Part shown: piece by piece, positions 1 through 64,000 of the stretch
Layout of the letters: the number at the start of each line of letters is the position of its first letter
Position numbering within the stretch: the first letter of the stretch is position 1
Source: Candidatus Omnitrophota bacterium
GTDB lineage: Bacteria > Omnitrophota > Gorgyraeia > Gygaellales > UBA12090
Length of the DNA stretch: 64,000 nt
Direction of reading: 5' to 3'
NCBI GenBank assembly: GCA_030674475.1
Contig: JAUSCZ010000033.1
Span: forward strand, 52,018-116,017
Translations under genes and position numbers: made by a program
Notes under the pieces: generated by a model
Databases searched by the model: none
Told to the model about the DNA's origin: nothing
What the model saw: the letters and a program-made list of their open reading frames with translations, nothing else

Positions 1-729
1 CGCTGTGTTAATCCCTGGTGTCCGGCCCAGATGGAAAAAGGGCTGACCCATTTTGCCGGCCGGAGCTGTATGGATATTGAGGGCTTGGGAGAGGCGGCAG
101 TCCGGCAGTTGATTGAAAAAGAATTGGTCCGGGATTTTGCCGATGTGTATTATTTGAAGAAAGAACAGCTTTTAACCTTAGAGCTTTTTAAAGACAAAAA
201 AGCCGATAATTTACTTTTGGCTATTGAAAAAAGCAAGACTCGCCCCTTGGGCAGGCTTATTTATGGATTGGGGATTCGCCATGTAGGTGAGAAGGCGGCT
301 TATGTCTTGGCTCAAAGGTTTAAAAGCTTAGACAAGATAGTCTTATTAAAAAAAGAAGATTTAGACGCCGTCTATGAGGTTGGGCCGGCCATATCCGGCT
401 CTCTCGCGGCTTTTTTTGCCCAGGAGCCGGTAAAAAAGTTGATTAAAAAATTAAAGGAAGCCGGGGTTAATATTAAGGAAGATGAGGAAGGATTACTGTA
501 TATGCCTTTAGCCGGCAAGACGCTTGTCTTTACCGGAGGGCTTGAGTTTTTAAGCCGCCGCCAGGCCGAAGATTTAGCGCGAAAAGCCGGGGGAAGCCCC
601 GCCTCAGCCGTAAGCAAAAATACCGATTTTCTGGTGGCCGGAAAAAATCCCGGCTCAAAATATGACCAGGCGCTTAAATTAGGGGTAAAGAGTATCAGTG
701 AAGCGGAATTTAGGGGGATGCTTGGATGA
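1..729 (+). CDS. ligA: NAD-dependent DNA ligase LigA, C-terminal part (HhH + BRCT); 5' end lies outside the window
   Basis: Reading frame is open from base 1. HhH motif (DIEGLGEAAVRQL) and a C-terminal BRCT-like segment (TLVFTGGL...DFLVAGKNPGSK) are present. Confidence 0.85.
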   Translation, partial: RCVNPWCPAQMEKGLTHFAGRSCMDIEGLGEAAVRQLIEKELVRDFADVYYLKKEQLLTLELFKDKKADNLLLAIEKSKTRPLGRLIYGLGIRHVGEKAAYVLAQRFKSLDKIVLLKKEDLDAVYEVGPAISGSLAAFFAQEPVKKLIKKLKEAGVNIKEDEEGLLYMPLAGKTLVFTGGLEFLSRRQAEDLARKAGGSPASAVSKNTDFLVAGKNPGSKYDQALKLGVKSISEAEFRGMLG

Positions 730-1238
730 AATTCAAAATTCAAAATTCAAAATTCAAAATTACCGCTCTGGTTATGGTTTTTTTAATGATAATTTCTCTC
801 ACTGGCTGCGAGGCCTTTGTGAAGAAATTTAGACGTAAGCCTAAAGAAGAAAAGATGGAAGAGCCGATAATTCAGCCGGAGAGTTATCCTGATGTTGCCT
901 TAAATAAAGATGAATTATACCGGGATTATTTTCTTTTTTGGGAGAGCTGGGCGGATGAGCTGGTATCTTTTTTAAAGGATAATGCCAATACCAAAAAACA
1001 GAAGGAATGTATCCAGCAGGCAATGGATAATCTGCTTAAGATGCAATCGCTTTTAAATGAAGAAAAGGCTGTGTCTTTGGATAAGTTTGTGATAGAGCTG
1101 ACCACGGTTAAGAATGTCTTATTCCAGAGTTATCTTAACAGCGCGGATTTCTCCTATTTAAAAAACAAGGTAGAGAGAGTCAAGGCCAAGGTGCATCGGG
1201 ATTTTGTTTTTTCTAAGATTAAAAAGGACCTAAGGTAG
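726..1238 (+). CDS. hypothetical lipoprotein (signal peptide + LTGC lipobox)
   Basis: N-terminal hydrophobic segment followed by a Cys lipobox. The start region contains an (aaattca)x4 tandem repeat. Confidence 0.5.
   Translation: MKFKIQNSKFKITALVMVFLMIISLTGCEAFVKKFRRKPKEEKMEEPIIQPESYPDVALNKDELYRDYFLFWESWADELVSFLKDNANTKKQKECIQQAMDNLLKMQSLLNEEKAVSLDKFVIELTTVKNVLFQSYLNSADFSYLKNKVERVKAKVHRDFVFSKIKKDLR
729..760. repeat. heptanucleotide tandem repeat (aaattca)x4
   Basis: Direct reading of the sequence. Confidence 0.9.
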
Positions 1239-1846
1239 TGCGCCTTGACGCTCTTTCGGTAGGAGAGCTGCAGGTGAACTGTTATATCCTCTCCAGTTCT
1301 CAAACCCGAAATGCCATTATCATTGACCCGGGAGACGATTACCCGAAGATAAAATCTTTCTTAGGACTGCATAAGCTCAACCCCAAATTTATCGTGCATA
1401 CCCACGGTCATATTGATCACATCCAGGCGGATGATGAATTCGGCCTCGCGGTCTACGCGCATACATTGGATGTGGAGCTTTTAAAAGACCCGAATAAGAA
1501 TCTCTCTAATTTCTTAAGCTTTCCCTTTAAGGTGAATTCTCCGGTTAAGCCTTTAGAGGACGGCGAGAACATTACCCTGGATGACATATCCTTGGAGGTG
1601 ATGCATACCCCGGGGCATACCCCCGGAGGGATATGCCTAAGAGCCGGGAATGTTGTCTTTACCGGTGATACCCTGTTTGCCGGAAGCGTCGGCAGGACTG
1701 ATTTTCCCGGGGCCTCAGGCAAGCAGTTGATTAAATCAATCAAAGATAGATTATTGACTCTTCCGGATGAGACCCTGGTGTATCCCGGCCACGGCCCTTC
1801 CTCAAGCATAGGAGAAGAAAAAAGGGATAATCCTTTTTTAAAATAA
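1238..1846 (+). CDS. MBL-fold metallo-hydrolase (glyoxalase II-like)
   Basis: HTHGHIDH metal-binding motif; ~200 aa. Confidence 0.8.
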   Translation: MRLDALSVGELQVNCYILSSSQTRNAIIIDPGDDYPKIKSFLGLHKLNPKFIVHTHGHIDHIQADDEFGLAVYAHTLDVELLKDPNKNLSNFLSFPFKVNSPVKPLEDGENITLDDISLEVMHTPGHTPGGICLRAGNVVFTGDTLFAGSVGRTDFPGASGKQLIKSIKDRLLTLPDETLVYPGHGPSSSIGEEKRDNPFLK

Positions 1847-1849
1847 CAC

Positions 1850-2740
1850 ATGCAAGAATTAGTTGAGAATTTTCTTAATTATCTTTCGGTGGAGAGGTCT
1901 TTAAGCAAGAACACCATACTCTCTTACCGTCGGGATTTAGAGAAATACATACACTACCTTAAGAATTCTAATATAAATTCTTTATCCCAGACTGCCCGAA
2001 AAAATATCAGCGATTTTATGTTTGGCCTTAAAGACGGAGGCTTATCCGCGGTATCCATTGCCCGGAATCTGGTAGCCATTAAGGTGTTGTATCGTTTCTT
2101 GGTGCGCGAGAGAATCTTGACCACGGATCCTTCCAGCCTTTTAGATTCGCCGAAATTATGGAAGAAGATACCCGACGTTCTCTCAGGACTTGAGGTAGAA
2201 GCTTTGCTTGAGGTCCCTGATCTTAAGACTGCGCGAGGCCTGAGGGATAAGGCGATTCTGGAACTGATGTATGCCACGGGACTGCGGGTTTCCGAAGCGG
2301 TTAATCTTAAGACGCAGGATGTAAACTTTGATGTGGGTTTTCTGCGTTGTATAGGTAAAGGCTCCAAGGAAAGGATAGTGCCTTTAGGAAAAGAGTCTAT
2401 TCAGGCTATAAAAAAGTATTTAGCGCAGGCGCGGCCAAAATTAGCCCGGGGCACAGGCGGGGATTCATTTTTATTTCTCAGCCGTTTGGGCAAAAAGATA
2501 TCCCGGCAGTCTTTCTGGAAATTGGTAAAGCATTATGCCGAAAGCGCCCGGATAAAAAAGAATATCCGGCCGCATACTCTTCGTCATTCCTTTGCTACCC
2601 ATCTTTTAGAAAGAGGGGCGGATTTAAGGAGCGTGCAGGAGATGCTTGGCCACGCCGATATCTCCACTACCCAGATTTATACTCACATTGATAAGAACCG
2701 GCTCAAGATGATCCATAAAAATTTTCATCCCCGCCCATAA
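1850..2740 (+). CDS. xerD: tyrosine recombinase XerD/XerC family
   Basis: Conserved R..HxxR..Y catalytic region (LRHSFATHLLERGADLRSVQEMLGHADISTTQIYTH). Confidence 0.85.
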   Translation: MQELVENFLNYLSVERSLSKNTILSYRRDLEKYIHYLKNSNINSLSQTARKNISDFMFGLKDGGLSAVSIARNLVAIKVLYRFLVRERILTTDPSSLLDSPKLWKKIPDVLSGLEVEALLEVPDLKTARGLRDKAILELMYATGLRVSEAVNLKTQDVNFDVGFLRCIGKGSKERIVPLGKESIQAIKKYLAQARPKLARGTGGDSFLFLSRLGKKISRQSFWKLVKHYAESARIKKNIRPHTLRHSFATHLLERGADLRSVQEMLGHADISTTQIYTHIDKNRLKMIHKNFHPRP

Positions 2741-2742
2741 TT

Positions 2743-4077
2743 ATGGAAAATTTAGCCGATAAGCTTAACCGGGAACCACCGGAGGTCCTGCGGAGCCTAA
2801 AACTTATAAGCGCTATTGCCGGAGAACTTGGTTATCCGGTGTATGCCGTGGGAGGTTTTGTGCGGGATATTATCCTGGGGGTTGAGGATTTTGACTTAGA
2901 TATAGTGGTGGAAGGAGACGGGATAAATTTCACTCGGGAGTTAAGCCGTAAGTTGAATGTTGGTTGGACCGCGCATATGAGGTTTAAAACGGCAACGATA
3001 CATATTCCCGGCGAAGTGAAAATAAAATTAGATGTAGCCACGGCCAGGCAAGAGATTTATGATTCACCCGCCGCGCTTCCTAAAGTGAATTTTGGGAGCA
3101 TAAAAGATGATTTGAAAAGGCGGGACTTCACTATCAATGCCATGGCAATTGATATATCCCAGGATAGTTTTGGCGGGCTGGTAGATTTTTTTGACGGTAG
3201 AAAAGACCTGCGCGATAAAGTCCTCAGGGTCATGCACGATTTAAGCTTTATTGATGACCCCACCCGGATATTAAGGGCGGTGCGCTTTGAACAGAGGTTC
3301 GGCTTTTACATTGAGCCGCGCACCTTAAAACTGCTCAAGGAATCGCTTGCCCAAGGAATGTTAGAGAGGGTGCATAATCATCGCCTGCGCGATGAACTTA
3401 TCTTAATTCTTAAGGAACCGGATCCGGTTAAATCCTTAAAGCGGATACACGCATTGCGCGGTTTTAAATTTATCCATCCGGGTTTAGCCGTTGATGAAAA
3501 AACCTTCGCTTTATTAAAGCGGATAAATAAGCTTTACCAGTGGTTCGCCCAGAATTTTGTCCATAAGCATAAACATAAGGTTGAAAGTTGGCTTCTTTAT
3601 CTTATTGTTTTACTTGAAAATCTAAGCATAGTAAAGCTTAAGAGAACCTTGCAGAGCTTCGCCTTTCATAAAAAAGATATTCAGAAAGTTATTTCTTTTA
3701 AGAAAGATGCCGCTAAAGTTATAGCTAAGTTAAAAAAGGAAATTCCAATCAGCGGTATCCATAAAATTCTTTTCCCCTTAAGTTATGAAGTCGTCTTGCT
3801 GATGCTTTTAAGGTCCGGGGATGGCCGGGTTAAGAGAAAGATTCAGGATTTCTTACGCGTTTACAGCGGTATTCAAATCCATCTGCGGGGAGATGAGCTT
3901 AAGGAATTAGGCGTCCGGCCGGGCCCGGATTTTAAATTGATTTTGAAGGAGCTTCTGGACGCCAAATTAGACGGAAAATTCAGCACCAGGGAAGAGGAAT
4001 TATTATACTTAAAGAATGAGATTCTTTCCGACAGTGCCGCAATCCCGATTTTTAGCCGGGAAAGCAAAAAACCGTAA
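2743..4077 (+). CDS. CCA-adding enzyme / poly(A) polymerase family class II nucleotidyltransferase
   Basis: GGFVRDIILG...DFDLD nucleotidyltransferase motif; RRDFTINAMA motif. Confidence 0.75.
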   Translation: MENLADKLNREPPEVLRSLKLISAIAGELGYPVYAVGGFVRDIILGVEDFDLDIVVEGDGINFTRELSRKLNVGWTAHMRFKTATIHIPGEVKIKLDVATARQEIYDSPAALPKVNFGSIKDDLKRRDFTINAMAIDISQDSFGGLVDFFDGRKDLRDKVLRVMHDLSFIDDPTRILRAVRFEQRFGFYIEPRTLKLLKESLAQGMLERVHNHRLRDELILILKEPDPVKSLKRIHALRGFKFIHPGLAVDEKTFALLKRINKLYQWFAQNFVHKHKHKVESWLLYLIVLLENLSIVKLKRTLQSFAFHKKDIQKVISFKKDAAKVIAKLKKEIPISGIHKILFPLSYEVVLLMLLRSGDGRVKRKIQDFLRVYSGIQIHLRGDELKELGVRPGPDFKLILKELLDAKLDGKFSTREEELLYLKNEILSDSAAIPIFSRESKKP

Positions 4078-4128
4078 AAATTCGAAAAATATTACCATTT
4101 TTTTAACTTTTATGATATACTTTCTCCT

Positions 4129-4506
4129 ATGGCTAAGAAGATATTGATAGCGGATGATGATCCCGCGGTTTCCCAGACCTTAAAAACAGCTTTGGAAAGA
4201 AGCGGTTATGAGGCTGACATAGCCGCCAACGGCGAGGAATGTCTGCAGAAGGTTTTGATAAATAAGCCGGATTTACTGTTATTGGATATTATGATGCCGC
4301 GGATGGACGGATTTTCTTTTTTGGTGGCCATCAAAGAGTTAAGGGCTTTAACCGGGAGCGCGCCCCAGATGCCGGTGATGGTGATTACCGGCAAAGATAA
4401 TGAAGTAAACCGGAGCTTGATGACCCATGAGGATATTAAGGATTACATCTTAAAGCCGTTTGATCTGAAAGAGCTTTTAAGCAAGATTAAGAAAACCTTA
4501 GAGTGA
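4129..4506 (+). CDS. single-domain response regulator (CheY-like receiver)
   Basis: DDD...LLLLDIMMP...K receiver signature; 125 aa. Confidence 0.8.
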   Translation: MAKKILIADDDPAVSQTLKTALERSGYEADIAANGEECLQKVLINKPDLLLLDIMMPRMDGFSFLVAIKELRALTGSAPQMPVMVITGKDNEVNRSLMTHEDIKDYILKPFDLKELLSKIKKTLE

Positions 4507-4542
4507 TTGCCGGTCTGAGAATAATTTTTGCCTGTTCCCCTT

Positions 4543-4572
4543 GACAAATTAAAATTTTGTGTTATACTTTAA
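4543..4572 (+). promoter_or_regulatory. sigma70-like promoter (TTGACA, 16 bp spacer, extended -10 TGtTATACT)
   Basis: Near-consensus hexamers read directly from the sequence. Confidence 0.55.
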
Positions 4573-4674
4573 TTAGAAATTTGCACTTTGACAATTAAAC
4601 AAGAAATACCATTTGTCCCGCAGAAAAGCGGGATCCCGCTAAAGTGTTAAAATACCAAAGCGGGAAAAAAGGCA

Positions 4675-4760
4675 AATTATCCGCAAGGATAAGACGCAAA
4701 GCTTCCGGTCCCTCGATGCTAAAGTAAGGGATAGCGGAGCTACCAAAGGGTGAAAGCACT
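4675..4760 (+). promoter_or_regulatory. candidate c-di-GMP-I (GEMM) riboswitch aptamer
   Basis: GCAAGG...GACGCAAAGCttCCGGtCC...AGCGGaGcUACC matches the GEMM hallmarks (GACGCAAAGC, GG.C, AGC.GGG.UACC) recalled from the Vc2 aptamer. Sits between a promoter and a terminator. Confidence 0.5.
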
Positions 4761-4765
4761 AATTA

Positions 4766-4799
4766 ACCCTAAAAAATAAGCCTTTAGGGTTTTTTATTG
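4766..4799 (+). terminator. rho-independent terminator (ccctaaa / tttaggg stem + T-run); likely expression platform of the riboswitch
   Basis: 7 bp GC-containing stem followed by TTTTTTATT. Confidence 0.6.
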
Positions 4800-5007
4800 C
4801 CGTTTAAAGAAGAAGATTTCAAAGCCCTTACGGAAAGTTTGCCTTGTGATTCGGTAACTTTAAGTCTGTAAGGGCTTTTTGTTTGAATCTAACCTACCAG
4901 CCACGGTAAGTTTTTTCAATATAGTTATCGCTAATTGGAGAGGAAAGTCTATTCCCCTGGATAAAGCGGTAATTATATTGAAAAGGGGTTAGCCCCGGGA
5001 GGAGAAA

Positions 5008-5286
5008 ATGAAAAAAGATGTAAGTACTCATAGGGTGGTAACCTTTTTGACCAGGGAAGAGCTGGAATTTTTGGATAAACTGGAGAAAGATATGATGTTT
5101 TCTACCGGCAGGCATCTCTCGCGCTCCCAGATTCTTCAGGATATGGCTGAGCTTTTGTCTAAGACCACGATGAACGCGATAGGGATAAAGAGTGATGATG
5201 AGCTCAAAAAGAAAATACAGGAAGCCATATCCAAAATGAACCAACAGGATAAAGAAAAAAATCCCCAGGATAAAAGTGAGGTGTAG
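5008..5286 (+). CDS. small hypothetical protein, possible ribbon-helix-helix DNA-binding protein
   Basis: GGGAGGAG RBS. N-terminus VVTFLTREELEFLDKL resembles the RHH beta-strand/helix. Confidence 0.45.
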   Translation: MKKDVSTHRVVTFLTREELEFLDKLEKDMMFSTGRHLSRSQILQDMAELLSKTTMNAIGIKSDDELKKKIQEAISKMNQQDKEKNPQDKSEV

Positions 5287-5287
5287 A

Positions 5288-5482
5288 ATGAATATCTATC
5301 CGAATAATTTAAAACTGCGGGAACTCTTTACCAAGGGCGGGGTGTTGCTTTTTAATATTTATCGGCCCGAAGCTGTCTATAAAGGCGAGATAACATTATT
5401 ACCCGTGGTGGATTGTTTTCAGAAGCGGGTTGTGCATATAAGGGAATATCTGTATAAGGAAAATGATGGAGAGGAGGAGTAA
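5288..5482 (+). CDS. small hypothetical protein (64 aa from the internal ATG)
   Basis: ORF with GTGAGGTG upstream; no recognisable domain. Confidence 0.3.
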   Translation: MNIYPNNLKLRELFTKGGVLLFNIYRPEAVYKGEITLLPVVDCFQKRVVHIREYLYKENDGEEE

Positions 5483-5484
5483 AG

Positions 5485-6519
5485 ATGAAGTCAAGCAAAT
5501 TATTTTTATTGGTGGGTGTCTTAGACTTGTGTTTTCTGATTGGAGTGCTTCCAAGATTGCAGGCCCAGGAAGAAGCGGCATCTCAGGTTGAGCCTTCCGC
5601 GAGCGCGCCAGAAGTGTCCGGCTCAGGCACCTGGAAGCAGGAGCTTATTTCTGACCGGCAGGCTCTTAAAGAACAGCATCAGTCAATAGCGGAAAATGCT
5701 CAAGCCGCCAAGCAGGAGGAGCAGCAGTTAAAGGATCAGATTCATCAGGCGGTACAGTCAGGCGATTATGAAACAGCCAGGAGCCTGAAAGATCAGTTTA
5801 AAGAAACCCATCAGGAAAACATTGAACAGATACATGGCGATATTCAGGCGTTTCAGGAATCAAGGCAGGAGTTTAAAAGTGATTTGCAGAGCGCCCGCCA
5901 GGAAAAGAGGGATTACCAATCACAGGGAGAGGGGGAAACATCAGGTTTTAATCCTCCCGGAGTTGGCCCGAATAATCCCCCGGGCAGAGATTTGCCGCCA
6001 GGACTAAGAGATAAAGCGGAAAACAAGTTTGATCGCCGGGAAGACTTGCGAGACAGACGTGAAGATGTCTGGGATAAGAAGGAAGATGCCCGGGATAAGA
6101 GAGAAGATATCCAGGATAAGAGAGAGGATATCTATGACCGCAGGCACGATGGCGGATTTTTAGACAAGTTAGAGGATAAGGCCGATAGGGCTGAAGATAA
6201 ATTTGACCGCAAGGAGGATGTCCGCGATAAAGCTGAAAACAAGTTTGATCGCCGGGAAGATAGGCGGGATAGGCGTGAGGATGTCCGGGATAGAAAAGAA
6301 AATTTGGGAGATAAAGTCCGGGCGCATCAAGACCGCGGCGTCCGAGATCACGGCGCGGGTGTCGGAGCTGGCAGGGGGCAAGGTGGTGAGCATAGGGCGG
6401 ATGCCTCAATGCATAGGGAAAATAAACCCGCGCGTGCCGGAGGCGGCGAACATAGAGGTGGCGGCGCTCCAGCGCGTGCCGGCGGAGGTGGTCATGGAGG
6501 CGGAGGCGGCCATCATTGA
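5485..6519 (+). CDS. secreted low-complexity protein with R/D/E/K-rich repeats and a Gly/His-rich C-terminus
   Basis: Signal peptide; duplicated DKxENKFDRREDxRDRREDV blocks (nt 6001-6060 vs 6226-6300); GGGGHGGGGGHH tail. Confidence 0.6.
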   Translation: MKSSKLFLLVGVLDLCFLIGVLPRLQAQEEAASQVEPSASAPEVSGSGTWKQELISDRQALKEQHQSIAENAQAAKQEEQQLKDQIHQAVQSGDYETARSLKDQFKETHQENIEQIHGDIQAFQESRQEFKSDLQSARQEKRDYQSQGEGETSGFNPPGVGPNNPPGRDLPPGLRDKAENKFDRREDLRDRREDVWDKKEDARDKREDIQDKREDIYDRRHDGGFLDKLEDKADRAEDKFDRKEDVRDKAENKFDRREDRRDRREDVRDRKENLGDKVRAHQDRGVRDHGAGVGAGRGQGGEHRADASMHRENKPARAGGGEHRGGGAPARAGGGGHGGGGGHH

Positions 6520-6663
6520 GGAGGTTCAAGGCGTTGATTCTTTGGATAAGGTAAAGGCTTAAAGATGAATAGAGAGGCTGTTATCTGAAAATGGTATCAG
6601 CCTCTTTTGTTTGTGGATTTTGCTATTGCAAAATCCAGGTTTATGCGTTAATATGATGGTTAT

Positions 6664-7665
6664 ATGCGTGCTATAAATAAAATCACAATCTTAGGTGATG
6701 GCGGATGGGGGACGACCTTAGCTATACTCTTGGCTAGGAAGGGCTATAAAATAACCCTCTGGGGGGCGTTTAAAGATAATATAGCTGAAGTCAATAAGAC
6801 GCGGATTAATCAAAAATTCCTTCCCGGCATTAGATTGCCTTCCTCAATTGTTCTTACCTCTGATTTGGTTTTGGCCCTTAAAGCCGCGGATTTAATCGTC
6901 TTGGCCATTCCTTCCCAGTTTATCCGTCAGGTATTAAAACGGGTTAAGGAATTAGATGTTAGTTTTATTCCTTTCTTAAGCGTGGTAAAGGGCATTGAAA
7001 CTGAGACCCAGATGCGCGTTTCGGAAATAATTTACCAGGAGTTGGGAAAAAACCTAAGGTTGGCGGTGCTTTCCGGGCCGACCATTGCCTTAGAGGTGGC
7101 TAAAGAGGTGCCCACCACCGCGGTGATCAGCTCATCTGATGAAAAATTAGCCAAGTCATTACAGCGCGTTTTTATGACCCGTAGATTCCGGGTTTATACT
7201 AATCCGGATGTGGTTGGCGTGGAATTGGGCGGGAGCCTTAAGAATGTTATTGCCATAGCCTGCGGGATTTCCGATGGATTAGGCTTTGGCGCTAATACCA
7301 AGGCCGCGCTTTTGGCCCGGGGCCTGGCGGAAATCAGCCGGATGGGGATAGCGGCAGGCGCGAAAAAAGAAACCTTCAGCGGCATAACCGGCTTGGGTGA
7401 TTTAGTTACCACTTGTATCAGTCAGCATAGCCGCAACCGTTCAGTGGGCGAGCAGATCGGAAAGGGCGGGAAATTAAAGAATATCTTATCGCGCATGAAT
7501 ATGGTGGCGGAAGGCGTGGCCACTGCTAAGGCGGCGTACCTCTTAGGAAAGAAATACCGTGTCTCCATGCCGATTACTAATGAGGTCTATTCCGTGCTTT
7601 ACAAAAACAAAGACCCCTTTAGGGCGGTCAATGACCTGATGACCCGGCAGAGAAAAGAAGAATAG
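6664..7665 (+). CDS. gpsA: NAD(P)H-dependent glycerol-3-phosphate dehydrogenase
   Basis: ITILGDGGWGTTLA Rossmann motif; length and overall match to GpsA. Confidence 0.9.
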   Translation: MRAINKITILGDGGWGTTLAILLARKGYKITLWGAFKDNIAEVNKTRINQKFLPGIRLPSSIVLTSDLVLALKAADLIVLAIPSQFIRQVLKRVKELDVSFIPFLSVVKGIETETQMRVSEIIYQELGKNLRLAVLSGPTIALEVAKEVPTTAVISSSDEKLAKSLQRVFMTRRFRVYTNPDVVGVELGGSLKNVIAIACGISDGLGFGANTKAALLARGLAEISRMGIAAGAKKETFSGITGLGDLVTTCISQHSRNRSVGEQIGKGGKLKNILSRMNMVAEGVATAKAAYLLGKKYRVSMPITNEVYSVLYKNKDPFRAVNDLMTRQRKEE

Positions 7666-7861
7666 CTTCTTAATCCGCGGTTTTGTTGGTATATCTAATT
7701 ATTCAACTCACAAATCAGCCCTGGGTAGTGCTATTGATAAAACTTTCCTTTACAGCCTTGGAAAAGGCAGGTATAATCAAATGTTATTATGGAGATTTTA
7801 TCTGCTTAAAGTAATTATTATGCCGCGTGTGATTTCCGCGGCAAGAAGTGAAAATTTATAC

Positions 7862-7936
7862 CGGGGCGTGGCTCAGTTTGGCTAGAGCACTTGAATGGGG
7901 TTCAAGAGGTCACAGGTTCAAGTCCTGTCGCCCCGA
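7862..7936 (+). tRNA. tRNA-Pro (anticodon GGG)
   Basis: Manual cloverleaf: acceptor CGGGGCG/CGCCCCG, D-arm GCTC..GAGC, anticodon stem CTTGA/TCAAG with loop ATGGGGT, T-arm ACAGG TTCAAGT CCTGT, discriminator A. Confidence 0.85.
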
Positions 7937-8020
7937 CTAAAATATTATCACGCGAAGGACTTGAACAAAAGAGGAGTTTGAGGGGAAAAGATGATTTTCC
8001 CCTCAAGAGACGCTTCTTTG
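7916..8020 (+). repeat. direct repeat copy 1 (tRNA-Pro 3' 21 nt + 84 nt downstream)
   Basis: Identical, with one mismatch, to 8103-8207. Confidence 0.9.
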
Positions 8021-8102
8021 ATAAAGCTGCGGGGGTGACAGCGAAGCCCTGATGACACATCGGGGCTGAGCGTCAGAGGGGGCGGGGAGCCCCCTATGAA
8101 AA

Positions 8103-8207
8103 GTTCAAGTCCTGTCGCCCCGACTAAAATATTATCACGCGAAGGACTTGAACAAAAGAGGAGTTTGAGGGGAAAAGATGATTTTCCCCTCAAGAAACGC
8201 TTCTTTG
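8103..8207 (+). repeat. direct repeat copy 2 (duplicate tRNA-Pro 3' end + downstream hairpin)
   Basis: ttcaagtcctgtcgccccgact... repeated 187 bp downstream of copy 1. Confidence 0.9.
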
Positions 8208-8246
8208 CGCCATCAATCATCAACTAAAACTGACGGAGGTGAAATT

Positions 8247-8603
8247 ATGGTTTACGCCGGATCTGAAAGAAGAAAACAGCCACGGGTGGCGGGAAAGTTT
8301 GTGGTGTCTTACCGGATCAAGGCCGAGGTGGACAACTATGACATTTCCCAAACTCGTAACTTAAGCCTGGGAGGAATGATGTTGACTACCAATCGGGAAT
8401 TTACTTTAGGGACGGTTTTGGCTATTGATATACGACTTCCCTTTTTCATTGACGCCATAAATCTAACCGGAAGGGTTATTGATTCAAAAGAGGTGGTCAA
8501 GGATTTGATTTATGATACCAGGATTCAGTTTTTAGAGATTGATTCCAAGTCCGCGGGCATAGTTAATGATACGGTGGGATATTATTTAAAGACCCAGAAA
8601 TAA
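8247..8603 (+). CDS. PilZ-domain protein (c-di-GMP binding)
   Basis: RRKQPR and NLSLGGMML motifs (RxxxR ... D/NxSxxG). Start placed at the internal ATG, because the upstream part of the ORF lies in the duplicated sequence. Confidence 0.7.
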   Translation: MVYAGSERRKQPRVAGKFVVSYRIKAEVDNYDISQTRNLSLGGMMLTTNREFTLGTVLAIDIRLPFFIDAINLTGRVIDSKEVVKDLIYDTRIQFLEIDSKSAGIVNDTVGYYLKTQK

Positions 8604-8652
8604 GCTTAAAAGAGAATTAATATAATGGCTCCCGGCGCGTGGGGAGCTATTT

Positions 8653-9957
8653 TTGAGTATCGCTATGGATAAGATTAATGTGGGATTAATTGGTTTTGGA
8701 ACGGTAGGTGAGGGCGTGGTCAGGGCATTGCTTACCAGGGAAAAGTTCCTGAAAGAGAAGGTTGGCGCGGGCCTGGTTTTAAAAGCCGTCTGCGATAAGG
8801 ATATCCGGCGTCCGCGTGAGATAAAGGTAAAATCGGGTATTTTAACCACGGATATAAATAGGATTTTAAATGATTCGGATATCCGGATTGTGGTTGAGCT
8901 TATCGGGGGGATACATCCGGCCAAGGAATTTATTTTGGAGGCTTTTAAGCGGGGTAAGCATGTGGTTACCGCTAACAAGGCCCTTTTGGCTGAGTGCGGT
9001 GAAGAGATTTTCCAGGCGGCCAGAAACTACAAGGTTGACCTTTATTTTGAGGCTTCAGTGGGAGGGGGGATTCCGATTATCAAGGCCCTGAGAGAGTCTT
9101 TGGGGGCTAACCATATTGATACCGTGCTGGGAATCGTCAATGGGACATCTAATTATATTCTTACCTCAATGGAAAAGGATGGCTTAAGTTTCAATCAGGC
9201 CCTTTTAGAGGCTAAGAAAAAAGGCTATGCCGAGAAAAACTCAGGCCTAGACATTAAAGGTTTTGACTCCGCGCATAAGCTGGCGATTTTGGCTTTGCTG
9301 GGCTTCGGCAAGAGCGTGAACATAAAAGATATTTATGTGGAGGGAATCGAAGATATCTCTTTAAGCGATATTGAATACGCCCGGGATTTTGGTTATGTGA
9401 TTAAGTTATTAGCTATTGCCAAGAATGTCCGCGGCCAGCTTGAGGTGAGGGTGCATCCCACACTTTTATCCAAAGAGCATCTGCTTTCTAATGTCAGCGG
9501 CGTCTATAATGCTATCTATGTGCACGGAGATTACGCGGGAGGAACGCTTTTCTACGGCAGGGGCGCGGGTTCACGCCCCGCGGCAAGCTCGGTGCTGGGG
9601 GATATAATTGATGTAGCCAGAAACATAAAGAGTGGTTCTGTGGGCCGCGTGCCGGTGTATACCGCGGATAAGACGATTAAGAATCTGCGTCCGATCAGCG
9701 AGATCGAAACCCGCTACTATCTTAGGCTTTCGGTTATTGACCGTCCGGGCGGTTTAGCCAGGATTGCCGATATTCTAGGCCGGCAGGGAATTTCTATCGC
9801 TTCGGTGACTCAAAAAGAAAGGCAGCAGGCCAGGATGGTTCCGGTAGTGATGATGACCCACGACGCCAGGGAAAAGAATATGCGCCTGGCTCTGGATGAG
9901 ATTGACAGACTTGACGCGGTTAAGAAAAAAACCGTGGCCATCAGGGTTGAGCGATAG
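8653..9957 (+). CDS. hom: homoserine dehydrogenase
   Basis: GLIGFGTVGEGV NAD-binding motif, central catalytic domain, C-terminal ACT domain. Confidence 0.9.
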   Translation: MSIAMDKINVGLIGFGTVGEGVVRALLTREKFLKEKVGAGLVLKAVCDKDIRRPREIKVKSGILTTDINRILNDSDIRIVVELIGGIHPAKEFILEAFKRGKHVVTANKALLAECGEEIFQAARNYKVDLYFEASVGGGIPIIKALRESLGANHIDTVLGIVNGTSNYILTSMEKDGLSFNQALLEAKKKGYAEKNSGLDIKGFDSAHKLAILALLGFGKSVNIKDIYVEGIEDISLSDIEYARDFGYVIKLLAIAKNVRGQLEVRVHPTLLSKEHLLSNVSGVYNAIYVHGDYAGGTLFYGRGAGSRPAASSVLGDIIDVARNIKSGSVGRVPVYTADKTIKNLRPISEIETRYYLRLSVIDRPGGLARIADILGRQGISIASVTQKERQQARMVPVVMMTHDAREKNMRLALDEIDRLDAVKKKTVAIRVER

Positions 9958-10120
9958 TGCGCTGTGAATTAATTATTAATATGACAGCGCACAGAGCAAT
10001 TGAGCAATAGAAAATAGAACAATAGAGAAAATAAAAGCTCAATTGCGGTCTAATGCTCAATTGTTCTATTGTTCAAAACAGCAGTTTTGCTATCAATAAC
10101 TAATTTCACAGAGCATTAGA

Positions 10121-11179
10121 ATGTATAGCGGCATAATTGAAAGATTTCGTAAACAGCTTCCTGTTTCTAGAGATACTCCGGTAGTCAGCCTCAAAGAAGG
10201 AAATACCCCTTTAATACTTTCGGATTGCCTGAGCCGAATTATAGGCAAAGGTTTTGAGGTGTATCTGAAATATGAAGGCCTGAATCCCACCGGTTCTTTT
10301 AAAGACCGGGGGATGACCATGGCAGTCTCAAAAGCTAAGGAAGCTGGGAGCAGAGTTATAATCTGTGCCTCAACCGGAAACACCTCGGCTTCGGCAGCCG
10401 CCTACGCCGCCAAGGCTGGCATTAAATGCGTGGTTTTAATCCCGGAGGGGGCGATTGCCCTGGGTAAGCTGGCTCAGGCCCTTATCCACGGGGCCAAGGT
10501 TCTGGCGGTCAGGGGAAATTTTGACCAGGCCCTTAGCTTAGTCAAGGAGATTGCCGCCAAATATTCAATTACTTTGGTAAATTCCCTTAATCCTTATCGC
10601 TTAGAAGGGCAGAAGACCGCGGCCTTTGAAATTTGCGAGGATTTAGGATGTGCCCCGGATTTTCAATGTATTCCGGTAGGCAACGCCGGAAACATCACTG
10701 CTTATTGGAAAGGTTATAAGGAATATAAACAGAACGGTAAGATTGAATTTCTACCTAAAATGCTGGGATTTCAAGCTCGGGGAGCAGCCCCGATTGTGAA
10801 AGGGCACCCCATAAAAAATCCTAAAACTATCGCTACCGCCATCAGGATAGGTAACCCGGCAAGCTGGCGTCAGGCGGAGGCGGCCCGCGATGAATCCCGC
10901 GGTTTAATTGACGCGGTCAGCGACGCTGAGATAATCTCGGCCTATAAATTACTGGCTTCTCGTGAAGGCATCTTTGTTGAGCCGGCCTCGGCGGCCTCAG
11001 TTGCCGGTTTATTGAAATTAGTCAAAAGCGGATATTTTAAGAAATCACCAATCACCAAGATAGTTTGTATTCTGACTGGCCATGGCCTTAAGGATCCGGA
11101 GCGGGTAATTAAAGTTATCAAAAGACCCAAAGTGGTTAAGGCGGAATTGAAAGCTGTTCTTAAAGAAATTGGATATTAA
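10121..11179 (+). CDS. thrC: threonine synthase
   Basis: PLP lysine motif SFKDRGM; sits downstream of hom. Confidence 0.9.
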
Positions 11180-11846
11180 AGCAGAGCTAAGAACTAAGAA
11201 TCCAAAATTAAGAAATAAGCGGGTTTTGATTACTGCCGGGCCGACCTGGGTTCCTGTAGATGAGGTGAGGGTTATTTCAAATATAGCCAGCGGGGAGACC
11301 GGAATCCTGCTGGCGGAAAAACTGCTTAAACATGGAGCCGGGGTAACTCTGGTCCTGGGTCCGGTAGAGTCCTGTAGTATCAGTGGTTCGACTACGCCCA
11401 GGATTGATAAAAAGATTAAGCTGGTAAGATTTAAATTCTTTGATCAGCTAAGAAGCCGGCTTAAAAAAGAACTTCTTTCTAAAAACTACGATTGTGTCAT
11501 CCACTGCGCGGCAGTCTCTGATTTTAGGCCGTTAAATCCAATCAAGGGAAAACTTGCTTCGAATAAGACCCATAATCTGAAATTAACCGTTTTACCTAAG
11601 ATAGTCAACGAAATACGGAAATTACACCCCGCGGCAAAATTAGTGATGTTTAAGCTGGAGGCGGGTATTTCCGATATTGAGTTGATCCGCAGGGCCCGCG
11701 AAGCCTTGCTTAAGGCTCGAGCGGATTTAATAGTGGCCAATAGAATTACTCCTTCCTATAAAGCTTTTATTCTTAATAAGAATGAAACCCTGGGCTGTGT
11801 CCATTCCAAGAAAGAATTAGCGGATAAATTGGCTGATTTAATTTAG
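11169..11846 (+). CDS. coaB: phosphopantothenate--cysteine ligase (stand-alone CoaB domain)
   Basis: [25 protein letters not shown] matches the CoaB motif; ~225 aa. Confidence 0.7.
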
Positions 11847-11886
11847 ATTGAGCAGAATTGTCTAAGAAAATACTTGAGGTGAAGTT

Positions 11887-13080
11887 TTGAAATATCTTAT
11901 CTTAGTCGGGGATGGGATGGGGGATTATCCTATTGAGAGCCTGGGGAATAAAACTCCTCTGGAATACGCCAAGACCCCGAATATGGATTTCCTGGCCACA
12001 AACGGTAAGCTGGGATTAGTCAGAACTATCCCCGAGGGCCTGTCCCCGGCCTCGGATGTGGCTAACCTGGCCATATTCGGCTATGATCCTAAGGTTTACT
12101 ATTCCGGAAGAGGGCCGTTTGAGGCGGCTAATTTAGGGGTCGCGCTTAAGGATGATGAGATTGCCTTTCGTTGTAATTTAATTACGGCGAGCGCGGATAA
12201 ACTCATTGACTACAGCGCCGGCCATATTTCCACCAAAGAGGCTAAGGTCTTGATAGAATTCTTAGATGAGAAATTAGGCTCTCCGGAGCTGAAATTTTAT
12301 CCCGGGGTAAGTTATCGGCACCTGGTAGTGGTCAAGGCTAAAGGCTTAACAGCGCGCTGTGTCCCCCCGCACGATATTACCGGAAGAGAATTCAAAAAAT
12401 ACCTGCCTAAGGGCCCGGATGCCCAATTTTTGGTATCTCTGATGCAGGAATCGGCGAAGATTTTAGCCGAGCACGAGGTAAATCAGGTCAGGATTGACCT
12501 GAAAGAAAACCCGGCGAATATGATTTGGCTCTGGGGTCAGGGAAAAAGGCCGTCCCTGGTCAGCCTTAAAGACAAATATGGAATAAGCGGCTCAGTTATT
12601 TCAGCGGTGGACTTGATCAAAGGGATTGGCCGCGTAGCCGGTTTAGAGGTTATAAATGTTCCCGGGGCCACCGGTTATTATGATACTAATTACCTGGGGA
12701 AAGCCGAGGCGGCAATCGCTGCGTTTAAAACTAAAGATTTAGTGTATCTGCATGTGGAGGCCCCGGACGAGGCCTCCCATAACGGCAATATGCAGGAGAA
12801 GATTTTGGCCATTGAGCGATTTGACCAATTAGTGGTAGGAACAATCTTAGAGGCTTTAAAAAAGAAAGAGGATTTTAGAATCCTTCTTCTGCCTGACCAC
12901 GCCACACCCCTGGCCCTGCGCACCCATACCGCTGACAGCGTTTGTTTCGCGCTGTACGGAAAGGGTATTTCCGCCTGCGGTCTAGAGGGATTTAACGAGG
13001 CCCAGGCCAAGAAAAGCGGCATATTCCTGGACCAGGCCCATATCCTGATGGATAGGCTGATTAAGGAAGAGGAAATATAG
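11887..13080 (+). CDS. cofactor-independent phosphoglycerate mutase (ApgM) family; probable non-canonical homoserine kinase
   Basis: N-terminal LILVGDGMGD and C-terminal LLPDHATP metal-binding motifs of the ApgM/PF01676 family. Embedded between thrC and lysC. Confidence 0.7.
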   Translation: MKYLILVGDGMGDYPIESLGNKTPLEYAKTPNMDFLATNGKLGLVRTIPEGLSPASDVANLAIFGYDPKVYYSGRGPFEAANLGVALKDDEIAFRCNLITASADKLIDYSAGHISTKEAKVLIEFLDEKLGSPELKFYPGVSYRHLVVVKAKGLTARCVPPHDITGREFKKYLPKGPDAQFLVSLMQESAKILAEHEVNQVRIDLKENPANMIWLWGQGKRPSLVSLKDKYGISGSVISAVDLIKGIGRVAGLEVINVPGATGYYDTNYLGKAEAAIAAFKTKDLVYLHVEAPDEASHNGNMQEKILAIERFDQLVVGTILEALKKKEDFRILLLPDHATPLALRTHTADSVCFALYGKGISACGLEGFNEAQAKKSGIFLDQAHILMDRLIKEEEI

Positions 13081-13088
13081 ATTTGGGT

Positions 13089-13135
13089 GCGATAAATCGC
13101 ACCGCTACGGTAGCGGCGCCATTTATGGCGCTAAT
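13089..13135 (+). repeat. triple-hairpin intergenic element, copy 1 (gcgataaatcgc / ccgctacggtagcgg / gcgccatttatggcgc)
   Basis: Near-identical 47 nt copy at 47349-47395. Both lie immediately 5' of an RBS. Confidence 0.85.
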
Positions 13136-13153
13136 GTGCTAGGAGGTAATTGC

Positions 13154-14422
13154 GTGGGAAGACTGATTGTGCAGAAATACGGCGGCTCTTCGGTAGCTAA
13201 TCCTGAAAGAATCAAGAATGTGGCTCGCCGGGTGGTTGACTATAAGAAAAAAGGCAATGATTTGGTGGTGGTGGTTTCGGCCTTAGGAGACACTACCGAC
13301 GAGTTGATTGAGCTGGCCGCTAAAATTTCAGACAATCCTCCGGAAAGGGAGATGGATATGCTGCTTTCTACCGGTGAGCAGATTTCAGTTGCCCTTCTGG
13401 CTATGGCCATTCAGGAATTGGGGTTTGAGGCAATTTCTTTAACCGGCTCGCAGGTGGGCATTATTACCGATACCGTGCACACCAAGGCCCGGATTGTCAA
13501 AATTGAGGCCCAGAAACTGCGCCAGGAACTAAAAAAAGGCAGGATTGTGATTGTCGCCGGTTTCCAGGGGATGACCCCGGATCAGGATATTACCACCCTG
13601 GGAAGAGGGGGCTCGGATTTAAGCGCGGTGGCCCTGGCTAAGACCCTGGGGGCTGATGAGTGCGAGATCTATACCGATGTTGAGGGGATATTTACCGCTG
13701 ATCCGCGCGTTGAGCCCAGGGCGCGTAAACTTGAAAACATCACTTATGATGAGATGTTGGAGATGGCCTCATTAGGCGCCCAGGTAATGCAGGCGCGCTC
13801 AATCGAGGTGGCTAAGAAATTTGATGTGCCGATACATGTCAGGTCCTCATTTTCACGAAAACGAGGGACAATGATTATCAGGGAGGTAAAGAATATGGAA
13901 GATGTTTTGGTTACCGGGGTAACCTTAAATAAGAATGAGTCTAAAATTACTGTGTGCGATGTCCCGGATAAGCCCGGTATCGCCGCCAGGATTTTTACTC
14001 AGCTTTCCGAGGGCGGCATCAATGTGGATATGATTGTGCAGAATGTCTCGCATACCAAGCAGACTGATATTTCTTTTACTGTTCCTAAAAACGACGGGGC
14101 CAGGGCAATCAGGTTGACTAAAAAGGCGGCCAGCGGCTTGGGCTATGGGAAGCCCAACCACGGCCCTCTGGCCAGCGGCTTGGGAGAGCTTCAGGTGTTG
14201 GAGGATTCGGATATCGCTAGGATTTCCATAGTCGGGGTAGGGATGAAAACTCATTCCGGGGTAGCCGCTAAAATGTTTGAAACCCTGGCTGAGGAGAAGA
14301 TAAATATTGAGATGATTTCTACCTCCGAGATCAGCATCTCTTGTATCATCAAGAAAAAATCCGCCGAAATCGCCCTCAGGGCCCTGCATCATAAATTCGG
14401 CTTGGATAAAATAAATAAATAA
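13154..14422 (+). CDS. lysC: aspartate kinase with ACT domains
   Basis: IVQKYGGSS start motif; AGGAGG RBS before GTG 13154 (the ORF is open from 13136); two C-terminal ACT repeats. Confidence 0.9.
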   Translation: MGRLIVQKYGGSSVANPERIKNVARRVVDYKKKGNDLVVVVSALGDTTDELIELAAKISDNPPEREMDMLLSTGEQISVALLAMAIQELGFEAISLTGSQVGIITDTVHTKARIVKIEAQKLRQELKKGRIVIVAGFQGMTPDQDITTLGRGGSDLSAVALAKTLGADECEIYTDVEGIFTADPRVEPRARKLENITYDEMLEMASLGAQVMQARSIEVAKKFDVPIHVRSSFSRKRGTMIIREVKNMEDVLVTGVTLNKNESKITVCDVPDKPGIAARIFTQLSEGGINVDMIVQNVSHTKQTDISFTVPKNDGARAIRLTKKAASGLGYGKPNHGPLASGLGELQVLEDSDIARISIVGVGMKTHSGVAAKMFETLAEEKINIEMISTSEISISCIIKKKSAEIALRALHHKFGLDKINK

Positions 14423-14546
14423 AAGACATCCTACTAATGAGAAAGAAACGGGGATGTCTGATTACAACGATTAAAAGGCAGATTACAGAGATTAAAACAG
14501 GTATAATCTTTATGTTTATCTCTGAAGATTACACCAGAGAGGGACT

Positions 14547-16112
14547 ATGCGTAAAATAGAACTTTACGATACCACTTTGCGTGACGGGGCCCAGACCGAG
14601 GGGATTTCCTATTCGGTCCAGGATAAGGTGCGGATTGCCCGAAAGCTTGATCAGATGGGAGTCCACTTTATTGAGGCGGGCTGGCCGGCTAACCCTAAGG
14701 ATAAGGAAGTTTTTAAGATTTTAAGAAACCAGCCGCTTAAGAACGCCGTCCTTACCGCTTTTGGGGCCACTCGCCGGGCGGATAAAAAAGTAAATCTTGA
14801 CCCCAGCCTAAAAAGCATACTTGAGGCCCAAACCAAAGCGGTTACCATCTTCGGTAAGACCTGGGATTTGCATATTAAGGATGTTTTAAAGATTTCTTTG
14901 GAGGAAAATCTTAAAATAATCGCGGATACGGTTTTCTATCTGGTTTCCAAAGGAAAGACCGTGATTTATGACTGCGAGCATTTTTTTGACGGCTATAAGA
15001 GCAATCCCGAATACGCCTTAAAGACGGTTTTGGCCGCCCAGGATGCCGGGGCCGCCAGAATAGTCTTTTGCGATACTAACGGCGGGACAATAAGTTCGGA
15101 GTTGATCCGGATTATTCACCAGGTTGCCCCCAAATTAAAGGCGGCCTTGGGAATCCACGCCCATAATGATTTAGGTTTGGCGGTGGCTAATTCTATCCTC
15201 GCGCTTGAAAACGGCTTTACCCATGTTCAGGGAACCTTTAACGGTTATGGTGAACGCTGCGGTAATGCCGATCTCTCCACCATCATCGGGATTTTAAAGA
15301 CTAAGCTGAATCTTGACTGTATCCCGGACAAGAATCTCAAAGAGCTGACCAAAACCTCGCATTTTATCAGCGAGATTTCCAATCTGCGCCAACAGCCGAA
15401 TCAACCCTTTGTGGGGGCCTCCGCCTTCGCGCATAAGGGCGGGGTGCATATTGATGCCATGCTCAAGAACCCCAAGACCTACGAGCATATTGACCCGGAC
15501 TTGGTTGGCAATCACCGCCGGCTTTTGGCTTCCGAGCTCTCTGGCAAGATGCCTATTGTCTTAAAGGCCAAGGAATTTGCTATTGACTTGGATAAAAAAT
15601 CACCCCAAGCCAGGAAAATCTTAAAGTTACTGCAGGATTTAGAGCACCAGGGTTATCAGTTTGAAGCCGCGGATGCCTCTTTTGAAATCCTGATTAAGCG
15701 CGCCCTTAAACAATACAACAAATTTTTTGATTTGGAGAGTTTTCGGGTGGTGGTGGAAAAAAAGCCTGACGGAAAGATTACCTCGGAGGCGATTATCAAG
15801 GTAAGGGTTAAAGGAATGTTGGAGCATACCGCCGCCGACGGAGACGGCCCGGTGAACGCCCTGGATAATGCCCTGCGTAAAGCCCTGAAATCTTTCTATC
15901 CTAATTTAAGCCGGATGCATCTGTCGGACTTTAAGGTGCGGGTGCTGGACGAGAAGGCCGGCACTGCCGCCAGGGTGCGGGTGCTCATCCAGTCCCAGGA
16001 TGAAAAGGATTCCTGGGGAACGGTAGGGGTATCCGGGAATATCATTGAGGCCAGCTGGCAGGCCCTGGTAGACAGCGTGGAGTATAAGCTGTTAAAAGAC
16101 GGAACAAAATAA
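14547..16112 (+). CDS. cimA: (R)-citramalate synthase / 2-isopropylmalate synthase family
   Basis: YDTTLRDGAQ HMGL-like motif; ~520 aa with a LeuA-dimer C-terminal domain. Confidence 0.8.
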   Translation: MRKIELYDTTLRDGAQTEGISYSVQDKVRIARKLDQMGVHFIEAGWPANPKDKEVFKILRNQPLKNAVLTAFGATRRADKKVNLDPSLKSILEAQTKAVTIFGKTWDLHIKDVLKISLEENLKIIADTVFYLVSKGKTVIYDCEHFFDGYKSNPEYALKTVLAAQDAGAARIVFCDTNGGTISSELIRIIHQVAPKLKAALGIHAHNDLGLAVANSILALENGFTHVQGTFNGYGERCGNADLSTIIGILKTKLNLDCIPDKNLKELTKTSHFISEISNLRQQPNQPFVGASAFAHKGGVHIDAMLKNPKTYEHIDPDLVGNHRRLLASELSGKMPIVLKAKEFAIDLDKKSPQARKILKLLQDLEHQGYQFEAADASFEILIKRALKQYNKFFDLESFRVVVEKKPDGKITSEAIIKVRVKGMLEHTAADGDGPVNALDNALRKALKSFYPNLSRMHLSDFKVRVLDEKAGTAARVRVLIQSQDEKDSWGTVGVSGNIIEASWQALVDSVEYKLLKDGTK

Positions 16113-16120
16113 AAGAAGCT

Positions 16121-18943
16121 ATGATTGAGTTGAATAGCCACTACGAACCTAAAGAGGTTGAGGATAGGATATATGCCTTTTGGCAGGAGCGGAATTTATT
16201 TGCCACCAAGGCCAATCCTGGCAAGAAGCCTTTCTGCATTGTTATCCCTCCGCCTAATGTTACCGGTATCTTGCATATGGGCCATGCCTTGAATAATACC
16301 TATCAGGATATTTTAATCCGCCTGAACCGGATGCGGGGTTTTGAGTCTTTATGGATGTCCGGTACCGACCACGCCGGAATTGCCACCCAGAATGTAGTTG
16401 AGCGTAAGCTGGCCAAGGAAGGCTTAAAGCGCCAGGATTTAGGCCGGGATAAGTTTTTAGAGAGGGTTTGGCAGTGGAAGGAGGAATACGGCTCAACCAT
16501 AATTAAACAGCTGAAGAAATTAGGGTCTTCCTGTGATTGGGAGCGCACCAGATTTACTATGGATGAGGAGTATTCTCAAGCGGTGCGGGAGGTTTTTGTC
16601 AGGCTGTGGGATAAGGGCCTGATTTATCAGGGGGATAGGATCATCAACTGGTGCCCCCGCTGCCAGACCGCCTTATCCGATGAAGAGGCAGTGCATCATG
16701 AAATTAACGGGAATTTGTATTACATAAAATATCCAATTAAGCCGACAGCTGACAGCCGACAGCTGACAGCCGACTATATTGTGGTGGCGACTACCCGGCC
16801 GGAGACAATGCTGGGGGATACGGCGGTGGCGGTTAATTCCAAAGACCGGCGGTATAAAAAACTTATCGGCCAGACGGTTATTTTACCTTTACTTGAGCGG
16901 GAAATTAAAATTATCGCCGATGAATTCGTGGATTCAAAATTCGGCACCGGCGCGGTAAAGGTTACTCCGGCGCATGATCCTAATGATTATGAGATGGGCA
17001 AGCGCCATAATCTGGAATTTATCAACATAATGCATCCGGACGCGCTCTTGAATGTCAATGCCGGGGAATACGCGGGCAGGGACAGGTTTGAGGCCCGGGA
17101 GGCCATAATAGAAGATTTAAGAGCAAGAAAGCTTCTGGAGAAGATAGAACCGCATACACATTCGGTCGGTCATTGTTACCGCTGCAATACCATAGTTGAA
17201 CCGTATTTATCCCGGCAGTGGTTTGTGAAGATGAAACCCTTGGCTGAACCGGCAATTAAGGCAGTTAAAGACGGCACAATTAAATTCTACCCTAAGCGCT
17301 GGACGAAGGTATATTTGAATTGGATGGAAAACATCCGCGATTGGTGTATCTCCCGGCAGATTTGGTGGGGACATCGGCTTCCTGTTTATTATTGCAAGAA
17401 ATGTCAGGAAACAGGAAGCCTAAATTCAAAAGTCAAAAGTCAAAACTCAAAATCCGCGTTTAATGGGATAACAGTATCAAAAGATAAATTAGATAAATGC
17501 CCTGTGTGCGGGTCGGGGGATATTTATCAGGATGAAGATGTCTTGGATACCTGGTTTTCTTCCTGGCTGTGGCCTTTTGCCACCTTTGGCTGGCCGTTTC
17601 AGCCCTCAGTCGAAAGCCGAAAGCCGAAAGCCGAAAGCCATAACCCGCAAGCTGACTTAGATTATTTTTATCCCACCTCGGTTTTAGTTACTGCTCCGGA
17701 GATAATTTTTTTCTGGGTGGCCCGGATGATTATGGCTGGTTTTGAGTTTATGGGTAAAGAACCGTTTCGGGATGTCTATATCCATGGCACGGTCCGGGAT
17801 ATCGAAGGTAAAAAGATGTCAAAATCATTAGGCAATATCATTGACCCCTTAAATATTATCGCTCAATACGGCAGTGATGCCTTAAGATTCAGCCTGATGT
17901 CTTTAACCTCCGTGGGTCAGGATGTCTATCTATCGGAGCAGAAATTTGAACTGGGCAGGAATTTTGCCAATAAGCTTTGGAACGCCTCGCGTTTTTCATT
18001 GATGAATCTGGATTTGAAGGTGGTGAATACGGATCTTTGCCTGTTTTTTAAAAAAGAAAAATTGGAATTGCCGGAGCGCTGGATTTTGAGCCGATTTTAC
18101 TCGATGCTTCAATCTTTGAATAAAGCTTTGGACAGCTATAACTTTAATCAGGCCTCTGGTATTCTTTATGAATTTACCTGGCATGAATTCTGCGATTGGT
18201 ATTTAGAATTGGCCAAGCCAATTCTAGTAAACAGAGAACCCTTCGACTCCGCTCAGGGCAGGCAGAGTGCAGAGAACAGAAATACCCAGATAGTTTTATA
18301 TAAAGTTTTAGAAAAGACCCTGAGGTGCCTGCATCCTTTTATGCCGTTTATTACTGAGGAAATCTGGCAGAAATTGATAGTAGGGGCAGGTTCAGAACCT
18401 GCCCCTACCGAAAGCATTATGACTCAGCCCTGGCCGCACATCCAGAAGCAGATGATTGATAAAAAGGCCGAAGGCGCTATGCGAATAGCCATTGAGGTTA
18501 TTACCGCGATCCGGAATCTCAAGGCCCAAATGAAACTCACTTCGGCTCAAATCGTCAAGGTCAGCTTGTTAACCAAAGACCAGAAGACTCAAAAGATTTT
18601 GGATCAGGTCTCTAAATATATTATCAATCTGGCTAAGCTAGAAGGGTTGAATATCGGTTCGGAAGATTTGACGCGTAAAAGAGGCGTCAGCGCTATTGCC
18701 GGGAACATCCAGGTGTTCTTGGAACTGGAGGGGTTGATTGATATAGAAAAAGAGATAGAAAAACTAAATAAAGAAATAGAAAGCTTAAGTAAGGATGTAA
18801 AGGCTAAGGAAGCCCGCTTAGGCAATAAGGAGTTTAATGAGAAGGCCCCTCCTGAGATTGTGGAAAAAGAGAAGGAATTATTAGCCGCGGGTAAAGAAAA
18901 GTTAACTCACCTGAATAAAATCATCCATGAGCTTAAAAAATAA
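16121..18943 (+). CDS. valS: valine--tRNA ligase
   Basis: HMGH and KMSKS motifs, C-terminal coiled coil. Contains three in-frame short tandem repeat insertions. Confidence 0.95.
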   Translation: MIELNSHYEPKEVEDRIYAFWQERNLFATKANPGKKPFCIVIPPPNVTGILHMGHALNNTYQDILIRLNRMRGFESLWMSGTDHAGIATQNVVERKLAKEGLKRQDLGRDKFLERVWQWKEEYGSTIIKQLKKLGSSCDWERTRFTMDEEYSQAVREVFVRLWDKGLIYQGDRIINWCPRCQTALSDEEAVHHEINGNLYYIKYPIKPTADSRQLTADYIVVATTRPETMLGDTAVAVNSKDRRYKKLIGQTVILPLLEREIKIIADEFVDSKFGTGAVKVTPAHDPNDYEMGKRHNLEFINIMHPDALLNVNAGEYAGRDRFEAREAIIEDLRARKLLEKIEPHTHSVGHCYRCNTIVEPYLSRQWFVKMKPLAEPAIKAVKDGTIKFYPKRWTKVYLNWMENIRDWCISRQIWWGHRLPVYYCKKCQETGSLNSKVKSQNSKSAFNGITVSKDKLDKCPVCGSGDIYQDEDVLDTWFSSWLWPFATFGWPFQPSVESRKPKAESHNPQADLDYFYPTSVLVTAPEIIFFWVARMIMAGFEFMGKEPFRDVYIHGTVRDIEGKKMSKSLGNIIDPLNIIAQYGSDALRFSLMSLTSVGQDVYLSEQKFELGRNFANKLWNASRFSLMNLDLKVVNTDLCLFFKKEKLELPERWILSRFYSMLQSLNKALDSYNFNQASGILYEFTWHEFCDWYLELAKPILVNREPFDSAQGRQSAENRNTQIVLYKVLEKTLRCLHPFMPFITEEIWQKLIVGAGSEPAPTESIMTQPWPHIQKQMIDKKAEGAMRIAIEVITAIRNLKAQMKLTSAQIVKVSLLTKDQKTQKILDQVSKYIINLAKLEGLNIGSEDLTRKRGVSAIAGNIQVFLELEGLIDIEKEIEKLNKEIESLSKDVKAKEARLGNKEFNEKAPPEIVEKEKELLAAGKEKLTHLNKIIHELKK
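16741..16774. repeat. tandem repeat (cagctga/cagccga 14-mer x ~2.4) inside valS
   Basis: Direct reading; encodes TADSRQLTAD. Confidence 0.9.
17422..17452. repeat. heptamer tandem repeat (aaattca/aaagtca/aaagtca/aaactca) inside valS
   Basis: Direct reading; encodes LNSKVKSQNSKS. Confidence 0.9.
17611..17638. repeat. heptamer tandem repeat (cgaaagc)x4 inside valS
   Basis: Direct reading; encodes ESRKPKAES. Confidence 0.9.
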
Positions 18944-19811
18944 ATTATCCGAATACGCGCTTCAGGACTTAATCCGTAACGCCCTCAAGGAGGATATCGG
19001 CTCCGGGGATGTTACTACTGAACTTTTGATTCCCAAAAATAGGGTAATCAAGGCGGTGATAATTTTAAAGGAAAAAGCAGTGGTCGCGGGTTTAGAAATT
19101 GCCCAAAAAGTATTCAAGGTGATAGATAAAAATATCCAATTTAAGGCAATTTCAGCAGATGGTTCCGGGGAGAAGCCGGGTAAAATAATCGCGAAAATCC
19201 AAGGGAAGGCCGGTTCAATTTTATCCGGGGAGAGGACTGCCTTAAATTTCCTCAGCCATTTATCCGGCATAGCCACCGTTACTAGGAGTTTTGTGAATGA
19301 GGTTAAGCCTTACAAGGCAAAGATTATGGATACCCGTAAGACCATCCCCGGCCTTAGAGAATTAGAGAAATACGCGGTGGCCCTAGGCGGAGGCTGTAAT
19401 CATCGTATGGGGCTCTGGGACGCGGTTTTGGTCAAGGATAATCACATCGCGGTTTTGAAAGCGGGTGCGAGAGGGATAAATATTAAGGATATCGCCCGTC
19501 TGGTAAAAGAAAAGAAGCCCAAAGGGATGAAAACGGATATAGAAGTGCGGAATTTAAAGGAATTCCAGGAAGTTCTGGAGATTCCCCCGGACATAATTAT
19601 GTTAGACAATATGGATATAAGTCAGATTAAGAAGGCTGTGGCGATGCGCGATGCCCAAGGCCTAAGGCCTAAGGTCCAAATAGAGGTTTCCGGCGGCGTC
19701 CACCTAGGCAATGTCAAGATAATCGCCAAAGCCGGGGTAGATATAATTTCTATCGGCGCCCTGACCCATTCAGCCAAAGCCGTAGACATGTCTTTGGAAG
19801 TTACAGGATAA
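18927..19811 (+). CDS. nadC: nicotinate-nucleotide pyrophosphorylase (quinolinate phosphoribosyltransferase)
   Basis: RTALNFLSHLSGIAT motif, DNH motif, ~290 aa. Confidence 0.9.
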   Translation: MSLKNKLSEYALQDLIRNALKEDIGSGDVTTELLIPKNRVIKAVIILKEKAVVAGLEIAQKVFKVIDKNIQFKAISADGSGEKPGKIIAKIQGKAGSILSGERTALNFLSHLSGIATVTRSFVNEVKPYKAKIMDTRKTIPGLRELEKYAVALGGGCNHRMGLWDAVLVKDNHIAVLKAGARGINIKDIARLVKEKKPKGMKTDIEVRNLKEFQEVLEIPPDIIMLDNMDISQIKKAVAMRDAQGLRPKVQIEVSGGVHLGNVKIIAKAGVDIISIGALTHSAKAVDMSLEVTG

Positions 19812-19814
19812 AGA

Positions 19815-19846
19815 AATTATGGGGGGTCAGAATTATGGGGGGTCAG
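19815..19846. repeat. 16-mer direct repeat x2 (aattatggggggtcag)
   Basis: Direct reading; located in the nadC-uvrB intergenic region. Confidence 0.9.
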
Positions 19847-19878
19847 CCCTTGAAATGTGAAATGATTCGGATTAAGCT

Positions 19879-21852
19879 GTGGAGAAGTTTAAATTAACTA
19901 GTTCTTTCAAGCCGGCCGGGGATCAACCCCAAGCGATTGAGGCTTTAACCCAGGGGATTAAGGATGGCCGGAAATATCAAACCCTCTTGGGAGTTACCGG
20001 CTCAGGCAAGACCTTTGCCCTGGCTAATACAATCGCCAAAATCAATAAACCTACCTTAGTTATTTCCCACAATAAAACCCTGGCCGCCCAGCTTTACGGC
20101 GAATTTAAGGAATTCTTCCCGAAAAACGCGGTAGAATATTTTGTCAGCTATTACGACTATTATCAGCCGGAGGCCTATGTCCCTTCCACTGATACCTATA
20201 TTGAGAAAGACGCCTCGATTAACGACCGGCTGGACCGGCTTCGCCTTTCCAGCACTACTTCTTTGCTCAGCCGGCAGGACTGTTTAGTGGTGGCCTCGGT
20301 TTCCTGTATCTATAATTTGGGCTCACCCGAGGATTACCGGGAGTCTCTGGTTTTTCTGGATTTGGGCCAGATAATCCGGCGCGATGAATTATTAAGACAC
20401 TTAATTGACATCCAATACGAGCGCAATGATTACGAATTTATCCGCGGTAAAATCAGGGTGCGGGGGGACACGATAGAGGTCTACCCGGCTTACGCCCAGA
20501 GCGCCGTCCGGATTGAGCTTTTTGGCGATGAGATAGAAAAGATTATTGAGTTTAACCCGGTTGACGGTAAAAAGATAACCGAACTTTCTAAGATTGCTAT
20601 TTATCCGGCTAAGCATTTTATTATCCGCGGCCCCCGGATAGAAGACGCCCTAAAATCTATTTCTTATGAGCTCAGCCAACAGCTGGAACTTATGCGCTCC
20701 CAAAATAAAATCTTAGAGGCCCAGCGTTTAGAGTCGCGCACCAAATACGATATAGAGATGTTAAAGGAAATCGGCTATTGCCACGGGATAGAAAATTATT
20801 CCCGCCATCTTTCGGCCAGGCCCACCGGGAGCCGGCCGCACTGCCTGATAGATTATTTTCCTAAGGATTTTCTCTTGGTAATTGATGAAAGCCATGTAAC
20901 TATTCCCCAGATAAGGGGAATGTATGAGGGGGATAAGGCCAGAAAAGAGACTCTGGTAGAGTTCGGCTTTCGTCTGCCTTCCTGTTTGGATAACCGGCCC
21001 CTGAAATTTAACGAGTTTGAGGGTTTGATAAATCAGGCAATTTTTGTCTCAGCTACCCCGGCAGAATACGAGCTCAAAAAATCCAAGGGTCAGGTTATTG
21101 AGCAGATAATTCGGCCTACCGGTTTGATTGACCCGGAGATTATTATCAAGCCCATCGAGGGCCAGATTGAGGACCTGGTTAAGGAAATCTCCCAACGGGC
21201 CAAAAATAACGAGCGGGTTTTGGTAACTACCCTGACCAAGAGGATGTCTGAGGATCTATCCGCCTATTTAAAGGAAAAAGGCCTGAAGGTGAGATATCTA
21301 CATTCCGAGATTCAAACCCTTGAAAGGGTCAGGATACTTAAAGAATTGCGCCAGAAGAAGTTTGACTGCCTGGTAGGGGTAAATCTTTTGCGCGAGGGTT
21401 TGGACTTGCCCGAGGTTTCCCTGGTAGCCATATTAGACGCGGACAAGGAAGGCTTTTTAAGGTCAGCCACCAGCCTGATCCAGGTCTCCGGACGGGCCGC
21501 CAGGAATATTAACGGCCAGGTGATTATGTACGCGGATACCATTACCGGCTCAATGCGCCAGGCAATTGAAGAAAGCTCCCGGCGCCGGAAGAAACAGTTT
21601 GAATTTAATCTCAAGAATAAAATCACTCCCCGGAGTATCCAGAAGTCCATCCGCGAAGGCCTTGAGCTTTTGGATGAAGCCGAGAGCCTGGTTGAAGGCC
21701 TCACCGGCTTAGCCAAAGAAGAATACGAGCTGAGCTCCTATATCAGCGAGCTGGAATACCAGATGGAGCTGGCCGCCCGCAACCTGCAGTTTGAAGAAGC
21801 CGCCCGGATAAGGGATAAGATCAAGGAACTAAAGACAGGCAGCCCTGATTAA
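19879..21852 (+). CDS. uvrB: excinuclease ABC subunit B
   Basis: GVTGSGKTF Walker A, helicase motifs, C-terminal UvrB/UvrC interaction domain. GTG start. Confidence 0.95.
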   Translation: MEKFKLTSSFKPAGDQPQAIEALTQGIKDGRKYQTLLGVTGSGKTFALANTIAKINKPTLVISHNKTLAAQLYGEFKEFFPKNAVEYFVSYYDYYQPEAYVPSTDTYIEKDASINDRLDRLRLSSTTSLLSRQDCLVVASVSCIYNLGSPEDYRESLVFLDLGQIIRRDELLRHLIDIQYERNDYEFIRGKIRVRGDTIEVYPAYAQSAVRIELFGDEIEKIIEFNPVDGKKITELSKIAIYPAKHFIIRGPRIEDALKSISYELSQQLELMRSQNKILEAQRLESRTKYDIEMLKEIGYCHGIENYSRHLSARPTGSRPHCLIDYFPKDFLLVIDESHVTIPQIRGMYEGDKARKETLVEFGFRLPSCLDNRPLKFNEFEGLINQAIFVSATPAEYELKKSKGQVIEQIIRPTGLIDPEIIIKPIEGQIEDLVKEISQRAKNNERVLVTTLTKRMSEDLSAYLKEKGLKVRYLHSEIQTLERVRILKELRQKKFDCLVGVNLLREGLDLPEVSLVAILDADKEGFLRSATSLIQVSGRAARNINGQVIMYADTITGSMRQAIEESSRRRKKQFEFNLKNKITPRSIQKSIREGLELLDEAESLVEGLTGLAKEEYELSSYISELEYQMELAARNLQFEEAARIRDKIKELKTGSPD

Positions 21853-21910
21853 ATTTGAATAGGGTTTCACCAAATTCCCTCTTCTTTCAGAGAAAGGGTT
21901 GTCGGTTCAC

Positions 21911-21958
21911 CAAATTCCCTCTCCCTCCGGGAGAGGGCTAGGGCGAGGGGGAATGAAA
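21911..21958. repeat. GC-rich hairpin element family C (aattccctc...gggagagggctagggcgagggggaa), copy 1; likely the uvrB terminator
   Basis: 9 bp perfect stem ccctctccc/gggagaggg. Homologous copy at 53393-53447. Confidence 0.7.
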
Positions 21959-21965
21959 CGATTTT

Positions 21966-21995
21966 CTTGACAGTGTATTCAATTTTGAGTACAAT
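21966..21995 (+). promoter_or_regulatory. sigma70-like promoter (TTGACA-17-TACAAT) for the 22016 gene
   Basis: Consensus hexamers with correct spacing. Confidence 0.5.
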
Positions 21996-22015
21996 CGTAC
22001 TCAAAAGGAGCAGAA

Positions 22016-22588
22016 TTGTTAAATCTTTATATCACCAAATCCAGAATCAGGCAGGATCTGCTTGCCCTATTTTTCACCAATCCTTCTCAAAGGTATTACC
22101 TCAGAGAGATTCAACGTATTCTCGGGCATTCCGCCGGCACTATCCGCAGGGAGCTTTTAAGATTCCAGGAAGACAGCTTATTCACCACCAAGAGAAACGG
22201 CAATCTTTTATACTATTCGTTAAACAGGAAGCATCCTTTATTTGATGAATTAAAAAGTATTATTTCAAAAACAATCGGCATGGAAGGAAGCCTGAAAAAC
22301 GCGTTAGTATCGCTTAAGGGAATAAGTTTTGCCTTTATTTACGGGTCGTTTGCCTCCAGGAAAGAAAAATCCGCGAGCGATATTGACTTGATGGTAATCG
22401 GGGACCCTGATGCGTCTTTACTTAATGAGAAAATAGCTCAGTCGGAAAATAAGCTGAAGAGAGAAATAAACCACCTGGTGTATTCTTTAGAAGAATACAA
22501 GGCGAAGAAAAAGACAAAAAGCGGTTTTATCACGGATATTCTGAATAATCCCAAAATAATGCTGATAGGACAGGAAAGTGAATTATAA
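22016..22588 (+). CDS. winged-HTH (ArsR-like) + minimal nucleotidyltransferase fusion protein
   Basis: YYLREIQRILGHSAGTIRRELLRF HTH; GSFASR...DIDLMVIGD Pol-beta nucleotidyltransferase motif. Confidence 0.65.
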   Translation: MLNLYITKSRIRQDLLALFFTNPSQRYYLREIQRILGHSAGTIRRELLRFQEDSLFTTKRNGNLLYYSLNRKHPLFDELKSIISKTIGMEGSLKNALVSLKGISFAFIYGSFASRKEKSASDIDLMVIGDPDASLLNEKIAQSENKLKREINHLVYSLEEYKAKKKTKSGFITDILNNPKIMLIGQESEL

Positions 22589-22605
22589 TACCAGGAAAAC
22601 TTTCC

Positions 22606-24414
22606 ATGAGTAACCCTAAATATAAAAATAGCCGCGGCCGGCTGCGCATTGGCGACGATTGGAACGCGATAACAATTATCGCGCTTTCGCAAAACAATCC
22701 TTTAAAGGCAATTGCTGAATTGGTGGAAAATAGCATTGACGCCCAGGCCGGACATATTACCATTATCCGCGGTAAAGAACACGGAGAGCACTACCTTAAA
22801 GTTATCGACGATGGACAGGGTATTCCTTGCGATGGGGAAGGTATTCCTGATTTTAAGTATGTGGCAACCCATATCTGTGATTCGCTGAAACGGCGTTTAA
22901 AAGAAGGAGGCTTCCAAAACATTCAGGGAGAATTCGGTATCGGCCTGCTTAGTTTTTGGACCGTCGGACATAAACTATTGATGGTCTCTTCCGGCAAAGA
23001 TGGCAAGGCCTACCAAATGAATATGGAGAAAGGTAAGCCAGGTTATTCAATATCCCACCGTCCCCATCTGCTACCCATAAAAGGAACGCAGTTAACCATA
23101 GCCTCTTTGCTCGCGGGAATACGTATGCTCAGCGGCGAAAAAATTCAACGATATTTAGCCTCCGAGTTAAGAGACCGGATTCGTCATTCAGGCGTGAAGA
23201 TTAAGATTATTGACCGAACCGCTCGCGCGGAGTTTGAGGTTGAACCGCGCCAATATGAAGGCCAGCTTATCCATGATCTTCCTTTGCTTACAACGGCTTT
23301 CGGTGAACCTATTTATGTGGAGATATATATCGCGGGAAAAAATAGCGAAAACAGCGTTAGCCTTTTTCGTTCAGGGACACGGGTGCTCCCTAATATCTCT
23401 ATACTTGATTTCTTTCAATGTGAGCCCTGGACTTCCGGTTATTTTGAGGGAATTATTGATGCTCCCTTCTTACATCTTACGCCCGGCACCAGAGACGGAA
23501 TAATTCATGATGAACTATTGTCCGGATTCTGTGATTCTATAGCGCCTCTTAAAGAACGGCTGACGGCAATTGCTTTGGAGCAAGGCAAAGCTGAAGAAGA
23601 GCGGATGAGCAAGAATATACTCCGTTCCGTGCAGAAGGCATTCCTTGATGCTATGACCGCTTTGCCGCCCGAAGAATATGATTGGTTTGGTATCGAGCAA
23701 AAGAACGCGCATCGTTCGTCCACTGACAACAATGATATCGCGAAGGAAAATGGCGTAATGATGGTTCCTGACGCGCTAAGGCAGGGAGAGAAGAAAAGCG
23801 GGCAGAAAGAGTTTTTCGAAATCGCCGGGCCGCTCTTTTCCACCCGTATCCAGCCAGGTTCGGCACTGGTGCAGGTGGGCAAGACGAAACCTTTCCGGGC
23901 TATCGGATTAGATCGCAACAAACGTCAGGTAGAAGAGAATCTCTCATATCTATGGTGTATTACGGAAGGAAAAGGAGATCTCGATAAATTAGACGGCGAG
24001 ATGGTTGTTTTTAACGCCCCCCTGGAACCCGGCTTGAGTAAATTAAAACTGGTGATTCAACGAGACGATATACGTTGCGAGACAGAAAGCATCGTTACCG
24101 TTGTGGATTCTTTGTTTAAGGTTTCGGCTGAAAACAGTGAATTCCCACGCAAGGGATTACCCGGCTATACGCTAGAAAGCGCCCCTGGATATACCTGGCG
24201 CTCGCGCTATGACGAAAAACGCAATATTGTTATCATCAACAGCGGCCATCGCGATTTCATTTACGCCGGACGCGAGAAAGCCAGAAAACTGCGCTATATC
24301 TGCCGCCTCTTCGCCAAAGAATTGATTTTGCAAAATTTTGCCGGTCTGTCTTCCGGAGAACTCCTGGAGCGTCTGGTCGAATTATCATTATACACTGAAG
24401 AGAATTTGCGCTGA
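22606..24414 (+). CDS. GHKL (Bergerat-fold, MORC/HSP90/MutL-like) ATPase, 602 aa
   Basis: N-box ELVENSIDA, G1 DDGQGI, G2 GEFGIGLLS. Confidence 0.7.
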   Translation: MSNPKYKNSRGRLRIGDDWNAITIIALSQNNPLKAIAELVENSIDAQAGHITIIRGKEHGEHYLKVIDDGQGIPCDGEGIPDFKYVATHICDSLKRRLKEGGFQNIQGEFGIGLLSFWTVGHKLLMVSSGKDGKAYQMNMEKGKPGYSISHRPHLLPIKGTQLTIASLLAGIRMLSGEKIQRYLASELRDRIRHSGVKIKIIDRTARAEFEVEPRQYEGQLIHDLPLLTTAFGEPIYVEIYIAGKNSENSVSLFRSGTRVLPNISILDFFQCEPWTSGYFEGIIDAPFLHLTPGTRDGIIHDELLSGFCDSIAPLKERLTAIALEQGKAEEERMSKNILRSVQKAFLDAMTALPPEEYDWFGIEQKNAHRSSTDNNDIAKENGVMMVPDALRQGEKKSGQKEFFEIAGPLFSTRIQPGSALVQVGKTKPFRAIGLDRNKRQVEENLSYLWCITEGKGDLDKLDGEMVVFNAPLEPGLSKLKLVIQRDDIRCETESIVTVVDSLFKVSAENSEFPRKGLPGYTLESAPGYTWRSRYDEKRNIVIINSGHRDFIYAGREKARKLRYICRLFAKELILQNFAGLSSGELLERLVELSLYTEENLR

Positions 24415-24590
24415 TTGCAGGCCGGGTTACCCTACTAACAGGAGCAAATTGACCCGCGGAAGATAAAAAGCGAGAATGCCAAGATTCAAGACCCCTTTTA
24501 TCCTATCCACGAGAGCAGATTTGCCAACTTAGAGACAAATTTTACCCAACAGACAAGCTTAGCGCCATGTTTGTTGGGTAATTTATTTTG

Positions 24591-24650
24591 TTGACATTTG
24601 TTACCTAACAAGTTAAATTATAGTATGGTTTGTTAGGTAACAGGAGGACT
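24591..24650 (+). promoter_or_regulatory. promoter with inverted-repeat operator (ttgttacctaacaa / ttgttaggtaaca) upstream of small protein A
   Basis: TTGACA ... TATAGT flanked by a 13 nt inverted repeat. Confidence 0.5.
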
Positions 24651-24651
24651 T

Positions 24652-24972
24652 ATGAGAGGTGTTATAAAAGGAGTATTGGCGGAAGAATTGGAAAATTCTC
24701 TTCGCATGAAGAAGGAATACGAAGGAGCTTTGAGGAATTTGCCTAAAGGGTGTCTTGCGGTAAGAAAAATACGAGGCCATGAGTATTGTTACCTGGCAGA
24801 AAGAGTGGATAAGAAAGTAAAGTATATTTACAAAGGTAAACTATCCGCAGAAGAAAAGAAAAGGTATGAAGAGGCCAAAGAATTAAGGGCTAAATACAGG
24901 AAATTATTGTCTCAAGTCAAAAAGCAAATAAGATTCTTAAGGAGTTCTCTGCGTGGAAAAGAAGCAGTCTGA
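24652..24972 (+). CDS. small basic protein, paralog A (putative regulator/antitoxin-like partner of the nucleotidyltransferase)
   Basis: ~60% identical to the 27362-27679 product; operator palindrome upstream. Confidence 0.6.
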   Translation: MRGVIKGVLAEELENSLRMKKEYEGALRNLPKGCLAVRKIRGHEYCYLAERVDKKVKYIYKGKLSAEEKKRYEEAKELRAKYRKLLSQVKKQIRFLRSSLRGKEAV

Positions 24973-25256
24973 TTTATGCCTTGAAATCTTAAGGAGGCTC
25001 CATAAGGCCGGTATCTTGGATGATTTAATCCTTATAGGCAGTTGGTGCGTATATTTCTATAGAGAATATTCCAGCAATGTGTCCTACATGGATCAAACCA
25101 CTATGCGAAATCAGTCATTCAGGACAAAGAAAGACAGAAAACTTGAACTTGTTTTCAACCGAAAAAGAAATTTCCAGGGGATGGCGTAAGATTGCCGTTA
25201 AGGTGGTTGATATTTTTGGTAATGATACGATAAGAGTAATTAAGGTGAATATATAA
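24953..25256 (+). pseudogene. decayed fusion: N-terminal ~45 codons of nucleotidyltransferase paralog A joined to a 3' remnant of a type III mod gene
   Basis: MEKKQSDLCLEIL...LIGSWCVYFY matches the start of the 27660 protein. SFRTKKDRKLEL and, in another frame, RKIAVKVVDIFGNDTIRVIKVNI* match the C-terminus of the 29779-32064 Mod. Confidence 0.7.
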
Positions 25257-25299
25257 GTTTTTATATGGCCAATATATGATAAAAGGGGGGGGGTAATGC

Positions 25300-26991
25300 A
25301 TGAAAAAAAATCTTTTGGATACAAAAACAGCTTCATGGGGGGAGTTAATTAAGAATGGAAGAACCTTTATGGTCCCAAGATTTCAAAGAGATTATTCGTG
25401 GGAGGAAGAGCAATGGGATGATCTTTGGTATGACTTGGTTAATTTAGAGGAAGAAGATTTTCATTATATGGGGTATTTAGTATTACAAAATAGCCCCACG
25501 AATGAATATCTGGTTATCGACGGACAGCAGAGATTGACGACTTTAAGTATTATTGCTTTAGCGGTGATTCAACACATCGCGGAATTGATTGAGAAAGGTA
25601 AGGACCATAAAAACAACGAAGAGCGCAAGAAATTGTTGATGGACTCGTTTCTTGGATATAAAGATCCGGCTTCTTTGGTAGCCAAGAGCAAATTAACGCT
25701 TAATCGTAATAATAATGATTTTTATCAAAGTTACTTATTGCGTTTTAGAAAACCAACGAGTAAAAGTAAACTCAAGCCTTCTGAAAAACTTCTTATTAAC
25801 GCTGTCGAATATTTTTATGAAAAGATAAAGTTTAAGTTCGGTCAGGATATTTCAGGTGAGAAATTGGCTGATTTTCTTGATAAGAAAACGGCGGATAAAT
25901 TTATATTCACGTTTATTACTGTTGATAATGATTTGAATGCTTACAAAGTATTTGAAACACTCAATTCAAGGGGGGTGAGGCTATCTCCCACGGATTTGTT
26001 AAAAAATTATTTGTTTATGGTGGCGGCTCAAAAAGGCGAAACTGATATCGATCAAGCTGAAAGACAATGGCAAAGTATTAATAATATTTTAGGTGGAATA
26101 GAGCTTACCACATATCTAAGGCATTTTTGGAATTCGAGAAATATGATCGCCAGAAAGCAGAATTTATTTAAAGTTGTTAAGAATTCAATTACTGACGCGG
26201 ATCAGGCCTTCGCTTTATTGGATGAACTTGAAAATAACGCGCAACTTTACGCGGCTTTTTCTCAGCCAGAAGATGAGCTTTGGAAACAGGCTGAGCAAAG
26301 CGAATATATTAGACAATTAAAATTATTCGGCGTGACCCAGTGTTATCCTCTTTTGTTGGCGGCTTATAAGAAGTTTGACCCGAATGAATACGCTCGTTTA
26401 TTGAGATGCTGTTGTGTGATTGCTTTTCGATACAATGTGATTGGCGGGCTAAATCCCAATAAGCTGGAAGATGAATACAGCAAAACGGCTCAGGATGTTT
26501 ATGCCGGCACGCTGAAAAACGCGCGGGAAATATTTCATAACCTGAAATCGGTTTATGTCATTGATGAAGAGTTTGAAAGCTCATTCGCCGCGAAAAGTAT
26601 TACCACCAAGGGAAAGGGCGCGAAATTAGTCAGATATATCCTTTTCTCATTGGAAAATCAGATAAGCAATAAAAAATATGATTTTAGTGATAGCTCCGTA
26701 ACTATCGAGCATATATTACCGGAAAATCCTTCTCAAAGCTGGGAGTCAAATTTTACTATTGAAGAGCAAATTCAATTTGTATTTCGTTTAGGCAATTACG
26801 CGCTTTTGGAAGAATCAAAAAATAAAATGTGTCAAAACGACTTTTATCCGACAAAGAAAGAAATTTACAAAACAAGCAGTTATAAAATAACAGCCCAAGA
26901 TAGCGTATGCGATGAATGGAACCCCGAAAGAATTTCAGAGAGACAAAAGAAGTTGGCAAAATACGCTAAAACTGTCTGGAAATTTGAGTGA
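25300..26991 (+). CDS. GmrSD-like type IV (modification-dependent) restriction enzyme, DUF262 + DUF1524
   Basis: N-terminal DUF262 (ParB-like) motifs (...VIDGQQRLTT), C-terminal His-Me/HNH-like SVTIEHILPEN. Confidence 0.75.
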   Translation: MKKNLLDTKTASWGELIKNGRTFMVPRFQRDYSWEEEQWDDLWYDLVNLEEEDFHYMGYLVLQNSPTNEYLVIDGQQRLTTLSIIALAVIQHIAELIEKGKDHKNNEERKKLLMDSFLGYKDPASLVAKSKLTLNRNNNDFYQSYLLRFRKPTSKSKLKPSEKLLINAVEYFYEKIKFKFGQDISGEKLADFLDKKTADKFIFTFITVDNDLNAYKVFETLNSRGVRLSPTDLLKNYLFMVAAQKGETDIDQAERQWQSINNILGGIELTTYLRHFWNSRNMIARKQNLFKVVKNSITDADQAFALLDELENNAQLYAAFSQPEDELWKQAEQSEYIRQLKLFGVTQCYPLLLAAYKKFDPNEYARLLRCCCVIAFRYNVIGGLNPNKLEDEYSKTAQDVYAGTLKNAREIFHNLKSVYVIDEEFESSFAAKSITTKGKGAKLVRYILFSLENQISNKKYDFSDSSVTIEHILPENPSQSWESNFTIEEQIQFVFRLGNYALLEESKNKMCQNDFYPTKKEIYKTSSYKITAQDSVCDEWNPERISERQKKLAKYAKTVWKFE

Positions 26992-26994
26992 TTT

Positions 26995-27222
26995 ATGGCG
27001 CCGCGCGCGCAAGGTTATGAAAAACTATTCCCGCCTTTTGTGCCGGAGCTTAGGAAGCGGGTTAAGGAGTGGCGGGATAAGGGCTACGAGGGGGCGAGCG
27101 CGACATCAAGGGCTCTTTTAAGCTGGCGGTTCAAAGAAGACCTCTTGCTTATGGAATATAAGCTTACAGTGAGAGAAAGACGAGATAATGTCTACTGTCC
27201 GGGTCTGACCCCTAAAACCTAA
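26995..27222 (+). pseudogene. 5' fragment of a type III res gene (duplicate of the 33113 gene N-terminus)
   Basis: GYEKLFPPFVPELRKRVKEWRDKGYEGASA; ~90% nt identity to 33205-33345, then diverges and stops. Confidence 0.7.
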
Positions 27223-27361
27223 AACCGCTTGAAAGTTACCATACTTAGTATGACATTCCTGCATTTGTATGGTAACTTTTTTGTTTGACAATGGTTGTCA
27301 TACAATATATACTATTATATAGTTTGTATGGTAACTAATTCAATCGAACGGAGAGTTTAAT

Positions 27362-27679
27362 ATGGGAGTCATAAAAGGAGTGCTTAAAGAAGAACTCGAG
27401 AATTCTATACGCATGAAAAGCGACTATGAGCGTGAATTGGCAAAGCTGCCTAAAGGCAGCCTCATTAAGAAAAAGGTTAAGGGGCATGAGTACTATTATC
27501 TTTTGTTGCGGGAGAAAGGGAAGGTAAGATTCATCTATAGAGGGAAAGTGTCTGATGAAGAAATAAAAAAATACAAAGAAGCAAAAGAATACAGGGCTAA
27601 GTACAGAAAATTATTATCTCAGGTAAAAAAACAAATTAGATTCTTAAGGAGCACTCTGCGTGGAAAAGAATCAATATGA
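27362..27679 (+). CDS. small basic protein, paralog B
   Basis: Paralog of the 24652 product; upstream inverted repeats agttaccatac / gtatggtaact. Confidence 0.6.
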   Translation: MGVIKGVLKEELENSIRMKSDYERELAKLPKGSLIKKKVKGHEYYYLLLREKGKVRFIYRGKVSDEEIKKYKEAKEYRAKYRKLLSQVKKQIRFLRSTLRGKESI

Positions 27680-28352
27680 ACTATGCATTAAGGTTCTAAA
27701 AAGATTTGATAAGGCCGGAGTTCTAAAAGACGTTATTCTTATAGGTAGTTGGTGTATTCCATTCTATAAAGAATATTTTGCGGGCATAAAGTATATCTCG
27801 ACCATTAAGACAAGAGATGTAGATTTCTTGATTCCCAACCCGCGCGGAATCAGGGCTAATGTGAATATCCCAGAATTATTAAAAGACTTAGGATTTATCA
27901 TTGGTTATAGGGGAGCAAAAGGATATATTAAATTAGAACATCCTGATCTGGTAGTGGAATTTTTATCTCCAGAGAAAGGAAAAGGCACCGATAGGCCAAT
28001 CCCCTTACCGAAGTTAGGCGTTAACGCGGTTGCTCTGAGATTTTTGAGTTTGCTTACTGATAATGTAATTAAGGCTAAAGTTGAAGATTTTGAAGTCTTA
28101 TTACCTCATCCTGCCAATTTCGCCCTCCACAAATTAATAATTTTCCAGCGTAGACTCAAAGAAGATAAAGCAATAAAAGACAGAAATGCGGCGGTAGAAA
28201 TTCTTAAAGCTTTGATAACTAAGGGCGAAGCGGTAACTATCAAGCACGTTTTTAATTCCATGCTTCCAAAATGGCAGAAAAAAGTTATAAAAGGATTGCA
28301 GGAAGCCAAAGAAAGAGAGATTATTCTTATACTACAAAATGCCGGAAAATAG
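27660..28352 (+). CDS. Pol-beta superfamily nucleotidyltransferase, paralog B (AbiEii/DUF1814-like toxin candidate)
   Basis: LIGSWCIPFY...TRDVDFLIPN (hGS ... DxD). Start overlaps the small protein. Confidence 0.55.
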   Translation: MEKNQYELCIKVLKRFDKAGVLKDVILIGSWCIPFYKEYFAGIKYISTIKTRDVDFLIPNPRGIRANVNIPELLKDLGFIIGYRGAKGYIKLEHPDLVVEFLSPEKGKGTDRPIPLPKLGVNAVALRFLSLLTDNVIKAKVEDFEVLLPHPANFALHKLIIFQRRLKEDKAIKDRNAAVEILKALITKGEAVTIKHVFNSMLPKWQKKVIKGLQEAKEREIILILQNAGK

Positions 28353-28451
28353 TCTATGTAGTGTATGTATAAAGGAATAAGGGGTTATGCCTCAAAACTC
28401 CAAAATAGTCCTTGACGTTGGAATTGATAAGAGATTGGATAAATTGTAAAT

Positions 28452-29732
28452 TTGAGGTCTGACCCTATTAGCTCATTGACTGTTCACATAGGAGAATTAA
28501 ATGTGGCCATATATTTTTTCAATCAATACAGTGCTTTAATTAATGAATTTAACATAGACAATGATAAGGTGGGGCAACAAAAAAAGAAGATTTTTGTTTC
28601 GATGTGGTATGGAGAAGAAAATGATGGCACTAAGCAAGAACAATCGGATCTTTATGACGAATATTTTAAAGGAGCAATCGAGAAAAAAGGAATCTACAAA
28701 GTAATTTCTACAAAGATAAAAGATAATGATAAGGATATTGATATTGATTTTGGTCTGAAATATTTGCTTGAAACCACGATAGCTGATGATACTAGAAAAG
28801 ATGATATAAGTTTTGACATTTTCAGAAAGATTATCGAAGCCAGTCTAATTATTTGTGATGTTACGCCGATTGGAAAAATTCAGGATAAAGAAAAGCCGGT
28901 ATTTTGCGATAATGTCATGGCAGAATTAGGATTAAGCTTAGCATGGAAACTACCCGAACAAGTTATCATCCTTTTTAATATAGAAAATAGTTTTAAATTC
29001 TCCTTGAACGAGCTTCCATTCAATATCAAAGGCTATTTTGTCCACAGATTAGATTTCAATAATCAAAATTTTAAAAAAGACTTATTAAAGATTATTAAAG
29101 TAAGATTTGAAGGCATAAATGAAAAAAAGAGTATTTTTATAAAAAATATAAAGAGCAAGCTTGATCAGGATTCTATTAGCGCTTTAGCGGGACGAAATGG
29201 ATTGATGTTTTTTGATCAGAAAGTAGATGTGCATACGATTCGCTATTTATTATCTCTTGGTATTATACGAACCGAACAATTTCCATCAAGACCTATTAGT
29301 TTTGGATATTGTTTGACCGAAATGGGCAAAGTTGTTCTTACTCAACTCGGTATACAGTTATTTCCAGAAGAATTCATTGATTTTTATTTAGTGCGTTACT
29401 GGGAGGGATATTCTGCTGCGAAGGGTTATGCCCCGCACAATTTTGAAGAAAAGCAGAAAGCTTTCGAAAAAGCTTATGGAATTAAAGATTGGAAAGATAG
29501 TCTACGAATTTTTGTAGAACAAATACTGCAAGAGGTTAAAAAAGTAATTGAAGATGCTCCGACAGTAAAAAGAGGAATAGAAGAGCGTTCTAAGGAAAAA
29601 CAAAATGGATATAGTCATGATTTAGAGATTTTTCCCTATTTCGTTGATTCCTATCCCTTTGAGTTGGTGAATTCAACAGTTTCAAAATGGTTGAAGTTGA
29701 CGCATAATAAGAAGAAAAATGAATCAGCATGA
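28452..29732 (+). CDS. hypothetical protein with N-terminal nucleoside 2-deoxyribosyltransferase/SLOG-like domain
   Basis: IFVSMWYG ... LIICDVTP ... NVMAELGLSLAW...VIIL resembles the N-deoxyribosyltransferase/TIR-like Rossmann signature. Start uncertain: TTG at 28452 or GTG at 28503. Confidence 0.4.
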   Translation: MRSDPISSLTVHIGELNVAIYFFNQYSALINEFNIDNDKVGQQKKKIFVSMWYGEENDGTKQEQSDLYDEYFKGAIEKKGIYKVISTKIKDNDKDIDIDFGLKYLLETTIADDTRKDDISFDIFRKIIEASLIICDVTPIGKIQDKEKPVFCDNVMAELGLSLAWKLPEQVIILFNIENSFKFSLNELPFNIKGYFVHRLDFNNQNFKKDLLKIIKVRFEGINEKKSIFIKNIKSKLDQDSISALAGRNGLMFFDQKVDVHTIRYLLSLGIIRTEQFPSRPISFGYCLTEMGKVVLTQLGIQLFPEEFIDFYLVRYWEGYSAAKGYAPHNFEEKQKAFEKAYGIKDWKDSLRIFVEQILQEVKKVIEDAPTVKRGIEERSKEKQNGYSHDLEIFPYFVDSYPFELVNSTVSKWLKLTHNKKKNESA

Positions 29733-29778
29733 ACCAATTTAAGCGTCTCTACAATGTTACCCTCGGCTGATCCAGGAT

Positions 29779-32064
29779 TTGTTTTTTAAAGGTAAAAAGA
29801 TAATGAGATTATCGGATAACGAAAAAAGAGACGCGATAAAGTTGCTTCAGGAAGGGAAGCCTTTGCCTGATAAATACCGCTTTCTTTTGTTTGCTGATGA
29901 CCGGGAGGTTGAGCTGGTGTGGAATGGGAAGACGCAGGAAGTTTGCAATCTGGTTTTGCCCTTTCAGACTATTGAGCATATTGATGAGCCGAGGAGTGAG
30001 AGAATAAAAAAGGGCGGTTATGTTGGGGATTTGTTTGATCCCTCCGGGCGTCAGATTCGGGGATGGACGAATAAGCTGATATGGGGAGATAACAAGCTGA
30101 TTTTATCGTCTTTAAAGAATGGGCCAATGAGGCGGGAAATTGAAAAACAGGGCGGTTTAAAGCTGATCTATATTGACCCGCCGTTTGACGTGGGAGCGGA
30201 TTTTTCAATGAATGTTGAGATCGGAGACGAATCCTTCACCAAAAAGCCGTCAGTTATTGAAGAGGTAGCTTATCGGGATACCTGGGGGCAAGGTGCGGAT
30301 AGCTTTATTGCTATGATTTACGAGCGGTTGAAGCTCATGCACGGACTTTTGGCGGATGACGGCAGTATTTATGTGCATTGTGATACACGTGTTAGTTCAT
30401 ATATGAAATTAGTACTAGATGATGTGTTTTCCAAAGAAAATTTCATCAATGAAATCATTTGGAAAAGATCAACTGCCCATAGCGACAATAGAGCTTATGG
30501 AAATCTGCATGATACGATTTTCTATTACACAAAAAGCGATGATGCAGTCTTTAATCCCGTTTATGATCCCTATTCGGAAGACTACATTCAAACCTATTAT
30601 CGGCATGATGACGCTAAGGGTAAATTCTTGGATCGAGATTTGTCTGCAAAAGGTTTATCAGGCGGAGGCTATCAGTATGAATGGAAAGGTAAAAATGGAA
30701 TTTGGCGTTGTCCAAAGACCACTATGGAGCGATACGAAGCCGAGGATAAAATATATTACACTTCCAACGGTACACCACGATATAAGCAATATCTAAATGA
30801 GATGCCGGGTATTTCTGCGCAAGACATTTGGACCAATATATTTGCGGTTAATTCACAAGCCAAAGAGCGAATAGACTATCCAACACAAAAACCAGAGACT
30901 CTTCTTGAGCGTATTATCAAAGCGTCTTCCAACGAAGGCGATCTTGTTGCTGATTTCTTTTGTGGTTCCGGCACGACTTTAGCAGTTGCGGAAAAATTGG
31001 GGCGGAAATGGATTGGTGCAGATCTCGGACGTTTTGCTATTCATACATCCCGTAAGCGGTTAATTCAGGTTCAGCGCGAGATGAAAAAAGAGGGTAAGAA
31101 TTTTAGGGCGTTTGAGATTCTTAACCTCGGCAAATATGAGCGGGAGCAATATGTCAATGTTGATGTGGATATCCGGGAGCAGGAAAAACAGCAGATTTTA
31201 GAAAACAAAGAAAAGCAGTTTATTGAACTGATCCTTTCTGCCTATAACGCCCAAGCTGTGGATTCTTACAATTCGTTTGTCGGTAAGAAGCGTGACCGGC
31301 TGGTTGCGGTCGGTCCTGTTGATACGCCGGTATCAGCCGCTTTTGTTGATCAGGCGATTAAGGAAGCTAAGGAGAAAGGAATCACTAAATTTGATGTTCT
31401 CGGTTTTGATTATGAGATGGGGATTGATTTCGCGCAACTTAGCCGCCAGGGCGTTGATGTGCAGTTTAAGGTTATTCCCCGGGAAGTTTTTGACCGCCGC
31501 GCGGTGGAAAAAGGGCAGGTGAAATTCTACGATGTTGCCTACATTGAAGTGAAGCCGATCATCAAAGGGCGGGGGAATAATAAAACGATAGCGGTTGAAC
31601 TGTGCGATTTCAGCGTATTTTATAATCAGGACAGCGTTGAAGAGATAGAGGGATCGCTTAAAGAAGGTTCAAGTAAGATCGTAATTGAGAATGGACAAGT
31701 TATTAAGGTATCCAAAGACAAAAAGACAGCGGTGGTAACTAAAGAAGTTTTGACCAAGAAATGGACGGACTGGGTGGATTACTGGTCGGTTGATTTTAAT
31801 ATGGAGAACAGAAAAGAGATTGTCCGGGTGCCGGTAAATCCCCCCTTGCTCCCCTTTTCCAAAGGGGGGTTGGAATTTGAAGAAAAATGGACTGGCGGGT
31901 ATATATTTGAAAATGAGTGGCAGTCATTCAGGACAAAAAAAGAGAGAAAACTTGAGCTTATATCTGCTGAGAAAGAAGTTTCCCTGGGGCGGCGTAAGAT
32001 TGCCGTTAAGGTGGTTGATATTTTCGGCAATGATACGACAAGAGTAATTGAGGTTAATATATGA
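29779..32064 (+). CDS. mod: type III restriction-modification DNA N6-adenine methyltransferase (Mod)
   Basis: Motif IV IYIDPPF and motif I DFFCGSGTT in the beta-class order. Start may be the ATG at 29803. Confidence 0.85.
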   Translation: MFFKGKKIMRLSDNEKRDAIKLLQEGKPLPDKYRFLLFADDREVELVWNGKTQEVCNLVLPFQTIEHIDEPRSERIKKGGYVGDLFDPSGRQIRGWTNKLIWGDNKLILSSLKNGPMRREIEKQGGLKLIYIDPPFDVGADFSMNVEIGDESFTKKPSVIEEVAYRDTWGQGADSFIAMIYERLKLMHGLLADDGSIYVHCDTRVSSYMKLVLDDVFSKENFINEIIWKRSTAHSDNRAYGNLHDTIFYYTKSDDAVFNPVYDPYSEDYIQTYYRHDDAKGKFLDRDLSAKGLSGGGYQYEWKGKNGIWRCPKTTMERYEAEDKIYYTSNGTPRYKQYLNEMPGISAQDIWTNIFAVNSQAKERIDYPTQKPETLLERIIKASSNEGDLVADFFCGSGTTLAVAEKLGRKWIGADLGRFAIHTSRKRLIQVQREMKKEGKNFRAFEILNLGKYEREQYVNVDVDIREQEKQQILENKEKQFIELILSAYNAQAVDSYNSFVGKKRDRLVAVGPVDTPVSAAFVDQAIKEAKEKGITKFDVLGFDYEMGIDFAQLSRQGVDVQFKVIPREVFDRRAVEKGQVKFYDVAYIEVKPIIKGRGNNKTIAVELCDFSVFYNQDSVEEIEGSLKEGSSKIVIENGQVIKVSKDKKTAVVTKEVLTKKWTDWVDYWSVDFNMENRKEIVRVPVNPPLLPFSKGGLEFEEKWTGGYIFENEWQSFRTKKERKLELISAEKEVSLGRRKIAVKVVDIFGNDTTRVIEVNI

Positions 32065-32165
32065 ATCAATTAAGCAATGACCATTTCGAGGATATCCTCG
32101 AAATGGTAGATAGCAGAAAACATAAAAAAGATTACGAGCAAAAAAAGCAAGAGGTTATTATTTAG

Positions 32166-32963
32166 ATGAAGTGTATCCATATTTATTCAGATGAAAGTCG
32201 GCATAGAAATGAACGATTTTTGCTCCTGGCGGGCTTATGGATTGAGGAATCAAAAATCAAAGCGGCTGAGAATGAAATTACTGCTTTCCGCAAAAAACAC
32301 GGTTTCGTTAATTCTCAAGGGCAGCATGCCGATTTTCTTGGTGAGTTTAAGTGGACAAAGGTTTCTCAGCGTTATTTGCCGGTCTATAAAGAATTGGCTG
32401 ATATAGCGTTTAAATGGATTGCGGAAGATAGAGCTCGTTTTAATGTGATTCTTGTTGACACTCAGGATGCAGCTGTTACGGCGTTCGGAAACATAAAGGA
32501 AGAGGGATATTTTAAGCTTCTTTATCAGCTTTATTACCACAATTCAAAAACTCCTGCTCTATATAAAATCTATCCTGACAGTATCACTAATCCGGTTCAA
32601 GCGCGCGTTAGTCTTGATAAGCTACAGCAGTGTCTTGAAGTGGCCCTGCGCAACAGGTTTCTACCGCTTCTGAACCCCGCGGAGACTCAAGAGCCGGTCT
32701 CTTTTGTGAATAATATTTTACCAATTGATTCAAAGCATGCGCCGTTTATTCAGATTGCCGATGTGATCATGGGCGCGATCGGGTACTTACAAAACGGTTT
32801 GTTTAGAAATCCCGCGGCGAAAAAGGCAAAAGTTGAATTGATGAAATATATTTTTGATAAAATAACTCTATCGGGCGCTATACAGGTGCAAGGAAAGAAA
32901 TACTTTGTCGCGCGGTCAACGAAGTTTAATATATGGTTGTTCCGGCCAAAAAAAACCTCTTAA
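32166..32963 (+). CDS. DUF3800-family protein
   Basis: N-terminal IHIYSDESRH and the overall pattern of DUF3800; located between mod and res. Confidence 0.6.
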   Translation: MKCIHIYSDESRHRNERFLLLAGLWIEESKIKAAENEITAFRKKHGFVNSQGQHADFLGEFKWTKVSQRYLPVYKELADIAFKWIAEDRARFNVILVDTQDAAVTAFGNIKEEGYFKLLYQLYYHNSKTPALYKIYPDSITNPVQARVSLDKLQQCLEVALRNRFLPLLNPAETQEPVSFVNNILPIDSKHAPFIQIADVIMGAIGYLQNGLFRNPAAKKAKVELMKYIFDKITLSGAIQVQGKKYFVARSTKFNIWLFRPKKTS

Positions 32964-33112
32964 AATTTTAAGAGGTTTTTTTGGAGTCCTGGGCCCTGGG
33001 TCAATGCCCCGTGTGACATCAGTCACAGGATACGTGACCCAGTAACTCCAAAAATAGGATATCACAAATCTCGAGTTTGTCAAGGTTTTAGATAGATAGA
33101 GAGAGAAATAAT

Positions 33113-35797
33113 ATGGCATTGCATAAAGATTTTCCTAAGGATAAGTTCGCGATTTTAGAACCGGAGATTCGCTGGTTTCCGGCTGATGAGGCGTTGCGTG
33201 CCCCGGGAGGCTATGAAAAACTGCTCCCGCCTTTTGTGCCGGAATTGAGAAAGCGTGTTAAGGAGTGGCGGGATAAGGGCTACGAGGGGGCGAGCGCGGT
33301 ATCAAAGGCTCTTTTAAGCTGGTGGTTCAAAGAAGAACATCTTGGCTTTGGGGTGGACGGCAACGCGTTTTCATTCCGGTATTATTTTGCCCAGCGTGAG
33401 GCAGTTGAAACTATTATCTGGTTGTATGATGTTGCCGGAGTACGAAACAAATATGACCTTTTGCCGTTTGATTCATTGGGGCGGGTAAGCCCGAATATGT
33501 TTGATGAGGACTGGCTTAGGTTAGTTATTAAGATGGCCACCGGAAGCGGCAAAACAAAGGTAATGAGTTTGCTTCTGGCATGGTCTTATTTTCATAAGCT
33601 CTATGAGCCGGAGTCGGGGCTTTCCCGCAATTTTCTTTTAATTACGCCGAATATTATCGTGCTTGAGCGTATCAAGACCGATTTTGGCGGATTAAAGATA
33701 TTCCATCATGACCCTGTTTTGCCGGATAATGGATATGAAGGTAGAAACTGGCAGGATGATTTTCAGATAACCTTGCATTTACAAGATGATTTGACCGCGA
33801 TTTCTCCTACCGGAAATATTTTTCTTACCAATATACACCGTGTTTATGAGGGCGATGTCAAGGAGTCGTCTTTTAGCGATGGGGATTTGACGGATTATTT
33901 TTTAGGGAAAAAGCCTGTTTCAAAAACAAACGAATCCTTGGTTGAGCTTAGTAATGTGGTCCGGGAAATTGATGAGATCGTTGTTTTTAACGATGAAGCC
34001 CATCACATTCACGATCCCAAGATGGCCTGGTGGACATCAATCCAAGATATAAATAATAAATTGAAACAGAAAGGCAGGCAGATTTCTTTACAGATAGACT
34101 GCACGGCAACGCCAAAACATGATAATGGATCAATCTTCGTGCAGACGATTTCCGATTATCCGCTGGTTGAGGCAATTTATCAAGGGGTGGTTAAGACTCC
34201 CGTGCTTCCGGATCAGGCCAGCCGGGCCAAATTACAGGAAAAACAGAGCGCGCTGTTTACCGAGAAATATGAAGATTATATCAATCTTGGTATCGAAGAA
34301 TGGAAAAAGGCTTCCAAGGAACTTGAACCGACCGGGAAAAAAGCTATTTTGTTTATTATGACCGATGATACAAAAAACTGTGATGAGGTGCAGGCGTATT
34401 TAGAAAAGAATTATTCCGCTTTAAACGGTAAAGTTTTGACTATTCATACGAATAAAAGCGGTGATATATCGGAAAAGGTAACCGGTAAGGCCAAGGAAGA
34501 ATTGGATCGCCTGCGGAAAGAAGCCAATGAAATTGATGGACTGGAAAGCCCTTATCAGGTAATCGTTTCGGTTTTAATGCTCAAGGAAGGATGGGATGTT
34601 AAGAACGTTACCACAATAGTAGGCCTTCGAGCATACGCGGCGGCATCAAACATTTTGCCGGAGCAAACGCTTGGCCGGGGTTTGAGGCGGATGTTTTTCG
34701 GCCAGGAAGATGTGGAAGAATATGTAAGCGTGGTGGGAACGCCGGCATTTATGGATTTTGTGGAGTCAATTAAGGCGGAAGGCGTGGATTTGGAAAAGCG
34801 AAAGATGGACTTAACGACAAAGGCGATTACGCCGACGGTCATTGAAGTTGACCGGGACAATCCCAAAAAAGATATTCAAAGGTTGGATATTGAGCTTCCG
34901 ATTTTAACGCCGAGGATTCAGAGGGAATACAAAGACTTGGCGAGTTTGAATGTAGCAGGTTTTCAGCATGGTAAGTTGAAGGTAAAGACGTTTAGCGAGC
35001 AGGAGCAGCGAGAGATTGTGTTCAAGCACGTGGTTGAAGAAAAGGTTCACCATACGACTATTCTGGAAAGCAATATTGAGCCGAACTATCAGAGCGTGGT
35101 TGGTTTTTTCGCTCAAAGCATTATGCGGGAGCTTCGCCTTTTTGGGTGTTACGACATTTTATTCGGTAAGGTTAAAGAGTTTATTTATTCGCGCCTGTTT
35201 GAAACAGCGGTTGACCTTAATGACAAGAATGTTTTAAGAAACCTTTCAGAAATTGAAGCCATAAAGACAATAATCCAGACTTTTAAGAATGAAATCAACG
35301 CCTTAACGGTGAAGGATGTTGGTGATACCGAGATTAAGAATTATATTAAGGTCAGCAGCAGCCGCCCGTTTGTCGTTAATGACCGGATGTATTTAGTGCC
35401 CAAGAAAAGCGTATTTAACAGAATTGTCGCAGATAATCAGTTTGAGCTTGATTTCGCGGATTTCCTGGAACGATTGGGCGATGATGAAGTTATTTCCTTC
35501 GCGAAGAATTATTATGGAGTGCATTTTAAGATAGACTATAAGAACGCCGACGGGACGATAGCGAATTATTACCCGGACTTCTTTGTTAAAACTGATGAAA
35601 AGACGGTGTATATCGTTGAGACTAAGGGGCGCGAGGATTTGGATGATTCTTTGAAGATTAAAAGGCTTGCTCAATGGTGCGATGACGCGAACGCCCGGCA
35701 GAAAAAGATTACTTATAAAATGCTCTATGTGAAGCAGGAAGTTTGGGAGAAGTATAAGCCTAAGAATTGGAAAGAGCTTATTGTTGCTTGCAATTAA
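33113..35797 (+). CDS. res: type III restriction enzyme Res subunit (SF2 helicase + nuclease)
   Basis: Walker A MATGSGKTKV, DEAH box FNDEAHH, helicase C-terminal motifs; ~890 aa. Confidence 0.85.
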   Translation: MALHKDFPKDKFAILEPEIRWFPADEALRAPGGYEKLLPPFVPELRKRVKEWRDKGYEGASAVSKALLSWWFKEEHLGFGVDGNAFSFRYYFAQREAVETIIWLYDVAGVRNKYDLLPFDSLGRVSPNMFDEDWLRLVIKMATGSGKTKVMSLLLAWSYFHKLYEPESGLSRNFLLITPNIIVLERIKTDFGGLKIFHHDPVLPDNGYEGRNWQDDFQITLHLQDDLTAISPTGNIFLTNIHRVYEGDVKESSFSDGDLTDYFLGKKPVSKTNESLVELSNVVREIDEIVVFNDEAHHIHDPKMAWWTSIQDINNKLKQKGRQISLQIDCTATPKHDNGSIFVQTISDYPLVEAIYQGVVKTPVLPDQASRAKLQEKQSALFTEKYEDYINLGIEEWKKASKELEPTGKKAILFIMTDDTKNCDEVQAYLEKNYSALNGKVLTIHTNKSGDISEKVTGKAKEELDRLRKEANEIDGLESPYQVIVSVLMLKEGWDVKNVTTIVGLRAYAAASNILPEQTLGRGLRRMFFGQEDVEEYVSVVGTPAFMDFVESIKAEGVDLEKRKMDLTTKAITPTVIEVDRDNPKKDIQRLDIELPILTPRIQREYKDLASLNVAGFQHGKLKVKTFSEQEQREIVFKHVVEEKVHHTTILESNIEPNYQSVVGFFAQSIMRELRLFGCYDILFGKVKEFIYSRLFETAVDLNDKNVLRNLSEIEAIKTIIQTFKNEINALTVKDVGDTEIKNYIKVSSSRPFVVNDRMYLVPKKSVFNRIVADNQFELDFADFLERLGDDEVISFAKNYYGVHFKIDYKNADGTIANYYPDFFVKTDEKTVYIVETKGREDLDDSLKIKRLAQWCDDANARQKKITYKMLYVKQEVWEKYKPKNWKELIVACN

Positions 35798-35837
35798 AAG
35801 AAAGTCTGAAGAAGCAACTTGGACAAAGAATTGAAAT

Positions 35838-36632
35838 ATGGATGAAGGAATACTTAGGGTTTTTCAGGGGCGGGAGATTGAGGCGGCGCGCAATCATATA
35901 ATCGGGAAGAGAATCTACAAGTATGATACTGCCGGCTCGACTAATGATTTGGCTTTTCTTAATGCCTTAAAGGGCGAAAAAGAAGGCAGTGTTTTTTGGG
36001 CTCGGGCCCAGACTAAGGGCCGGGGGAGGCTTGGCCGGCGCTGGGTTTCCCATAAGGATAAAGGGCTTTATTTTTCGGTAATCTTAAGGCCGGATATTCA
36101 GCTTAAGGAAGCGCCGAAGATTACCCTCTTGGGCGCCCTGGCTATGTGCCAGGCCTTGCGTAAGTTTTCCGGCCAGCCTTTTTTAATCAAATGGCCCAAC
36201 GACCTGGTTATTGAGGATAAAAAGATCGGCGGGATACTTACCGAGATGGATGCTGAAATCAACAAGGTCCGATTTATCATTATCGGTATCGGCCTGAATA
36301 CCAATCTCGCCCAGGGCGAACTGCCGATTAAGGAAGCAGTGTCTTTAAAGATACTGCTTAAGCAAGAGATAAATCCGGAAGGCCTCTTAAGTGTATGCCT
36401 TAAGGAATTAGACGGTTATTATTATCAATTCCAAAAAGAAGGTTTTTCGGGTATAATTAAAGAAATTAGGAATTTCTCCAGCCTCTGGGGTAAGCAGGTC
36501 AAGGTCAATGGCGTAGACGCGGGCACGGCTATTGACTTTGATGAAGAGGGGGCATTGGTGGCGCGTCAGGCCAGCGGTGTGCGTAAGCATATTTATGCCG
36601 GCGATGTGGAGTTGTTGAGGTCGGGCTTATGA
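35838..36632 (+). CDS. birA: biotin--[acetyl-CoA-carboxylase] ligase (group I, no HTH)
   Basis: QTKGRGRLGRRW motif. Confidence 0.9.
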   Translation: MDEGILRVFQGREIEAARNHIIGKRIYKYDTAGSTNDLAFLNALKGEKEGSVFWARAQTKGRGRLGRRWVSHKDKGLYFSVILRPDIQLKEAPKITLLGALAMCQALRKFSGQPFLIKWPNDLVIEDKKIGGILTEMDAEINKVRFIIIGIGLNTNLAQGELPIKEAVSLKILLKQEINPEGLLSVCLKELDGYYYQFQKEGFSGIIKEIRNFSSLWGKQVKVNGVDAGTAIDFDEEGALVARQASGVRKHIYAGDVELLRSGL

Positions 36633-37390
36633 TTTTAGTTTATGATATAGGAAACACCAATATCACCGCGGGTTTATTCCAAGGGAAGCGGTTAGTTTAT
36701 AAAACTAAATTCCCAACTGCTAAAGTAGGGAACGGTTTAGAACCGTTCCCTACGAGAATTGCCTTTTCTCAAATAAAGGCGATAATTATTTGTAGCGTGG
36801 TTCCCCGGGCACTTACATCTTTAAAGGCCTCTTTTAAAACCTTAAAAAATATCCCGGTCTATTGTTTGGGCAAGAATCTTACTGCCCCAATTAAAAATCT
36901 CTATGCCCGGCCTAAGCAGGTGGGCCAGGACCGCTTAGTCAATGCCTATGCCGCCTCCAGGCTTTACGGCGCGCCTTTAGTGGTTATTGACTTTGGCACG
37001 GCAGTTACTTTGGATGTGATTTCTAAGAACCAGGAGTATCTGGGAGGGATGATCCTTCCCGGATTAGAGCTTTCCTTAGACGCCCTCTCTACGCGCGCCG
37101 CTTTACTGCCTAAAGTAAAATTAGAAAGACCTAAGGAATTTATCGGCCGGGATACTAAAAGCAGTATGCTTAGCGGCGTAGTTTATGGCTTCGCGGCTTT
37201 AATTGATAGTCTAAGCCAAAGGATAAAAAAGGAAATAGGCGATTCGGCCAAAGTCATCGGTACCGGAGGAAACATTAATTTGATGGCTAAATATTGCCAA
37301 AGCTTAGATAAGATTGACCCGGATTTAACCCTCAAAGGCTTGAATTTGGTATTTCGGCATTATGAGGAAAAAAGACCAGAGTTAAATTAA
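36629..37390 (+). CDS. coaX: type III pantothenate kinase
   Basis: MILVYDIGNTNIT start motif; ~250 aa. Confidence 0.9.
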   Translation: MILVYDIGNTNITAGLFQGKRLVYKTKFPTAKVGNGLEPFPTRIAFSQIKAIIICSVVPRALTSLKASFKTLKNIPVYCLGKNLTAPIKNLYARPKQVGQDRLVNAYAASRLYGAPLVVIDFGTAVTLDVISKNQEYLGGMILPGLELSLDALSTRAALLPKVKLERPKEFIGRDTKSSMLSGVVYGFAALIDSLSQRIKKEIGDSAKVIGTGGNINLMAKYCQSLDKIDPDLTLKGLNLVFRHYEEKRPELN

Positions 37391-37637
37391 GTCTGGCGGA
37401 TAATGGTAAAATAGGGTAAAATAATAAAGGTTAAGGCTTAGGTCAAGGCTAAGACAAGCTTAACCTAAACCTTAGCCTCAGCCTTTTCTTTTAACCATTT
37501 GTTAACCGCGGAGGCGCGGAAGATAAGGGAAACAAAAGATTCCGCGGAAACGCAGAAGAAGACTTATTGAATTTCCGCGCTTCAGCGGAGAGTATTTATC
37601 TTAATTCAGCGTTTCAGCGGTTGCAAGGGAGGAAGAT

Positions 37638-37973
37638 ATGGCTATTTCCAGAAAGGGTTTTTTAAAGTTATCGCTAGGAATTGTTTCCGGTCTTTTATTA
37701 GGCGGCGCGGCTAAGGGGGCGAAATCGTTATTGGCCCAGACTGAGACAACAAAAGTAATAGAAACTATGTATAAAGTGGGAGATAAGGTTCTCCAGGCCG
37801 GCAGGTATCAGTGCAGTGTGTGTAAATTTATTGTGGAATACCTGCCTAAGCATATTGAAAATGGAGTAACCTTTGGAATTTGCACGGTTTGTTATTCCGG
37901 AACCGAAAAAGGGCCCAAAAAGCCCAACGAAGAATTTTGGAAATATATTGGACAAGCCGCCAACGGCGGGTAA
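37638..37973 (+). CDS. small secreted 4-Cys (CxxC...CxxC) protein
   Basis: Signal peptide; CSVC...CTVC motifs. Confidence 0.4.
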   Translation: MAISRKGFLKLSLGIVSGLLLGGAAKGAKSLLAQTETTKVIETMYKVGDKVLQAGRYQCSVCKFIVEYLPKHIENGVTFGICTVCYSGTEKGPKKPNEEFWKYIGQAANGG

Positions 37974-37990
37974 ATTAAGAAAGGAAAAAA

Positions 37991-39211
37991 ATGAATTCAA
38001 CCCAAAACCAAAACAGTTTTTACGGGCTGGGTATAGCTCCGGGGCTTCTGGAGGTGCTGGATAAACTTAAGTTTAAGGTACCCACCCCAATTCAGTATAA
38101 GGCCATACCTATAGCCATTGAAGGTAAGGATATTATCGGGATTGCCCAGACCGGCACCGGTAAGACCCTGGCCTTTGGAATTCCGATGATTCAGCAGTTG
38201 GCCCAGAAAAGAGGCCGGGGCCTGGTGTTGGTTCCTACGCGCGAGCTCGCGATTCAGGTTAACGAAGCCCTGGTAAAGTTTGCCCCGATACTCAAGATGA
38301 GAACCACGGTGCTTATTGGTGGAGAATCTATGCATCTGCAGATCCAATCTTTAAGGAATGATCCCCGGATTATTATCGCCACCCCCGGCCGGCTGATTGA
38401 CCATATCGGCCAGCATACCCTGCGGCTTGACGATGTGGTTATTCTGGTGCTTGATGAGGCCGATCGCATGCTGGATATGGGCTTTGCCCCGCAAATAGAG
38501 CGTATCTTAAGACTCATTCCCCGGGAGCGCCAGACCATGCTTTTTTCAGCCACAATACCCCCCAGCATAGTGAAGATTGCCTCCGCCTATATGCATCTTC
38601 CGGTGCGCACCGAGATAGCCCCGACCGGGACCGCGGCCGAGCTGGTTTCCCAGGAGCTGTTTATTGTCAGCCGGGATCTAAAAGGAAGGCTGTTGGGTGA
38701 ATTGCTTAAACAATACAGTGGTTCGGTGCTTTTGTTTATCCGAACCAAAATCGGGGCCCGGAAAGTGACCCGCGTCTTAAGAACAATGGGTCATTCTGTC
38801 GCCGAGATCCACGCCGATCGGACCTTAGCCCAGCGCAAAGAAGCCTTGAGCGGCTTTAAGTCCGGAAAATACCGTATCCTCGCGGCTACCGACATCGCGG
38901 CCAGAGGCATTGACGTGAAAGGAATTGAGCTGGTTATAAATTACGACCTGCCGGATGACCCGGAAAATTATGTCCACAGGATAGGCCGCACCGGAAGAGC
39001 CGGGTTAAAAGGCCGGTCCATATCCCTGGCCACCCCGGATCAGGGAGATGATGTGCGCAATATTGAAAAGATCATGCGAACATCTATTCCTTTGTCTAAG
39101 CATCCCGGTGTTCCCACGGAAAGTTTTTCTTCCGCGCATAAAGCGCCGGCCCGGGCACATAAACCTTATCGTCCCCAGGGGCAGAATTTTAGCCGCTTTC
39201 ATCGAAGATAA
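37991..39211 (+). CDS. DEAD-box ATP-dependent RNA helicase
   Basis: AQTGTGKT, DEAD, SAT and HRIGRTGRAG motifs. Confidence 0.9.
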   Translation: MNSTQNQNSFYGLGIAPGLLEVLDKLKFKVPTPIQYKAIPIAIEGKDIIGIAQTGTGKTLAFGIPMIQQLAQKRGRGLVLVPTRELAIQVNEALVKFAPILKMRTTVLIGGESMHLQIQSLRNDPRIIIATPGRLIDHIGQHTLRLDDVVILVLDEADRMLDMGFAPQIERILRLIPRERQTMLFSATIPPSIVKIASAYMHLPVRTEIAPTGTAAELVSQELFIVSRDLKGRLLGELLKQYSGSVLLFIRTKIGARKVTRVLRTMGHSVAEIHADRTLAQRKEALSGFKSGKYRILAATDIAARGIDVKGIELVINYDLPDDPENYVHRIGRTGRAGLKGRSISLATPDQGDDVRNIEKIMRTSIPLSKHPGVPTESFSSAHKAPARAHKPYRPQGQNFSRFHRR

Positions 39212-39344
39212 ACCCCGTCAGAAAGAGCGATGTTTTCGGCTCTGGCCTTTTCTGATTATGTTTGTCCTCCAACTTTAGGGAGCTTTCTAACGGGGTAAAG
39301 GCTAACCGGTTACACCTCAAAAAAAGTAACCCTAAAAAAAATAC

Positions 39345-39398
39345 TTGACAGATTTTTTTTTACGATTATAATTAGCACTCTGGCACTTAGAGTGCTAA
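39345..39398 (+). promoter_or_regulatory. groESL promoter (TTGACA-16-TATAAT) overlapping a CIRCE operator (TTAGCACTC-N9-GAGTGCTAA)
   Basis: Perfect CIRCE inverted repeat at 39372-39398. Confidence 0.9.
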
Positions 39399-39480
39399 TT
39401 CAGGAGGATAGGCTTTCCTGCTCATTGAAGGAAAGGTCTAAATAAACAAAAATCAGTTAAATTTAAGGAGGAGGTATAGG

Positions 39481-39771
39481 ATGAACATACAACCACTTGG
39501 AGACAGGGTAATAATCAAACCGCTGGAGGCGGAGAGTAAGACTAAGGGCGGGATTGTCATTCCGGATACAGCCAAAGAGAAGCCGCAGGAAGGCAAAGTC
39601 GTGGCGGTAGGTAAGGGCAAGATTTCTGATGACGGTAAACTGCAGGTTTTAGAGGTAAAGGCCGGAGACAAGGTTCTTTACGGAAAATATTCCGGGACTG
39701 AAATCACCACTAAAGAAGGCGAAGAACTGTTAATCATGAAGGAAGAGGATATTTTAGCGATAATCAAATAA
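39481..39771 (+). CDS. groES: co-chaperonin GroES
   Basis: 96 aa; conserved mobile-loop region. Confidence 0.95.
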
Positions 39772-39780
39772 TAATCTTAA

Positions 39781-41433
<1,653 letters not shown>

Positions 41434-41464
41434 AAATTGCCATAATTCAGCAAGGCAATAAAAA

Positions 41465-41510
41465 CCAAAAGGGCTTCGAGATAAAACTCGAAGCCCTTTT
41501 GGTTGTGTAT
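41465..41510 (+). terminator. rho-independent terminator after groEL (a second hairpin follows at 41511-41540)
   Basis: ccaaaagggcttcgag / ctcgaagcccttttgg stem followed by a T-run. Confidence 0.7.
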
Positions 41511-41581
41511 GTAGGGGTCCTTCGCGAAGGGCCCCTACATTTTCTCTATGCTGTTTTTAGCGGTTATGTTATAATTTAAAT

Positions 41582-42556
41582 ATGCTTACCTATATAATCA
41601 AAAGACTATTGGGGATGTTTCCGCTCTTGTGGGGGATAATCACTATTTCCTTTATGGTTATCCATCTTGCTCCCGGCAAGCCGTCCGCTTTAACCGAGGC
41701 CATGAATCCCAGGGTTTCCTCAGAGGTGAGAGAGAGGCTGAATAAGCTCTACGGTTTAGACCGGCCGCTGCCTATTCAGTATTTTGATTGGTGTCGAAAA
41801 ATAGTTACTTTGGATTTCGGCGTTTCGTTTATTGACGGCAGGCCGGTTATCCGAAAGATTGGCGAGCGTCTGCCCTTGACGGTTTTTATCAACCTCACGT
41901 CGCTTTTTATTATTCTCTTTCTGGGGATTATCATTGGTTTAAAATGCGCTTCTCAGGCGGGTTCTCTTTATGACCATTTTATGAGTCTGTTGGTTTTTAT
42001 CGGTTTTGCCATGCCGGGATTTTGGCTGAGTTTGCTGCTGATGGATTTTTTTGGGCTTAAGTTAAGATGGCTTCCTATTTCCGGGATAACCTCTTTGGAT
42101 TTTGAATATTTTACTTTCTGGGGCAAGGCGGGGGATTTACTTAGACATCTGGCTTTGCCTCTTTTTGTTTCTTGTTTTGGCGGCCTGGCCGGGATTTCCC
42201 GCTATATCCGTCAGAATACCTTAGAGATATTAAAGACACCTTATATTCGCGCCGCCCGGGCCAGAGGGTTAACCCGTTCTGCCGTGCTTATTCAACACGC
42301 CCTTCCCAATACCTTACTTCCGGTAGTTACTATTCTGGGATTATCTATTCCTGGTTTAATCGGTGGAAGCGTTATTTTTGAGTCTATTTTTGCCTTGCCT
42401 GGGGTGGGGAGGCTTTTTTATGAGGCGGTAATGGCCCGGGATTACCCGATGATAATGGCGGAGTTGGTTATTGGCGCGGCCTTGACCTTGTGGGGAAATT
42501 TTCTGGCGGATATTGCCTATAGCTATGTTGATCCCCGGATAAGATATAAAAGATGA
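41582..42556 (+). CDS. ABC transporter permease, peptide/nickel (OppB/DppB) family
   Basis: Six predicted TM segments; EAA-like motif region. Confidence 0.8.
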   Translation: MLTYIIKRLLGMFPLLWGIITISFMVIHLAPGKPSALTEAMNPRVSSEVRERLNKLYGLDRPLPIQYFDWCRKIVTLDFGVSFIDGRPVIRKIGERLPLTVFINLTSLFIILFLGIIIGLKCASQAGSLYDHFMSLLVFIGFAMPGFWLSLLLMDFFGLKLRWLPISGITSLDFEYFTFWGKAGDLLRHLALPLFVSCFGGLAGISRYIRQNTLEILKTPYIRAARARGLTRSAVLIQHALPNTLLPVVTILGLSIPGLIGGSVIFESIFALPGVGRLFYEAVMARDYPMIMAELVIGAALTLWGNFLADIAYSYVDPRIRYKR

Positions 42557-43344
42557 AGCCTAAATTATTAGCCGGAATAATTATTATCGGTATATTGAGC
42601 GTGGGCGCGATTTTTGCCCCGCTTTTGGCTAAGTATGACCCGAACAAAATTGTCCTTGAGGATGTCCTTGCCGGGCCAACGCAGAAACACATCTTAGGCG
42701 CCGACCAATTGGGCAGGGATCTTTTTAGCCGGATGCTTTTTGGGGCTCGGGTGTCTTTATTGGTCGGGGTGATAGCCGTGGGCATAGCGGTTTTGGCGGG
42801 CTTGGTTTTGGGTTCTCTGGCCGGATTTCTGGGCGGGATTACGGATACCCTGATTATGCGTTTTGTGGATATTATGCTTTGTTTTCCGGCCTTCTTCCTG
42901 ATTCTGGCGGTGGCGGCAATTTTAGAGCCTTCCATATTTAATATTATGCTGATTATTGGTTTGACTAGTTGGATGGGGATAGCCCGTTTAGTCCGGGCTG
43001 AGATTTTGTCTTTAAAAGAGAAGGAATTTATTCTGGCGGCCAGGGCAATCGGTTTGAGTAATTTCAGGATAATCCTGGGCCACCTTATCCCTAATGCCCT
43101 AAATCCGGTGATAGTCAATGCCGCCTTAGGGGTAGGCTCGGCCATACTTTTAGAGTCATCGTTGAGTTTTCTGGGCCTGGGGGTCCAGCCGCCTCAGGCC
43201 AGCTGGGGAAATATCCTGGCTGAGTCTAAGGCGGTTTTAGGGGCAGCCTGGTGGATGTCGGTTTGTCCGGGCCTGGCCATACTTCTGACAGTCTTGGGTT
43301 TTAATTTATTAGGAGAAGGCTTAAGAGAAACCAGTAACCAGTAA
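42553..43344 (+). CDS. ABC transporter permease, peptide/nickel (OppC/DppC) family
   Basis: Permease topology. The C-terminal ETSNQ* is encoded by an (aaccagt) repeat. Confidence 0.8.
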   Translation: MKPKLLAGIIIIGILSVGAIFAPLLAKYDPNKIVLEDVLAGPTQKHILGADQLGRDLFSRMLFGARVSLLVGVIAVGIAVLAGLVLGSLAGFLGGITDTLIMRFVDIMLCFPAFFLILAVAAILEPSIFNIMLIIGLTSWMGIARLVRAEILSLKEKEFILAARAIGLSNFRIILGHLIPNALNPVIVNAALGVGSAILLESSLSFLGLGVQPPQASWGNILAESKAVLGAAWWMSVCPGLAILLTVLGFNLLGEGLRETSNQ

Positions 43345-43354
43345 CCAGTAACCA
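43329..43354. repeat. heptamer tandem repeat (aaccagt)x3.5
   Basis: Direct reading. Confidence 0.9.
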
Positions 43355-43359
43355 GATAA

Positions 43360-44148
43360 ATGAACAAGCTATTAGAGATTAGAAATTTGAGCATTCAGTT
43401 TTGCCAGCAGCGGCAGATAATTCAGGCGGTGGAGAAAGTAGATTTGGATCTATTTGAGGATGAGATTCTGGCCTTAGTGGGTGAGTCCGGAAGCGGCAAG
43501 ACCATGACCGCTTTAAGTATTACGAAAATTCTTCCTCAATCCGCCACAATAACCGAAGGCAAGGTTATTTTTCAAGGCCGCGATTTGTTAAAAACCGCAG
43601 AGCGGGATTTAGAGGCAATCCGGGGCAAGGAAATCTCTTATATATTTCAGGAGGCTCAGGCCTCTTTAAATCCGGTTTTACCTATTGGCCGGCAGATTCA
43701 GGAGAGCATTATTTTGCATCATCAGGCAAAGGATAAAAAGGAAGCCTTAAGTATGGCTGGAGATTTATTAGAGCTGGTGAGACTGCCCCACCCGCAAAGG
43801 ATATTAAGAAGCTATCCCCACCAGCTCTCCGGAGGGATGAACCAGCGGGTAATGATCGCTTTGGGTTTAAGCTCCGGGCCTAAGCTTTTGATCGCCGATG
43901 AGCCGACCAGTTCTTTGGATGTTACCGTTGAGGCCCAAATTATCCGGATGCTCTTAGAGCTTAAAGAAAAATTGCGTTTCAGTATTTTATTTATTACCCA
44001 TAATCTGGCCTTGGCTGAACGGTTCGCTTCCCGGATTGCTATTATGTTTAAAGGTAAAATTGTGGAAGCGGGGCTAACCAAAGATATTTTCTCAGCGCCC
44101 CAACATCCGCACACCCGGGAGTTGATTAATTCTATAATTCGAATATGA
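43360..44148 (+). CDS. ABC transporter ATP-binding protein (OppD/DppD-like)
   Basis: Walker A GESGSGKT, LSGGMNQR signature, Walker B. Confidence 0.85.
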   Translation: MNKLLEIRNLSIQFCQQRQIIQAVEKVDLDLFEDEILALVGESGSGKTMTALSITKILPQSATITEGKVIFQGRDLLKTAERDLEAIRGKEISYIFQEAQASLNPVLPIGRQIQESIILHHQAKDKKEALSMAGDLLELVRLPHPQRILRSYPHQLSGGMNQRVMIALGLSSGPKLLIADEPTSSLDVTVEAQIIRMLLELKEKLRFSILFITHNLALAERFASRIAIMFKGKIVEAGLTKDIFSAPQHPHTRELINSIIRI

Positions 44149-44882
44149 TTCTTGAAGTAATAAACCTGAAAAAATATTTTCCCATTGAAAGGGGCATCTT
44201 CAGAACTGCCGGCGGTTTTATTAAGGCCGTTGACGGAGTAAGTTTTTTTCTTGCCGAAGGAGAGGTTTTGGGGGTGCTGGGTGAGTCCGGATGCGGCAAG
44301 AGCACCCTGGCCAAGTTAATCTTAAAGTTAATGGAACCTACCAGCGGTAAAATAGTTTTTTCTCCTTTACTAGCTAATATTAGAAGGTCGGTGGGGATTA
44401 TTTTTCAGGATCCGTTTTTAAGCTTAGACCCCAAGATGCGCGTCAGGGATATTCTCCGCGAGCCGTTTTTAGCGCATAAATTAGAAGTCAGCGATGATAA
44501 AATAGGGGAATTGCTTGGGTTGGTTGGGCTGGACGGAGATTTATTGAGACGTTTCCCCCACCAGCTCAGCGGCGGCCAGCGCCAGAGGGTCTGTATCGCC
44601 AGGAGCTTAAGCCTAAAGCCTAAGCTTTTAGTTCTGGATGAGCCGCTTTCTTCCTTAGACTTGATTAGCCAGAAGCAGATTTTAGAATTATTGCTGGGCC
44701 TGCGAATAAAATTTAAAATGTCTTATCTGTTTATCAGCCATAATATCGCGCTTATCCGAGAAATCTCTGACCGGATAATGGTGATGTCTGCCGGTAAAAT
44801 AGCAGAGGAAGGAAAGACGGCAGAAATTTTTAATTTCCCTAAATCCAGTTACACAAAAAAACTCCTTGAAGCGGCAAGTTAG
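44145..44882 (+). CDS. ABC transporter ATP-binding protein (OppF/DppF-like)
   Basis: GESGCGKST, LSGGQRQR, LVLDEP. Confidence 0.85.
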   Translation: MILEVINLKKYFPIERGIFRTAGGFIKAVDGVSFFLAEGEVLGVLGESGCGKSTLAKLILKLMEPTSGKIVFSPLLANIRRSVGIIFQDPFLSLDPKMRVRDILREPFLAHKLEVSDDKIGELLGLVGLDGDLLRRFPHQLSGGQRQRVCIARSLSLKPKLLVLDEPLSSLDLISQKQILELLLGLRIKFKMSYLFISHNIALIREISDRIMVMSAGKIAEEGKTAEIFNFPKSSYTKKLLEAAS

Positions 44883-44993
44883 ATAAGCTATAATAACTTA
44901 GCTTTTTTTCGTATTTAGGGTAATAAATAACAAAATGTAAATGATAAAAAGTAGTTTATAGTTGATGGTGTATAGTTTATAGCCATTACTTTA

Positions 44994-45035
44994 AAACCAT
45001 AAACCATAAACCATAAACTATCAACTATCAACTAT
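44994..45035. repeat. heptamer tandem repeats (aaaccat)x3 + (caactat)x3, with an imperfect inverted copy at ~44950-44968
   Basis: Direct reading; lies in the intergenic region upstream of marC. Confidence 0.85.
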
Positions 45036-45048
45036 TTAACATTAATCT

Positions 45049-45645
45049 ATGCCAGAATTTCTCAGGCCGTATGTATTAACTTTTATTCCTATCTTTGTGG
45101 CGGTGGATGCCCTGGGGAATATTCCTCTCTTTGTCTCTCTGACTCATTCTTTAAACAAGAAACAGAAGCAAAGGGTGATTCGGGAATCGCTTTTAACGGC
45201 AACGGTAATCGCGGTTTCCTTTATGTTTTTAGGTAAGGCAATTTTAAGGGTCTTGAATATCAGCGTGGCTGATTTTCAGATAGCCGGGGGAATATTGCTT
45301 TTGGTTATCTCCACTAATCTTCTTTTGGCTGGTAAGGGCCGGGATTCAGTTTTAAGCAAGGGAAGCTCGGAGGCCGGGGTTTTTCCTTTAGGCACGCCCT
45401 TAGTTACCGGGCCGGCGGTGTTGACCATGATCTTGATGGTGGTGGATAACTTTGGCTGGATGCCGTCTTTGATTTCTTTGCTTTTAAATATGCTGATTGT
45501 CTGGTTTACTTTTCGTTACGCCGATCTTTTTACCGCGTTAATCGGCGAGTCCGGGATGCGCGCGTTTTCCAAGATTATCTATATTTTTCTGGCGGCTATC
45601 GCGGTAATGATGATGCGTAAAGGCATATCGGGGTTTCTTTTATGA
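45049..45645 (+). CDS. MarC/UPF0056 family membrane protein
   Basis: NIPLFVSLT motif; six TM segments. Confidence 0.75.
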   Translation: MPEFLRPYVLTFIPIFVAVDALGNIPLFVSLTHSLNKKQKQRVIRESLLTATVIAVSFMFLGKAILRVLNISVADFQIAGGILLLVISTNLLLAGKGRDSVLSKGSSEAGVFPLGTPLVTGPAVLTMILMVVDNFGWMPSLISLLLNMLIVWFTFRYADLFTALIGESGMRAFSKIIYIFLAAIAVMMMRKGISGFLL

Positions 45646-46889
45646 GTAGTAAGGTTCTGACTTTTATTCTGGCCGGGGGTAAGGGAGAGCGGTTGCATCC
45701 TTTGACTAAGGACCGGGCTAAACCGGCAGTTCCTTTTGGGGGAATTTACCGGATTATTGATTTTACTTTATCCAACTGCATAAACTCCGGACTGCGCCGC
45801 ATCCACGTTTTGATTCAGTATAAGTCCATATCCTTACAGCGTCATCTGAGGATAGGGTGGAATGTCTTTAATTCCGACCTGGGAGAATTCATTGATGTGA
45901 TCCCGGCCCAGCAAAGGGTGGGTTCGGATTGGTACCGGGGCACCGCCGATGCCATTTATCAGAATATTTACACCATTGAACAGGAAAAGGCGGATGATGT
46001 CTTGATTCTGGCCGGAGACCATGTCTATAAGATGAACTATTATAAGATGATTGATTATCACCGTCAATTGGGAGCGGACCTTACGGTGGGCGTGTGTGAG
46101 ATGGAAAAAGAGAAATCTTCCCAGCTGGGCGTGCTTGAGGTGGACGATAAGGGGAGAGTTTTGGGTTTTGAGGAAAAACCGGATAAACCTAAAACTATTC
46201 CCAAAAAATCAGATAAAATATACGCCTCAATGGGAATTTATGTTTTTAACCGCCGGGTGCTGGCGGAGGAATTGATTGAGGATTGCGCCAAAAATACCGA
46301 TCATGACTTTGGAAAGAATATCATTCCTCAGATGATTAAAAAGGCAAAATTAGTCTACGCCTATAATTTTTCTTCCATAAAACGCGAAGGCGAGCAATGC
46401 CTGGCAGGTGAATCAGCGAACTATTGGAGGGATATCGGGACCATTGATGCTTATCACGAGGCCAATATGGACCTCCTGGGGCCGGAGCCGATTTTTAATC
46501 TCTACGACCGGGAATGGCCGATTAGGACCTATCAGGAGCAGTTCCCTCCGGCCCGGACCGTGCATTCCGGAGAAGAAACCAAGGAGAGGATTGGCTTGTT
46601 TTTGGATTCTCTGGTTTCCAGCGGCTGTGTTATCAGCGGGGGAAAGGTCCAACGTTCAATACTTTCGCCCAATGTGCGGATTAACAGTTTCTCCGAGGTT
46701 TATGATTCCATCCTGATGGAAGGGGTGGATGTGGGCAGGTATGCCAGGATAAAACGGGCAATTATTGATAAAGAAGTTAAGCTTCCCCAGGGAGTAATAA
46801 TCGGATACGATTCGGCTGAAGATAAAAAAAGGTTTCATGTTACTGATTCGGGGATTGTGGTGGTGGGAAAAGGAACCGAGATAAGATAG
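45642..46889 (+). CDS. glgC: glucose-1-phosphate adenylyltransferase
   Basis: LAGGKGERLHPLTKDRAKPAVPFGG motif. Confidence 0.9.
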   Translation: MSSKVLTFILAGGKGERLHPLTKDRAKPAVPFGGIYRIIDFTLSNCINSGLRRIHVLIQYKSISLQRHLRIGWNVFNSDLGEFIDVIPAQQRVGSDWYRGTADAIYQNIYTIEQEKADDVLILAGDHVYKMNYYKMIDYHRQLGADLTVGVCEMEKEKSSQLGVLEVDDKGRVLGFEEKPDKPKTIPKKSDKIYASMGIYVFNRRVLAEELIEDCAKNTDHDFGKNIIPQMIKKAKLVYAYNFSSIKREGEQCLAGESANYWRDIGTIDAYHEANMDLLGPEPIFNLYDREWPIRTYQEQFPPARTVHSGEETKERIGLFLDSLVSSGCVISGGKVQRSILSPNVRINSFSEVYDSILMEGVDVGRYARIKRAIIDKEVKLPQGVIIGYDSAEDKKRFHVTDSGIVVVGKGTEIR

Positions 46890-46895
46890 GTCCTC

Positions 46896-47345
46896 ATGAT
46901 AAGAAAGGCCAAGGTCGGCGATATAAAACGGATACAAGAGTTGATTAATTATTTTGCCGGCCAGGACCTAATGCTGCCGCGCTCTTTGAATATCCTGTAT
47001 GAGAATTTAAGGGATTTCTTTGTCTGTGAGGATAAAAATAAAATTGTCGGCTGTTCGGCCCTGCATATCTCCTGGGATGATCTGGCTGAGATAAAGTCTT
47101 TGGCGGTGGCCAAGAATTATCAGAATAAGGGAATAGGCAGAAAGTTAGCTGAGGCCTGCATCCTGGAGGCCAAGGAAATTGGGGCGGGAAGGGTATTTGT
47201 GTTGACTTACGCGCCGGATTTTTTTAAGAAACTCGGGTTTAGGCAGACAGCCCATAACAAATTGCCGCATAAGATTTGGGCGGAGTGTATTAATTGCCCG
47301 AAGTTCCCGGATTGCCAGGAAACGGCGTTAATTAAGAAAATATGA
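46896..47345 (+). CDS. GNAT family N-acetyltransferase (short ArgA-like)
   Basis: QNKGIGRKL acetyl-CoA binding motif. Confidence 0.7.
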   Translation: MIRKAKVGDIKRIQELINYFAGQDLMLPRSLNILYENLRDFFVCEDKNKIVGCSALHISWDDLAEIKSLAVAKNYQNKGIGRKLAEACILEAKEIGAGRVFVLTYAPDFFKKLGFRQTAHNKLPHKIWAECINCPKFPDCQETALIKKI

Positions 47346-47348
47346 GGC

Positions 47349-47395
47349 GCGATAAATCGTACCGCTACAGTAGCGGCGCCATTTATGGCGCTAAT
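47349..47395 (+). repeat. triple-hairpin intergenic element, copy 2
   Basis: Matches 13089-13135 with 2 substitutions. Confidence 0.85.
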
Positions 47396-47413
47396 ACGCG
47401 AGGGAGATAATAA

Positions 47414-48565
47414 ATGGATTATTTGTTTACTGAAGAACAGAAAATGATCAGGGATTTATGCCGCCAGATTGCCAGAGAAAAAATAGCTCCGATAGCGGCA
47501 GAATATGACCGCAGTGAAAAGTTTCCTCATGAGGCAATTAAGATAATCGCCGATTCCGACCTTTTCGCGATTTTCGTGCCGGTGGAATACGGCGGCACCG
47601 GAGGCGGGGTTTTGGATTTATCCATTGCTACCGAAGAGCTGTCCCGGGCCTGCGGCGGTATTGCCGTGTGCTACGCGGCGTCAGCCTTGGGGACATTCCC
47701 CATAGTCTTATTCGGAAACGACCAGCAGAAGAGGAAATATCTGCCGGATTTAGCTAAGGGTAAGACGATTGCCGCTTTTGGAATTACTGAGCCTGAGGCC
47801 GGATCGGATGCCTCGGCAATTAAGACTACCGCTCTAAAAAAAGGGGATCACTATATCTTAAACGGCACCAAGCATTTTATCACCAACGGGGGTGAGGCCG
47901 GGATCTATACCATAATCGCGAAGAGTGATCGTAGTAAGGGGGCCAGGGGAGCCTCCGCCTTTATCGTGGAAAAAGGCACTCCCGGATTTACCTTTGGCAA
48001 AAAAGAAGACAAGCTGGGTATCCGGGCTTCCATTACCAGCGAGCTTATCTTTACTGACTGTAAGATTCCCCAAGAAAATCTGATTGCCAAGGAAGGAATG
48101 GGTTTTGTTGTTACTATGAAGACCTTTGATATGTCCCGTCCCGGGGTAGCGGCCCAGGCCCTGGGGATTGCTCAGGGAGCCTTGGATGTGGCGGTTAAAT
48201 ACGCGCGGGAAAGGCGTCAGTTCGGAAAATCTATCGCCAGCTTTCAAGGGATTCAATGGATGCTCGCGGATATGGCCACTAAAATAGAGGCATCGCGGGC
48301 CCTGATTTATTCTTGCGCTAAGATGATTGACAGCGGCAATACCAATGTGGCTAAAGAGTCGGCAATGGCTAAACTGTTTGCCTCGGATACGGCAATGCAG
48401 GTATCTACCGACGCGGTGCAGATTTTAGGCGGTTACGGCTATATGCGGGATTATCCGGCCGAAAAATATATGCGCGATGCCAAGATCACCCAGATATATG
48501 AAGGAACAAACCAGATTCAACGCAACATCATCGCCTTGCAGTTAATTAGGGAAGCGGCAAAATAA
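47414..48565 (+). CDS. acyl-CoA dehydrogenase (butyryl-CoA dehydrogenase-like)
   Basis: Complete ACAD domain architecture; catalytic Glu near the C-terminus (YEGTNQIQR). Confidence 0.9.
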   Translation: MDYLFTEEQKMIRDLCRQIAREKIAPIAAEYDRSEKFPHEAIKIIADSDLFAIFVPVEYGGTGGGVLDLSIATEELSRACGGIAVCYAASALGTFPIVLFGNDQQKRKYLPDLAKGKTIAAFGITEPEAGSDASAIKTTALKKGDHYILNGTKHFITNGGEAGIYTIIAKSDRSKGARGASAFIVEKGTPGFTFGKKEDKLGIRASITSELIFTDCKIPQENLIAKEGMGFVVTMKTFDMSRPGVAAQALGIAQGALDVAVKYARERRQFGKSIASFQGIQWMLADMATKIEASRALIYSCAKMIDSGNTNVAKESAMAKLFASDTAMQVSTDAVQILGGYGYMRDYPAEKYMRDAKITQIYEGTNQIQRNIIALQLIREAAK

Positions 48566-48593
48566 AGTCAAAAGGTAAAAGTAAAGAGGGGAA

Positions 48594-49373
48594 ATGAATA
48601 TAATTGTTTGTATTAAGCAGGTTCCGGAAACCACGGAAGTCCGGATCAACCCTGAGACTAATACCTTGATGCGCGAGGGGGTAAAGTCCATTATTAACCC
48701 TTTTGATATGTACGCTATTGAGGAAGGGGTGCGGCTAAAGGAGAAGTTTGGGGGTAAGGTTACGGTATTGACTATGGGCCCGCCCCAAGCAGAGGCGGCT
48801 TTAAAAGAGGCAATATCTCTGGGCGCGGATGAGGCGGTATTATTGTCTGACCGGGCCTTTGCCGGAAGCGACACCTGGGCCACCAGCTATACTCTGGCCG
48901 CGGGGGTGCGCAAGCTCAAGGAGTATGATTTGATTATCTGCGGCAAGCAGGCCTCTGATGGAGACACTGCCCAGGTGGGCCCGGGAATAGCCACTCACTT
49001 AGATATTCCGCAGGTAACGTATGTAAAGAAAATAGAGGAAGTCAAGGATAAGACTATCAAAGTGGAACGGATGACCGAGGAGGGCTACGAGATAATTGAA
49101 TCTTCTTTACCTTTATTGATTACCGTGGTTAAAGAGATTAACACTCCCCGCGTGCCTTCCTTACGTGGACTGATGCGTTCCAAGCAGGCCAAGATAACTG
49201 TATTGGGGGTTAAGGATTTAGATGTGGAGACCGCCAACCTTGGGTTGTGCGGTTCTCCTACCCAGGTGGCCAAGATATTTACCCCTCCCGCGCGGCCTGA
49301 AGGAGAAAAAATTAAGGGCACTGCTGAAGAGATTGTGGTTAAATTAGCCGAAATATTAAAGCGGGAAAAATAA
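48594..49373 (+). CDS. etfB: electron transfer flavoprotein beta subunit
   Basis: MNIIVCIKQVPE start motif. Confidence 0.9.
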   Translation: MNIIVCIKQVPETTEVRINPETNTLMREGVKSIINPFDMYAIEEGVRLKEKFGGKVTVLTMGPPQAEAALKEAISLGADEAVLLSDRAFAGSDTWATSYTLAAGVRKLKEYDLIICGKQASDGDTAQVGPGIATHLDIPQVTYVKKIEEVKDKTIKVERMTEEGYEIIESSLPLLITVVKEINTPRVPSLRGLMRSKQAKITVLGVKDLDVETANLGLCGSPTQVAKIFTPPARPEGEKIKGTAEEIVVKLAEILKREK

Positions 49374-49374
49374 T

Positions 49375-50592
49375 ATGCCTATACAAATCATTGTAGAGAA
49401 GTGCACCGGATGCACCCTTTGCCTGAAGACCTGTCCGTTTGACGCCATCCGGATGATGGATAAGAAAGGCCTGCCTACCGGCAGGCAGGCAGTGATTAAT
49501 TTTGATAAATGCACCCTTTGCGGCGCTTGTGTACCGGCCTGCAAATTTAAGGCCATTCTTTTGCAGAAGGAAGTCTGCCCGGTTAAGGTTGATTTTAATG
49601 ATTATAAGGGGGTTTGGGTTTTTGCTGAGCAGAAAAAGGGCAAGGTTCAGCCGATAGCCTTTGAGCTTTTGGGTAAGGCCAGGGAACTGGCCGCGGATTT
49701 AGGCACCGATGTTTCCGCGGTGTTGCTGGGGGATCGGCTGGAGGAGGAAATCCAGGAGTTGATCTGGCGGGGCGCGGATAAGGTCTATGCGGTGGAAAAA
49801 TTTGAATTAGCTAATTATCAGGATGAGCCTTACACCAATGTTATAGTTGAGTTAATCAATAAATATAAACCGGAGGCTTTTCTCTGCGGGGCCACTTCCA
49901 TAGGCCGGTCATTGATTTCCCGGATTGCCATTAAGATAAAGGCCGGGCTTACCGCGGATTGCACGGAATTGGCTGTGGATAAAGAGAAGAAGATTCTTCT
50001 GCAGACCCGCCCGGCCTTCGGCGGAAATATTATGGCAACAATAGTCTGCCCGAATTACCGGCCCCAGATGGCTACGGTCCGGCATAAGGTGTTTCCGGAG
50101 GCAATTTCGGATATGAAACGTAAAGGCAAGGTTATCCGGGAGAATTTTGACGGAGCGATTTTAAACAGCCGCACCCGGCTTCTGGATATCATTGATGAGA
50201 TTGAGTCTACGGTGAATATAGCTGATGCCGATATCATTGTGGCCGGAGGAAGAGGGATGAAGTCCCCGGAAAATTTTAAGCTTTTAGAAGAGCTGGCTAA
50301 GGCTTTGGGCGGGGCAGTGGGGGCCTCCCGGGCCGCGGTAGATTCCGGCTGGATGCCCTATTCGCATCAGGTGGGCCAGACCGGCAAGACCGTCTGTCCC
50401 AAGGTGTATATCGCCTGTGGTATCTCAGGCCAAATCCAGCATTTAGTGGGGATGCAGTCTTCCCGGACCATTATTGCCATAAATTCTGATCCCTATGCCC
50501 CAATTTTTAAAGTGGCTAATTATGGGATTGTGGGAGATATTTTGGAGATAGTACCTCTTTTGACTAAAAAACTAAAAGAAGGTACGAGATGA
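49375..50592 (+). CDS. etfA: electron transfer flavoprotein alpha subunit with N-terminal 2x[4Fe-4S] ferredoxin domain
   Basis: [12 protein letters not shown] and [11 protein letters not shown] clusters followed by the EtfA FAD-binding domain. Confidence 0.9.
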
Positions 50593-51521
50593 AAAATAAC
50601 GCGCTCATAACCGGAGGCGCCGGGTTTTTAGGTTCTTATCTTTGCCAGCGTTTGCTGCATTCAGGATTAAAGGTATTTTGCTTAGATAATCTGATTACCG
50701 GAAGCCTGAAGAATATTATTCAGTTGAAAAACGATAAAAACTTTGAGTTTATTAAACACGATATTAGCAAGCAAATAGTTATTAAAGACAAGATAAGTTT
50801 TATTCTGCATTTTGCCTCACCGGCCAGCCCGGTTGATTATTTAAAATATCCCATCCAGACCCTAAAAGTGGGCTCTTTGGGAACGCATAACGCCTTAGGC
50901 ATCGCCAAAGAAAAAAAGGCCAGGTTCCTTCTGGCTTCCACCTCTGAGGTTTACGGCGATCCCTTAATGCATCCTCAGAATGAAGACTATTGGGGCAATG
51001 TCAATTGTATCGGCCCGCGGGGTGTATACGATGAGGCTAAACGTTTTGCCGAGGCCATCACTATGGCCTATCACCGGGTGCATAAGGTGGATACCAGGAT
51101 AGTACGCATTTTTAACACCTACGGACCCCGGATGCGTAAAAACGACGGCCGGGCAATTCCTAATTTTATCTCTCAAGCCATCCGGAATAAACCCTTGACG
51201 GTTTACGGAAAAGGCCTGCAGACCCGCTCTTTTTGCTATGTGGATGATTTGATTGAGGGGATATGGAGGCTCATTAATAGTGATACCAATTTACCGGTTA
51301 ACATAGGAAACCCTGATGAGATGTGTTTGGTTGATTTGGCTAAACACATAATCCGAATCTCTCAAAGCAAAAGTAAAATTGAATACCGGAAGCTTCCCAT
51401 AGATGACCCAAAGCAAAGGCGTCCGGATATATCCCGGGCCAAGAAGTATCTTAAGTGGCAAGCCGGGGTAGCCCTTGAAGACGGCCTGATCAGAACTATC
51501 GAGTGGTTTAGGCAAAACTAA
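50589..51521 (+). CDS. UDP-glucuronate decarboxylase (UDP-xylose synthase), SDR family
   Basis: GGAGFLGS Rossmann motif, YDEAKR catalytic motif, ~310 aa. Confidence 0.8.
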
Positions 51522-51527
51522 ATTTTT

Positions 51528-52952
51528 TTGAGGATGGTATATGTAATTACGATAGTTATCAGTATCTTGATTGCCCTGGCATTGGTTTATTTTTCGGGTT
51601 TATCCGCCCAAGGGGAGACGGGCCCGGGTAAAAAGAAATCAGATGGTGAACCAAAATCAATAGATGAGCCGGCCGTAGATGAGTCTTTAGAACAGGCCAT
51701 AAATGAGAAGCTGGGAAGTCTGGCCGGTTCCGCCGGCCACAGCCGCCAGGTAACCAAGATAATATCCGAGGTTTTTAATAAAGAGTTAGAGAAAAGAGTA
51801 ACTCAAACCAGCCAGGAGATAACCAGGAAATATGAGACTATTGTCCAGGATAAAGTCAAGAGCGAGGAGATAGCCTGGAAGAAGTTAGAGAAAGTCTCCG
51901 AGGATAAAAAAGAGACCGAAGCGGTTATCCGCAGTATTTCCGACGGGCTGGTAGTGGTGGATGCCAAAGGTAATGTAATGATGATGAATCCAGCGGCTGA
52001 GAAGCTTTTAGGAATGTCCGGAAAAAGCAAGATGGGCCGGCCTTTAACTGAAAACCTCAGAGAGGAACAGCTGGTATCTTTGATTAAGACCGGACAAGAA
52101 AGAAAGAATAGGGAAATAGAGTTAGTCAGTCAACAGGATGAGACCAGAAAGATTTTAAGGGCCTCCAGCGCGGTTATTGAGGACGCCGACGGTAAGACAG
52201 TGGGCATGGTTTCAGTCTTGAGCGATATCACTAAGCAGAGAGAACTGGATGAGCTAAAAGCGAATTTCGTGGCCAGCGTTACCCATGAACTGCGCACGCC
52301 TTTGGTGGCCATGGATAAATCCATTGCTCTTATCCTGAATAAAGACGCCGGTGAGCTTTCCCAGCCCCAGGAGGAAATTTTAAATATTGCCCAGCGCAAT
52401 TTAAAACGTTTGAGTTTCCTGATTAATGATCTGCTGGATTTATCCAAGCTGGAGGCCAGGAAGATGGCCTTTTCACGGCAGGCTTCAAGTTTAGAGAAAA
52501 TAGTTATTGATGCCGCGGAGGGTTTAACCAACTGGGCCAAGACTAAAGGAATTGAGATTATCAAAAAAATTCCTCAAGGCCTGCCCGATGTTGATGTTGA
52601 CCCCAACAGGATGATTCAGGTGTTTAATAACCTGATCGGCAATGCCATCAAATTTACCCCGCATGGCGGAAATGTTACTATTGAAGCAAGGATGGGTTCT
52701 GACAACTTGTATCTGGAGGTGAGTATTTTGGATACCGGAATCGGCATCACTAAAGAAAACTTACCTAAGGTTTTTGATAAGTTTTATCAGATTGGAGAGA
52801 GGTCTCCGGCGGATGTGAGCGGAACTGGGATAGGTCTGTCTATTGCCAAAGAGATTGTTGAGCTGCACGGGGGCAGGATCTGGGTAGAGAGTGAAAAAGG
52901 AAAAGGCGCTCAGTTCAACTTTACCCTGCCGATTGTCTCTCTTAAGGGATAA
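51528..52952 (+). CDS. sensor histidine kinase (TM + PAS + HisKA + HATPase_c)
   Basis: H-box [12 protein letters not shown] boxes [10 protein letters not shown] ... [18 protein letters not shown]. Confidence 0.85.
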
Positions 52953-52957
52953 AAACT

Positions 52958-53368
52958 ATGGAACCCAAAAATATTAAGGTGTTAGTTACCGATGATGAGG
53001 ATGATTTTCGTTATCTTTTAAGATACTGGCTCCAGGCCAGGGGGTATTCGGTGATAATGGCCTCTAGCGGAGAAGAGGCCATTAAGCTTACCAGAGAACA
53101 GAATCCGGATATTATTTTTATGGACTTAAGGATGCCGGCGATGGACGGAGTTCAGGCCATCGGAAAAATCCGCGAGTTTAACCACGATGTGCCGGTAATA
53201 ATCATCAGCGCTTATCTAGAGGATTTAAAGATAAAAGAGGCAAACAATTACGGCATTTCCGGCGTTTTTTATAAGGGCAAGGATTTTCAGCAGAGCATGC
53301 CTTTGATTGAATCAGCCTTAAGAACCCACAAAAAATTAAAAAAACCAGACCCGAATCCGAATGTGTAG
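52958..53368 (+). CDS. single-domain response regulator
   Basis: Receiver-domain Asp/Lys signature. Confidence 0.8.
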   Translation: MEPKNIKVLVTDDEDDFRYLLRYWLQARGYSVIMASSGEEAIKLTREQNPDIIFMDLRMPAMDGVQAIGKIREFNHDVPVIIISAYLEDLKIKEANNYGISGVFYKGKDFQQSMPLIESALRTHKKLKKPDPNPNV

Positions 53369-54392
53369 AGTTCTGTCTAATAATTTATTGCTAATTCCCT
53401 CCACCCTTCCCTCCCCCTTGTGGGGAGGGTTAGGGAGGGGGGAAATAAAAGCCTATCAGAAATTAATTAGACAATGCAGCATAAGTATAGTGTTACTATT
53501 ATTCAGTGTATTGTGCGGCCTTTCTCACGCGTATGCCGATGAGCCGGCTATGGAAGCCAGGAGGCATTATGAGAAGGGGAATCTTTATTACCAGCAAGGT
53601 TACTACCAAGAGGCCCTGGAGGAATTTCAAAAGGCCCTGGATGTTTCTGAGCCAAAAATTCCTCTGGGGGATATTTCTGAGGGCGCTTTAGCTGAAGAGA
53701 AGATCGTTAAATTAGCGGTTAGGAGAAAGGTGGAAGAGGAAGATTCATCTTCCGGTAACAGAGAGTATACTATAGACGTAGGTGATACCCTGGATATTTC
53801 AGTCTGGAAGGTCCCGGACTTATCTTCTTCTGAGGTGATTGTGCGCCCGGATGAAAAGATTTCTCTGCCTTTAATCGGGGATATTCAGGCGGTCGGGCGG
53901 ACCTTAACTGAGCTGGACGCGGAGGTTACCGAAAAATACGCCCTTTATGTGCGCGAACCCCAGGTATCGGTGATGATTAAGAAATTCGGCGGAAGCAAGG
54001 TGGTGGTTTTGGGAGACGTAAAAACTCCCGGGGTTTACAGCTTTAGCGGAGCTATTCGCCTGGCTGAGGCTATTGCCCTGGCCGGCGACTGCACCAAATA
54101 CGCGGTGAGAAACAATATCCTGGTGATAAGGGGAGATATTCATAATAATCCTGAGATAATTTCCGCCAATATGATTTCATTTGTTAAAAACGCGAAGTTA
54201 GGCGAAAACATATTAATCCAGCCCCAGGATGTGGTCTTTGTTCCCCGCAGTGTTATCGGCAATGTCAGTTCTTTCTTTGAAACAATCGCCCCGATTATAG
54301 ACGGTGTCTACAAGACCTCAACCACGGATATCTACATCAAAAATGCCAGAAGGGTAATGGAGAAAAGATCCACTGTCAGCATTTCCCAATAA
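53361..54392 (+). CDS. polysaccharide export protein (Wza/KpsD family, PES + SLBB) with N-terminal TPR-like segment
   Basis: DTLDISVW ... ISLPLIGDIQAVGRTLTEL ... VLGDVKTPG motifs. True start probably downstream (GTG ~53495), because a hairpin repeat occupies 53393-53447. Confidence 0.7.
   Translation: MCRVLSNNLLLIPSTLPSPLWGGLGRGEIKAYQKLIRQCSISIVLLLFSVLCGLSHAYADEPAMEARRHYEKGNLYYQQGYYQEALEEFQKALDVSEPKIPLGDISEGALAEEKIVKLAVRRKVEEEDSSSGNREYTIDVGDTLDISVWKVPDLSSSEVIVRPDEKISLPLIGDIQAVGRTLTELDAEVTEKYALYVREPQVSVMIKKFGGSKVVVLGDVKTPGVYSFSGAIRLAEAIALAGDCTKYAVRNNILVIRGDIHNNPEIISANMISFVKNAKLGENILIQPQDVVFVPRSVIGNVSSFFETIAPIIDGVYKTSTTDIYIKNARRVMEKRSTVSISQ
53393..53447. repeat. GC-rich hairpin element family C, copy 2 (aattccctcc...ggggagggttagggaggggggaa)
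   Basis: Homologous to 21911-21958. Confidence 0.7.
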
Positions 54393-54449
54393 GCCAAGAA
54401 TATCCAGTAGTTACCGCTTTTTCCTCTAAATAGGGGTTCAGTTTCTTAT

Positions 54450-54890
54450 ATGATGTATAGCAATAACAAGCAGGATGTCCTGGCCCGGTTATTGGTAGAG
54501 TCTTTGCGATACGCTGATGTATGGGTAAAGGTAAAAGGCGGCAGCATGGCCCCATGTTTAAAAGACGGGATGCTCGTGCTGGTAAGTAGTCCGGAAAGAA
54601 TATTTTGTTCAGATATATTGGTGTATCATTACGAAGGCGGAATTATTATTCATAGGTTAATGAGAAGATATAGGAAAGATGGGGGCAGCGCGCTCTATCA
54701 GACTAAGGCTGATAATGGATACGCCTTAGATGAACCGGTTAGTTTGGAAGATATCTGCGGAAAGGTTGTTGCTTTAAAAAGCGGTTCAGATATTATTAGG
54801 CTGGATAGTTTTTGGGGGCGGATAAGGGCAACGTGTTCTTACCTAGCTTCTTTGAGCAAGCTTGTGTTTCATAAATATGTCAAGGCATAA
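54450..54890 (+). CDS. S24/S26-family (signal peptidase/LexA-like) serine peptidase
   Basis: KGGSMAP Ser motif; ~146 aa. Confidence 0.55.
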   Translation: MMYSNNKQDVLARLLVESLRYADVWVKVKGGSMAPCLKDGMLVLVSSPERIFCSDILVYHYEGGIIIHRLMRRYRKDGGSALYQTKADNGYALDEPVSLEDICGKVVALKSGSDIIRLDSFWGRIRATCSYLASLSKLVFHKYVKA

Positions 54891-55674
54891 AGTAAGCTTT
54901 AGTATTGCCGGGGTTAATTTTGAGCTTGAGTCTGATAAAGCTGAACCTGTTCGGTGGCTAAGAGCAAGATACGCTCCCTATCTTAGTCAAGCAATGCCCG
55001 GGGTAAGAATCAGCCTTTGTTATAACTCGAGAAGATTACCTCCTCCGGGGAAGAAATTACTATGCGGACCATACATCATCTATGAAAACAGGGGTAGAAA
55101 TCTTGAATTTAAGATTTATGCCAAAGGCAGCTACATTGCCTTAGGAGATGTGCTGCGGTTTTTAATCTCGTTGGTACTTCTTGAAAATGGGGGCTTCTTG
55201 CTGCATTCCTGCGGAGTAATAATTGATGGCGGGGCGTATCTTTTTTCCGGTCCTTCCGGGGCGGGAAAGACCACCCTTGCCAGGCTTTTGCCTCAAGAAA
55301 ATGGCGAGACCATCTTAAGCGATGAAACTACCGCCATCACTAAAAACAGCGGCGGCTATTACGGTTGGGCGACCCCTTTTTTTGGGGACTTTGGCAGTAT
55401 CGGGGCAAATAATAAATCAGCTCTTAAGGCAATATTTTTCTTAAAACAGGCCAGGCGCTTTAAACTCAAAAGGCTTGAACCTGTTTATAGTTCGGCCAGG
55501 CTTTTAGGAAATATATTTCTCCTTGGCGGTAATTGGAGGTATAATTATAACATAGACAGGTTGTGTGATGCCGCCTTAGGCTGCAGCAGGAAGGTCGCGG
55601 CATACGAGTTGGAATTTTTGCCCAATAAGCGGGTATGGAACTATATAAAAGAAAAAATATCCCCTGGCGGATAA
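54862..55674 (+). CDS. HPr kinase/phosphorylase-related P-loop kinase (HprK C-terminal-like)
   Basis: FSGPSGAGKTTLA Walker A in an HprK-like context. Likely start at MSRHK (54877). Confidence 0.6.
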   Translation: MCFINMSRHKVSFSIAGVNFELESDKAEPVRWLRARYAPYLSQAMPGVRISLCYNSRRLPPPGKKLLCGPYIIYENRGRNLEFKIYAKGSYIALGDVLRFLISLVLLENGGFLLHSCGVIIDGGAYLFSGPSGAGKTTLARLLPQENGETILSDETTAITKNSGGYYGWATPFFGDFGSIGANNKSALKAIFFLKQARRFKLKRLEPVYSSARLLGNIFLLGGNWRYNYNIDRLCDAALGCSRKVAAYELEFLPNKRVWNYIKEKISPGG

Positions 55675-55895
55675 TTGATAAAGAAGCGCTGGTGGTTGAT
55701 CCCCAGAGCAGTCTGGTGTATCCATTCAATCGGGTTGCCGCGCGGATATGGCAATTGCTTGACGGCACCCACGGCCTTCAAGAGATAGCCGGTATAATTT
55801 ACAACGAATTTGAGGCGGATCAGGAAATCGCGGCTGAAGATACCAGGAATTTTATTTCTCAACTAAAAGAAGCCCGCCTGATTGAAAAGTTATGA
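55635..55895 (+). CDS. PqqD-family peptide-binding protein (RRE)
   Basis: VARIWQLLDG...LQEIAGIIYNEFE pattern; ~86 aa. Confidence 0.65.
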   Translation: MELYKRKNIPWRIIDKEALVVDPQSSLVYPFNRVAARIWQLLDGTHGLQEIAGIIYNEFEADQEIAAEDTRNFISQLKEARLIEKL

Positions 55896-56977
55896 GCAGC
55901 TTATTAGACGCAATTTATCAAAAGGCTGAAGACCTGCGCATCCCGCTTAATGTCTTGCTTGAGCTTACTAACCGATGCAATGAAGATTGTCTGCATTGCT
56001 ATATAAAAGACGCCAGGGACATAAATAGTCTTTCTAACGATGATAAGGAATTAACCTGCGCGCAGGTAACGGCCCTGTTGGATGAATTAGCCCGCGAGGG
56101 CGCCTTAAATCTTATCTTGAGCGGTGGAGAAGCGATGCTGCGGGAGGATTTTTTTGACATAGCTTATTTTGCCCGGTCCAGAAATTTTGCCCTAACCATC
56201 TTCTCCAACGGTCAGTTGATTGATCAAGCCAAGGCGAAAAGACTGGCGGATTTATCTCCGGTATGTATTTATTTTAGCCTTTACGGCTCAAGCGCCGATA
56301 CCCATGACCGTATTACCAGGGTGCCGGGTTCTTTTGAGAAGCTGCAAAACGCGATCATACTGCTTAAGCAAAATGGCCTTAAGGTCGGGTTGAAAACAAT
56401 CTTGATGCGCGGTAATATAGCTGAGCTTAAGGAAATATATGATTTAGGCCTGAGGCTGGGGATAGAAACGCATCAATTCGCGGAAGAGATAACCTCCCGG
56501 ATCGACGGCTCTGGCGCTTCTGAGGCCGCGCAGATTGATGAACCCGCGCTTTTTGCTTATTATCGCCAGGATGTGCCTAATCCTCCGGAATATATAAAAG
56601 AACTGCCTCAGGAAGAGGCCCGGAAAAAAGAGATTTGTTCCGCCGGGACATACGGGGTGGCTGTCTCTTGCTACGGAGATGTGTATCCTTGCGCGGAGTT
56701 GAGGCTTTCTTTGGGAAATATAAAAAATGAAACCTTTGGGGCTATATGGCAAAGGCAGGATAGTTTTCTGGACAAACTGCGCTCAATCAAACAATACGGG
56801 GATTTAGAAGATTGCCGGGATTGCGCTTTAGTGAATTTCTGCCGCAGGTGCCACGGCCGGGCCTGGTATGAGGCGGGTGATTGGAGCTCCTGTTATGAAA
56901 ACGCCCAGAAGAGGGCCTTTTTAAATAAAAGGATAAATACTGAAATCAGGCGAAAGAAGGAGGTGAACTTAGGATGA
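55892..56977 (+). CDS. radical SAM / SPASM-domain peptide-modifying enzyme
   Basis: CNEDCLHCY (CxxxCxxC) plus C-terminal Cys-rich SPASM (C...C...C ... CRDCALVNFCRRC). Confidence 0.85.
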   Translation: MSSLLDAIYQKAEDLRIPLNVLLELTNRCNEDCLHCYIKDARDINSLSNDDKELTCAQVTALLDELAREGALNLILSGGEAMLREDFFDIAYFARSRNFALTIFSNGQLIDQAKAKRLADLSPVCIYFSLYGSSADTHDRITRVPGSFEKLQNAIILLKQNGLKVGLKTILMRGNIAELKEIYDLGLRLGIETHQFAEEITSRIDGSGASEAAQIDEPALFAYYRQDVPNPPEYIKELPQEEARKKEICSAGTYGVAVSCYGDVYPCAELRLSLGNIKNETFGAIWQRQDSFLDKLRSIKQYGDLEDCRDCALVNFCRRCHGRAWYEAGDWSSCYENAQKRAFLNKRINTEIRRKKEVNLG

Positions 56978-57123
56978 CGAAAAAGGATAACTACGAGAAG
57001 CCGCAGCTTAAAGGTGAAAGGTTATTTGAGGCCGGGGCCAAGACTTGCTGTAAGGGCGCCGCTTGTACTACTTCCGAGAAAACCGGCGGGGGTAAAAGCT
57101 CTAATTCCAACACCACTTCTTAA
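56974..57123 (+). CDS. candidate RiPP precursor peptide, 49 aa (MTKKDNYEKPQLKGERLFEAGAKTCCKGAACTTSEKTGGGKSSNSNTTS)
   Basis: AAGGAGG RBS; ATG overlaps the radical-SAM stop codon (ATGA). Three Cys residues in a Gly/Ser/Thr-rich core. Absent from the ORF track because it is under 60 aa. Confidence 0.5.
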   Translation: MTKKDNYEKPQLKGERLFEAGAKTCCKGAACTTSEKTGGGKSSNSNTTS

Positions 57124-57128
57124 GCATA

Positions 57129-57899
57129 ATGCGTCGTAAGAATAAGGGCATAGCTTGGGAGTGGGGTAGATATTTAATTAATCTGCGAAAAAAGTACGAA
57201 GAGCAGGCAGAGGTAGGGTATTTTATCAGAGAGGTTTCTTTAGGGCTGGATGAGTCTGAAGTATTCCTGGTAAACGGTCCGATGAAAAAGCCCGGCTATG
57301 TTTTGGATGTGGGCTGCGGCGCGGGAAGAGAAGCCATAGTCCTGGCCAAGCTTGGTTACCGGCTAAAGGCAATTGATATCTCCATGGCTATGATCGAGGC
57401 AGCCAAAAAAGAAAGCCGGAAAGAGGGTTTGAACATAGATTTTGAAAGATTAGACATTACGGAATTGAATCCTGATGGCCTTTTTGATTATTGCCTTTTC
57501 TCAAGCGGGGTATATAATAGCATCCCGGCCCGGGCACTACGGATACAAACGCTTAAAAGGGTGGTAAGTTCTCTTAAGCCCCAGGGCAGGCTATTTCTTC
57601 CTATAGGTATTGCCCGGCGTCCCAAAATGATTTTTTCCCGCAGTTTTATAAAATATAATTTATCCGCCGGGCTAAAGTTTGTTCTGGGAGATAGGTGTAA
57701 AATTGAACCCGGGGATACCCTGATTAGTCAGGTGAGTCCGGTTAGTAAAAGCAGGGTGAAGGTATTTCACCACTTTTTTTTTAGCTTTTCAGAGATAAAG
57801 GATGAGCTTGAGGCTTCGGGCCTTTGTGCGCGGATGCTCAGCCCCGGGCTCTGGCAGGTAAGTAAGCCTTTCGCGGATGATATCCAGCCTCCGGTATAG
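57129..57899 (+). CDS. class I SAM-dependent methyltransferase
   Basis: VLDVGCGAGREA motif I. Confidence 0.75.
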   Translation: MRRKNKGIAWEWGRYLINLRKKYEEQAEVGYFIREVSLGLDESEVFLVNGPMKKPGYVLDVGCGAGREAIVLAKLGYRLKAIDISMAMIEAAKKESRKEGLNIDFERLDITELNPDGLFDYCLFSSGVYNSIPARALRIQTLKRVVSSLKPQGRLFLPIGIARRPKMIFSRSFIKYNLSAGLKFVLGDRCKIEPGDTLISQVSPVSKSRVKVFHHFFFSFSEIKDELEASGLCARMLSPGLWQVSKPFADDIQPPV

Positions 57900-58842
57900 A
57901 GAAAGGGCAGGCTTTAATATCGCCTCTTTGGATAAGCTGAATACATTGTTTAAGGAGTTAGAGCCTTTTCTGAAGATTCTTCTTTTAAAGGGAATTTCCC
58001 TGCTTAATACAGTATATGCCTGTGATATCGGAGCAAGGCATTTAGGCGACGTAGATATATTAGTAAGAAAGAAAGATTTCCCCCGCCTAAAAAAAACTCT
58101 TCACGACAAAGGCTACCTATTCAATAATAACATTACCCGGCCCCTGGATACGTGTTATTTAAATAGCGCGACCTGCGCAAAAGAAGATAAATTCTGCCCC
58201 CCATTTCATATCCATTGGCACTTAAGCAACGCCGCCTTTTCTACCGCTCTGTTTAGCCCCAGGATTAACCTGGAGAAAATCTGGCAAGAGGCAGAGCCCT
58301 TGAGCGGTTTTAAGAATGTCTGGATAATGTCTAGCCATCATCAGCTTATTCATCTTGGCGAGCACGCTTTAAAGCATAGCTATGACCGTCCTTATCTCCT
58401 GGAAGATATTCAGAGGGTGATTGAGTATTACCAGCGGAACCTTTGCTGGGAGAAGCTCATTGTTGACGCTAAGGCCTTTAATTTGACCCGTCCGCTATAT
58501 CATAGTTTGCACTTTGCCGCGGACATGCGAGGAGCGCGGGTTCCCGCGCGGGTATTGTCAAGCCTTAAGCCTGAAAGATTTAGTTTTTTGGAAAAGCGTT
58601 TTATCGCCGCGGTCAGGAAAGGAAAACGTTCGGAGCGTTTATCCGGCATAGTATATCTGGAAATGAATAAAACCTGCCTGGATAAGGTAAGCTACGTCTG
58701 GAGGACCTTTTTTCCTCCCGTAAAAATGATGGCCCAATTCAGAAATAGCTCAGGCCTTAAGCGTCTGAACCCTATTGATTATTGCCGCAGGGCCTATAAA
58801 GGGCTGAATTATTTTCTGGATATCGGACGCTGCCTCTTTTAG
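57877..58842 (+). CDS. nucleotidyltransferase-family protein
   Basis: CDIGARHLGDVDILV Pol-beta-like motif. Confidence 0.5.
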   Translation: MISSLRYRERAGFNIASLDKLNTLFKELEPFLKILLLKGISLLNTVYACDIGARHLGDVDILVRKKDFPRLKKTLHDKGYLFNNNITRPLDTCYLNSATCAKEDKFCPPFHIHWHLSNAAFSTALFSPRINLEKIWQEAEPLSGFKNVWIMSSHHQLIHLGEHALKHSYDRPYLLEDIQRVIEYYQRNLCWEKLIVDAKAFNLTRPLYHSLHFAADMRGARVPARVLSSLKPERFSFLEKRFIAAVRKGKRSERLSGIVYLEMNKTCLDKVSYVWRTFFPPVKMMAQFRNSSGLKRLNPIDYCRRAYKGLNYFLDIGRCLF

Positions 58843-58857
58843 GCCGCGGCACAGGCC

Positions 58858-59679
58858 TCAGGAATACAAGAGGCTGCCGTTTTTTTGGGCCTTTTTCAAA
58901 GCCGATTTAAAACTAAAAATACTCAAAGGGAAAAATAGAGCGGAAAAGAAAACTAAGGATAAAATTTGGGGGAGAATTTCTTTTACTGAACTGCCCAAAA
59001 TCAGGCTTTTGCGAACTGCCTCTAAGCAATAGGTAAGGGGAAGAAAAAAAGATATTTTTTGTAACCCTATCGGCAGCACCGCGATGGGAAAATATACTCC
59101 TCCCAGCAAACGAGATGCTCCGTAAAATAGCCAGTTTAGGGGATCCCCGCGTTTAAAGATTAAGGTAAAGCTGGCAGAGAGTATCCCTAATGCGCTAAAA
59201 GAGATGATGGTCAGCGCTAAAATAATCAGCGAAGAAGAAAGATTGGCCCGGCTTAAATTAAGGTCAAAGAATAGCCAGCCCAAGAATAAGTAGACTATAA
59301 CCCTAAAGGAAGTAAAAATAAATTTCCAGATAGAACTGCAGATGAGAACAGTAGATATTTTTGTAGGAGAAAGAACAATTGCCTCCAGCGTTCCGTAAGC
59401 TTGTTCTTCGGAAATTGCCTCGGTAAAGCTGCCCATTGCCGCGCTCATATAGCCGGAAAAAGCTATCCCGATTAAGACAAAAGAAAAATAATCTCCGCCG
59501 TAATCAGCCAGATGTTCCGCGGCTTTTCCGCCAAAAAGTTTGGCAATAAAAAAGAAGGTGACCACTGAAGATAGAATACTGATCAAGTCAAATAAGAATG
59601 CCGCCCGGTAGCTGGCGTTAATCAACAAATCCCTCTTGAGAAAAGCCAGGAGTTTTCTCAAAGATATATCAGGCTTCAT
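58858..59679 (-). CDS. ABC-2 type transporter permease
   Basis: Six TM segments; ABC-2 topology. Confidence 0.75.
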   Translation of the reverse strand: MKPDISLRKLLAFLKRDLLINASYRAAFLFDLISILSSVVTFFFIAKLFGGKAAEHLADYGGDYFSFVLIGIAFSGYMSAAMGSFTEAISEEQAYGTLEAIVLSPTKISTVLICSSIWKFIFTSFRVIVYLFLGWLFFDLNLSRANLSSSLIILALTIISFSALGILSASFTLIFKRGDPLNWLFYGASRLLGGVYFPIAVLPIGLQKISFFLPLTYCLEAVRKSLILGSSVKEILPQILSLVFFSALFFPLSIFSFKSALKKAQKNGSLLYS

Positions 59680-60451
59680 TTTCTTCGTTGATTGTTTTTA
59701 AATATAATTCTTCCAGGGTAGAATCTTTATTCAGGCCGTATTTTATCTTTATTTCATCCGGTTTCCCGAAAGCCTTGATTCTCCCTTTATCCATAATCGC
59801 GATTTCATCAGCCAGGCTTTCCGCCTCTGATATCTGGTGGGTGGTAAAAAATACGGTTTTACCCAATTCTCTCACTAATTTTTCTTTAATGAATTTCCTG
59901 AAATTTAAGGCCCCGGCGGGGTCAAGTCGGGAAGTGGGTTCATCCATAAAGATAATTTCAGGTTCACTCAGTAGACACCTTAGCAGGCTCAGGCGTTGTT
60001 TCATTCCACTGGAATAATTCTGAAAGGGTTTATCCAGGTCATCAATCTCTAATAGGTTAGAAAGATAGCGCGTTTTTTCCTTTATCCGGGCCGGGGAAAG
60101 ATTATAGAGTATGCCGAAGAATTCCAGGTTTTGCCTTCCGCTGAGGCGCCAATAAAATCCCTTTTCTTCAGAGAACACCAGGCCGATCCGGGATTTTAGG
60201 CTTTGGCTCTGGGTAATTAGATCATATCCCAGAATTTTGGCTGTGCCTTGATCAGGTAATATTAAGGTAGAGAGTATTTTTAGGAGTGTGGTTTTACCCG
60301 CGCCATTAGGCCCTAATAGCGCCAGTATCCGGCCGGGGTTTAATTTAAAGCTTACCTGGTCTAAGGCCAGGATTTCTTTATTTTTCTGGAAAGGCGAAAA
60401 TAAAGGTTTAGGCAGAAAAAATCTTTTGCTGATATTGTGGACCTCAAGCAT
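59669..60451 (-). CDS. ABC transporter ATP-binding protein (start chosen at MLEVHNISKRF; the ORF extends to 60733)
   Basis: LLGPNGAGKTTL Walker A, LSGRQN signature-like, IIFMDEP Walker B. Confidence 0.8.
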   Translation of the reverse strand: MLEVHNISKRFFLPKPLFSPFQKNKEILALDQVSFKLNPGRILALLGPNGAGKTTLLKILSTLILPDQGTAKILGYDLITQSQSLKSRIGLVFSEEKGFYWRLSGRQNLEFFGILYNLSPARIKEKTRYLSNLLEIDDLDKPFQNYSSGMKQRLSLLRCLLSEPEIIFMDEPTSRLDPAGALNFRKFIKEKLVRELGKTVFFTTHQISEAESLADEIAIMDKGRIKAFGKPDEIKIKYGLNKDSTLEELYLKTINEENEA

Positions 60452-60659
60452 ATTTTTAACTTTATCAGAACCCCAGAGCTGTGTCAATACATTCATATAA
60501 AACCAATGACCACGGAAGAAGTCTTTTTCGCGGCCAGGCAATTGTTGAATAAACCCCGTTAGAAAGGACGGGGCTTTTATCCTGCCATTTCTACAAGGAA
60601 TTAAACTTTCATATCTTTCATCCCCGCCATAAATGGCGGGGCTTTCTAACGGGGTAAAG

Positions 60660-61829
60660 ATGCTTAAGAGAGTCCTGCATATACATACCTTGCCGGTAAT
60701 TAGCGGTTCGGGAATCCATACCTTGATTACCATGCGGGGATTGAAAGGCCGGGGTTATGAGGTGGAGTTTGCCTGCGCTCCCGGCGGGGCGTTGATTGAT
60801 GAGGTTATTAAGATGGGGATACCTTTTCATCCCATAAGATTTTCCGCGCAAAAGATTAATATATTTGCTGATGGTTACGCTTTAATTGAGCTGGTTTGGT
60901 TAATGCGCCGGCGAAAATACACGATTATTCATACCCACAATACTAAGGCGGGATTTTTAGGAAGATTAGCCGGGGCCTTGACTGGTGTGCCGGTCATTGT
61001 GCATACGGTTCATGGATTCGCCTTTCATGATTTTGAGAAACCAGCGTTTCGTAAATTATTTATTATTCTGGAGAGGATTGCTTCTAGATTTGCCGATAAA
61101 TTGATTGCCGTGTCCACGCCTTTAAAAGAGTGGGGATTAAGGCTTAAGGTGGGTAGTAAAGAAAAATACGTGATAATTCACGACGGAATTGAAATAGAAA
61201 GGTTCAATATAAAGATTGATCCGGAAGAAGTAAAACAAAAACTCGGAATTCAGAGGGGAAATTTAGTAGTGGGAACAGTGGCAAAGTTGTGGCCGGGGAA
61301 AGGTCATCACATTATTCTTGAAGCGGCTCCTGCTATTATTAAGGCGGTTCCCAATGTCCAGTTTCTTTTTGTTGGAGACGGATATCTACGTCCTGATTTA
61401 GAAAGGATCGTTGAGGGAAAAGGCCTGAGTAATTATGTGATATTTACCGGTTTTAGGGCGGATATACCCGAAATCACCGCGATTTTCGATCTGGCGGTAT
61501 TGGCTTCTTTCTTTGAGGGATTGGGCCGGGTGCTTTTAGAAGCCATGGTCTTAGGTAAGCCGGTGGTGGCTAGTCGGGTAGGTGGCATCCCGGAGGTAGT
61601 TATTGAAGGGGTGAATGGTTTTTTAGTTTCTCCGGATGATTCTCAAACTTTGGCCCGGCAGATAGTCAAACTGCTAAAAGATGAGGAGCTTCGCCGGAGA
61701 ATGGGGCAGGCGGGAAAAAGGATGATTGATGAAAGATTTTCCGCCCAGAGGATGGTAAGCGATATTGTGAATGTATACGAGGAATTACTGAAAATGAAAG
61801 GCATTTATAGGAAATCAGCCATTGGATAA
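60660..61829 (+). CDS. glycosyltransferase family 4 (GT1-fold)
   Basis: C-terminal EGLGRVLLEAM...GKPVVAS...GGIPEV motif. Start taken at MLKRV (the ORF is open from 60633). Confidence 0.8.
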   Translation: MLKRVLHIHTLPVISGSGIHTLITMRGLKGRGYEVEFACAPGGALIDEVIKMGIPFHPIRFSAQKINIFADGYALIELVWLMRRRKYTIIHTHNTKAGFLGRLAGALTGVPVIVHTVHGFAFHDFEKPAFRKLFIILERIASRFADKLIAVSTPLKEWGLRLKVGSKEKYVIIHDGIEIERFNIKIDPEEVKQKLGIQRGNLVVGTVAKLWPGKGHHIILEAAPAIIKAVPNVQFLFVGDGYLRPDLERIVEGKGLSNYVIFTGFRADIPEITAIFDLAVLASFFEGLGRVLLEAMVLGKPVVASRVGGIPEVVIEGVNGFLVSPDDSQTLARQIVKLLKDEELRRRMGQAGKRMIDERFSAQRMVSDIVNVYEELLKMKGIYRKSAIG

Positions 61830-61891
61830 AATCATTGTAAATAAAGAGGTTATGAGCTATAATCTTCCCTATAAAAGGAGAAACTAAATAA

Positions 61892-63814
61892 GTGGCTCAG
61901 TATGAATTAAATCTAAGGGATTATTGGCAGATTATCCGCAAGAGGCGAGAGGTGTTGATAACGATATTTCTTTCTGTTTCTATTTTTTCCGTTATCTACG
62001 CCAATACACAAAGCCCAGTTTACCAGGCAAGTGCTTCGGTGCGGTGGATAGAGCGCCGGCCGTTGGGAAGTTTATTGACCGAGTTGGTCCAGGTAGATAC
62101 AGGCGACCCCCTGGCCACTCAGAAGATGCTAATCACCAGCCTCCCGGTTATGGAGAGGGTGGTGATGGACCTGGGGCTGGTTGGTGAGCCAAACGCAAGC
62201 GCCCCAACGACAGAAGTTATGCGTAAGGCTGAGGAATTGCAGGGGGCGGTCTCGGTAGAGGTGATTGGCGATACCAATATATTGAAGATAACGGTAACCT
62301 ATCCCGAGCCTAAGATGGCGGCGGATATAGCTAATAAGGCCGCGGAGTCTTATATCGCCGAGAATTTAAAGGAAAAAACCAGGGAAAGTCGTGGCGTCAG
62401 GGAGTTTATCGAGAGGCAATTGACCGAGGTAAGCGCGAAATTGAGGACTTCCGAAGATGAACTGGCCAGGTTTAATGAAATAGAGTCCCCCTCGGGCATA
62501 GCCGTGCCTTTACAGAACAGGCTCGCGGAATTGGATTCTAAGCGGCAGGGCCTGCTTCAGATCTATACCCCGCTGCATCCGGATGTCAAGGCCATTGATG
62601 AGCAGATAGAGGAAGTAAAGCAGCGGCTCAGGAAACTTCCTCAAAAGGAGCTGGACTTCAGCCGTTTAAGCCGGGAGGTGGAAATCAACTCCAAGCTGTA
62701 TCTTGACCTGAAAGGCAAATTAGAGGGCGCCCGTATTTCCGAGGCGGAAAAAACCGAGGATGTAAGCCTGGTTGATCGGGCTGTTCCGCCCAGCTCTCCG
62801 ATCAGTCCGAATAAACCCTTGAATTATCTTTTCGGGGTAATTGTCGGCGCGATGCTGGGTTTGGCCGGGGCATTTATGACGGAGCAGGTAGATACCTCTA
62901 TCGGCACGATTGAAGATGTGGAGAATTTCTTGAAACTGCCCGCGCTGGGAATTATCCCATATTTAAAGGTTAAAGGTGAAAAACCCCGGGGCTTCATTCA
63001 AAGGCTAATCCCTAAGAAACTCAAGTTTGAAGAAAAGATGGCTTTGGTAAAGAAGCAGTTGGTGATTTATTATTCGGCCTCATCTACTATTTCTGAGGCC
63101 TATAGAATGCTCCGGGCCAAGATTCAGACCGAAATATTTAAGGAAAAAATACAAGGGAAGATACTTTTGTTGAGCAGTTCCAGCCCAGAGGAGGGCAAAT
63201 CCATTACTTCTTCTAATCTGGCGGTGGTGATGGCCCAGGGAGGCTTACGCACCTTATTGATTGACGCGGATATGCGCCGCTCGACCATTCATCATATCTT
63301 TGGATTAAAGAAAAAGGAACCGGGTTTATGCGATATTTTAAGAGGAACGGTCAAGCCGGAAGAGGCCATTCGCACTTTTACTGATATCCTGATGGGTGAG
63401 CTGGGTTTTGATGAGGCCCTGAAGATTCCCGGACTGGACAATCTAAGCATCCTGACCAGCGGCTCGGTCCCCAATATTCCGGCTGAGCTTATTTCCTCCG
63501 GAGAGATGTTCGACTTGTTGGATAAACTGCGTTTGAAGTTTGATCTTATCTTGATTGATTCTCCTCCGGTTTTGGCGGTAGCGGACGCGGTGATTTTGGC
63601 CCCTAAGGCTGACGGGGTAATTCTGGTATACAGGGTAGGGTCTGTGGCTCGTTCGGTATTGTCCCGGGCAAAATCGCAGTTAATAGAAGCCGGAGGCCAG
63701 GTAAAAGGCATAATCTTAAACAATATTTCCTCCGAGATTGAGACGCGCTATGCCTATTCCTATCAGTATAGAGGTTACGGCAAATATTACGCGGATGAGA
63801 AGAAAGGGGAATAG
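61892..63814 (+). CDS. polysaccharide biosynthesis tyrosine autokinase / chain-length determinant (Wzc/GumC-like)
   Basis: N-terminal Wzz-like TM + coiled coil; C-terminal P-loop (SSSPEEGKS ... DSPP) CpsD/MinD-like ATPase. Confidence 0.8.
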   Translation: MAQYELNLRDYWQIIRKRREVLITIFLSVSIFSVIYANTQSPVYQASASVRWIERRPLGSLLTELVQVDTGDPLATQKMLITSLPVMERVVMDLGLVGEPNASAPTTEVMRKAEELQGAVSVEVIGDTNILKITVTYPEPKMAADIANKAAESYIAENLKEKTRESRGVREFIERQLTEVSAKLRTSEDELARFNEIESPSGIAVPLQNRLAELDSKRQGLLQIYTPLHPDVKAIDEQIEEVKQRLRKLPQKELDFSRLSREVEINSKLYLDLKGKLEGARISEAEKTEDVSLVDRAVPPSSPISPNKPLNYLFGVIVGAMLGLAGAFMTEQVDTSIGTIEDVENFLKLPALGIIPYLKVKGEKPRGFIQRLIPKKLKFEEKMALVKKQLVIYYSASSTISEAYRMLRAKIQTEIFKEKIQGKILLLSSSSPEEGKSITSSNLAVVMAQGGLRTLLIDADMRRSTIHHIFGLKKKEPGLCDILRGTVKPEEAIRTFTDILMGELGFDEALKIPGLDNLSILTSGSVPNIPAELISSGEMFDLLDKLRLKFDLILIDSPPVLAVADAVILAPKADGVILVYRVGSVARSVLSRAKSQLIEAGGQVKGIILNNISSEIETRYAYSYQYRGYGKYYADEKKGE

Positions 63815-63865
63815 CTTTCAGAAAGGAATAGATATAAAACCAACCCCTACGTTGGGGTTATTTTT

Positions 63866-64000
63866 ATGAATACGCGCTGGATGCATATTGTGTGTCTGCA
63901 TATTTTTTTAGCAGGCATATGCCTTTCCCGCGCCTTTGCCCAGGAAAAACTTTCAGCCTACCCCGCGGTTATCCATATCCATTCTACCATCAGCCAGGCT
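63866..64000 (+). CDS. partial ORF with signal peptide (continues past the window); possibly a PHP-type phosphatase (HIHS motif)
   Basis: MNTRWMHIVCLHIFLAGICLSRAFA then AVIHIHSTIS; truncated by the window edge. Confidence 0.25.
   Translation, partial: MNTRWMHIVCLHIFLAGICLSRAFAQEKLSAYPAVIHIHSTISQA

Follow-up and report, generated by a model that had tools for sequence, protein, structure and literature searches.

The core genes uvrB and birA lie 14 kb apart in the window, by which we mean the whole 64,000-nucleotide stretch of Omnitrophota DNA that was analysed. Is the intervening block part of the ancestral locus or an insertion, what do its genes encode, and how has it changed? A preliminary description had read it as an AT-rich, actively rearranging immunity locus bracketed by uvrB and birA-coaX, and had proposed that its composition, PADLOC profile matches and synteny be examined.

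The uvrB-birA interval

The interval 21853-35837 is a 14 kb block of anti-phage-type genes, in which all named genes lie on the + strand. Its features are as follows.

21853-22015, +: left junction; TTCACCAAATTCCCTCT occurs here twice, together with a near-consensus promoter and a GC-rich hairpin (21917-21937)
22016-22588, +: winged-helix (wHTH) plus minimal nucleotidyltransferase (NTase), PDC-M05A-like (Pfam Polbeta 1.6e-9; PADLOC PDC-M05A 1.2e-55)
22606-24414, +: stand-alone GHKL ATPase, 602 aa (HATPase_c_3 2.2e-10)
24652-24972, +: small protein sm1, 106 aa, paralogue of sm2 (69% aa identity to 27362-27679)
24953-25110 (end approximate), +: N-terminal fragment of an NTP_transf_8 gene, about 52-64 codons (tblastn and DNA repeat D1)
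25112-25254, +: relic of a second type III mod, comprising its final ~47 codons (86% nt identity to 31921-32062)
25300-26991, +: GmrSD-like type IV restriction enzyme, HEC-06 family (GmrSD_N 7e-40; GmrSD_C 4e-25; PADLOC HEC-06 1.1e-216, full length)
27012-27147, +: res relic, res codons ~33-77 (90% nt identity to 33208-33344, 87% aa)
27362-27679, +: small protein sm2, 105 aa, DUF6788-like, first gene of an intact two-gene module
27660-28352, +: NTP_transf_8 protein, NT8 (Pfam PF12281 2.8e-22)
28503-29732, +: p426, 426 aa, TIR-like domain, winged helix and helical C-terminus, of a rare family
29779-32064, +: Mod, type III restriction-modification (R-M) methyltransferase, intact (N6_N4_Mtase 3.8e-43; PADLOC MTase_III 1.8e-116)
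32062-32165, +: Bro-N (PDC-S13) relic, a 34-codon ORF matching the Bro-N gene between mod and res of locus L043
32166-32963, +: DUF3800 protein, RNase H-like fold (Pfam 1.5e-13; PADLOC PDC-M04A 5e-36)
32949-32982, no strand: hairpin resembling a bidirectional intrinsic terminator, where the DUF3800 gene ends; perfect palindrome of 34 nt, flanked by A/T runs on either side
33113-35797, +: Res, type III R-M restriction subunit, intact (ResIII 1.7e-15; PADLOC REase_III 1.9e-26; NCBIfam BPTD_3080 family 1.6e-86)

The interval is confirmed as an insertion and not an ancestral part of the locus. In three related Omnitrophota genomes (L001, L002 and L003) the genes valS-nadC-uvrB-birA-coaX are contiguous, with only 10-244 bp between uvrB and birA. 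The composition of the island is also deviant: its GC content is 0.405 versus 0.461 in the flanks, where none of the 45 windows of 14 kb fell below 0.453, and the tetranucleotide distance peaks at +12 SD at 25-30 kb. The GC content is uneven inside the island, from 0.449 in the NTase-GHKL segment to 0.322 in p426. PADLOC profiles match six island gene products, every gene named in the preliminary description lies where it had been placed, and motif inspection found the catalytic motifs of the island modules all intact. Together with the differing gene set of the close relative L126 described below, the three comparisons support the earlier reading of the block as a rearranging immunity locus, and its horizontal acquisition.

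There is virtually no chance that the island genes are instead conserved, syntenic housekeeping genes of the lineage, the reading that the preliminary description had set against its own. The GHKL ATPase has more than 4900 homologues, many of them in Omnitrophota, and the segment that it forms with the NTase gene is near the host in GC. However, the adjacency of uvrB and birA in relatives and the strongly deviant composition refute this reading, and homologues of the GHKL ATPase, NT8 and p426 occur in unrelated contexts. By kind, this is an ordinary defence island. Like other chromosomal defence islands at core-gene hotspots, it occupies a site that is empty in some relatives and holds other defence cargo elsewhere, and it combines deviant composition and gene remnants with the lack of a dedicated integrase; it differs in its host, an uncultured Omnitrophota lineage. 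We found no earlier description of uvrB/birA as a defence-island site in the literature searched.

Modules of the island

The near-consensus promoter of the left junction (TTGACA-17-TACAAT, 21967-21995) lies upstream of the wHTH-NTase gene, whose product carries a GS...DxD motif. Repeats like those of the left junction bracket a DUF559 gene in L126, a gene that the window lacks. The NTase resembles PDC-M05 and the type VII HEPN-MNT toxin-antitoxin systems in its match to PDC-M05A. In L126 a 154-aa PDC-M05B HEPN gene (1.4e-11) lies directly 3' of the NTase gene, whereas in the window this partner is missing and the NTase is therefore an orphan; since it matches only component A of PDC-M05, it may be an inactive leftover. 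The neighboring GHKL protein has Hsp90/MutL-like N-terminal and middle domains followed by a long helix, a beta-sandwich and a helical C-terminus, and the best Foldseek matches of its AF2 model (pLDDT 69) are Hsp90/TRAP1 (E~1e-12). Both genes had been described as a pair. While both are present, we rejected the functional pairing because the HEPN partner gene lies between them in L126, and GHKL homologues occur without an NTase beside them (e.g. P0038); the two are independent units. As PADLOC profiles do not match the GHKL protein, it is its location that suggests a role in defence.

Two paralogous modules of a small protein and a nucleotidyltransferase had been noted, and both are seen, one intact and one truncated. 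The sm1 gene has its own promoter and operator-like repeats upstream, but its NTase survives as an N-terminal fragment (24953-~25110) that matches NT8 residues 1-64 at 44% by tblastn and is fused to the mod relic. In the intact module sm2 is preceded by a TTGACA-17-TATACT promoter (27285-27313). NT8, named "GSU2403 family nucleotidyltransferase fold protein" by NCBI, has 1162 homologues. The modules of L128 and L129 likewise comprise a 105/106-aa gene, which has a weak DUF6788 match and shares a 20-nt overlap with the NTase gene; the pairing is conserved, and the pair recurs alone between housekeeping genes.

The preliminary description called p426 a SLOG/N-deoxyribosyltransferase-like protein. 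Pfam matches in its homologues and Foldseek better fit a fusion of a CAP12/Pycsar-type TIR-like domain with a winged helix. A word-index search returned 11 homologues, and a profile search about 32 full-length representatives of 50%-identity clusters (rows with E<1e-55 across nearly the whole profile); homologues occur alone. Among 12 family members, CAP12-PCTIR_TIR is matched by 6, Nuc_deoxyrib_tr by 2 and HxlR by 5, with all scores under curated thresholds, and Foldseek matched TIR-STING (probability 1.0, E 1.5e-3) and a MarR wHTH (probability 1.0). The N-terminal domain shares with bacterial TIR effectors (CAP12/Pycsar TIR, TIR-STING) these weak profile and Foldseek matches and an invariant Glu, kept in an NVMAELG motif. 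p426 differs from these effectors in that its TIR-like domain is joined to a winged helix and a helical region, not to STING, SAVED or cyclic-nucleotide sensors; it is encoded by one gene, and no cyclase lies near it. Relative to homologues it has a 1-nt deletion after codon 4 that puts the conserved ATG (28501) out of frame, so that p426 may be a pseudogene. The ORF is still open from GTG 28503 or TTG 28452.

The GmrSD_N, GmrSD_C and HEC-06 profiles bear out the GmrSD-like DUF262/DUF1524 type IV enzyme. HEC-06 is experimentally antiphage, and the mutations Q79A, R80A, E471A and H472A abolished defence. The island protein matches the profile over its full length and has DGQQR at residue 74 and EHILP at 470, so that the numbering of DGQQR and EH(I)xP nearly coincides with that of the essential residues Q79/R80 and E471/H472. 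HEC-06 lies inside Hma, whereas the GmrSD of the window, presumed active by homology, lies between type III R-M relics.

Type III R-M systems such as EcoP15I and EcoP1I combine a beta-class N6-adenine methyltransferase with a Res subunit that has SF2 helicase motifs and a C-terminal PD-(D/E)xK nuclease, both genes having the same orientation. The Mod and Res of the window share this domain makeup and orientation, and Pfam and PADLOC profiles bear out the claimed type III system with a DUF3800 gene in between. In Mod, DPPF at 133 precedes FCGSG at 394; since homologues align from residue 5-9, its start is probably ATG 29803. Res carries Walker A at 144, DEAH at 294, QxxGRxxR at 518 and PD...ExK at 821, and its stop codon lies 40 bp upstream of birA. 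Simple-sequence repeats that could support phase variation were looked for and not found at this system. Unlike in EcoP15I and EcoP1I, mod and res are neither adjacent nor translationally coupled but 1.05 kb apart.

The space between mod and res

A Bro-N relic, the DUF3800 gene and the terminator fill this 1.05 kb. L043 has an intact mod-BroN-res arrangement, with a Bro-N gene matching PDC-S13 (6.9e-118) and a Res 93% identical in protein sequence to that of the window. The relic matches the L043 gene in its first 19 nt, in 35 nt at 32078-32112 (100% identical) and at its 3' end, and contains a perfect 28-nt palindrome (32080-32107). The DUF3800 protein has DE at residue 9 and QxxD at 196, the fold and motifs being assigned after PMC7736814. 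Of the two-gene candidate PDC-M04 it corresponds to component A only, and hence may be an inactive leftover. Because a terminator separates it from res, res needs its own, putative promoter.

In related loci mod and res enclose a cargo slot that can be used repeatedly. A gap of at least 300 bp was found in 43 of 68 loci (28/47 with mod before res, 15/21 with res before mod); these loci were drawn from the best 80 of more than 500 matches and represent one R-M family, not a random type III sample. The remaining gaps are 2-65 bp, and 19 of the 47 mod-res loci have a 2-14 bp junction. The diverse cargo includes Schlafen/AlbA_2, NYN, STAND-like, Bro-N (PDC-S13), KilA-N (PDC-S22), DUF3800, AriA-like ABC ATPase, DUF262 (NsnA/PD-T4-2_A-like) with RiboL-PSP-type HEPN, and GIY-YIG genes as well as unknowns. 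Of 53 cargo ORFs, 46 have the orientation of mod and res, and in several the start lies on the stop codon of mod. A type III system can thus accommodate other defence genes between its mod and res, and the occupants get swapped.

Embedded defence genes were surveyed in four systems, Hma, BREX, DISARM and type I R-M (Payne et al., bioRxiv 10.1101/2024.01.29.577857), and examples include PrrC in EcoprrI, BrxU in BREX and DarTG2 in type I R-M (PMC12255303). The slot resembles these in its co-oriented defence-type cargo, which lies inside a host R-M system and varies among homologous hosts, and in overlapping cargo families (HEC-06, PDC-S13, PDC-S22, PDC-M04A, HEC-09/NYN, AriA-like). As with BrxU in BREX, a GmrSD expected to target modified DNA lies beside a system that targets unmodified DNA. 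The host here is, however, a type III system, outside the four surveyed, and the window keeps a fossil series made up of the Bro-N relic and DUF3800 as well as a dead R-M copy that surrounds GmrSD. We found no report of type III R-M as an embedding host in the literature searched; embedding now extends to type III.

The dead copy consists of the truncated mod and res duplicates claimed earlier, which flank GmrSD. The mod relic has 71% aa identity to Mod residues 720-761.

Turnover and origin of the island

In L126, a close relative (~89-94% nt), another island that has some relics in common lies downstream of uvrB, in the order DUF559, PDC-M05A+B, GHKL, sm1, Bro-N, res relic, Schlafen/AlbA_2 and a type I R-M system with embedded DUF1016 genes. 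The GHKL proteins of both islands are 96% identical in amino acid sequence, as is sm1 to its counterpart (96%), and the res relic is truncated at the same end-point, followed by common post-deletion sequence (27148-27218 in the window). The two islands thus overlap piecemeal, in a mosaic pattern. No type III system was present downstream within the 10 kb of L126 examined.

We propose that 21853-35837 is very probably a horizontally acquired defence island at a uvrB-birA recombination hotspot, which stacks independent immune modules and changes by cassette replacement and deletion. From homology we infer activities that would serve antiphage function in the host. Mod would methylate host sites, and Mod and Res together would cut unmodified incoming DNA; the HEC-06-type GmrSD should cut modified phage DNA, covering phages that escape R-M by base modification. 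The DUF3800 RNase H-like nuclease, p426 (a probable NAD+ or nucleotide-degrading effector) and DUF6788 with NTP_transf_8 (a toxin-antitoxin-like pair) are probable abortive-infection or toxin-type effectors. Turnover would proceed without a dedicated mobility enzyme, the conserved mod and res ends and the core genes uvrB and birA serving as homology arms. The slot of the live system formerly held Bro-N and at present holds DUF3800 with its own terminator, while all that survives of the second R-M copy, around GmrSD, is the 3' end of mod and a fragment from the 5' part of res.

The relics might instead stem from tandem duplication in situ of one unit (small gene, NTase, ..., mod, cargo, res) and from subsequent deletions, with no independently acquired second R-M allele. 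The order sm1, NTase fragment, mod relic, cargo, res relic does mirror sm2, NT8, p426, mod, cargo, res. We nevertheless consider this fairly unlikely, as DNA identity between the copies is uneven (sm1/sm2 69%, mod 86%, res 90%), the mod relic resembles the resident mod no more closely than it does the mod ends of other metagenomes (87% for L043, L047 and L049), and the res relic is nearer to L043 res (92%) than to the resident res. The res truncation is also older than the split from L126.

Improbable as well is a remnant of an integrated prophage, integrative element or transposon that carried defence genes, rather than a recombination-driven hotspot. IMG/VR contigs classed as viral by prediction carry close relatives of this mod-res pair (76% Mod, 87-89% Res), the domains Bro-N and KilA-N are associated with phages, and the left edge of the island has REP-like repeats. 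But with all ORFs of at least 90 aa accounted for, 21853-35837 contains no integrase, transposase, recombinase or phage structural gene, flanking direct repeats were not found, the site has no tRNA, and L126 has only parts of the island, as a mosaic. A chimeric contig joining strain variants or different organisms is highly improbable. The window probably comes from a metagenome assembly, the repetition of mod and res segments in it might cause misassembly, and the contig of the closest GTDB relative (L009, 94-98% aa) breaks inside birA; outside support covers the left part (L126) and the res-birA junction (L122, an independent Logan contig that may nevertheless come from this sample). Against this, the repeats are 135-143 nt long and, at 86-90% identity, too diverged to collapse, the res-birA junction is identical in L122, and an independent ENA contig of 165 kb has the order uvrB-NTase-GHKL-sm1 as well, with 89-94% nt identity.

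Insertion between uvrB and birA

The 13,985 bp that separate the uvrB stop codon (gene at 19879-21852) from the birA start codon (gene at 35838-36632) form a genuine but typical defence island, in which all sizeable ORFs lie on the + strand. A BirA scan of GTDB identified Omnitrophota as the host phylum and returned three relatives (L001, L002 and L003) with BirA proteins 46-68% identical to that of the window. In these genomes uvrB and birA are separated by 10-244 bp, and valS, nadC, uvrB, birA and coaX run uninterrupted wherever the contig extends to them. The empty site in these three genomes, together with the different cargo found at the same site in the close relative L126, marks the position as a hotspot.

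Genes of the uvrB-birA island, with Pfam and PADLOC matches (E-values)
22016-22588, + strand, wHTH + minimal nucleotidyltransferase (NTase): Polbeta 1.6e-9; PADLOC PDC-M05A 1.2e-55
22606-24414, + strand, GHKL ATPase: HATPase_c_3 2.2e-10; no PADLOC match
25300-26991, + strand, GmrSD: GmrSD_N (PF03235) 7e-40; GmrSD_C (PF07510) 4e-25; PADLOC HEC-06 1.1e-216, residues 1-562, full length
27660-28352, + strand, NTP_transf_8 gene (NT8): 2.8e-22
28452-29732, + strand, 426-aa ORF (p426): no significant Pfam match
29779-32064, + strand, type III methyltransferase gene mod: N6_N4_Mtase 3.8e-43; PADLOC MTase_III 1.8e-116
32166-32963, + strand, DUF3800 gene: 1.5e-13; PADLOC PDC-M04A 5e-36
33113-35797, + strand, type III restriction subunit gene res: ResIII 1.7e-15; PADLOC REase_III 1.9e-26

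The island has a GC content of 0.405 compared with 0.461 in its flanks, where none of 45 windows of equal size falls below 0.453, and its tetranucleotide distance peaks at +12 SD at 25-30 kb. GC content is also uneven inside the island (0.449 over the NTase and GHKL genes, 0.322 in p426), which fits piecemeal acquisition. Six of the 12 island ORF products scanned match PADLOC models at E<=1e-26, and it is this density of known defence families in DNA of deviant composition that identifies a defence island. It contains no integrase, no transposase and no tRNA, and no direct repeats flank it. The res-birA junction recurs unchanged in a separate 1.2 kb Logan contig, found via BirA and identical to the window. 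The preliminary description had placed a ~14 kb defence island between uvrB and birA; profile searches confirmed its gene list, and composition, PADLOC matches and gene order in the three relatives all agree with it.

A second, smaller variable segment lies beside the island, between coaX and the gene at 39793. It consists of a 111-aa ORF and a DEAD-box helicase (37638-39211), is absent from L002 and L003, and is present in L009 (DOMD01000155.1), the closest GTDB relative, which shows 94-98% amino acid identity downstream of birA. The L009 contig ends inside birA, and an end at the island edge is consistent with an assembly break from strain variation there. Further downstream, AT skew is strongly negative at 42001-43000 (-0.31) and 45001-46000 (-0.18), in contrast to the remainder of the window.

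The type III system and its cargo slot

The Mod subunit of type III restriction-modification (R-M) systems is a beta-class amino-methyltransferase in which motif IV (DPPY/F) lies upstream of motif I (FxGxG) with the target-recognition region between them, while Res combines SF2 helicase/ATPase motifs with a C-terminal PD-(D/E)xK nuclease. Cleavage is ATP-dependent and requires two inversely oriented unmethylated sites; Mod hemimethylates. The window Mod has the type III motif order, DPPF at residue 133 and then FCGSG at 394, and Res contains GSGKT (Walker A) at 144, DEAH at 294, QTLGRGLR at 518 and PD...ETK at 821. A search of mod for phase-variable repeats found none. A type III pair would have mod next to res and co-transcribed with it; the window genes are co-oriented, 1048 bp apart, and separated by the DUF3800 gene and a terminator-like palindrome. 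With these profile matches and intact catalytic motifs, the earlier assignment of a type III system interrupted by a DUF3800 gene holds. The viral-predicted IMG/VR contigs L130 and L131 carry close type III relatives in which mod and res adjoin tightly (Mod 76%, Res 87-89% identical), so the R-M family also travels on mobile or viral DNA.

Enzymes of the GmrSD/HEC-06 class join an N-terminal DUF262 domain (GmrS) with a DGQQR motif to a C-terminal DUF1524 domain (GmrD) with a His-Me motif in one polypeptide. The DUF262/DUF1524 protein already described as GmrSD-like belongs here: both domains are present in one polypeptide, DGQQR is found at 74 and EHILP at 470, and the HEC-06 match is full length. 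Such enzymes would restrict phages or modified DNA, an activity shown only for the HEC-06 representative: it is antiphage, and mutations at Q79/R80 and E471/H472 abolished its defence (Payne et al., bioRxiv 10.1101/2024.01.29.577857); the window GmrSD keeps motifs matching these essential residues. No GmrSD relatives were found on viral contigs. The DUF3800 protein contains the N-terminal DE (YSDES, residue 9) and C-terminal QxxD (QIAD, 196) motifs described for this RNase H-like family (PMC7736814). PDC-M04 is a cassette of two families (supplementary table 8 of Payne et al., bioRxiv 10.1101/2024.01.29.577857); DUF3800 matches PDC-M04A alone, and PDC-M04B has no match among the 12 island ORF products scanned.

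The 34-codon ORF at 32062-32165, between mod and DUF3800, is the relic of a Bro-N gene. Three pieces of it have counterparts in the Bro-N gene located between the mod and res of metagenome locus L043: the first 19 nt, an internal 35 nt (100%) and the 3' end. The L043 Res protein is 93% identical to that of the window, and its Bro-N protein matches PADLOC PDC-S13 (7e-118). The relic beside DUF3800 indicates that DUF3800 displaced most of Bro-N, and DUF3800 came with its own bidirectional terminator (32949-32982) and a ~130 bp spacer before res.

The internal 35-nt piece holds a perfect 28-nt palindrome, ACCATTTCGAGGATATCCTCGAAATGGT (32080-32107). The idea that cargo is exchanged at this palindrome, acting as a recombination site or att-like element, was considered and rejected: the palindrome is a fixed-offset part of the Bro-N coding sequence, ~190 nt into the Bro-N/PDC-S13 cargo genes of L043 (3357-3384) and a further metagenome locus, L045 (4269-4296), and it is absent from other cargo slots. 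The window relic, heavily deleted, still retains it. At the same position the Bro-N gene of L126 (~12455-12485) has another sequence in which 13/14 pairs still form, and from these two variants the palindrome may be a hairpin conserved through compensatory changes.

We surveyed the slot in 80 metagenome loci with Mod relatives at 53-78% identity, which are the best 80 of more than 500 matches for this one R-M family and not a random sample of type III systems. Among the 47 loci in which mod comes first, the two genes are 2-14 bp apart in 19 and 300-3579 bp apart in 28; with res first they are at least 300 bp apart in 15 of 21 loci. For both orders together this distance is reached in 43/68 loci. 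The cargo falls into ~36 sequence clusters, and most cargo ORFs (46/53) are co-oriented with mod and res, with the cargo start codon overlapping the mod stop codon in at least seven loci. Schlafen/AlbA_2 with HATPase_c_4 occupies six loci and NYN four; STAND-like, Bro-N/PDC-S13 and DUF3800 cargo occupy two each. Also present are an AriA-like ABC ATPase, KilA-N/PDC-S22 (4e-134), a HEPN protein, a trypsin-like protease, GIY-YIG, and a DUF262 protein (NsnA/PD-T4-2_A-like, 6e-71) with a RiboL-PSP-type HEPN. Four cargo genes (L083 2652-3407, L087 12160-12840, L104 12226-13044 and L042 12053-12607) gave no Pfam or PADLOC match, and their products are candidate unknown defence genes.

Co-oriented, variable genes thus lie inside one defence system, an arrangement known as embedding. 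The HEC and PDC candidates were derived by Payne et al. (bioRxiv 10.1101/2024.01.29.577857), and type III R-M was not among the host systems that they surveyed; our literature search found no report of type III embedding. The phenomenon is the same as the embedding in type I, BREX, DISARM and Hma systems, with overlapping cargo families, and differs in its type III host. Type III embedding therefore extends a known pattern and is not a new kind. As defence islands and embedded defence genes are already established, the island itself is unsurprising; the high frequency of embedded cargo in the 68 related type III loci is the most useful by-product of the analysis. Much of this cargo belongs to families already flagged in the other four host types, so type III systems can be mined likewise.

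A stronger reading, which we regard as possible yet rather doubtful, is that the mod-res junction is a dedicated, reusable slot (occupied in ~60% of loci) in which cargo functionally coupled to the R-M system is swapped by recombination through the mod 3' and res 5' ends. Cargo might guard the R-M system, by analogy with PrrC, which guards EcoprrI; or, given the overlap of its start codons with the mod stop codon, it may draw on R-M transcription and translation. If this reading is true, applying 'guilt by embedding' to type III systems would open up a new supply of defence genes, and the candidates would include the cargo of L083, L087, L104 and L042 and possibly the putative conserved hairpin inside Bro-N cargo.

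From what is known of these families, the type III system would methylate host sites and cut unmodified invaders, and GmrSD would cut invaders with modified bases, closing an obvious escape route. BrxU with BREX follows the same layering logic. DUF3800, the TIR-like protein p426 and the nucleotidyltransferase module would be probable back-ups of the abortive-infection or toxin type.

Relics and turnover between strains

Self-comparison of the island revealed paralogues and gene remnants. The small genes sm1 (24652-24972) and sm2 (27362-27679) are paralogues, 69% identical in protein and in DNA, and of an NTP_transf_8 gene nothing beyond the first 52-64 codons is left at 24953-~25110. The preliminary description had proposed two paralogous modules of small protein and nucleotidyltransferase; the paralogy of the small genes stands, and the second nucleotidyltransferase copy proves to be a fragment. 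The truncated duplicates of mod and res that it listed were recovered. The mod relic (25112-25254) corresponds to the last ~47 mod codons and has 86% DNA identity with 31921-32062, and the res relic (27012-27147) corresponds to res codons ~33-77 and has 90% DNA identity with 33208-33344, its first ~26 codons being replaced by the GmrSD 3' end. With a mod 3' relic on one side and a res 5' relic on the other, GmrSD sits exactly between a dead mod and a dead res, an order that mirrors the live mod-DUF3800-res. We found no intact mod-GmrSD(HEC-06)-res donor among the fetched loci; the metagenome locus L075 instead has a DUF262-only protein with a HEPN protein.

A GHKL search led to the sister strain L126, a 165 kb ENA contig that encodes a protein 96% identical to the window GHKL. 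It shares 89-94% DNA identity with the window over valS-nadC-uvrB, NTase, GHKL and sm1. After sm1 it carries Bro-N and then a 128-aa gene, together with a res 5' relic truncated at the same end-point as that of the window; the dead R-M copy is therefore older than the divergence of the two strains. Downstream, a Schlafen/AlbA_2 gene and a type I R-M system replace sm2-NT8-p426-mod-DUF3800-res. The different cargo at the same site and the common end-point of the res relic bear out the earlier view of a rearranging locus. Homologous recombination, with uvrB/birA and the conserved ends of mod and res as its substrates, would drive this turnover alongside illegitimate deletions. The nested relics are an unusually readable record of cargo replacement, in which the live system holds a Bro-N relic and then DUF3800, and the dead mod/res pair surrounds GmrSD with a deletion end-point common to the sister strain. 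The uvrB/birA hotspot and its turnover are thereby documented in Omnitrophota, an uncultured phylum with little-known phage defence.

In the L126 type I system (15498-21692; hsdM, hsdS, hsdR), DUF1016/YhcG genes are embedded between the subunits. Many L126 genes are split by frameshifts, which are probably long-read errors. Directly after uvrB the window carries a REP-like element, TTCACCAAATTCCCTCT, twice and a hairpin, CCCTCTCCCTCCGGGAGAGGG (21866-21937), found nowhere else in the window. Similar elements flank an extra DUF559 (Vsr-like) gene after uvrB in L126 (region 8190-8740). Given that this gene is bracketed in L126 and absent from the window, the REP-like elements may be the scar or empty site of a small mobile unit.

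L126 also bears on the wHTH-nucleotidyltransferase and GHKL ATPase, which had been described as a pair. Between them L126 has a 154-aa HEPN gene that matches PADLOC PDC-M05B (1.4e-11), and PDC-M05 is an NTase + HEPN pair. The window has no PDC-M05B match; the NTase stop lies 17 bp from the GHKL start, a clean deletion of ~520 bp relative to L126. The window NTase is thus an orphan of its HEPN partner. Both genes are as described, and a two-gene NTase-GHKL system is rejected on the grounds of the intervening HEPN gene and the other neighbours of the GHKL homologue P0038.

Candidate genes outside the R-M system

Three candidates emerge from the analysis: a stand-alone GHKL ATPase whose family is very abundant, a TIR-like/wHTH protein whose family is rare, and a DUF6788 + NTP_transf_8 pair. 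The GHKL family has more than 4900 matches. In the AF2 model of the window protein (pLDDT 69) the only recognisable part is an Hsp90/MutL-like N-terminal and middle region, with Hsp90/TRAP1 matches, and a structure search with this model recognised no nuclease-like domain in the C-terminus.

TIR-domain NADase effectors have a TIR/flavodoxin-like fold with a conserved catalytic Glu. Profile matches in the p426 family are weak: CAP12-PCTIR_TIR in 6/12 members (best E 0.0016, below threshold), Nuc_deoxyrib_tr in 2/12 and HxlR wHTH in 5/12. Foldseek with an AF2 model (pLDDT 69) returned TIR-STING (prob 1.0, E 1.5e-3, TM 0.23-0.30) and a MarR-type winged helix (prob 1.0), and E158, in NVMAELG, is invariant in the family. 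From these matches the predicted order is a TIR-like domain that carries the invariant Glu, then a winged helix, then a helical C-terminal part. The former label, SLOG/N-deoxyribosyltransferase-like, named the right broad superfamily, within which TIR-like is more precise. The family is rare, with 11 homologues in a word-index search and ~32 full-length 50%-identity clusters in a profile search of 1.84 billion representatives, and its members stand alone between housekeeping genes. Relative to the homologues, p426 has a 1-nt deletion after codon 4 (28501-28515: CCATAT-ATTTTTTC against CCATATGAGTTTTTC). The conserved ATG is thereby out of frame, and an overlapping GTG leaves the long ORF open. 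Possible explanations are recent inactivation of the gene, translation from the GTG, or a sequencing error.

Both nucleotidyltransferases of the island keep an intact GS...DxD. NT8, named 'GSU2403 family nucleotidyltransferase fold protein' by NCBI, has 1162 homologues; a literature search for PF12281 / NTP_transf_8 found nothing. Two further loci, L128 and L129, contain the same pair of 105/106-aa and 229/230-aa genes with a 20-nt overlap, alone between housekeeping genes. The DUF6788 + NTP_transf_8 pair is thus a conserved overlapping two-gene unit that moves together, and its recurrence resembles, at the level of gene arrangement, behaviour typical of toxin-antitoxin-type modules, which encode a toxin and a partner that neutralises it. 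A tblastn search of the 80 mod loci found no linkage of sm/NT8 or p426 to the window R-M family, the one exception being L045, where a partial p426 homologue precedes mod. The sm1 promoter (24570-24640) contains repeated, partly palindromic boxes, TTGTTAGGTAAC / GTTACCTAACAA, and the sm2 promoter (27236-27335) contains different ones, TTGTATGGTAAC / GTTACCATAC. This difference suggests that the small proteins are putative autoregulators whose operator specificity has diverged.

Follow-up and report, generated by a model that had tools for sequence, protein, structure and literature searches.

A split GSU2403-family nucleotidyltransferase operon with paired palindromic operators, a candidate MenAT/AbiE-like module

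The stretch of Candidatus Omnitrophota DNA analysed here (64,000 nucleotides; the window) carries two copies of a small basic gene followed by a Pol-beta nucleotidyltransferase (NTase) gene, and the question is what this pair does: whether it is a toxin-antitoxin (TA) module of the AbiE type, as a sequence-only reading of the locus had proposed, an enzyme with its own regulator, or an accessory of the adjacent restriction-modification (R-M) genes. The two paralogous cassettes are present where that reading had placed them. The small gene of cassette 1 (small1, 24652..24972, + strand) is an intact ORF for a basic protein of 106 aa with a helix / beta-meander / helix layout, which belongs to the YAAC-class paralogue group (clade signature C33/A35/K49/K53/Y57), and that of cassette 2 (small2, 27362..27679, +) encodes a basic protein of 105 aa, a putative operator-binding autorepressor and NTase partner. 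The two proteins are 69% identical and strongly basic, with 28-30% K+R and net charges of +16/+17.

Cassette 2 is intact, and its second gene (NTase2, 27660..28352, +), which starts with GTG, encodes a complete PF12281/GSU2403-family Pol-beta nucleotidyltransferase of 230 aa, the putative toxin/effector. The two genes overlap by 20 nt, and the NTase start, in the +1 frame, precedes the final sense codon of small2 by 17 nt, an offset that is identical in related loci. In the initiation region (27646..27662, +), as read from the sequence, the Shine-Dalgarno (SD) motif AAGGAG at 27646-27651 and the GTG at 27660 both sit within the stretch of small2 that encodes the conserved protein tail FLRS...LRGKE, an arrangement that indicates a predicted translational coupling. 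Alternatively, the two ORFs might be one gene, read as a fused small-NTase protein by way of programmed +1 frameshifting of the ribosome within the 20 nt of overlap: at about 140 loci the NTase ORF is without exception in the +1 frame and the overlap is identical, fused homologues exist (see below), and the SD-like AAGGAG shortly upstream of the overlap is reminiscent of prfB. However, AAGGAG with GTG 8 nt on is a canonical initiation site, the overlap has no slippery or hungry-codon context (CUG CGU GGA, without +1 tRNA re-pairing), a conserved in-frame LRGKES[IV] stop ends the small ORF at all loci, and orphan small genes persist as complete ORFs; we regard a frameshift as very improbable.

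Cassette 1, on the other hand, is broken. Its second ORF (24953-25189) is a truncated NTase paralogue, as had been recognised, with NTase homology to about residue 51. This remnant (24953..25108, +; about 51 codons, locally aligned to NTase2 residues 1-51) is preceded by AAGGAG at 24939-24944 and keeps the hGS motif; the DxD motif is missing, so its product is catalytically dead. It is cut at about codon 52, with an in-frame junction to a copy of Mod residues 715-732, and the remnant of a type III mod 3' end that lies there (25112..25254, +; 86% identical to 31921-32062) marks the deletion that destroyed NTase1. Cassette 1 would be a decayed copy, its toxin deleted and its repressor/antitoxin kept.

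The inverted repeats that had been noted in front of the cassettes are real, and there are more of them than noted: the composite GTTACCNNACA-N20-TGTNNGGTAAC, with up to 3 mismatches, matches the 64-kb window four times (24541-24582, 24600-24641, 27235-27276 and 27294-27335), against no match in 100 shuffles, and in the window such operators are found solely upstream of the small gene. Each cassette promoter has two 42-bp operators, with arm starts exactly 31 nt apart. The distal operator of cassette 1 (24541..24582, +; TTTACCCAACA-N20-TGTTGGGTAAT, 2 mismatches) ends 9 nt before the -35 of the promoter TTGACA-17-TAAATT (24591..24619, +; 10/12 in a consensus scan), a position that recurs in related loci together with the 31-nt arm offset, and the proximal operator (24600..24641, +; GTTACCTAACA-N20-TGTTAGGTAAC, 'YAAC' class, 0 mismatches) covers the -10 and stops just short of the ribosome-binding site. 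In cassette 2, the distal operator (27235..27276, +; GTTACCATACT-N20-TGTATGGTAAC, 'ATAC' class, 1 mismatch) is followed by the promoter TTGACA-17-TATACT (27285..27313, +; 11/12, the best in the region), and the proximal operator (27294..27335, +; GTTGTCATACA-N20-TGTATGGTAAC, 2 mismatches), whose degenerate left arm is also found in L009, L016, L035 and L057, covers the -10. The earlier description of promoters embedded in inverted repeats is accurate for the first pair of arms, which forms the proximal operator of cassette 1 over the -10; the second pair (agttaccatac / gtatggtaact) is instead a distal operator upstream of the -35, the -10 lying in 27294-27335.

The same layout recurs across many phyla, at about 100 loci. 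In a set of 125 upstream regions, no two of them identical, the proximal operator was found in 106, the distal one in 95 and both in 92, with an arm offset that is dominantly 31 nt and a distal-to-proximal spacing of mostly 58-59 nt. Palindromic operators overlapping the promoter, a generic trait of TA operons, are by sequence architecture present and conserved, and they point to autoregulation by the small protein, as had been suggested. There are three arm variants (ATAC, YAAC and CAACC), each paired with a distinct residue signature of the small protein, although this co-variation rests on about three clades and so represents few independent events. The residues that discriminate the arm classes lie in the beta-sheet (33-57) and at the end of helix 1; the ATAC and YAAC classes do not differ in the C-terminal helix (78-105). 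From these patterns we infer that the small protein binds the operators.

Searches with small2 recovered 1451 homologues (711 representatives at 50% identity) and matched no curated family, no known antitoxin in Pfam, NCBIfam or PADLOC, and no PDB sequence; PADLOC has no model for either protein of the pair. The AF2 model of small2 (pLDDT 89.8; H2-28, E33-39, E42-51, E54-61, H65-99) is a helix, a three-strand beta-meander and a helix (H-E-E-E-H), and neither this topology nor the Pfam and NCBIfam searches revealed an HTH or wHTH, in agreement with the earlier remark that the partner is unlike AbiEi. Foldseek, which had been proposed as a check for both proteins, likewise gave no significant match to a known DNA-binding domain or antitoxin: the best hit was the prefoldin beta subunit at a non-significant E of 0.18, a likeness in topology only, with no sequence homology and no chaperone evidence. 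The three-strand sheet is weakly, not significantly, similar to the arm-binding domains of tyrosine integrases (3jtz, 3rmp; Foldseek probability 0.3 at most), and there was one Pfam Arm-DNA-bind_1 match at 1e-4. We rejected an assignment as an AbiEi/COG5340 or MenA1-type antitoxin on account of the H-E-E-E-H topology without HTH and the absence of an antitoxin match, and one as Hfq/Sm on account of a score of 13.8 bits against a cut-off of 27 and of three strands between two long helices in place of a five-strand Sm barrel. DUF6788 (PF20586) was also discarded: the window proteins do not match it at E<=0.1, and since relatives give sub-threshold matches alone (2/16 and 8/89, best E 1.5e-4), the precomputed DUF6788 label is a faint match.

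NTase2, in turn, matches Pfam PF12281 (NTP_transf_8) with 80.2 bits against a gathering cut-off of 26.3, over profile positions 4-203 of 218, and NCBI labels its homologues 'GSU2403 family nucleotidyltransferase fold protein'. This family, presumably group XVIII/COG5397 of Kuchta et al. 2009, has no described function. The earlier reading had left it to profile searches whether the two proteins belong to known non-regulatory and housekeeping families; they place the small protein in no known family and the NTase in one without described function. NTase2 has all the elements of a Pol-beta catalytic site, namely hG[GS], [DE]x[DE] and the third carboxylate: G28, S29, D52, D54 and E99 do not vary among 25 homologues of 66-90% identity, and in the model G28-S29, D52-x-D54 and E99 fall on the expected strands. 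A patch HKLI..RR..K..KD is also invariant among homologues, and the net charge of +14 suggests a nucleic-acid substrate. The proposed resemblance to AbiE holds at the level of the fold, which is two-lobed and MenT-like, with the toxins MenT1, MenT3, MenT4 and JHP933 among the nearest solved structures; ANT(2'') and LnuA are also among the best structural matches, and the scores of MenT1/3/4 equal or exceed those of these resistance enzymes. It does not hold at the level of the family: Pfam gives PF12281 only, with no AbiEii/DUF1814 (PF08843) match at E<=0.1, PADLOC gave no AbiEii match, and the NTase profile found no MenT or AbiEii among PDB sequences.

The two genes are conserved as neighbours elsewhere, as the earlier reading had anticipated. 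The NTase gene lies directly downstream in the same overlapping frame at 75 of 80 small-seeded genome loci, and a full small gene directly upstream at 67 of 68 NTase-seeded metagenome loci, forming a compact bicistronic overlapping operon with the regulator first and no third gene, as is generic for TA operons. The 138 genes flanking the 80 loci represent 174 Pfam families, of which none was seen more than four times, and no conserved third gene accompanies the pair; these heterogeneous neighbours include some Fic, AbiEii and AAA_21 genes and many housekeeping genes, and the pair has no consistent link to a metabolic or resistance gene. The two-gene unit, which is absent from phages and occurs across many phyla at 60-93% identity, is widespread and unstudied. 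Its neighbours speak against the tie to R-M genes that had been considered, according to which the small protein would be a C-protein-like controller or accessory of the adjacent type III system. In the window both cassettes do have a type III mod/res unit immediately downstream, in one case intact and in the other decayed. However, Mod, Res, the 426-aa protein and GmrSD homologues are essentially never beside the pair elsewhere (3 weak Mod matches only, in 80 loci), the neighbours are spread over many families, the operators stand in front of the small gene alone, and the small protein has no HTH; we rejected it as a C protein and hold this explanation to be extremely improbable.

Minimal NTases are the antitoxins of HEPN-MNT systems, and in the homologue P0377 the small domain is fused to an MNT-type NTase. 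Both facts would suit a reversal of roles, in which the NTase serves as antitoxin or modifier in the manner of MNT, and toxicity resides in the small protein or an unlinked gene, but there is no conserved third gene and the NTase has a large two-lobed MenT-like fold, not a minimal MNT one. Moreover, since intact small genes without an NTase occur at nine loci or more and in cassette 1, the small protein is not toxic alone, and we consider this reversal highly improbable. In raw counts such decay is asymmetric: the NTase is absent or internally truncated beside an intact small gene at at least 9 of 77 evaluable loci, and the reverse was seen at 1 of 68 (Fisher p = 0.02, no longer significant at p = 0.07-0.17 after correction for gene length). 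A TA operon would be expected to tolerate orphan antitoxins but not orphan toxins; L127 is an exception, for there an intact NTase follows a chimeric 68-aa ORF in which just the final 20 residues of the small protein are left.

That the small protein might represent an undescribed class of free-standing antitoxin was not borne out. The alphaproteobacterial plasmid homologues are single proteins in all seven cases examined, of 339-358 aa in the five with an annotated CDS, and over about their first 100 residues they align collinearly with the small-protein profile (7/7, E 3e-9 to 2e-4 when seven sequences were searched). In the fused homologues the C-terminal helix of the small protein is contiguous with the first NTase helix, and paired inverted repeats lie upstream in 3/3 examined. 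The small protein is thus homologous to the N-terminal domain of ~340-aa GSU2403 proteins, and the pair is a split two-domain protein; relative to full-length members, the window module carries this domain not on the same polypeptide but in a separate upstream gene. Stable single-chain fusions, which are unusual among classical type II TA pairs, count against a TA reading, and they suit equally well an enzyme that carries its own regulatory or targeting domain. Accordingly, it is possible, though on balance doubtful, that the pair is a split non-toxic bifunctional enzyme/repressor, BirA- or NadR-like, with no role in addiction or abortive infection; the NTase would then nucleotidylate a small molecule (cf. 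ANT(2'')/Lnu) or carry out a benign RNA or protein modification, and the small protein would be its dedicated transcriptional repressor or targeting domain. This view fits the fused homologues, which are frequent on plasmids of alphaproteobacteria and occur there on their own, the structural matches to ANT(2'') and LnuA, the length-corrected decay statistics, the retention of the NTase in L127 without the putative DNA-binding part of the small protein, and the housekeeping neighbours. However, the MenT scores are at least equal to those of resistance enzymes, the charge of the NTase suggests nucleic acid as substrate, a consistently linked metabolic or resistance gene is lacking, the predicted double-operator autorepression and translational coupling are typical of TA operons, and the module is scattered patchily across phyla in multiple copies, decayed ones among them, as are selfish TA modules.

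We think there is an even chance that the pair is an autonomous, horizontally mobile, self-repressed split GSU2403 operon working as a MenAT/AbiE-like toxin-antitoxin or abortive-infection module. In such an operon, the small protein would be an antiparallel helical hairpin with the three-strand beta-meander at its tip that oligomerises on the two 42-bp operators, each made of two 11-bp arms whose starts are 31 nt, or about three helical turns, apart; with one operator just upstream of the -35 and the other over the -10, its binding is proposed to repress the operon. Gene 2, probably coupled in translation through its own SD and GTG start within the last codons of gene 1, would yield a catalytically complete Pol-beta nucleotidyltransferase with a predicted MenT/AbiEii-like two-lobed fold. 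Unrestrained, this enzyme would inhibit growth; it would most likely add nucleotides to RNA 3' ends, for example tRNA acceptor stems, as MenT does, and the small protein may restrain it by direct contact via its nearly invariant C-terminal helix. More tentatively, the module could found a new TA/defence family with a GSU2403 MenT-like effector, whose neutraliser is a DNA-binding protein of a novel type, a prefoldin-like hairpin reading 11-bp half-sites, with starts 31 nt apart, by its beta-meander, and which exists as a pair or, on plasmids, as a single-chain fused TA, self-inhibited like CapRel until a trigger frees the NTase.

Among known systems, MenT toxins are neutralised by unrelated antitoxins, including the small MenA1, and the M. 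tuberculosis MenA1-MenT1 pair resembles the module in having a short upstream partner followed by a Pol-beta NTase (PMC10435456, PMC11375011). The hG[ST] residue that is auto-phosphorylated in MenT toxins has an invariant counterpart here in S29. However, MenT belongs to DUF1814 and the NTase here to PF12281, with no sequence-level match to MenT in the PDB; MenA1 has 68 aa, two helices and no DNA-binding domain, whereas the partner here has 105 aa and a beta-meander; and menAT1 is not autoregulated, whereas double operators are conserved in front of our pair. The type IV TA / abortive-infection system AbiE shares with the module a mobile, patchy distribution and an operon of two overlapping genes in which the antitoxin/regulator precedes the NTase. 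In both, the promoter has two inverted repeats, via which AbiEi autorepresses (PMC3985639) and the small protein putatively does so. AbiE differs in that AbiEii is a DUF1814/COG2253 protein, that AbiEi (COG5340) is a two-domain wHTH + CTD protein of about 200-300 aa, and that its operators are 23-3-23 bp, in place of 11-bp arms with starts 31 nt apart. With wHTH-NTase fusions and HEPN-MNT (type VII) systems the module has in common a DNA-binding part, putative here, attached or adjacent to a Pol-beta NTase, but an MNT NTase is a minimal protein of about 100 aa that serves as the antitoxin to a HEPN RNase, whereas the NTase here is large, two-lobed and without a HEPN partner. As for the GSU2403/PF12281 family itself, the NTase is a bona fide member, and in the single-chain members the N-terminal domain is a homologue of the small protein; the difference is that the two domains are here separate, putatively translationally coupled genes.

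Our ORF calls confirmed the two small ORFs with overlapping nucleotidyltransferase (NTase) ORFs that had been described in the sequence-only reading. The two first genes, small1 (24652-24972, 106 aa) and small2 (27362-27679, 105 aa), encode proteins that share 69% identity and are strongly basic, with a K+R content of 28-30% and a net charge of +16/+17. NTase2 (27660-28352, 230 aa) overlaps small2 by 20 nt, matches Pfam PF12281 (NTP_transf_8) with 80 bits against a cut-off of 26, and starts with a GTG located 8 nt downstream of its own Shine-Dalgarno sequence AAGGAG (27646-27651). Since this Shine-Dalgarno-GTG start is canonical and the stop of the small gene is conserved, it is unlikely that a +1 frameshift yields a fused small-NTase protein. 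The partner of small1 is a remnant (24953-25189) that is homologous to NTase2 only to about residue 51; it keeps the hGS motif, its homology ends ahead of the DxD motif, and beyond that point its reading frame passes into a duplicate of Mod residues 715-732, the type III Mod being encoded at 29779-32064. This truncated homology and the in-frame Mod segment mark cassette 1 as a decayed copy that lost its NTase through a deletion.

Upstream of these genes, the composite pattern GTTACCNNACA-N20-TGTNNGGTAAC (up to 3 mismatches) has exactly four sites in the 64 kb of the window, a pair for each cassette (24541-24582 and 24600-24641 in cassette 1; 27235-27276 and 27294-27335 in cassette 2), and no occurrence in 100 dinucleotide-preserving shuffles. 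Single 11-mer arms (up to 2 mismatches), counted across the window, show no excess over chance, and the informative evidence for operators is confined to the composite 42-bp pattern and its conservation across loci. In each cassette, the distal operator stops 9 nt upstream of the TTGACA -35 box and the proximal one covers the -10 box, the promoters being TTGACA-17-TAAATT (24591-24619) in cassette 1 and TTGACA-17-TATACT (27285-27313) in cassette 2. The inverted repeats pointed out in the sequence-only reading are thus real, but they are part of a larger, very regular double-operator architecture; its placement of a promoter inside the repeat holds for the first pair, but not for the second, which is the distal operator of cassette 2 and not the promoter-embedding one.

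The pair is located in a defence island between uvrB (19879-21852) and birA (35838-36632). In this island, segment 24541-27222 is a decayed tandem copy of segment 27235-35797, with the order cassette, mod 3' remnant (25112-25254, 86% identical to 31921-32062), a different inserted gene, and res 5' remnant (27012-27147, 90% identical to 33208-33344). The gene between mod and res differs in the two copies, encoding a GmrSD/HEC-06 enzyme (25300-26991) in the decayed one, whereas a DUF3800 (PDC-M04A) gene (32166-32963) is inserted in the intact one, ahead of the type III Res gene (33113-35797), whose product has a sub-threshold C-terminal match to a TnsA-like endonuclease (24.6 bits, cut-off 26.5). 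Pfam, NCBIfam, PADLOC and PHROGs contain no match to the 426-aa ORF between NTase2 and mod (28452-29732), nor does any of 80 other loci have a homologue of it beside the pair. At 22016-24414, a wHTH plus Pol-beta NTase unit (PADLOC PDC-M05A, E 1e-55) precedes a 602-aa GHKL/MutL-like ATPase without a PADLOC match. In one homologous locus (L045), a 70% identical GHKL gene is located downstream of the pair, at a distance of 1.4 kb, and M05A-like genes are found near the pair in two others (L043 and L018).

We identified 1451 homologues of the small protein in the 90%-identity database, chiefly from Omnitrophota MAGs and including one that is 100% identical (P0001) and assigns the window to a Candidatus Omnitrophota MAG, as well as 711 representatives at 50% identity (E<=1e-3). 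A scan with one genome per species gave 80 small-seeded loci, from Omnitrophota, Planctomycetota, Elusimicrobia, Clostridia, Desulfobacterota, Saganbacteria, Chlamydiota, Kiritimatiellota and Pseudomonadota. Co-occurrence of the pair across genomes, which had been proposed as a check, was borne out in both directions: the NTase gene follows the small gene directly, overlapping it in the same +1 frame, in 75 of the 80 small-seeded loci, and a complete small gene lies directly 5' of the NTase gene in 67 of the 68 NTase-seeded metagenome loci with enough upstream sequence. No conserved third gene was found next to the pair in the 80 loci, where the 138 immediate neighbour genes spread over 174 Pfam families, none occurring more than four times; a few encode Fic, AbiEii, AAA_21 or DUF4143 proteins and many are housekeeping genes. 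Since the other island genes of the window do not co-occur with the pair in these loci, the neighbourhood data reject its linkage to Mod, Res, the 426-aa protein, GmrSD, DUF3800, PDC-M05A or GHKL; they speak against the suggested tie to the adjacent R-M genes, and contradict the explanation that the small protein is an R-M controller. A phage origin of the module was ruled out, as searches of IMG/VR contigs and GenBank phages returned no relatives of the small protein or of the NTase. The tight linkage, the heterogeneous neighbours and this lack of phage relatives together argue for an autonomous, horizontally mobile two-gene module rather than an R-M accessory. In locus L018 (5751-6775), the gene 105 nt after an orphan small gene encodes a 201-aa NTP_transf_2 NTase in place of the PF12281 NTase, which may reflect either a partner swap or chance adjacency; the N-terminal region of this NTase matches Pfam 'Dimerisation' (possibly wHTH-like).

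A tblastn search of plasmids with the NTase returned 308 alphaproteobacterial records with about 27% identity (Rhizobium, Sinorhizobium, Ensifer, Paracoccus and roseobacters), the annotated ones being named 'GSU2403 family nucleotidyltransferase fold protein'. The gene is solitary in all seven records examined; where a CDS is annotated, in five of them, the product is 339-358 aa long, the NTase part beginning near residue 108. The N-terminal ~100 residues of these proteins share the pattern of the small protein (helix / G-x-[FL]...G-x-x-Y-x-Y...G-K...Y-[VIL]-G / helix), and match its profile collinearly in 7/7 cases (E 3e-9 to 2e-4 in a 7-sequence search; conditional E down to 2.8e-9). The pair in the window thus represents a two-domain protein that has been split within its inter-domain linker, and it genuinely belongs to the GSU2403/PF12281 family. 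Following Rosetta-stone logic, the small protein and the NTase very probably work together physically. Paired inverted repeats also precede the fused gene in the three cases examined; for instance, two copies of GTTATAAG-N13-CTTATAAC stand on either side of TTGACT in pRL11. The arm offset in the fused homologues is 21 nt, or two helical turns (L161, 1985-2060; L163, 2114-2182), versus 31 nt in the split clade. On the Marinibacterium plasmid pLA6_009 (L165), the fused 340-aa gene (809-1828) directly follows the replication initiator gene, a position typical of plasmid-stability modules. Elsewhere the small domain is joined with an MNT-type NTase (P0377; NTP_transf_2), and fusions with XylR-like regulators (P0315 and P0353; Peripla_BP_3 plus AraC HTH) also occur, though the latter, with their long low-complexity linkers, might be gene-call artefacts.

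The AF2 model of the small protein (pLDDT 89.8) consists of a helix (2-28), three strands (33-39, 42-51 and 54-61) and a second helix (65-99). Foldseek returned no significant structural match, the top hits being prefoldin beta subunits (E 0.18, probability 0.98, TM ~0.55), followed by weak arm-type integrase domains; profile searches in Pfam, NCBIfam, PADLOC and PHROGs yielded nothing beyond sub-threshold noise (Hfq, DUF6788, COG3_N), with one Arm-DNA-bind_1 match likewise below threshold. In 125 non-identical upstream regions, we found the proximal operator in 106, the distal one in 95 and both in 92, with a dominant arm-to-arm offset of 31 nt (202 counts), lesser peaks attributable to pseudo-palindromic YAAC arms, and a distal-to-proximal spacing of mainly 58-59 nt. 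The arms are conserved and the spacers are not. The residue signature of the small protein differs with the arm variant: GTTACCATACA (the cassette 2 type, ATAC class) with S33/I35/K36/L49/E51/G53/F57, GTTACC[T/C]AACA (the cassette 1 type, YAAC class) with C33/A35/[VI]36/K49/[IV]51/K53/Y57, and the third type, GTTACCCAACC, with [AS]33/V35/[AS]36/S49/K51/G53/Y57. The class-discriminating residues fall in the beta-sheet and at the end of helix 1, and the ATAC and YAAC classes do not differ at residues 78-105. This co-variation, over only about three clades, is what one would expect if the operator arms are read by the beta-meander, and two specificity classes in one window would provide a ready-made orthogonal repressor-operator set.

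In the NTase, G28, S29, D52, D54 and E99 are invariant, together with a basic HKLI..RR..K..KD patch. It has no sequence-level match to DUF1814 proteins in Pfam, and profile searches of PDB sequences gave no match for either the NTase or the small protein. We found no functional study in the literature on PF12281, NTP_transf_8, GSU2403, DUF6788 or COG5397, the last being merely listed by Kuchta et al. 2009 as a group of uncharacterised probable NTases.

The best-supported model is a self-repressed operon with a putative RNA-modifying NTase restrained by the small protein. The small protein would oligomerise via its helical hairpin and bind the four operator arms, whose spacing (31, ~27-28 and 31 nt) would place them roughly on one DNA face, thereby occluding the -35 and -10 boxes and repressing the operon. 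AbiEi offers a precedent for autorepression via two inverted repeats (PMC3985639). Translational coupling would supply the NTase in fixed proportion, and the small protein may also restrain it through direct contact. Unrestrained, the NTase might nucleotidylate RNA 3' ends as MenT toxins do (PMC7450476, PMC10435456); these are kept in check by antitoxins with no structural relationship to one another, which trigger auto-phosphorylation at the hG[ST] residue (PMC11375011), a role for which the invariant S29 could serve.

At least 9 of the 77 evaluable small-seeded loci lack the NTase or carry one with an internal truncation, as cassette 1 does, whereas a damaged small gene was seen in 1 of the 68 NTase-seeded loci (Fisher p = 0.02; p = 0.07-0.17 when corrected for gene length). 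With this correction, we downgraded the asymmetry as proof of NTase toxicity; it points toward a toxin-antitoxin model without proving it. The exception, L127 (911-1778), retains an intact NTase; the chimeric 68-aa ORF ahead of it preserves just the final 20 residues of the small protein (KKQVRFLRSSLRGKESI), a stretch that includes the embedded Shine-Dalgarno sequence and NTase start. A reversal of the toxin and antitoxin roles is contradicted by the intact orphan small genes. The chief alternative, comparable to BirA or NadR, is that the enzyme is not toxic and simply has a dedicated repressor or targeting domain; the stable single-chain forms and the ANT/Lnu structural neighbours of the NTase speak for it.

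The GSU2403/PF12281 NTases have no described function, although the subfamily of the window NTase alone counts at least 1300 clusters at 90% identity, and rhizobia and roseobacters add hundreds of copies on plasmids. Even with a non-toxic NTase, a regulatory role and a partner would be assigned to a protein family annotated only as 'hypothetical'. Should the module instead be a restrained toxin of the MenAT/AbiE kind, NTase toxins would reach a third Pfam family, joined by an antitoxin/repressor of previously unseen fold with an unusual operator geometry, and the split and fused forms would be a natural pair for studying toxin restraint in trans and in cis. Although the module has neither the DUF1814 toxin domain nor the COG5340 or MenA1 antitoxin of MenAT and AbiE, it would work much as these systems do.

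Follow-up and report, generated by a model that had tools for sequence, protein, structure and literature searches.

A GmrSD-type restriction gene amid the probable remains of a second type III restriction-modification operon in an Omnitrophota defence island

We found an intact gene for a GmrSD-type restriction enzyme lying between the remains of a type III methyltransferase gene (mod) and a type III restriction gene (res) in a Candidatus Omnitrophota genome. In the window, the whole stretch of 64,000 nucleotides that was analysed, this arrangement (locus A) stands just upstream of an intact type III restriction-modification (R-M) locus (locus B, 27362-35797). With a probability of roughly 80%, positions 24953-27224 are what is left of a former second R-M operon of type III, whose cargo gene has survived. 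Locus A does not qualify as a working type III system, since 48 frameshifted mod codons and about 54 res codons are left. It would once have held its HEC-06-type GmrSD gene in the slot between mod and res, where locus B holds a DUF3800 gene, and deletions, in an order that we infer, would have stripped away nearly everything except this cargo. One deletion would have fused an upstream nucleotidyltransferase (NTase) gene, after its codon 53, to mod from codon ~714 on with the reading frame preserved, while res would have lost codons ~3-24 and been cut at codon 78, where it was joined to an unrelated segment, J. The GmrSD gene, which kept its ribosome-binding leader and its catalytic motifs, would be independent of Mod and Res. 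The features concerned are listed in Table 1.

Table 1. Features of the remnant locus A and the intact locus B, in window positions
Feature	Position	Strand	Description
sA promoter region	24591..24642	+	promoter-like site TTGACA-17-TAAATT with a perfect 13-nt inverted repeat (24599-24611 / 24630-24642), upstream of sA
sA	24652..24972	+	intact, 106 aa, DUF6788 (PF20586); small partner of a PF12281 nucleotidyltransferase, the partner now lost
NTaseA'	24953..25111	+	first 53 codons of a PF12281-type nucleotidyltransferase; truncated, in-frame fusion to mod tail
mod'	25112..25256	+	last ~48 codons of type III Mod; 86% nt identity with 31921-32064
Cassette leader	25257..25299	+	GmrSD ribosome-binding region; G9 run at 25285-25293
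GmrSD	25300..26991	+	GmrSD-type (HEC-06 family) type IV restriction enzyme, 563 aa, intact
res'	26995..27147	+	type III Res N-terminus remnant, codons ~25-78; 90% nt identity with 33185-33344; cut at codon 78
J	27148..27224	+	77 nt of no assigned origin, joined to res'; 3' end is GGTCTGACCC
sB promoter region	27232..27336	+	promoter-like site TTGACA-17-TATACT (27285-27313) with three GTATGGTAAC operator-like repeats, upstream of sB
sB	27362-27679	+	DUF6788-like; intact paralogous two-gene module with NTaseB
NTaseB	27660-28352	+	PF12281; intact partner of sB
ORF426	28452..29732	+	rare protein, no assigned function; 11 homologues; own promoter-like segment U at 28395-28467
mod (locus B)	29779..32064	+	intact type III Mod, N6_N4_Mtase; PADLOC MTase_III 1.8e-116, PF01555 3.8e-43
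DUF3800 / PDC-M04A	32166..32963	+	cargo gene in mod-res slot of the intact operon
res (locus B)	33113..35797	+	intact type III Res; ResIII helicase and C-terminal TnsA-like nuclease

The identity of both flanks rests on a self-blastn of 24400-27400 against the window, which aligned 25112-25254 with 31921-32062 (86.0% over 143 nt, E 3e-42) on the left and 27012-27147 with 33208-33344 (89.8% over 137 nt, E 4e-47) on the right. These similarities are far above chance, as the first-pass annotation had expected for a mod tail and a res head. Its description of a 78-aa open reading frame at 24953 that begins like the NTase and then switches to the Mod C-terminus was borne out by blastn and protein comparison: the protein similarity of NTaseA' continues right up to the mod' junction, and the frame therefore consists of NTase codons 1-53 followed by mod from codon ~714 (QSFRTKK...). 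The mod match itself is real (86%), its start being 25112 and not 25093. The Mod continuation in another frame was also found as described; it is explained by a 1-nt indel near 25151 in the gapped nucleotide alignment, and the natural mod stop is retained at 25254-25256. As the frameshift ends translation of the fusion ORF 110 nt 5' of the GmrSD start, translational coupling has been lost. Microhomology was not evident at the NTase'::mod' junction with the B copies as proxies. The DUF6788 gene and its partner, a 230-aa PF12281 gene, stand alone as a pair in three other loci (L103-L105), and the fusion may therefore unite two once-separate neighbours, not genes of one operon.

On the right, the duplication of res that had been proposed for 26995-27222 exists at ~90% nucleotide identity, but it is restricted to 26995-27147 and covers res codons ~25-78 instead of the first ~50; the rest, 27148-27222, is unrelated to res. 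The first ~24 codons (about ~3-24) are absent from res', apparently through an in-frame deletion. J matched neither res nor other island proteins. Both the breakpoint at 27147/27148 and the same J sequence recur over 220 nt at 90.5% in a relative, L101, whose uvrB is only 82% identical to that of the window. A 10-mer is common to J and the promoter segment U, and homology of the two (27148-27230 with 28395-28475) was considered and rejected, the alignment beyond the 10-mer scoring no higher than those of shuffled sequences (p about 0.4 for the part 5' of the motif, 0.03 with it). CCGGGTCTGACCCC was discarded as a dispersed repeat, with one exact copy in the window. Further locus A remnants above chance were not detected in 27148-27361 and 24415-24651 by blastx with all island proteins or by blastn-short with all loci.

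The GmrSD protein, a predicted modification-dependent nuclease of type IV, combines an N-terminal DUF262 domain (GmrSD_N; PF03235 7e-40, residues 15-239) and a C-terminal DUF1524 domain (GmrSD_C, with a His-Me/HNH motif; PF07510 4e-25, residues 422-554) in a single polypeptide, matches the PADLOC HEC-06 HMM with 1e-216 over residues 1-562, and contains the motifs DGQQR at 74-78 and EHILP at 470-474. We recorded 7054 homologues; protein P0001, from an NCBI Omnitrophota MAG, is a 100% match, and an exact-sequence look-up with the window GmrSD returned no contig. The leader is conserved in L081, L082, L083 and L099. A strong sigma-70-like promoter was not found directly 5' of the gene, the best sites preceding sA and sB, and no plus-strand terminator-like site was found between sA and GmrSD. 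The site at 24591..24642 is a putative autoregulated promoter and would be the likely driver of GmrSD transcription. As judged from sequence, the gene is most likely still active and read from this sA promoter via the fusion ORF. For HEC-06, mutations in the DGQQR or EH motif abolished defence, and phage protection was demonstrated for one representative (Payne et al., bioRxiv 10.1101/2024.01.29.577857).

Locus B is a type III R-M system, with Mod and a downstream Res on the same strand. Its Mod represents the source family of the mod' remnant, and its Res matches PF04851 (1.7e-15), a TnsA-like nuclease (3.8e-05) and PADLOC REase_III (1.9e-26). The intact res is orthologous to the birA-adjacent res of a relative, L100, with 90.2% nucleotide identity and collinearity into birA. 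Members of the DUF3800 family also occupy the mod-res slot of L005, L006, L073 and L075. An HTH-NTase gene at 22016-22588, within the island and outside any mod-res slot, matches PDC-M05A; this model and PDC-M04A stem from the HEC-06 embedding survey (Payne et al., bioRxiv 10.1101/2024.01.29.577857). The small gene and the 5' end of the NTase gene are present at both loci (24658-25070 against 27365-27777; 69% over 424 nt, E 2e-44, self-blastn), with a pS of 0.82 between sA and sB. sA has 1075 homologues, many of them with a precomputed PF20586 match. sB and NTaseB overlap by 20 nt, and inverted repeats accompany both the sA and the sB promoter. The DUF6788 and PF12281 genes thus appear to form a free-standing, toxin-antitoxin-like two-gene module with a palindromic operator, of which we found no description in the literature searched. 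sA, NTase and ORF426 were rejected as parts of the type III operon, having no homologues near mod in any of 80 loci; ORF426 stands alone in L112.

Canonical type III systems such as EcoP1I and EcoP15I carry mod and then res on one strand, with Mod an N6_N4 methyltransferase and Res an SF2 helicase with a C-terminal PD-(D/E)xK-type nuclease. In the family sampled here, by contrast, cargo genes open the mod-res junction in two thirds of the loci. We compared 71 related type III loci from GTDB genomes, all with the order mod-then-res: the gap between the two genes measures 3-9 nt in 21 and 380-2383 nt in 47, with 1-4 ORFs in each of the latter. All but one of these slot ORFs lie on the same strand, and they fall into more than 40 unrelated clusters. 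The Pfam domains among them are NYN+KTSC, Schlafen AlbA_2+HATPase_c_4, AAA_15/AAA_21 ATPases, HEPN_Apea, trypsin, DUF4145 and DUF3800, and many cargo families have no Pfam domain. Searched with a clade profile (hmmsearch), the 75 slot ORFs of the 47 filled loci, in which mod and res are intact, yielded no GmrSD-like cargo. The gap between mod stop and res start is the regular cargo position of this Mod/Res family, and the DUF3800 and GmrSD genes are both embedded, each being flanked by the genes of one defence system and sharing their strand. The earlier proposal that GmrSD was inserted into, or recombined with, a second type III locus therefore holds for the distinct locus and for junctions made by recombination or deletion, but not for the insertion: the gene sits exactly between mod stop and res start, in the normal cargo slot (47 of 71 loci), and the truncations are far from it, at mod codon ~714 and res codon 78.

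Relatives of the HEC-06-family GmrSD gene span states of decay from open flanks to scarless. The most complete case is L082, with mod(594-761), GmrSD (83%) and res(1-128), in which both reading frames are open to the ends of a contig of only 2.6 kb; a complete, verifiably intact mod-GmrSD-res operon was present on no contig examined. L106 carries mod'(1-77)-GmrSD-res(1-186), and L081 retains mod'(1-47::722-761) and res'(1-26::795-890), both with in-frame internal deletions. About 6 mod and about 12 res codons are left in L083 (96% amino-acid identity), the scars in L084 and L099 are smaller than that, and around the relatives in L096-L098 a mod/res scar is not visible. In relatives, res starts 7-10 nt 3' of the GmrSD stop. 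The recombination in the window can hardly be called recent, as had been suggested: pS against the intact copy is 0.21-0.32 for the mod' and res' remnants (the sA/NTase part reaching 0.82-0.86), the remnants have accrued a frameshift as well as a further 5' deletion, and the res'/J junction is common to L101 despite its divergent uvrB (82%). The remnants differ by 10-14% of nucleotides from the intact copy, and they are about equally distant from the window's intact copy and from those of other genomes (85-90%).

Both loci belong to an island of defence genes with variable content, bounded by uvrB and birA. At this site, sA, NTase', ORF426, mod', Bro-N and res' are joined in at least four ways among syntenic relatives. 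The cargo beside the res'/J junction is GmrSD in the window and Bro-N in L101, where J is followed by type I remnants and not by locus B. The 3' flank of sA is also carried independently by L100, L101 and L108. The sharing of junctions among these three and the window is incongruent, and no simple linear deletion order fits all arrangements.

The origin of the tandem layout, though not the identity of the remnants, could be explained differently. It is possible, although we think it unlikely, that locus B was the incoming partner in a homology-facilitated illegitimate recombination, with one homologous crossover in the body of a resident res and an illegitimate join at res codon 78. The resident res head and GmrSD would then have been stranded upstream, and two complete operons would never have existed. 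Across the res body and its junction with birA, the window is indeed collinear with L100 at about 90%, the level also seen in the flanking housekeeping genes, and downstream of res' come first the unrelated J and then an entire sB...DUF3800 block. A mosaic of ages is also apparent, in that sA/NTaseA and sB/NTaseB are synonymously saturated and the mod/res pieces are not. However, L101 has res' and J with type I remnants in place of locus B, and J must therefore be older than locus B at the site, or reused. An integration of locus B would leave the mod' tail and the NTase' fusion on the left unexplained, and the intact res of the window and that of L100 show no clear difference between head (88.5%) and body (90.2%).

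Under the preferred reading of a decayed second operon, the cause of the mod loss can be considered as well. We regard it as doubtful that HEC-06-type GmrSD clashes with host Mod methylation of some specificities, selecting for loss of mod, with the orphan res decaying afterwards; if so, the mod'...res' scars would record conflict within the operon, not neutral decay. In the GmrSD clade, mod is broken wherever flanks are readable except on the short L082 contig, with at least five distinct breakpoints (window, L081, L106, L083, L099), and in the loci that keep mod and res intact none of the 75 cargo ORFs resembles GmrSD. The samples were found in different ways, through intact res or through GmrSD, and the contrast between broken and intact loci may therefore reflect ascertainment.

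That mod'-GmrSD-res' is a silent cassette, swappable with DUF3800 through mod-tail and res-head homology arms, is very improbable. The arms are indeed arranged as in locus B, in order as well as in orientation, different cargo adjoins the same res'/J junction in the window and L101, and the incongruent junctions suggest exchange of segments between lineages within the flanks. Against this, arms of about 140 nt and 86-90% identity are a poor RecA substrate, and a dedicated recombinase, as programmed switching would demand, is lacking (no recombinase gene in 21853-35837). A crossover between the arms, since they are repeated directly, would remove the mod of locus B instead of exchanging the cargo. 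Extra-conserved arms were rejected for the family at large, the mod tail being conserved at 70% against 64% and the res head at 66.5% against 68.5% of adjacent segments (63 loci), and the frameshift and deletions of the remnant are typical of neutral decay. There is equally little to recommend an insertion of GmrSD, alone or on a mobile element, that destroyed an intact second mod-res operon. Type III fragments do occur on both sides of the gene, yet mod' continues as far as the natural stop codon of mod, the breaks are at a distance from GmrSD, res of relatives begins at the short distance from the GmrSD stop given above, other cargo fills the same slot in 47 of 71 intact loci, and the flanks examined contain neither a transposase or integrase gene nor flanking direct repeats. 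Least credible is a chimeric contig or a mis-join via strain-shared repeats, even though the source is a metagenome-assembled genome, several structural island variants coexist in groundwater data sets, and a Logan assembly of run SRR13727527 (L114) ends within a 34-nt stretch identical between mod' and intact mod: collapse is unlikely because the copies, at 86-90% over about 140 nt, are too divergent to mis-join long contigs, and because independent assemblies have the same junctions, L114 being 100% identical to 24082-25207 across the NTase'::mod' fusion, L101 containing the res'/J junction, and L100, L101 and L108 the sA 3' flank.

The embedding of defence genes is known; what is new is its occurrence in a type III mod-res slot with an eroded host. 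RloF, from the GmrSD/DUF262 genes in hsd type I loci of Campylobacter jejuni (Machnicka et al. 2015, PMC4619093), and the GmrSD-family nuclease TgvAB in the VPI-2 type I system of Vibrio cholerae (PMC11411939) are embedded on the same strand, as here. Unlike these, our case has a type III host and a position at the mod-res instead of the hsdS-hsdR junction, and its host operon is reduced to ~150-nt scars. Solitary tgvAB outnumbers the five-gene operon 17-fold, and this cargo family is thus also common outside such operons (PMC11411939). Presumably, an embedded GmrSD nuclease covers phages whose modified DNA escapes R-M. HEC-06 was discovered by 'guilt by embedding' as a GmrSD-like defence in Hma systems (Payne et al., bioRxiv 10.1101/2024.01.29.577857), and the window protein fits this model at full length, with both motifs kept. 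That survey took Hma, BREX, DISARM and type I R-M as hosts, mentions 'type III' for DRT type III only, and gives no account of hosts that eroded around their cargo. BrxU of the pEFER BREX island (PMC12707154, Payne et al.) is likewise a single-polypeptide DUF262-DUF1524 type IV enzyme, independent of the surrounding methylation-based system, which is BREX there and type III R-M here; HEC-06 and BrxU share only 23.7% identity over 11% alignment coverage (Payne et al., bioRxiv 10.1101/2024.01.29.577857). The anticodon nuclease PrrC of the EcoprrI type IC locus is a classical R-M-embedded cargo whose function, in contrast, is coupled to the R-M proteins of the host locus (PMC12707154). The window GmrSD evidently persists without Mod or Res, and no PrrC-like coupling would therefore be needed.

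The mod' and res' fragments in themselves are ordinary pseudogene scars and reflect ordinary gene decay. Their arrangement indicates that a gene embedded in a defence system can persist after that system is lost, which explains why 'solitary' GmrSD genes in several phyla are still edged by a few mod or res codons. The uvrB-birA hotspot provides useful material on how defence islands are rebuilt. The slot-bearing Mod/Res family is widespread in Omnitrophota, Planctomycetota and Patescibacteria, and since the 'guilt by embedding' survey of Payne et al. was conducted without type III hosts, candidate defence genes can readily be drawn from its mod-res slot.

The GmrSD gene between uvrB and birA is flanked by the remnants of a second type III restriction-modification operon (locus A; primes denote truncated remnants), upstream of an intact operon (locus B, 27362-35797) that has one gene, DUF3800, between mod and res. 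A blastn comparison of 24400-27400 with the whole window gave three matches besides self: the mod 3' end (25112-25254 against 31921-32062, 86.0%, 143 nt, E 3e-42), the 5' part of res (27012-27147 against 33208-33344, 89.8%, 137 nt, E 4e-47), and a small gene with the start of a nucleotidyltransferase gene (24658-25070 against 27365-27777 in the genes at 27362-28352, 69%, 424 nt, E 2e-44). The similarity of mod tail and res head noted in the first-pass annotation is thus far from chance. In gapped alignment, the part homologous to mod begins precisely at 25112 (CAGTCATTCAGG), and a single 1-nt indel near 25151 is followed by the natural stop at 25254-25256, which confirms the frameshifted continuation described there. 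In protein comparison, nucleotidyltransferase similarity extends right to this junction, so the 78-aa ORF is, as proposed, a nucleotidyltransferase start (codons 1-53) joined in frame to the Mod C-terminus, which begins at QSFRTKK (codon ~714) and is frameshifted thereafter. The res duplication, put at 26995-27222, holds for 26995-27147 (codons ~25-78): compared with homologues, the first ~24 codons were lost in frame between the ATG-GC and GAG-GC positions, the gene is cut at codon 78, and 27148-27222 contain no res sequence. Coordinate details aside, the earlier description was correct, and such remnants are in themselves ordinary.

Features of the window and gene orders in relatives (numbers in parentheses after mod or res, codons; sA and sB, DUF6788-type small genes; J, 77 nt joined to the end of res'; U, promoter-like segment upstream of ORF426)
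Locus	Feature or gene order	Position
Window	uvrB	19879-21852
Window	HTH-NTase (PDC-M05A)	22016-22588
Window	HATPase_c_3 protein	22606-24414
Window	promoter + palindrome, 5' of sA	24591-24642
Window	sA (DUF6788 family)	24652-24972
Window	NTaseA'	24953-25111
Window	mod'	25112-25256
Window	GmrSD	25300-26991
Window	res'	26995-27147
Window	J	27148-27224
Window	promoter + repeats, 5' of sB	27232-27336
Window	sB	27362-27679
Window	NTaseB (PF12281)	27660-28352
Window	ORF426	28452-29732
Window	mod, intact (761-aa Mod)	29779-32064
Window	DUF3800 (PDC-M04A)	32166-32963
Window	res, intact (894-aa Res)	33113-35797
Window	birA, then coaX	from 35838 on
L100	uvrB / DUF559 / M05A / HEPN / HATPase / sA / NTase'(15 codons) / Bro-N / res, full length with 1-nt frameshift at codon 22 / birA	
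L101 (uvrB 82%)	uvrB / sA / NTase'(15) / Bro-N / res'(1-78)+J / type I R-M remnants / RadC / birA	
L108-L111	res'(1-54) / U / sA'(last 25 codons)+NTase'(15) / ORF426 / mod'(1-73::742-761) / Bro-N / res'(1-54) / U / ORF264 / birA	
L082	mod(594-761)-GmrSD-res(1-128), both frames open to the ends of the 2.6-kb contig	
L106	mod'(1-77)-GmrSD-res(1-186), then stops near contig end	
L081	mod'(1-47::722-761)-GmrSD-res'(1-26::795-890), each deletion in frame	
Window	NTase'::mod'(714-761)-GmrSD-res'(25-78)	
L083 (96% aa, different island)	~6 mod codons and ~12 res codons left	
L084, L099	scars short, diverged	
L096-L098	GmrSD amid housekeeping genes, no scar seen	
L107	GmrSD-ORF255-mod	

Synonymous divergence (pS) from the intact copy is moderate in mod' (0.26-0.32) and res' (0.21) but saturated in the sA/sB and nucleotidyltransferase parts (0.82-0.86), which indicates that the halves of the 'second copy' differ in age. 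Since the remnants are about equidistant (85-90%) from the intact genes of the window and from two relatives, L043 and L100, locus A was a diverged relative and no fresh duplicate. The res'/J junction and J itself are common to the window and L101 (220 nt, 90.5%), and truncation is thus older than the split of these lineages. A Logan assembly contig (L114, run SRR13727527) is 100% identical to 24082-25207, across the NTase'::mod' junction; with junctions recurring in L101 and L114, an assembly artefact is very unlikely. The existence of another type III locus is borne out, as is the recombination first suggested, but 'recent' is unsupported by this divergence and by the junction shared with L101.

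Across this family, the mod-res gap serves as a slot for cargo genes. A search with Res against one genome per GTDB species returned 80 loci; Omnitrophota and Planctomycetes MAGs supplied those at 82-90% identity, and many Patescibacteria those at 65-76%. Among the 71 loci with both mod end and res start, the gap spans 3-9 nt in 21, 83-195 nt in three and 380-2383 nt in 47, each of the latter with one to four ORFs, of which a single one is not on the operon strand. These ORFs sort into more than 40 unrelated clusters; many have no Pfam domain, and the remainder include NYN with KTSC, Schlafen AlbA_2 with HATPase_c_4, AAA_15/AAA_21 ATPases, HEPN_Apea, a trypsin-like protease, DUF4145, DUF3800 and Bro-N-like proteins, the last type also filling the slot of L080. 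Such families are typical of defence islands, and the arrangement resembles the 'embedded' genes of type I R-M, BREX, DISARM and Hma (Payne et al., bioRxiv 10.1101/2024.01.29.577857). Well-known embedded genes are PrrC in EcoprrI and BrxU in BREX (PMC12707154), RloF (DUF262) in Campylobacter type I loci (PMC4619093), TgvAB in a V. cholerae type I locus (PMC11411939) and HEC-06 in Hma (Payne et al.). Here, in contrast, the cargo sits within a type III operon, at the mod-res junction, a cargo position not described in the literature searched, and the host operon has been eroded repeatedly around one cargo clade.

The window's GmrSD protein contains GmrSD_N and GmrSD_C domains, gives a full-length match to the PADLOC HEC-06 model (1e-216) and retains DGQQR (74-78) and EHILP (470-474); in HEC-06, mutating the DGQQR/EH motifs abolished phage defence (Payne et al.). 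Across relatives at 80% identity or more, the conserved unit is a leader with ribosome-binding site plus the ORF, and the flanking type III genes are eroded at five or more separate breakpoints, so that GmrSD was not the cause of gene breakage. Its supposed insertion into the second type III locus is thus contradicted by its normal slot position and these varied breakpoints; rather, GmrSD most probably occupied an ordinary mod-res slot while its host operon decayed around it. In the mod and res remnants of L081 (323-556 and 2327-2650), the large deletions are exactly in frame, and the mod deletion coincides with similar 'E(V/L)EL(V/I)' codons at both ends, which suggests deletion between short repeats and selection for translation continuing into GmrSD. 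A G9 run (25285-25293) lies in the ribosome-binding region, 6 nt 5' of the GmrSD start codon, where relatives carry G4-G8; slippage in this run might change how translation starts.

Two syntenic relatives, L100 and L101, were found via sA. L100 is ~90% identical to the window in uvrB, HATPase, res and birA and has no mod gene throughout the island; its res (10191-12873) adjoins birA, with the Bro-N gene in the usual cargo position. The NTase'(15)/Bro-N junction is common to L100 and L101, the res'/J junction to L101 and the window. These two junctions are incompatible with one inheritance tree, and segments have thus been exchanged between lineages within the sA to res-head interval. All of four independent groundwater assemblies (L108-L111) carry one further mosaic, in which the res'(1-54)+U junction occurs twice and mod has an internal deletion, so that this structural variant must be real and widespread. 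The tandem layout of the window could have arisen when locus B integrated into a resident res by one-sided homologous recombination, or through tandem acquisition or duplication at an earlier date; as mod tail and res head show no clear excess of conservation over the gene bodies family-wide, we do not claim dedicated homology arms. The 10-mer GGTCTGACCC, a possible recombination or transcript-start signal, occurs only twice in the 64-kb window (27202-27211, 28456-28465), at 437 and 3337 in L108 and at 10476 in L101. Each window copy ends a block (J, U) where homology to related genomes ceases, and in L108 each copy is preceded by a res head truncated at codon ~54; this 10-mer aside, J and U show no significant similarity.

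The DUF6788 small proteins, whose family is both very large and highly conserved (1075 matches, 79-92% identity in the best 120 listed, named matches all Omnitrophota), pair with PF12281 nucleotidyltransferases. This uncharacterised pair, of which we found no description in the literature searched, might be a toxin-antitoxin system, judging by its overlapping genes, its operators and its occurrence as a free-standing pair. The operator-like repeats in the upstream palindromes differ between sA and sB (TGTTAGGTAACA versus GTATGGTAAC), and sA is probably an autoregulator left without its nucleotidyltransferase partner. ORF426, which matches nothing in Pfam, PADLOC or NCBIfam, has just 11 homologues in a set of 5.8 billion proteins and is preceded by its own promoter-like segment U (28395-28467); standing alone amid housekeeping genes in L112, it looks like a separate single-gene passenger. 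At the sites of the L100 DUF559 gene (5290-5802) and 154-aa HEPN gene (6430-6954), the window has 61 nt (21901-21961) and 17 nt (22589-22605), the latter indicating that its MntA-like HTH-NTase has lost its HEPN partner.

In the least conventional reading, GmrSD conflicts with the host Mod and thereby selects for mod loss. It draws on the finding that mod is broken in almost every instance of GmrSD, whereas the 47 filled slots with intact operons contain none, a contrast confounded by the differing ways in which the two samples were gathered, and we consider it improbable. Good promoter-like sites occur only upstream of sA (24591-24619) and sB (27285-27313), and the plus strand from sA to GmrSD has no terminator-like site; GmrSD transcripts would thus most likely start at the sA promoter and run through the fusion ORF. 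GmrSD-family enzymes such as GmrSD, BrxU and TgvAB act alone on modified DNA (PMC4619093, PMC12707154, PMC11411939). The intact GmrSD gene with its leader would thus probably supply this bacterium with type IV restriction, and locus B would supply type III restriction, with DUF3800 as its passenger.
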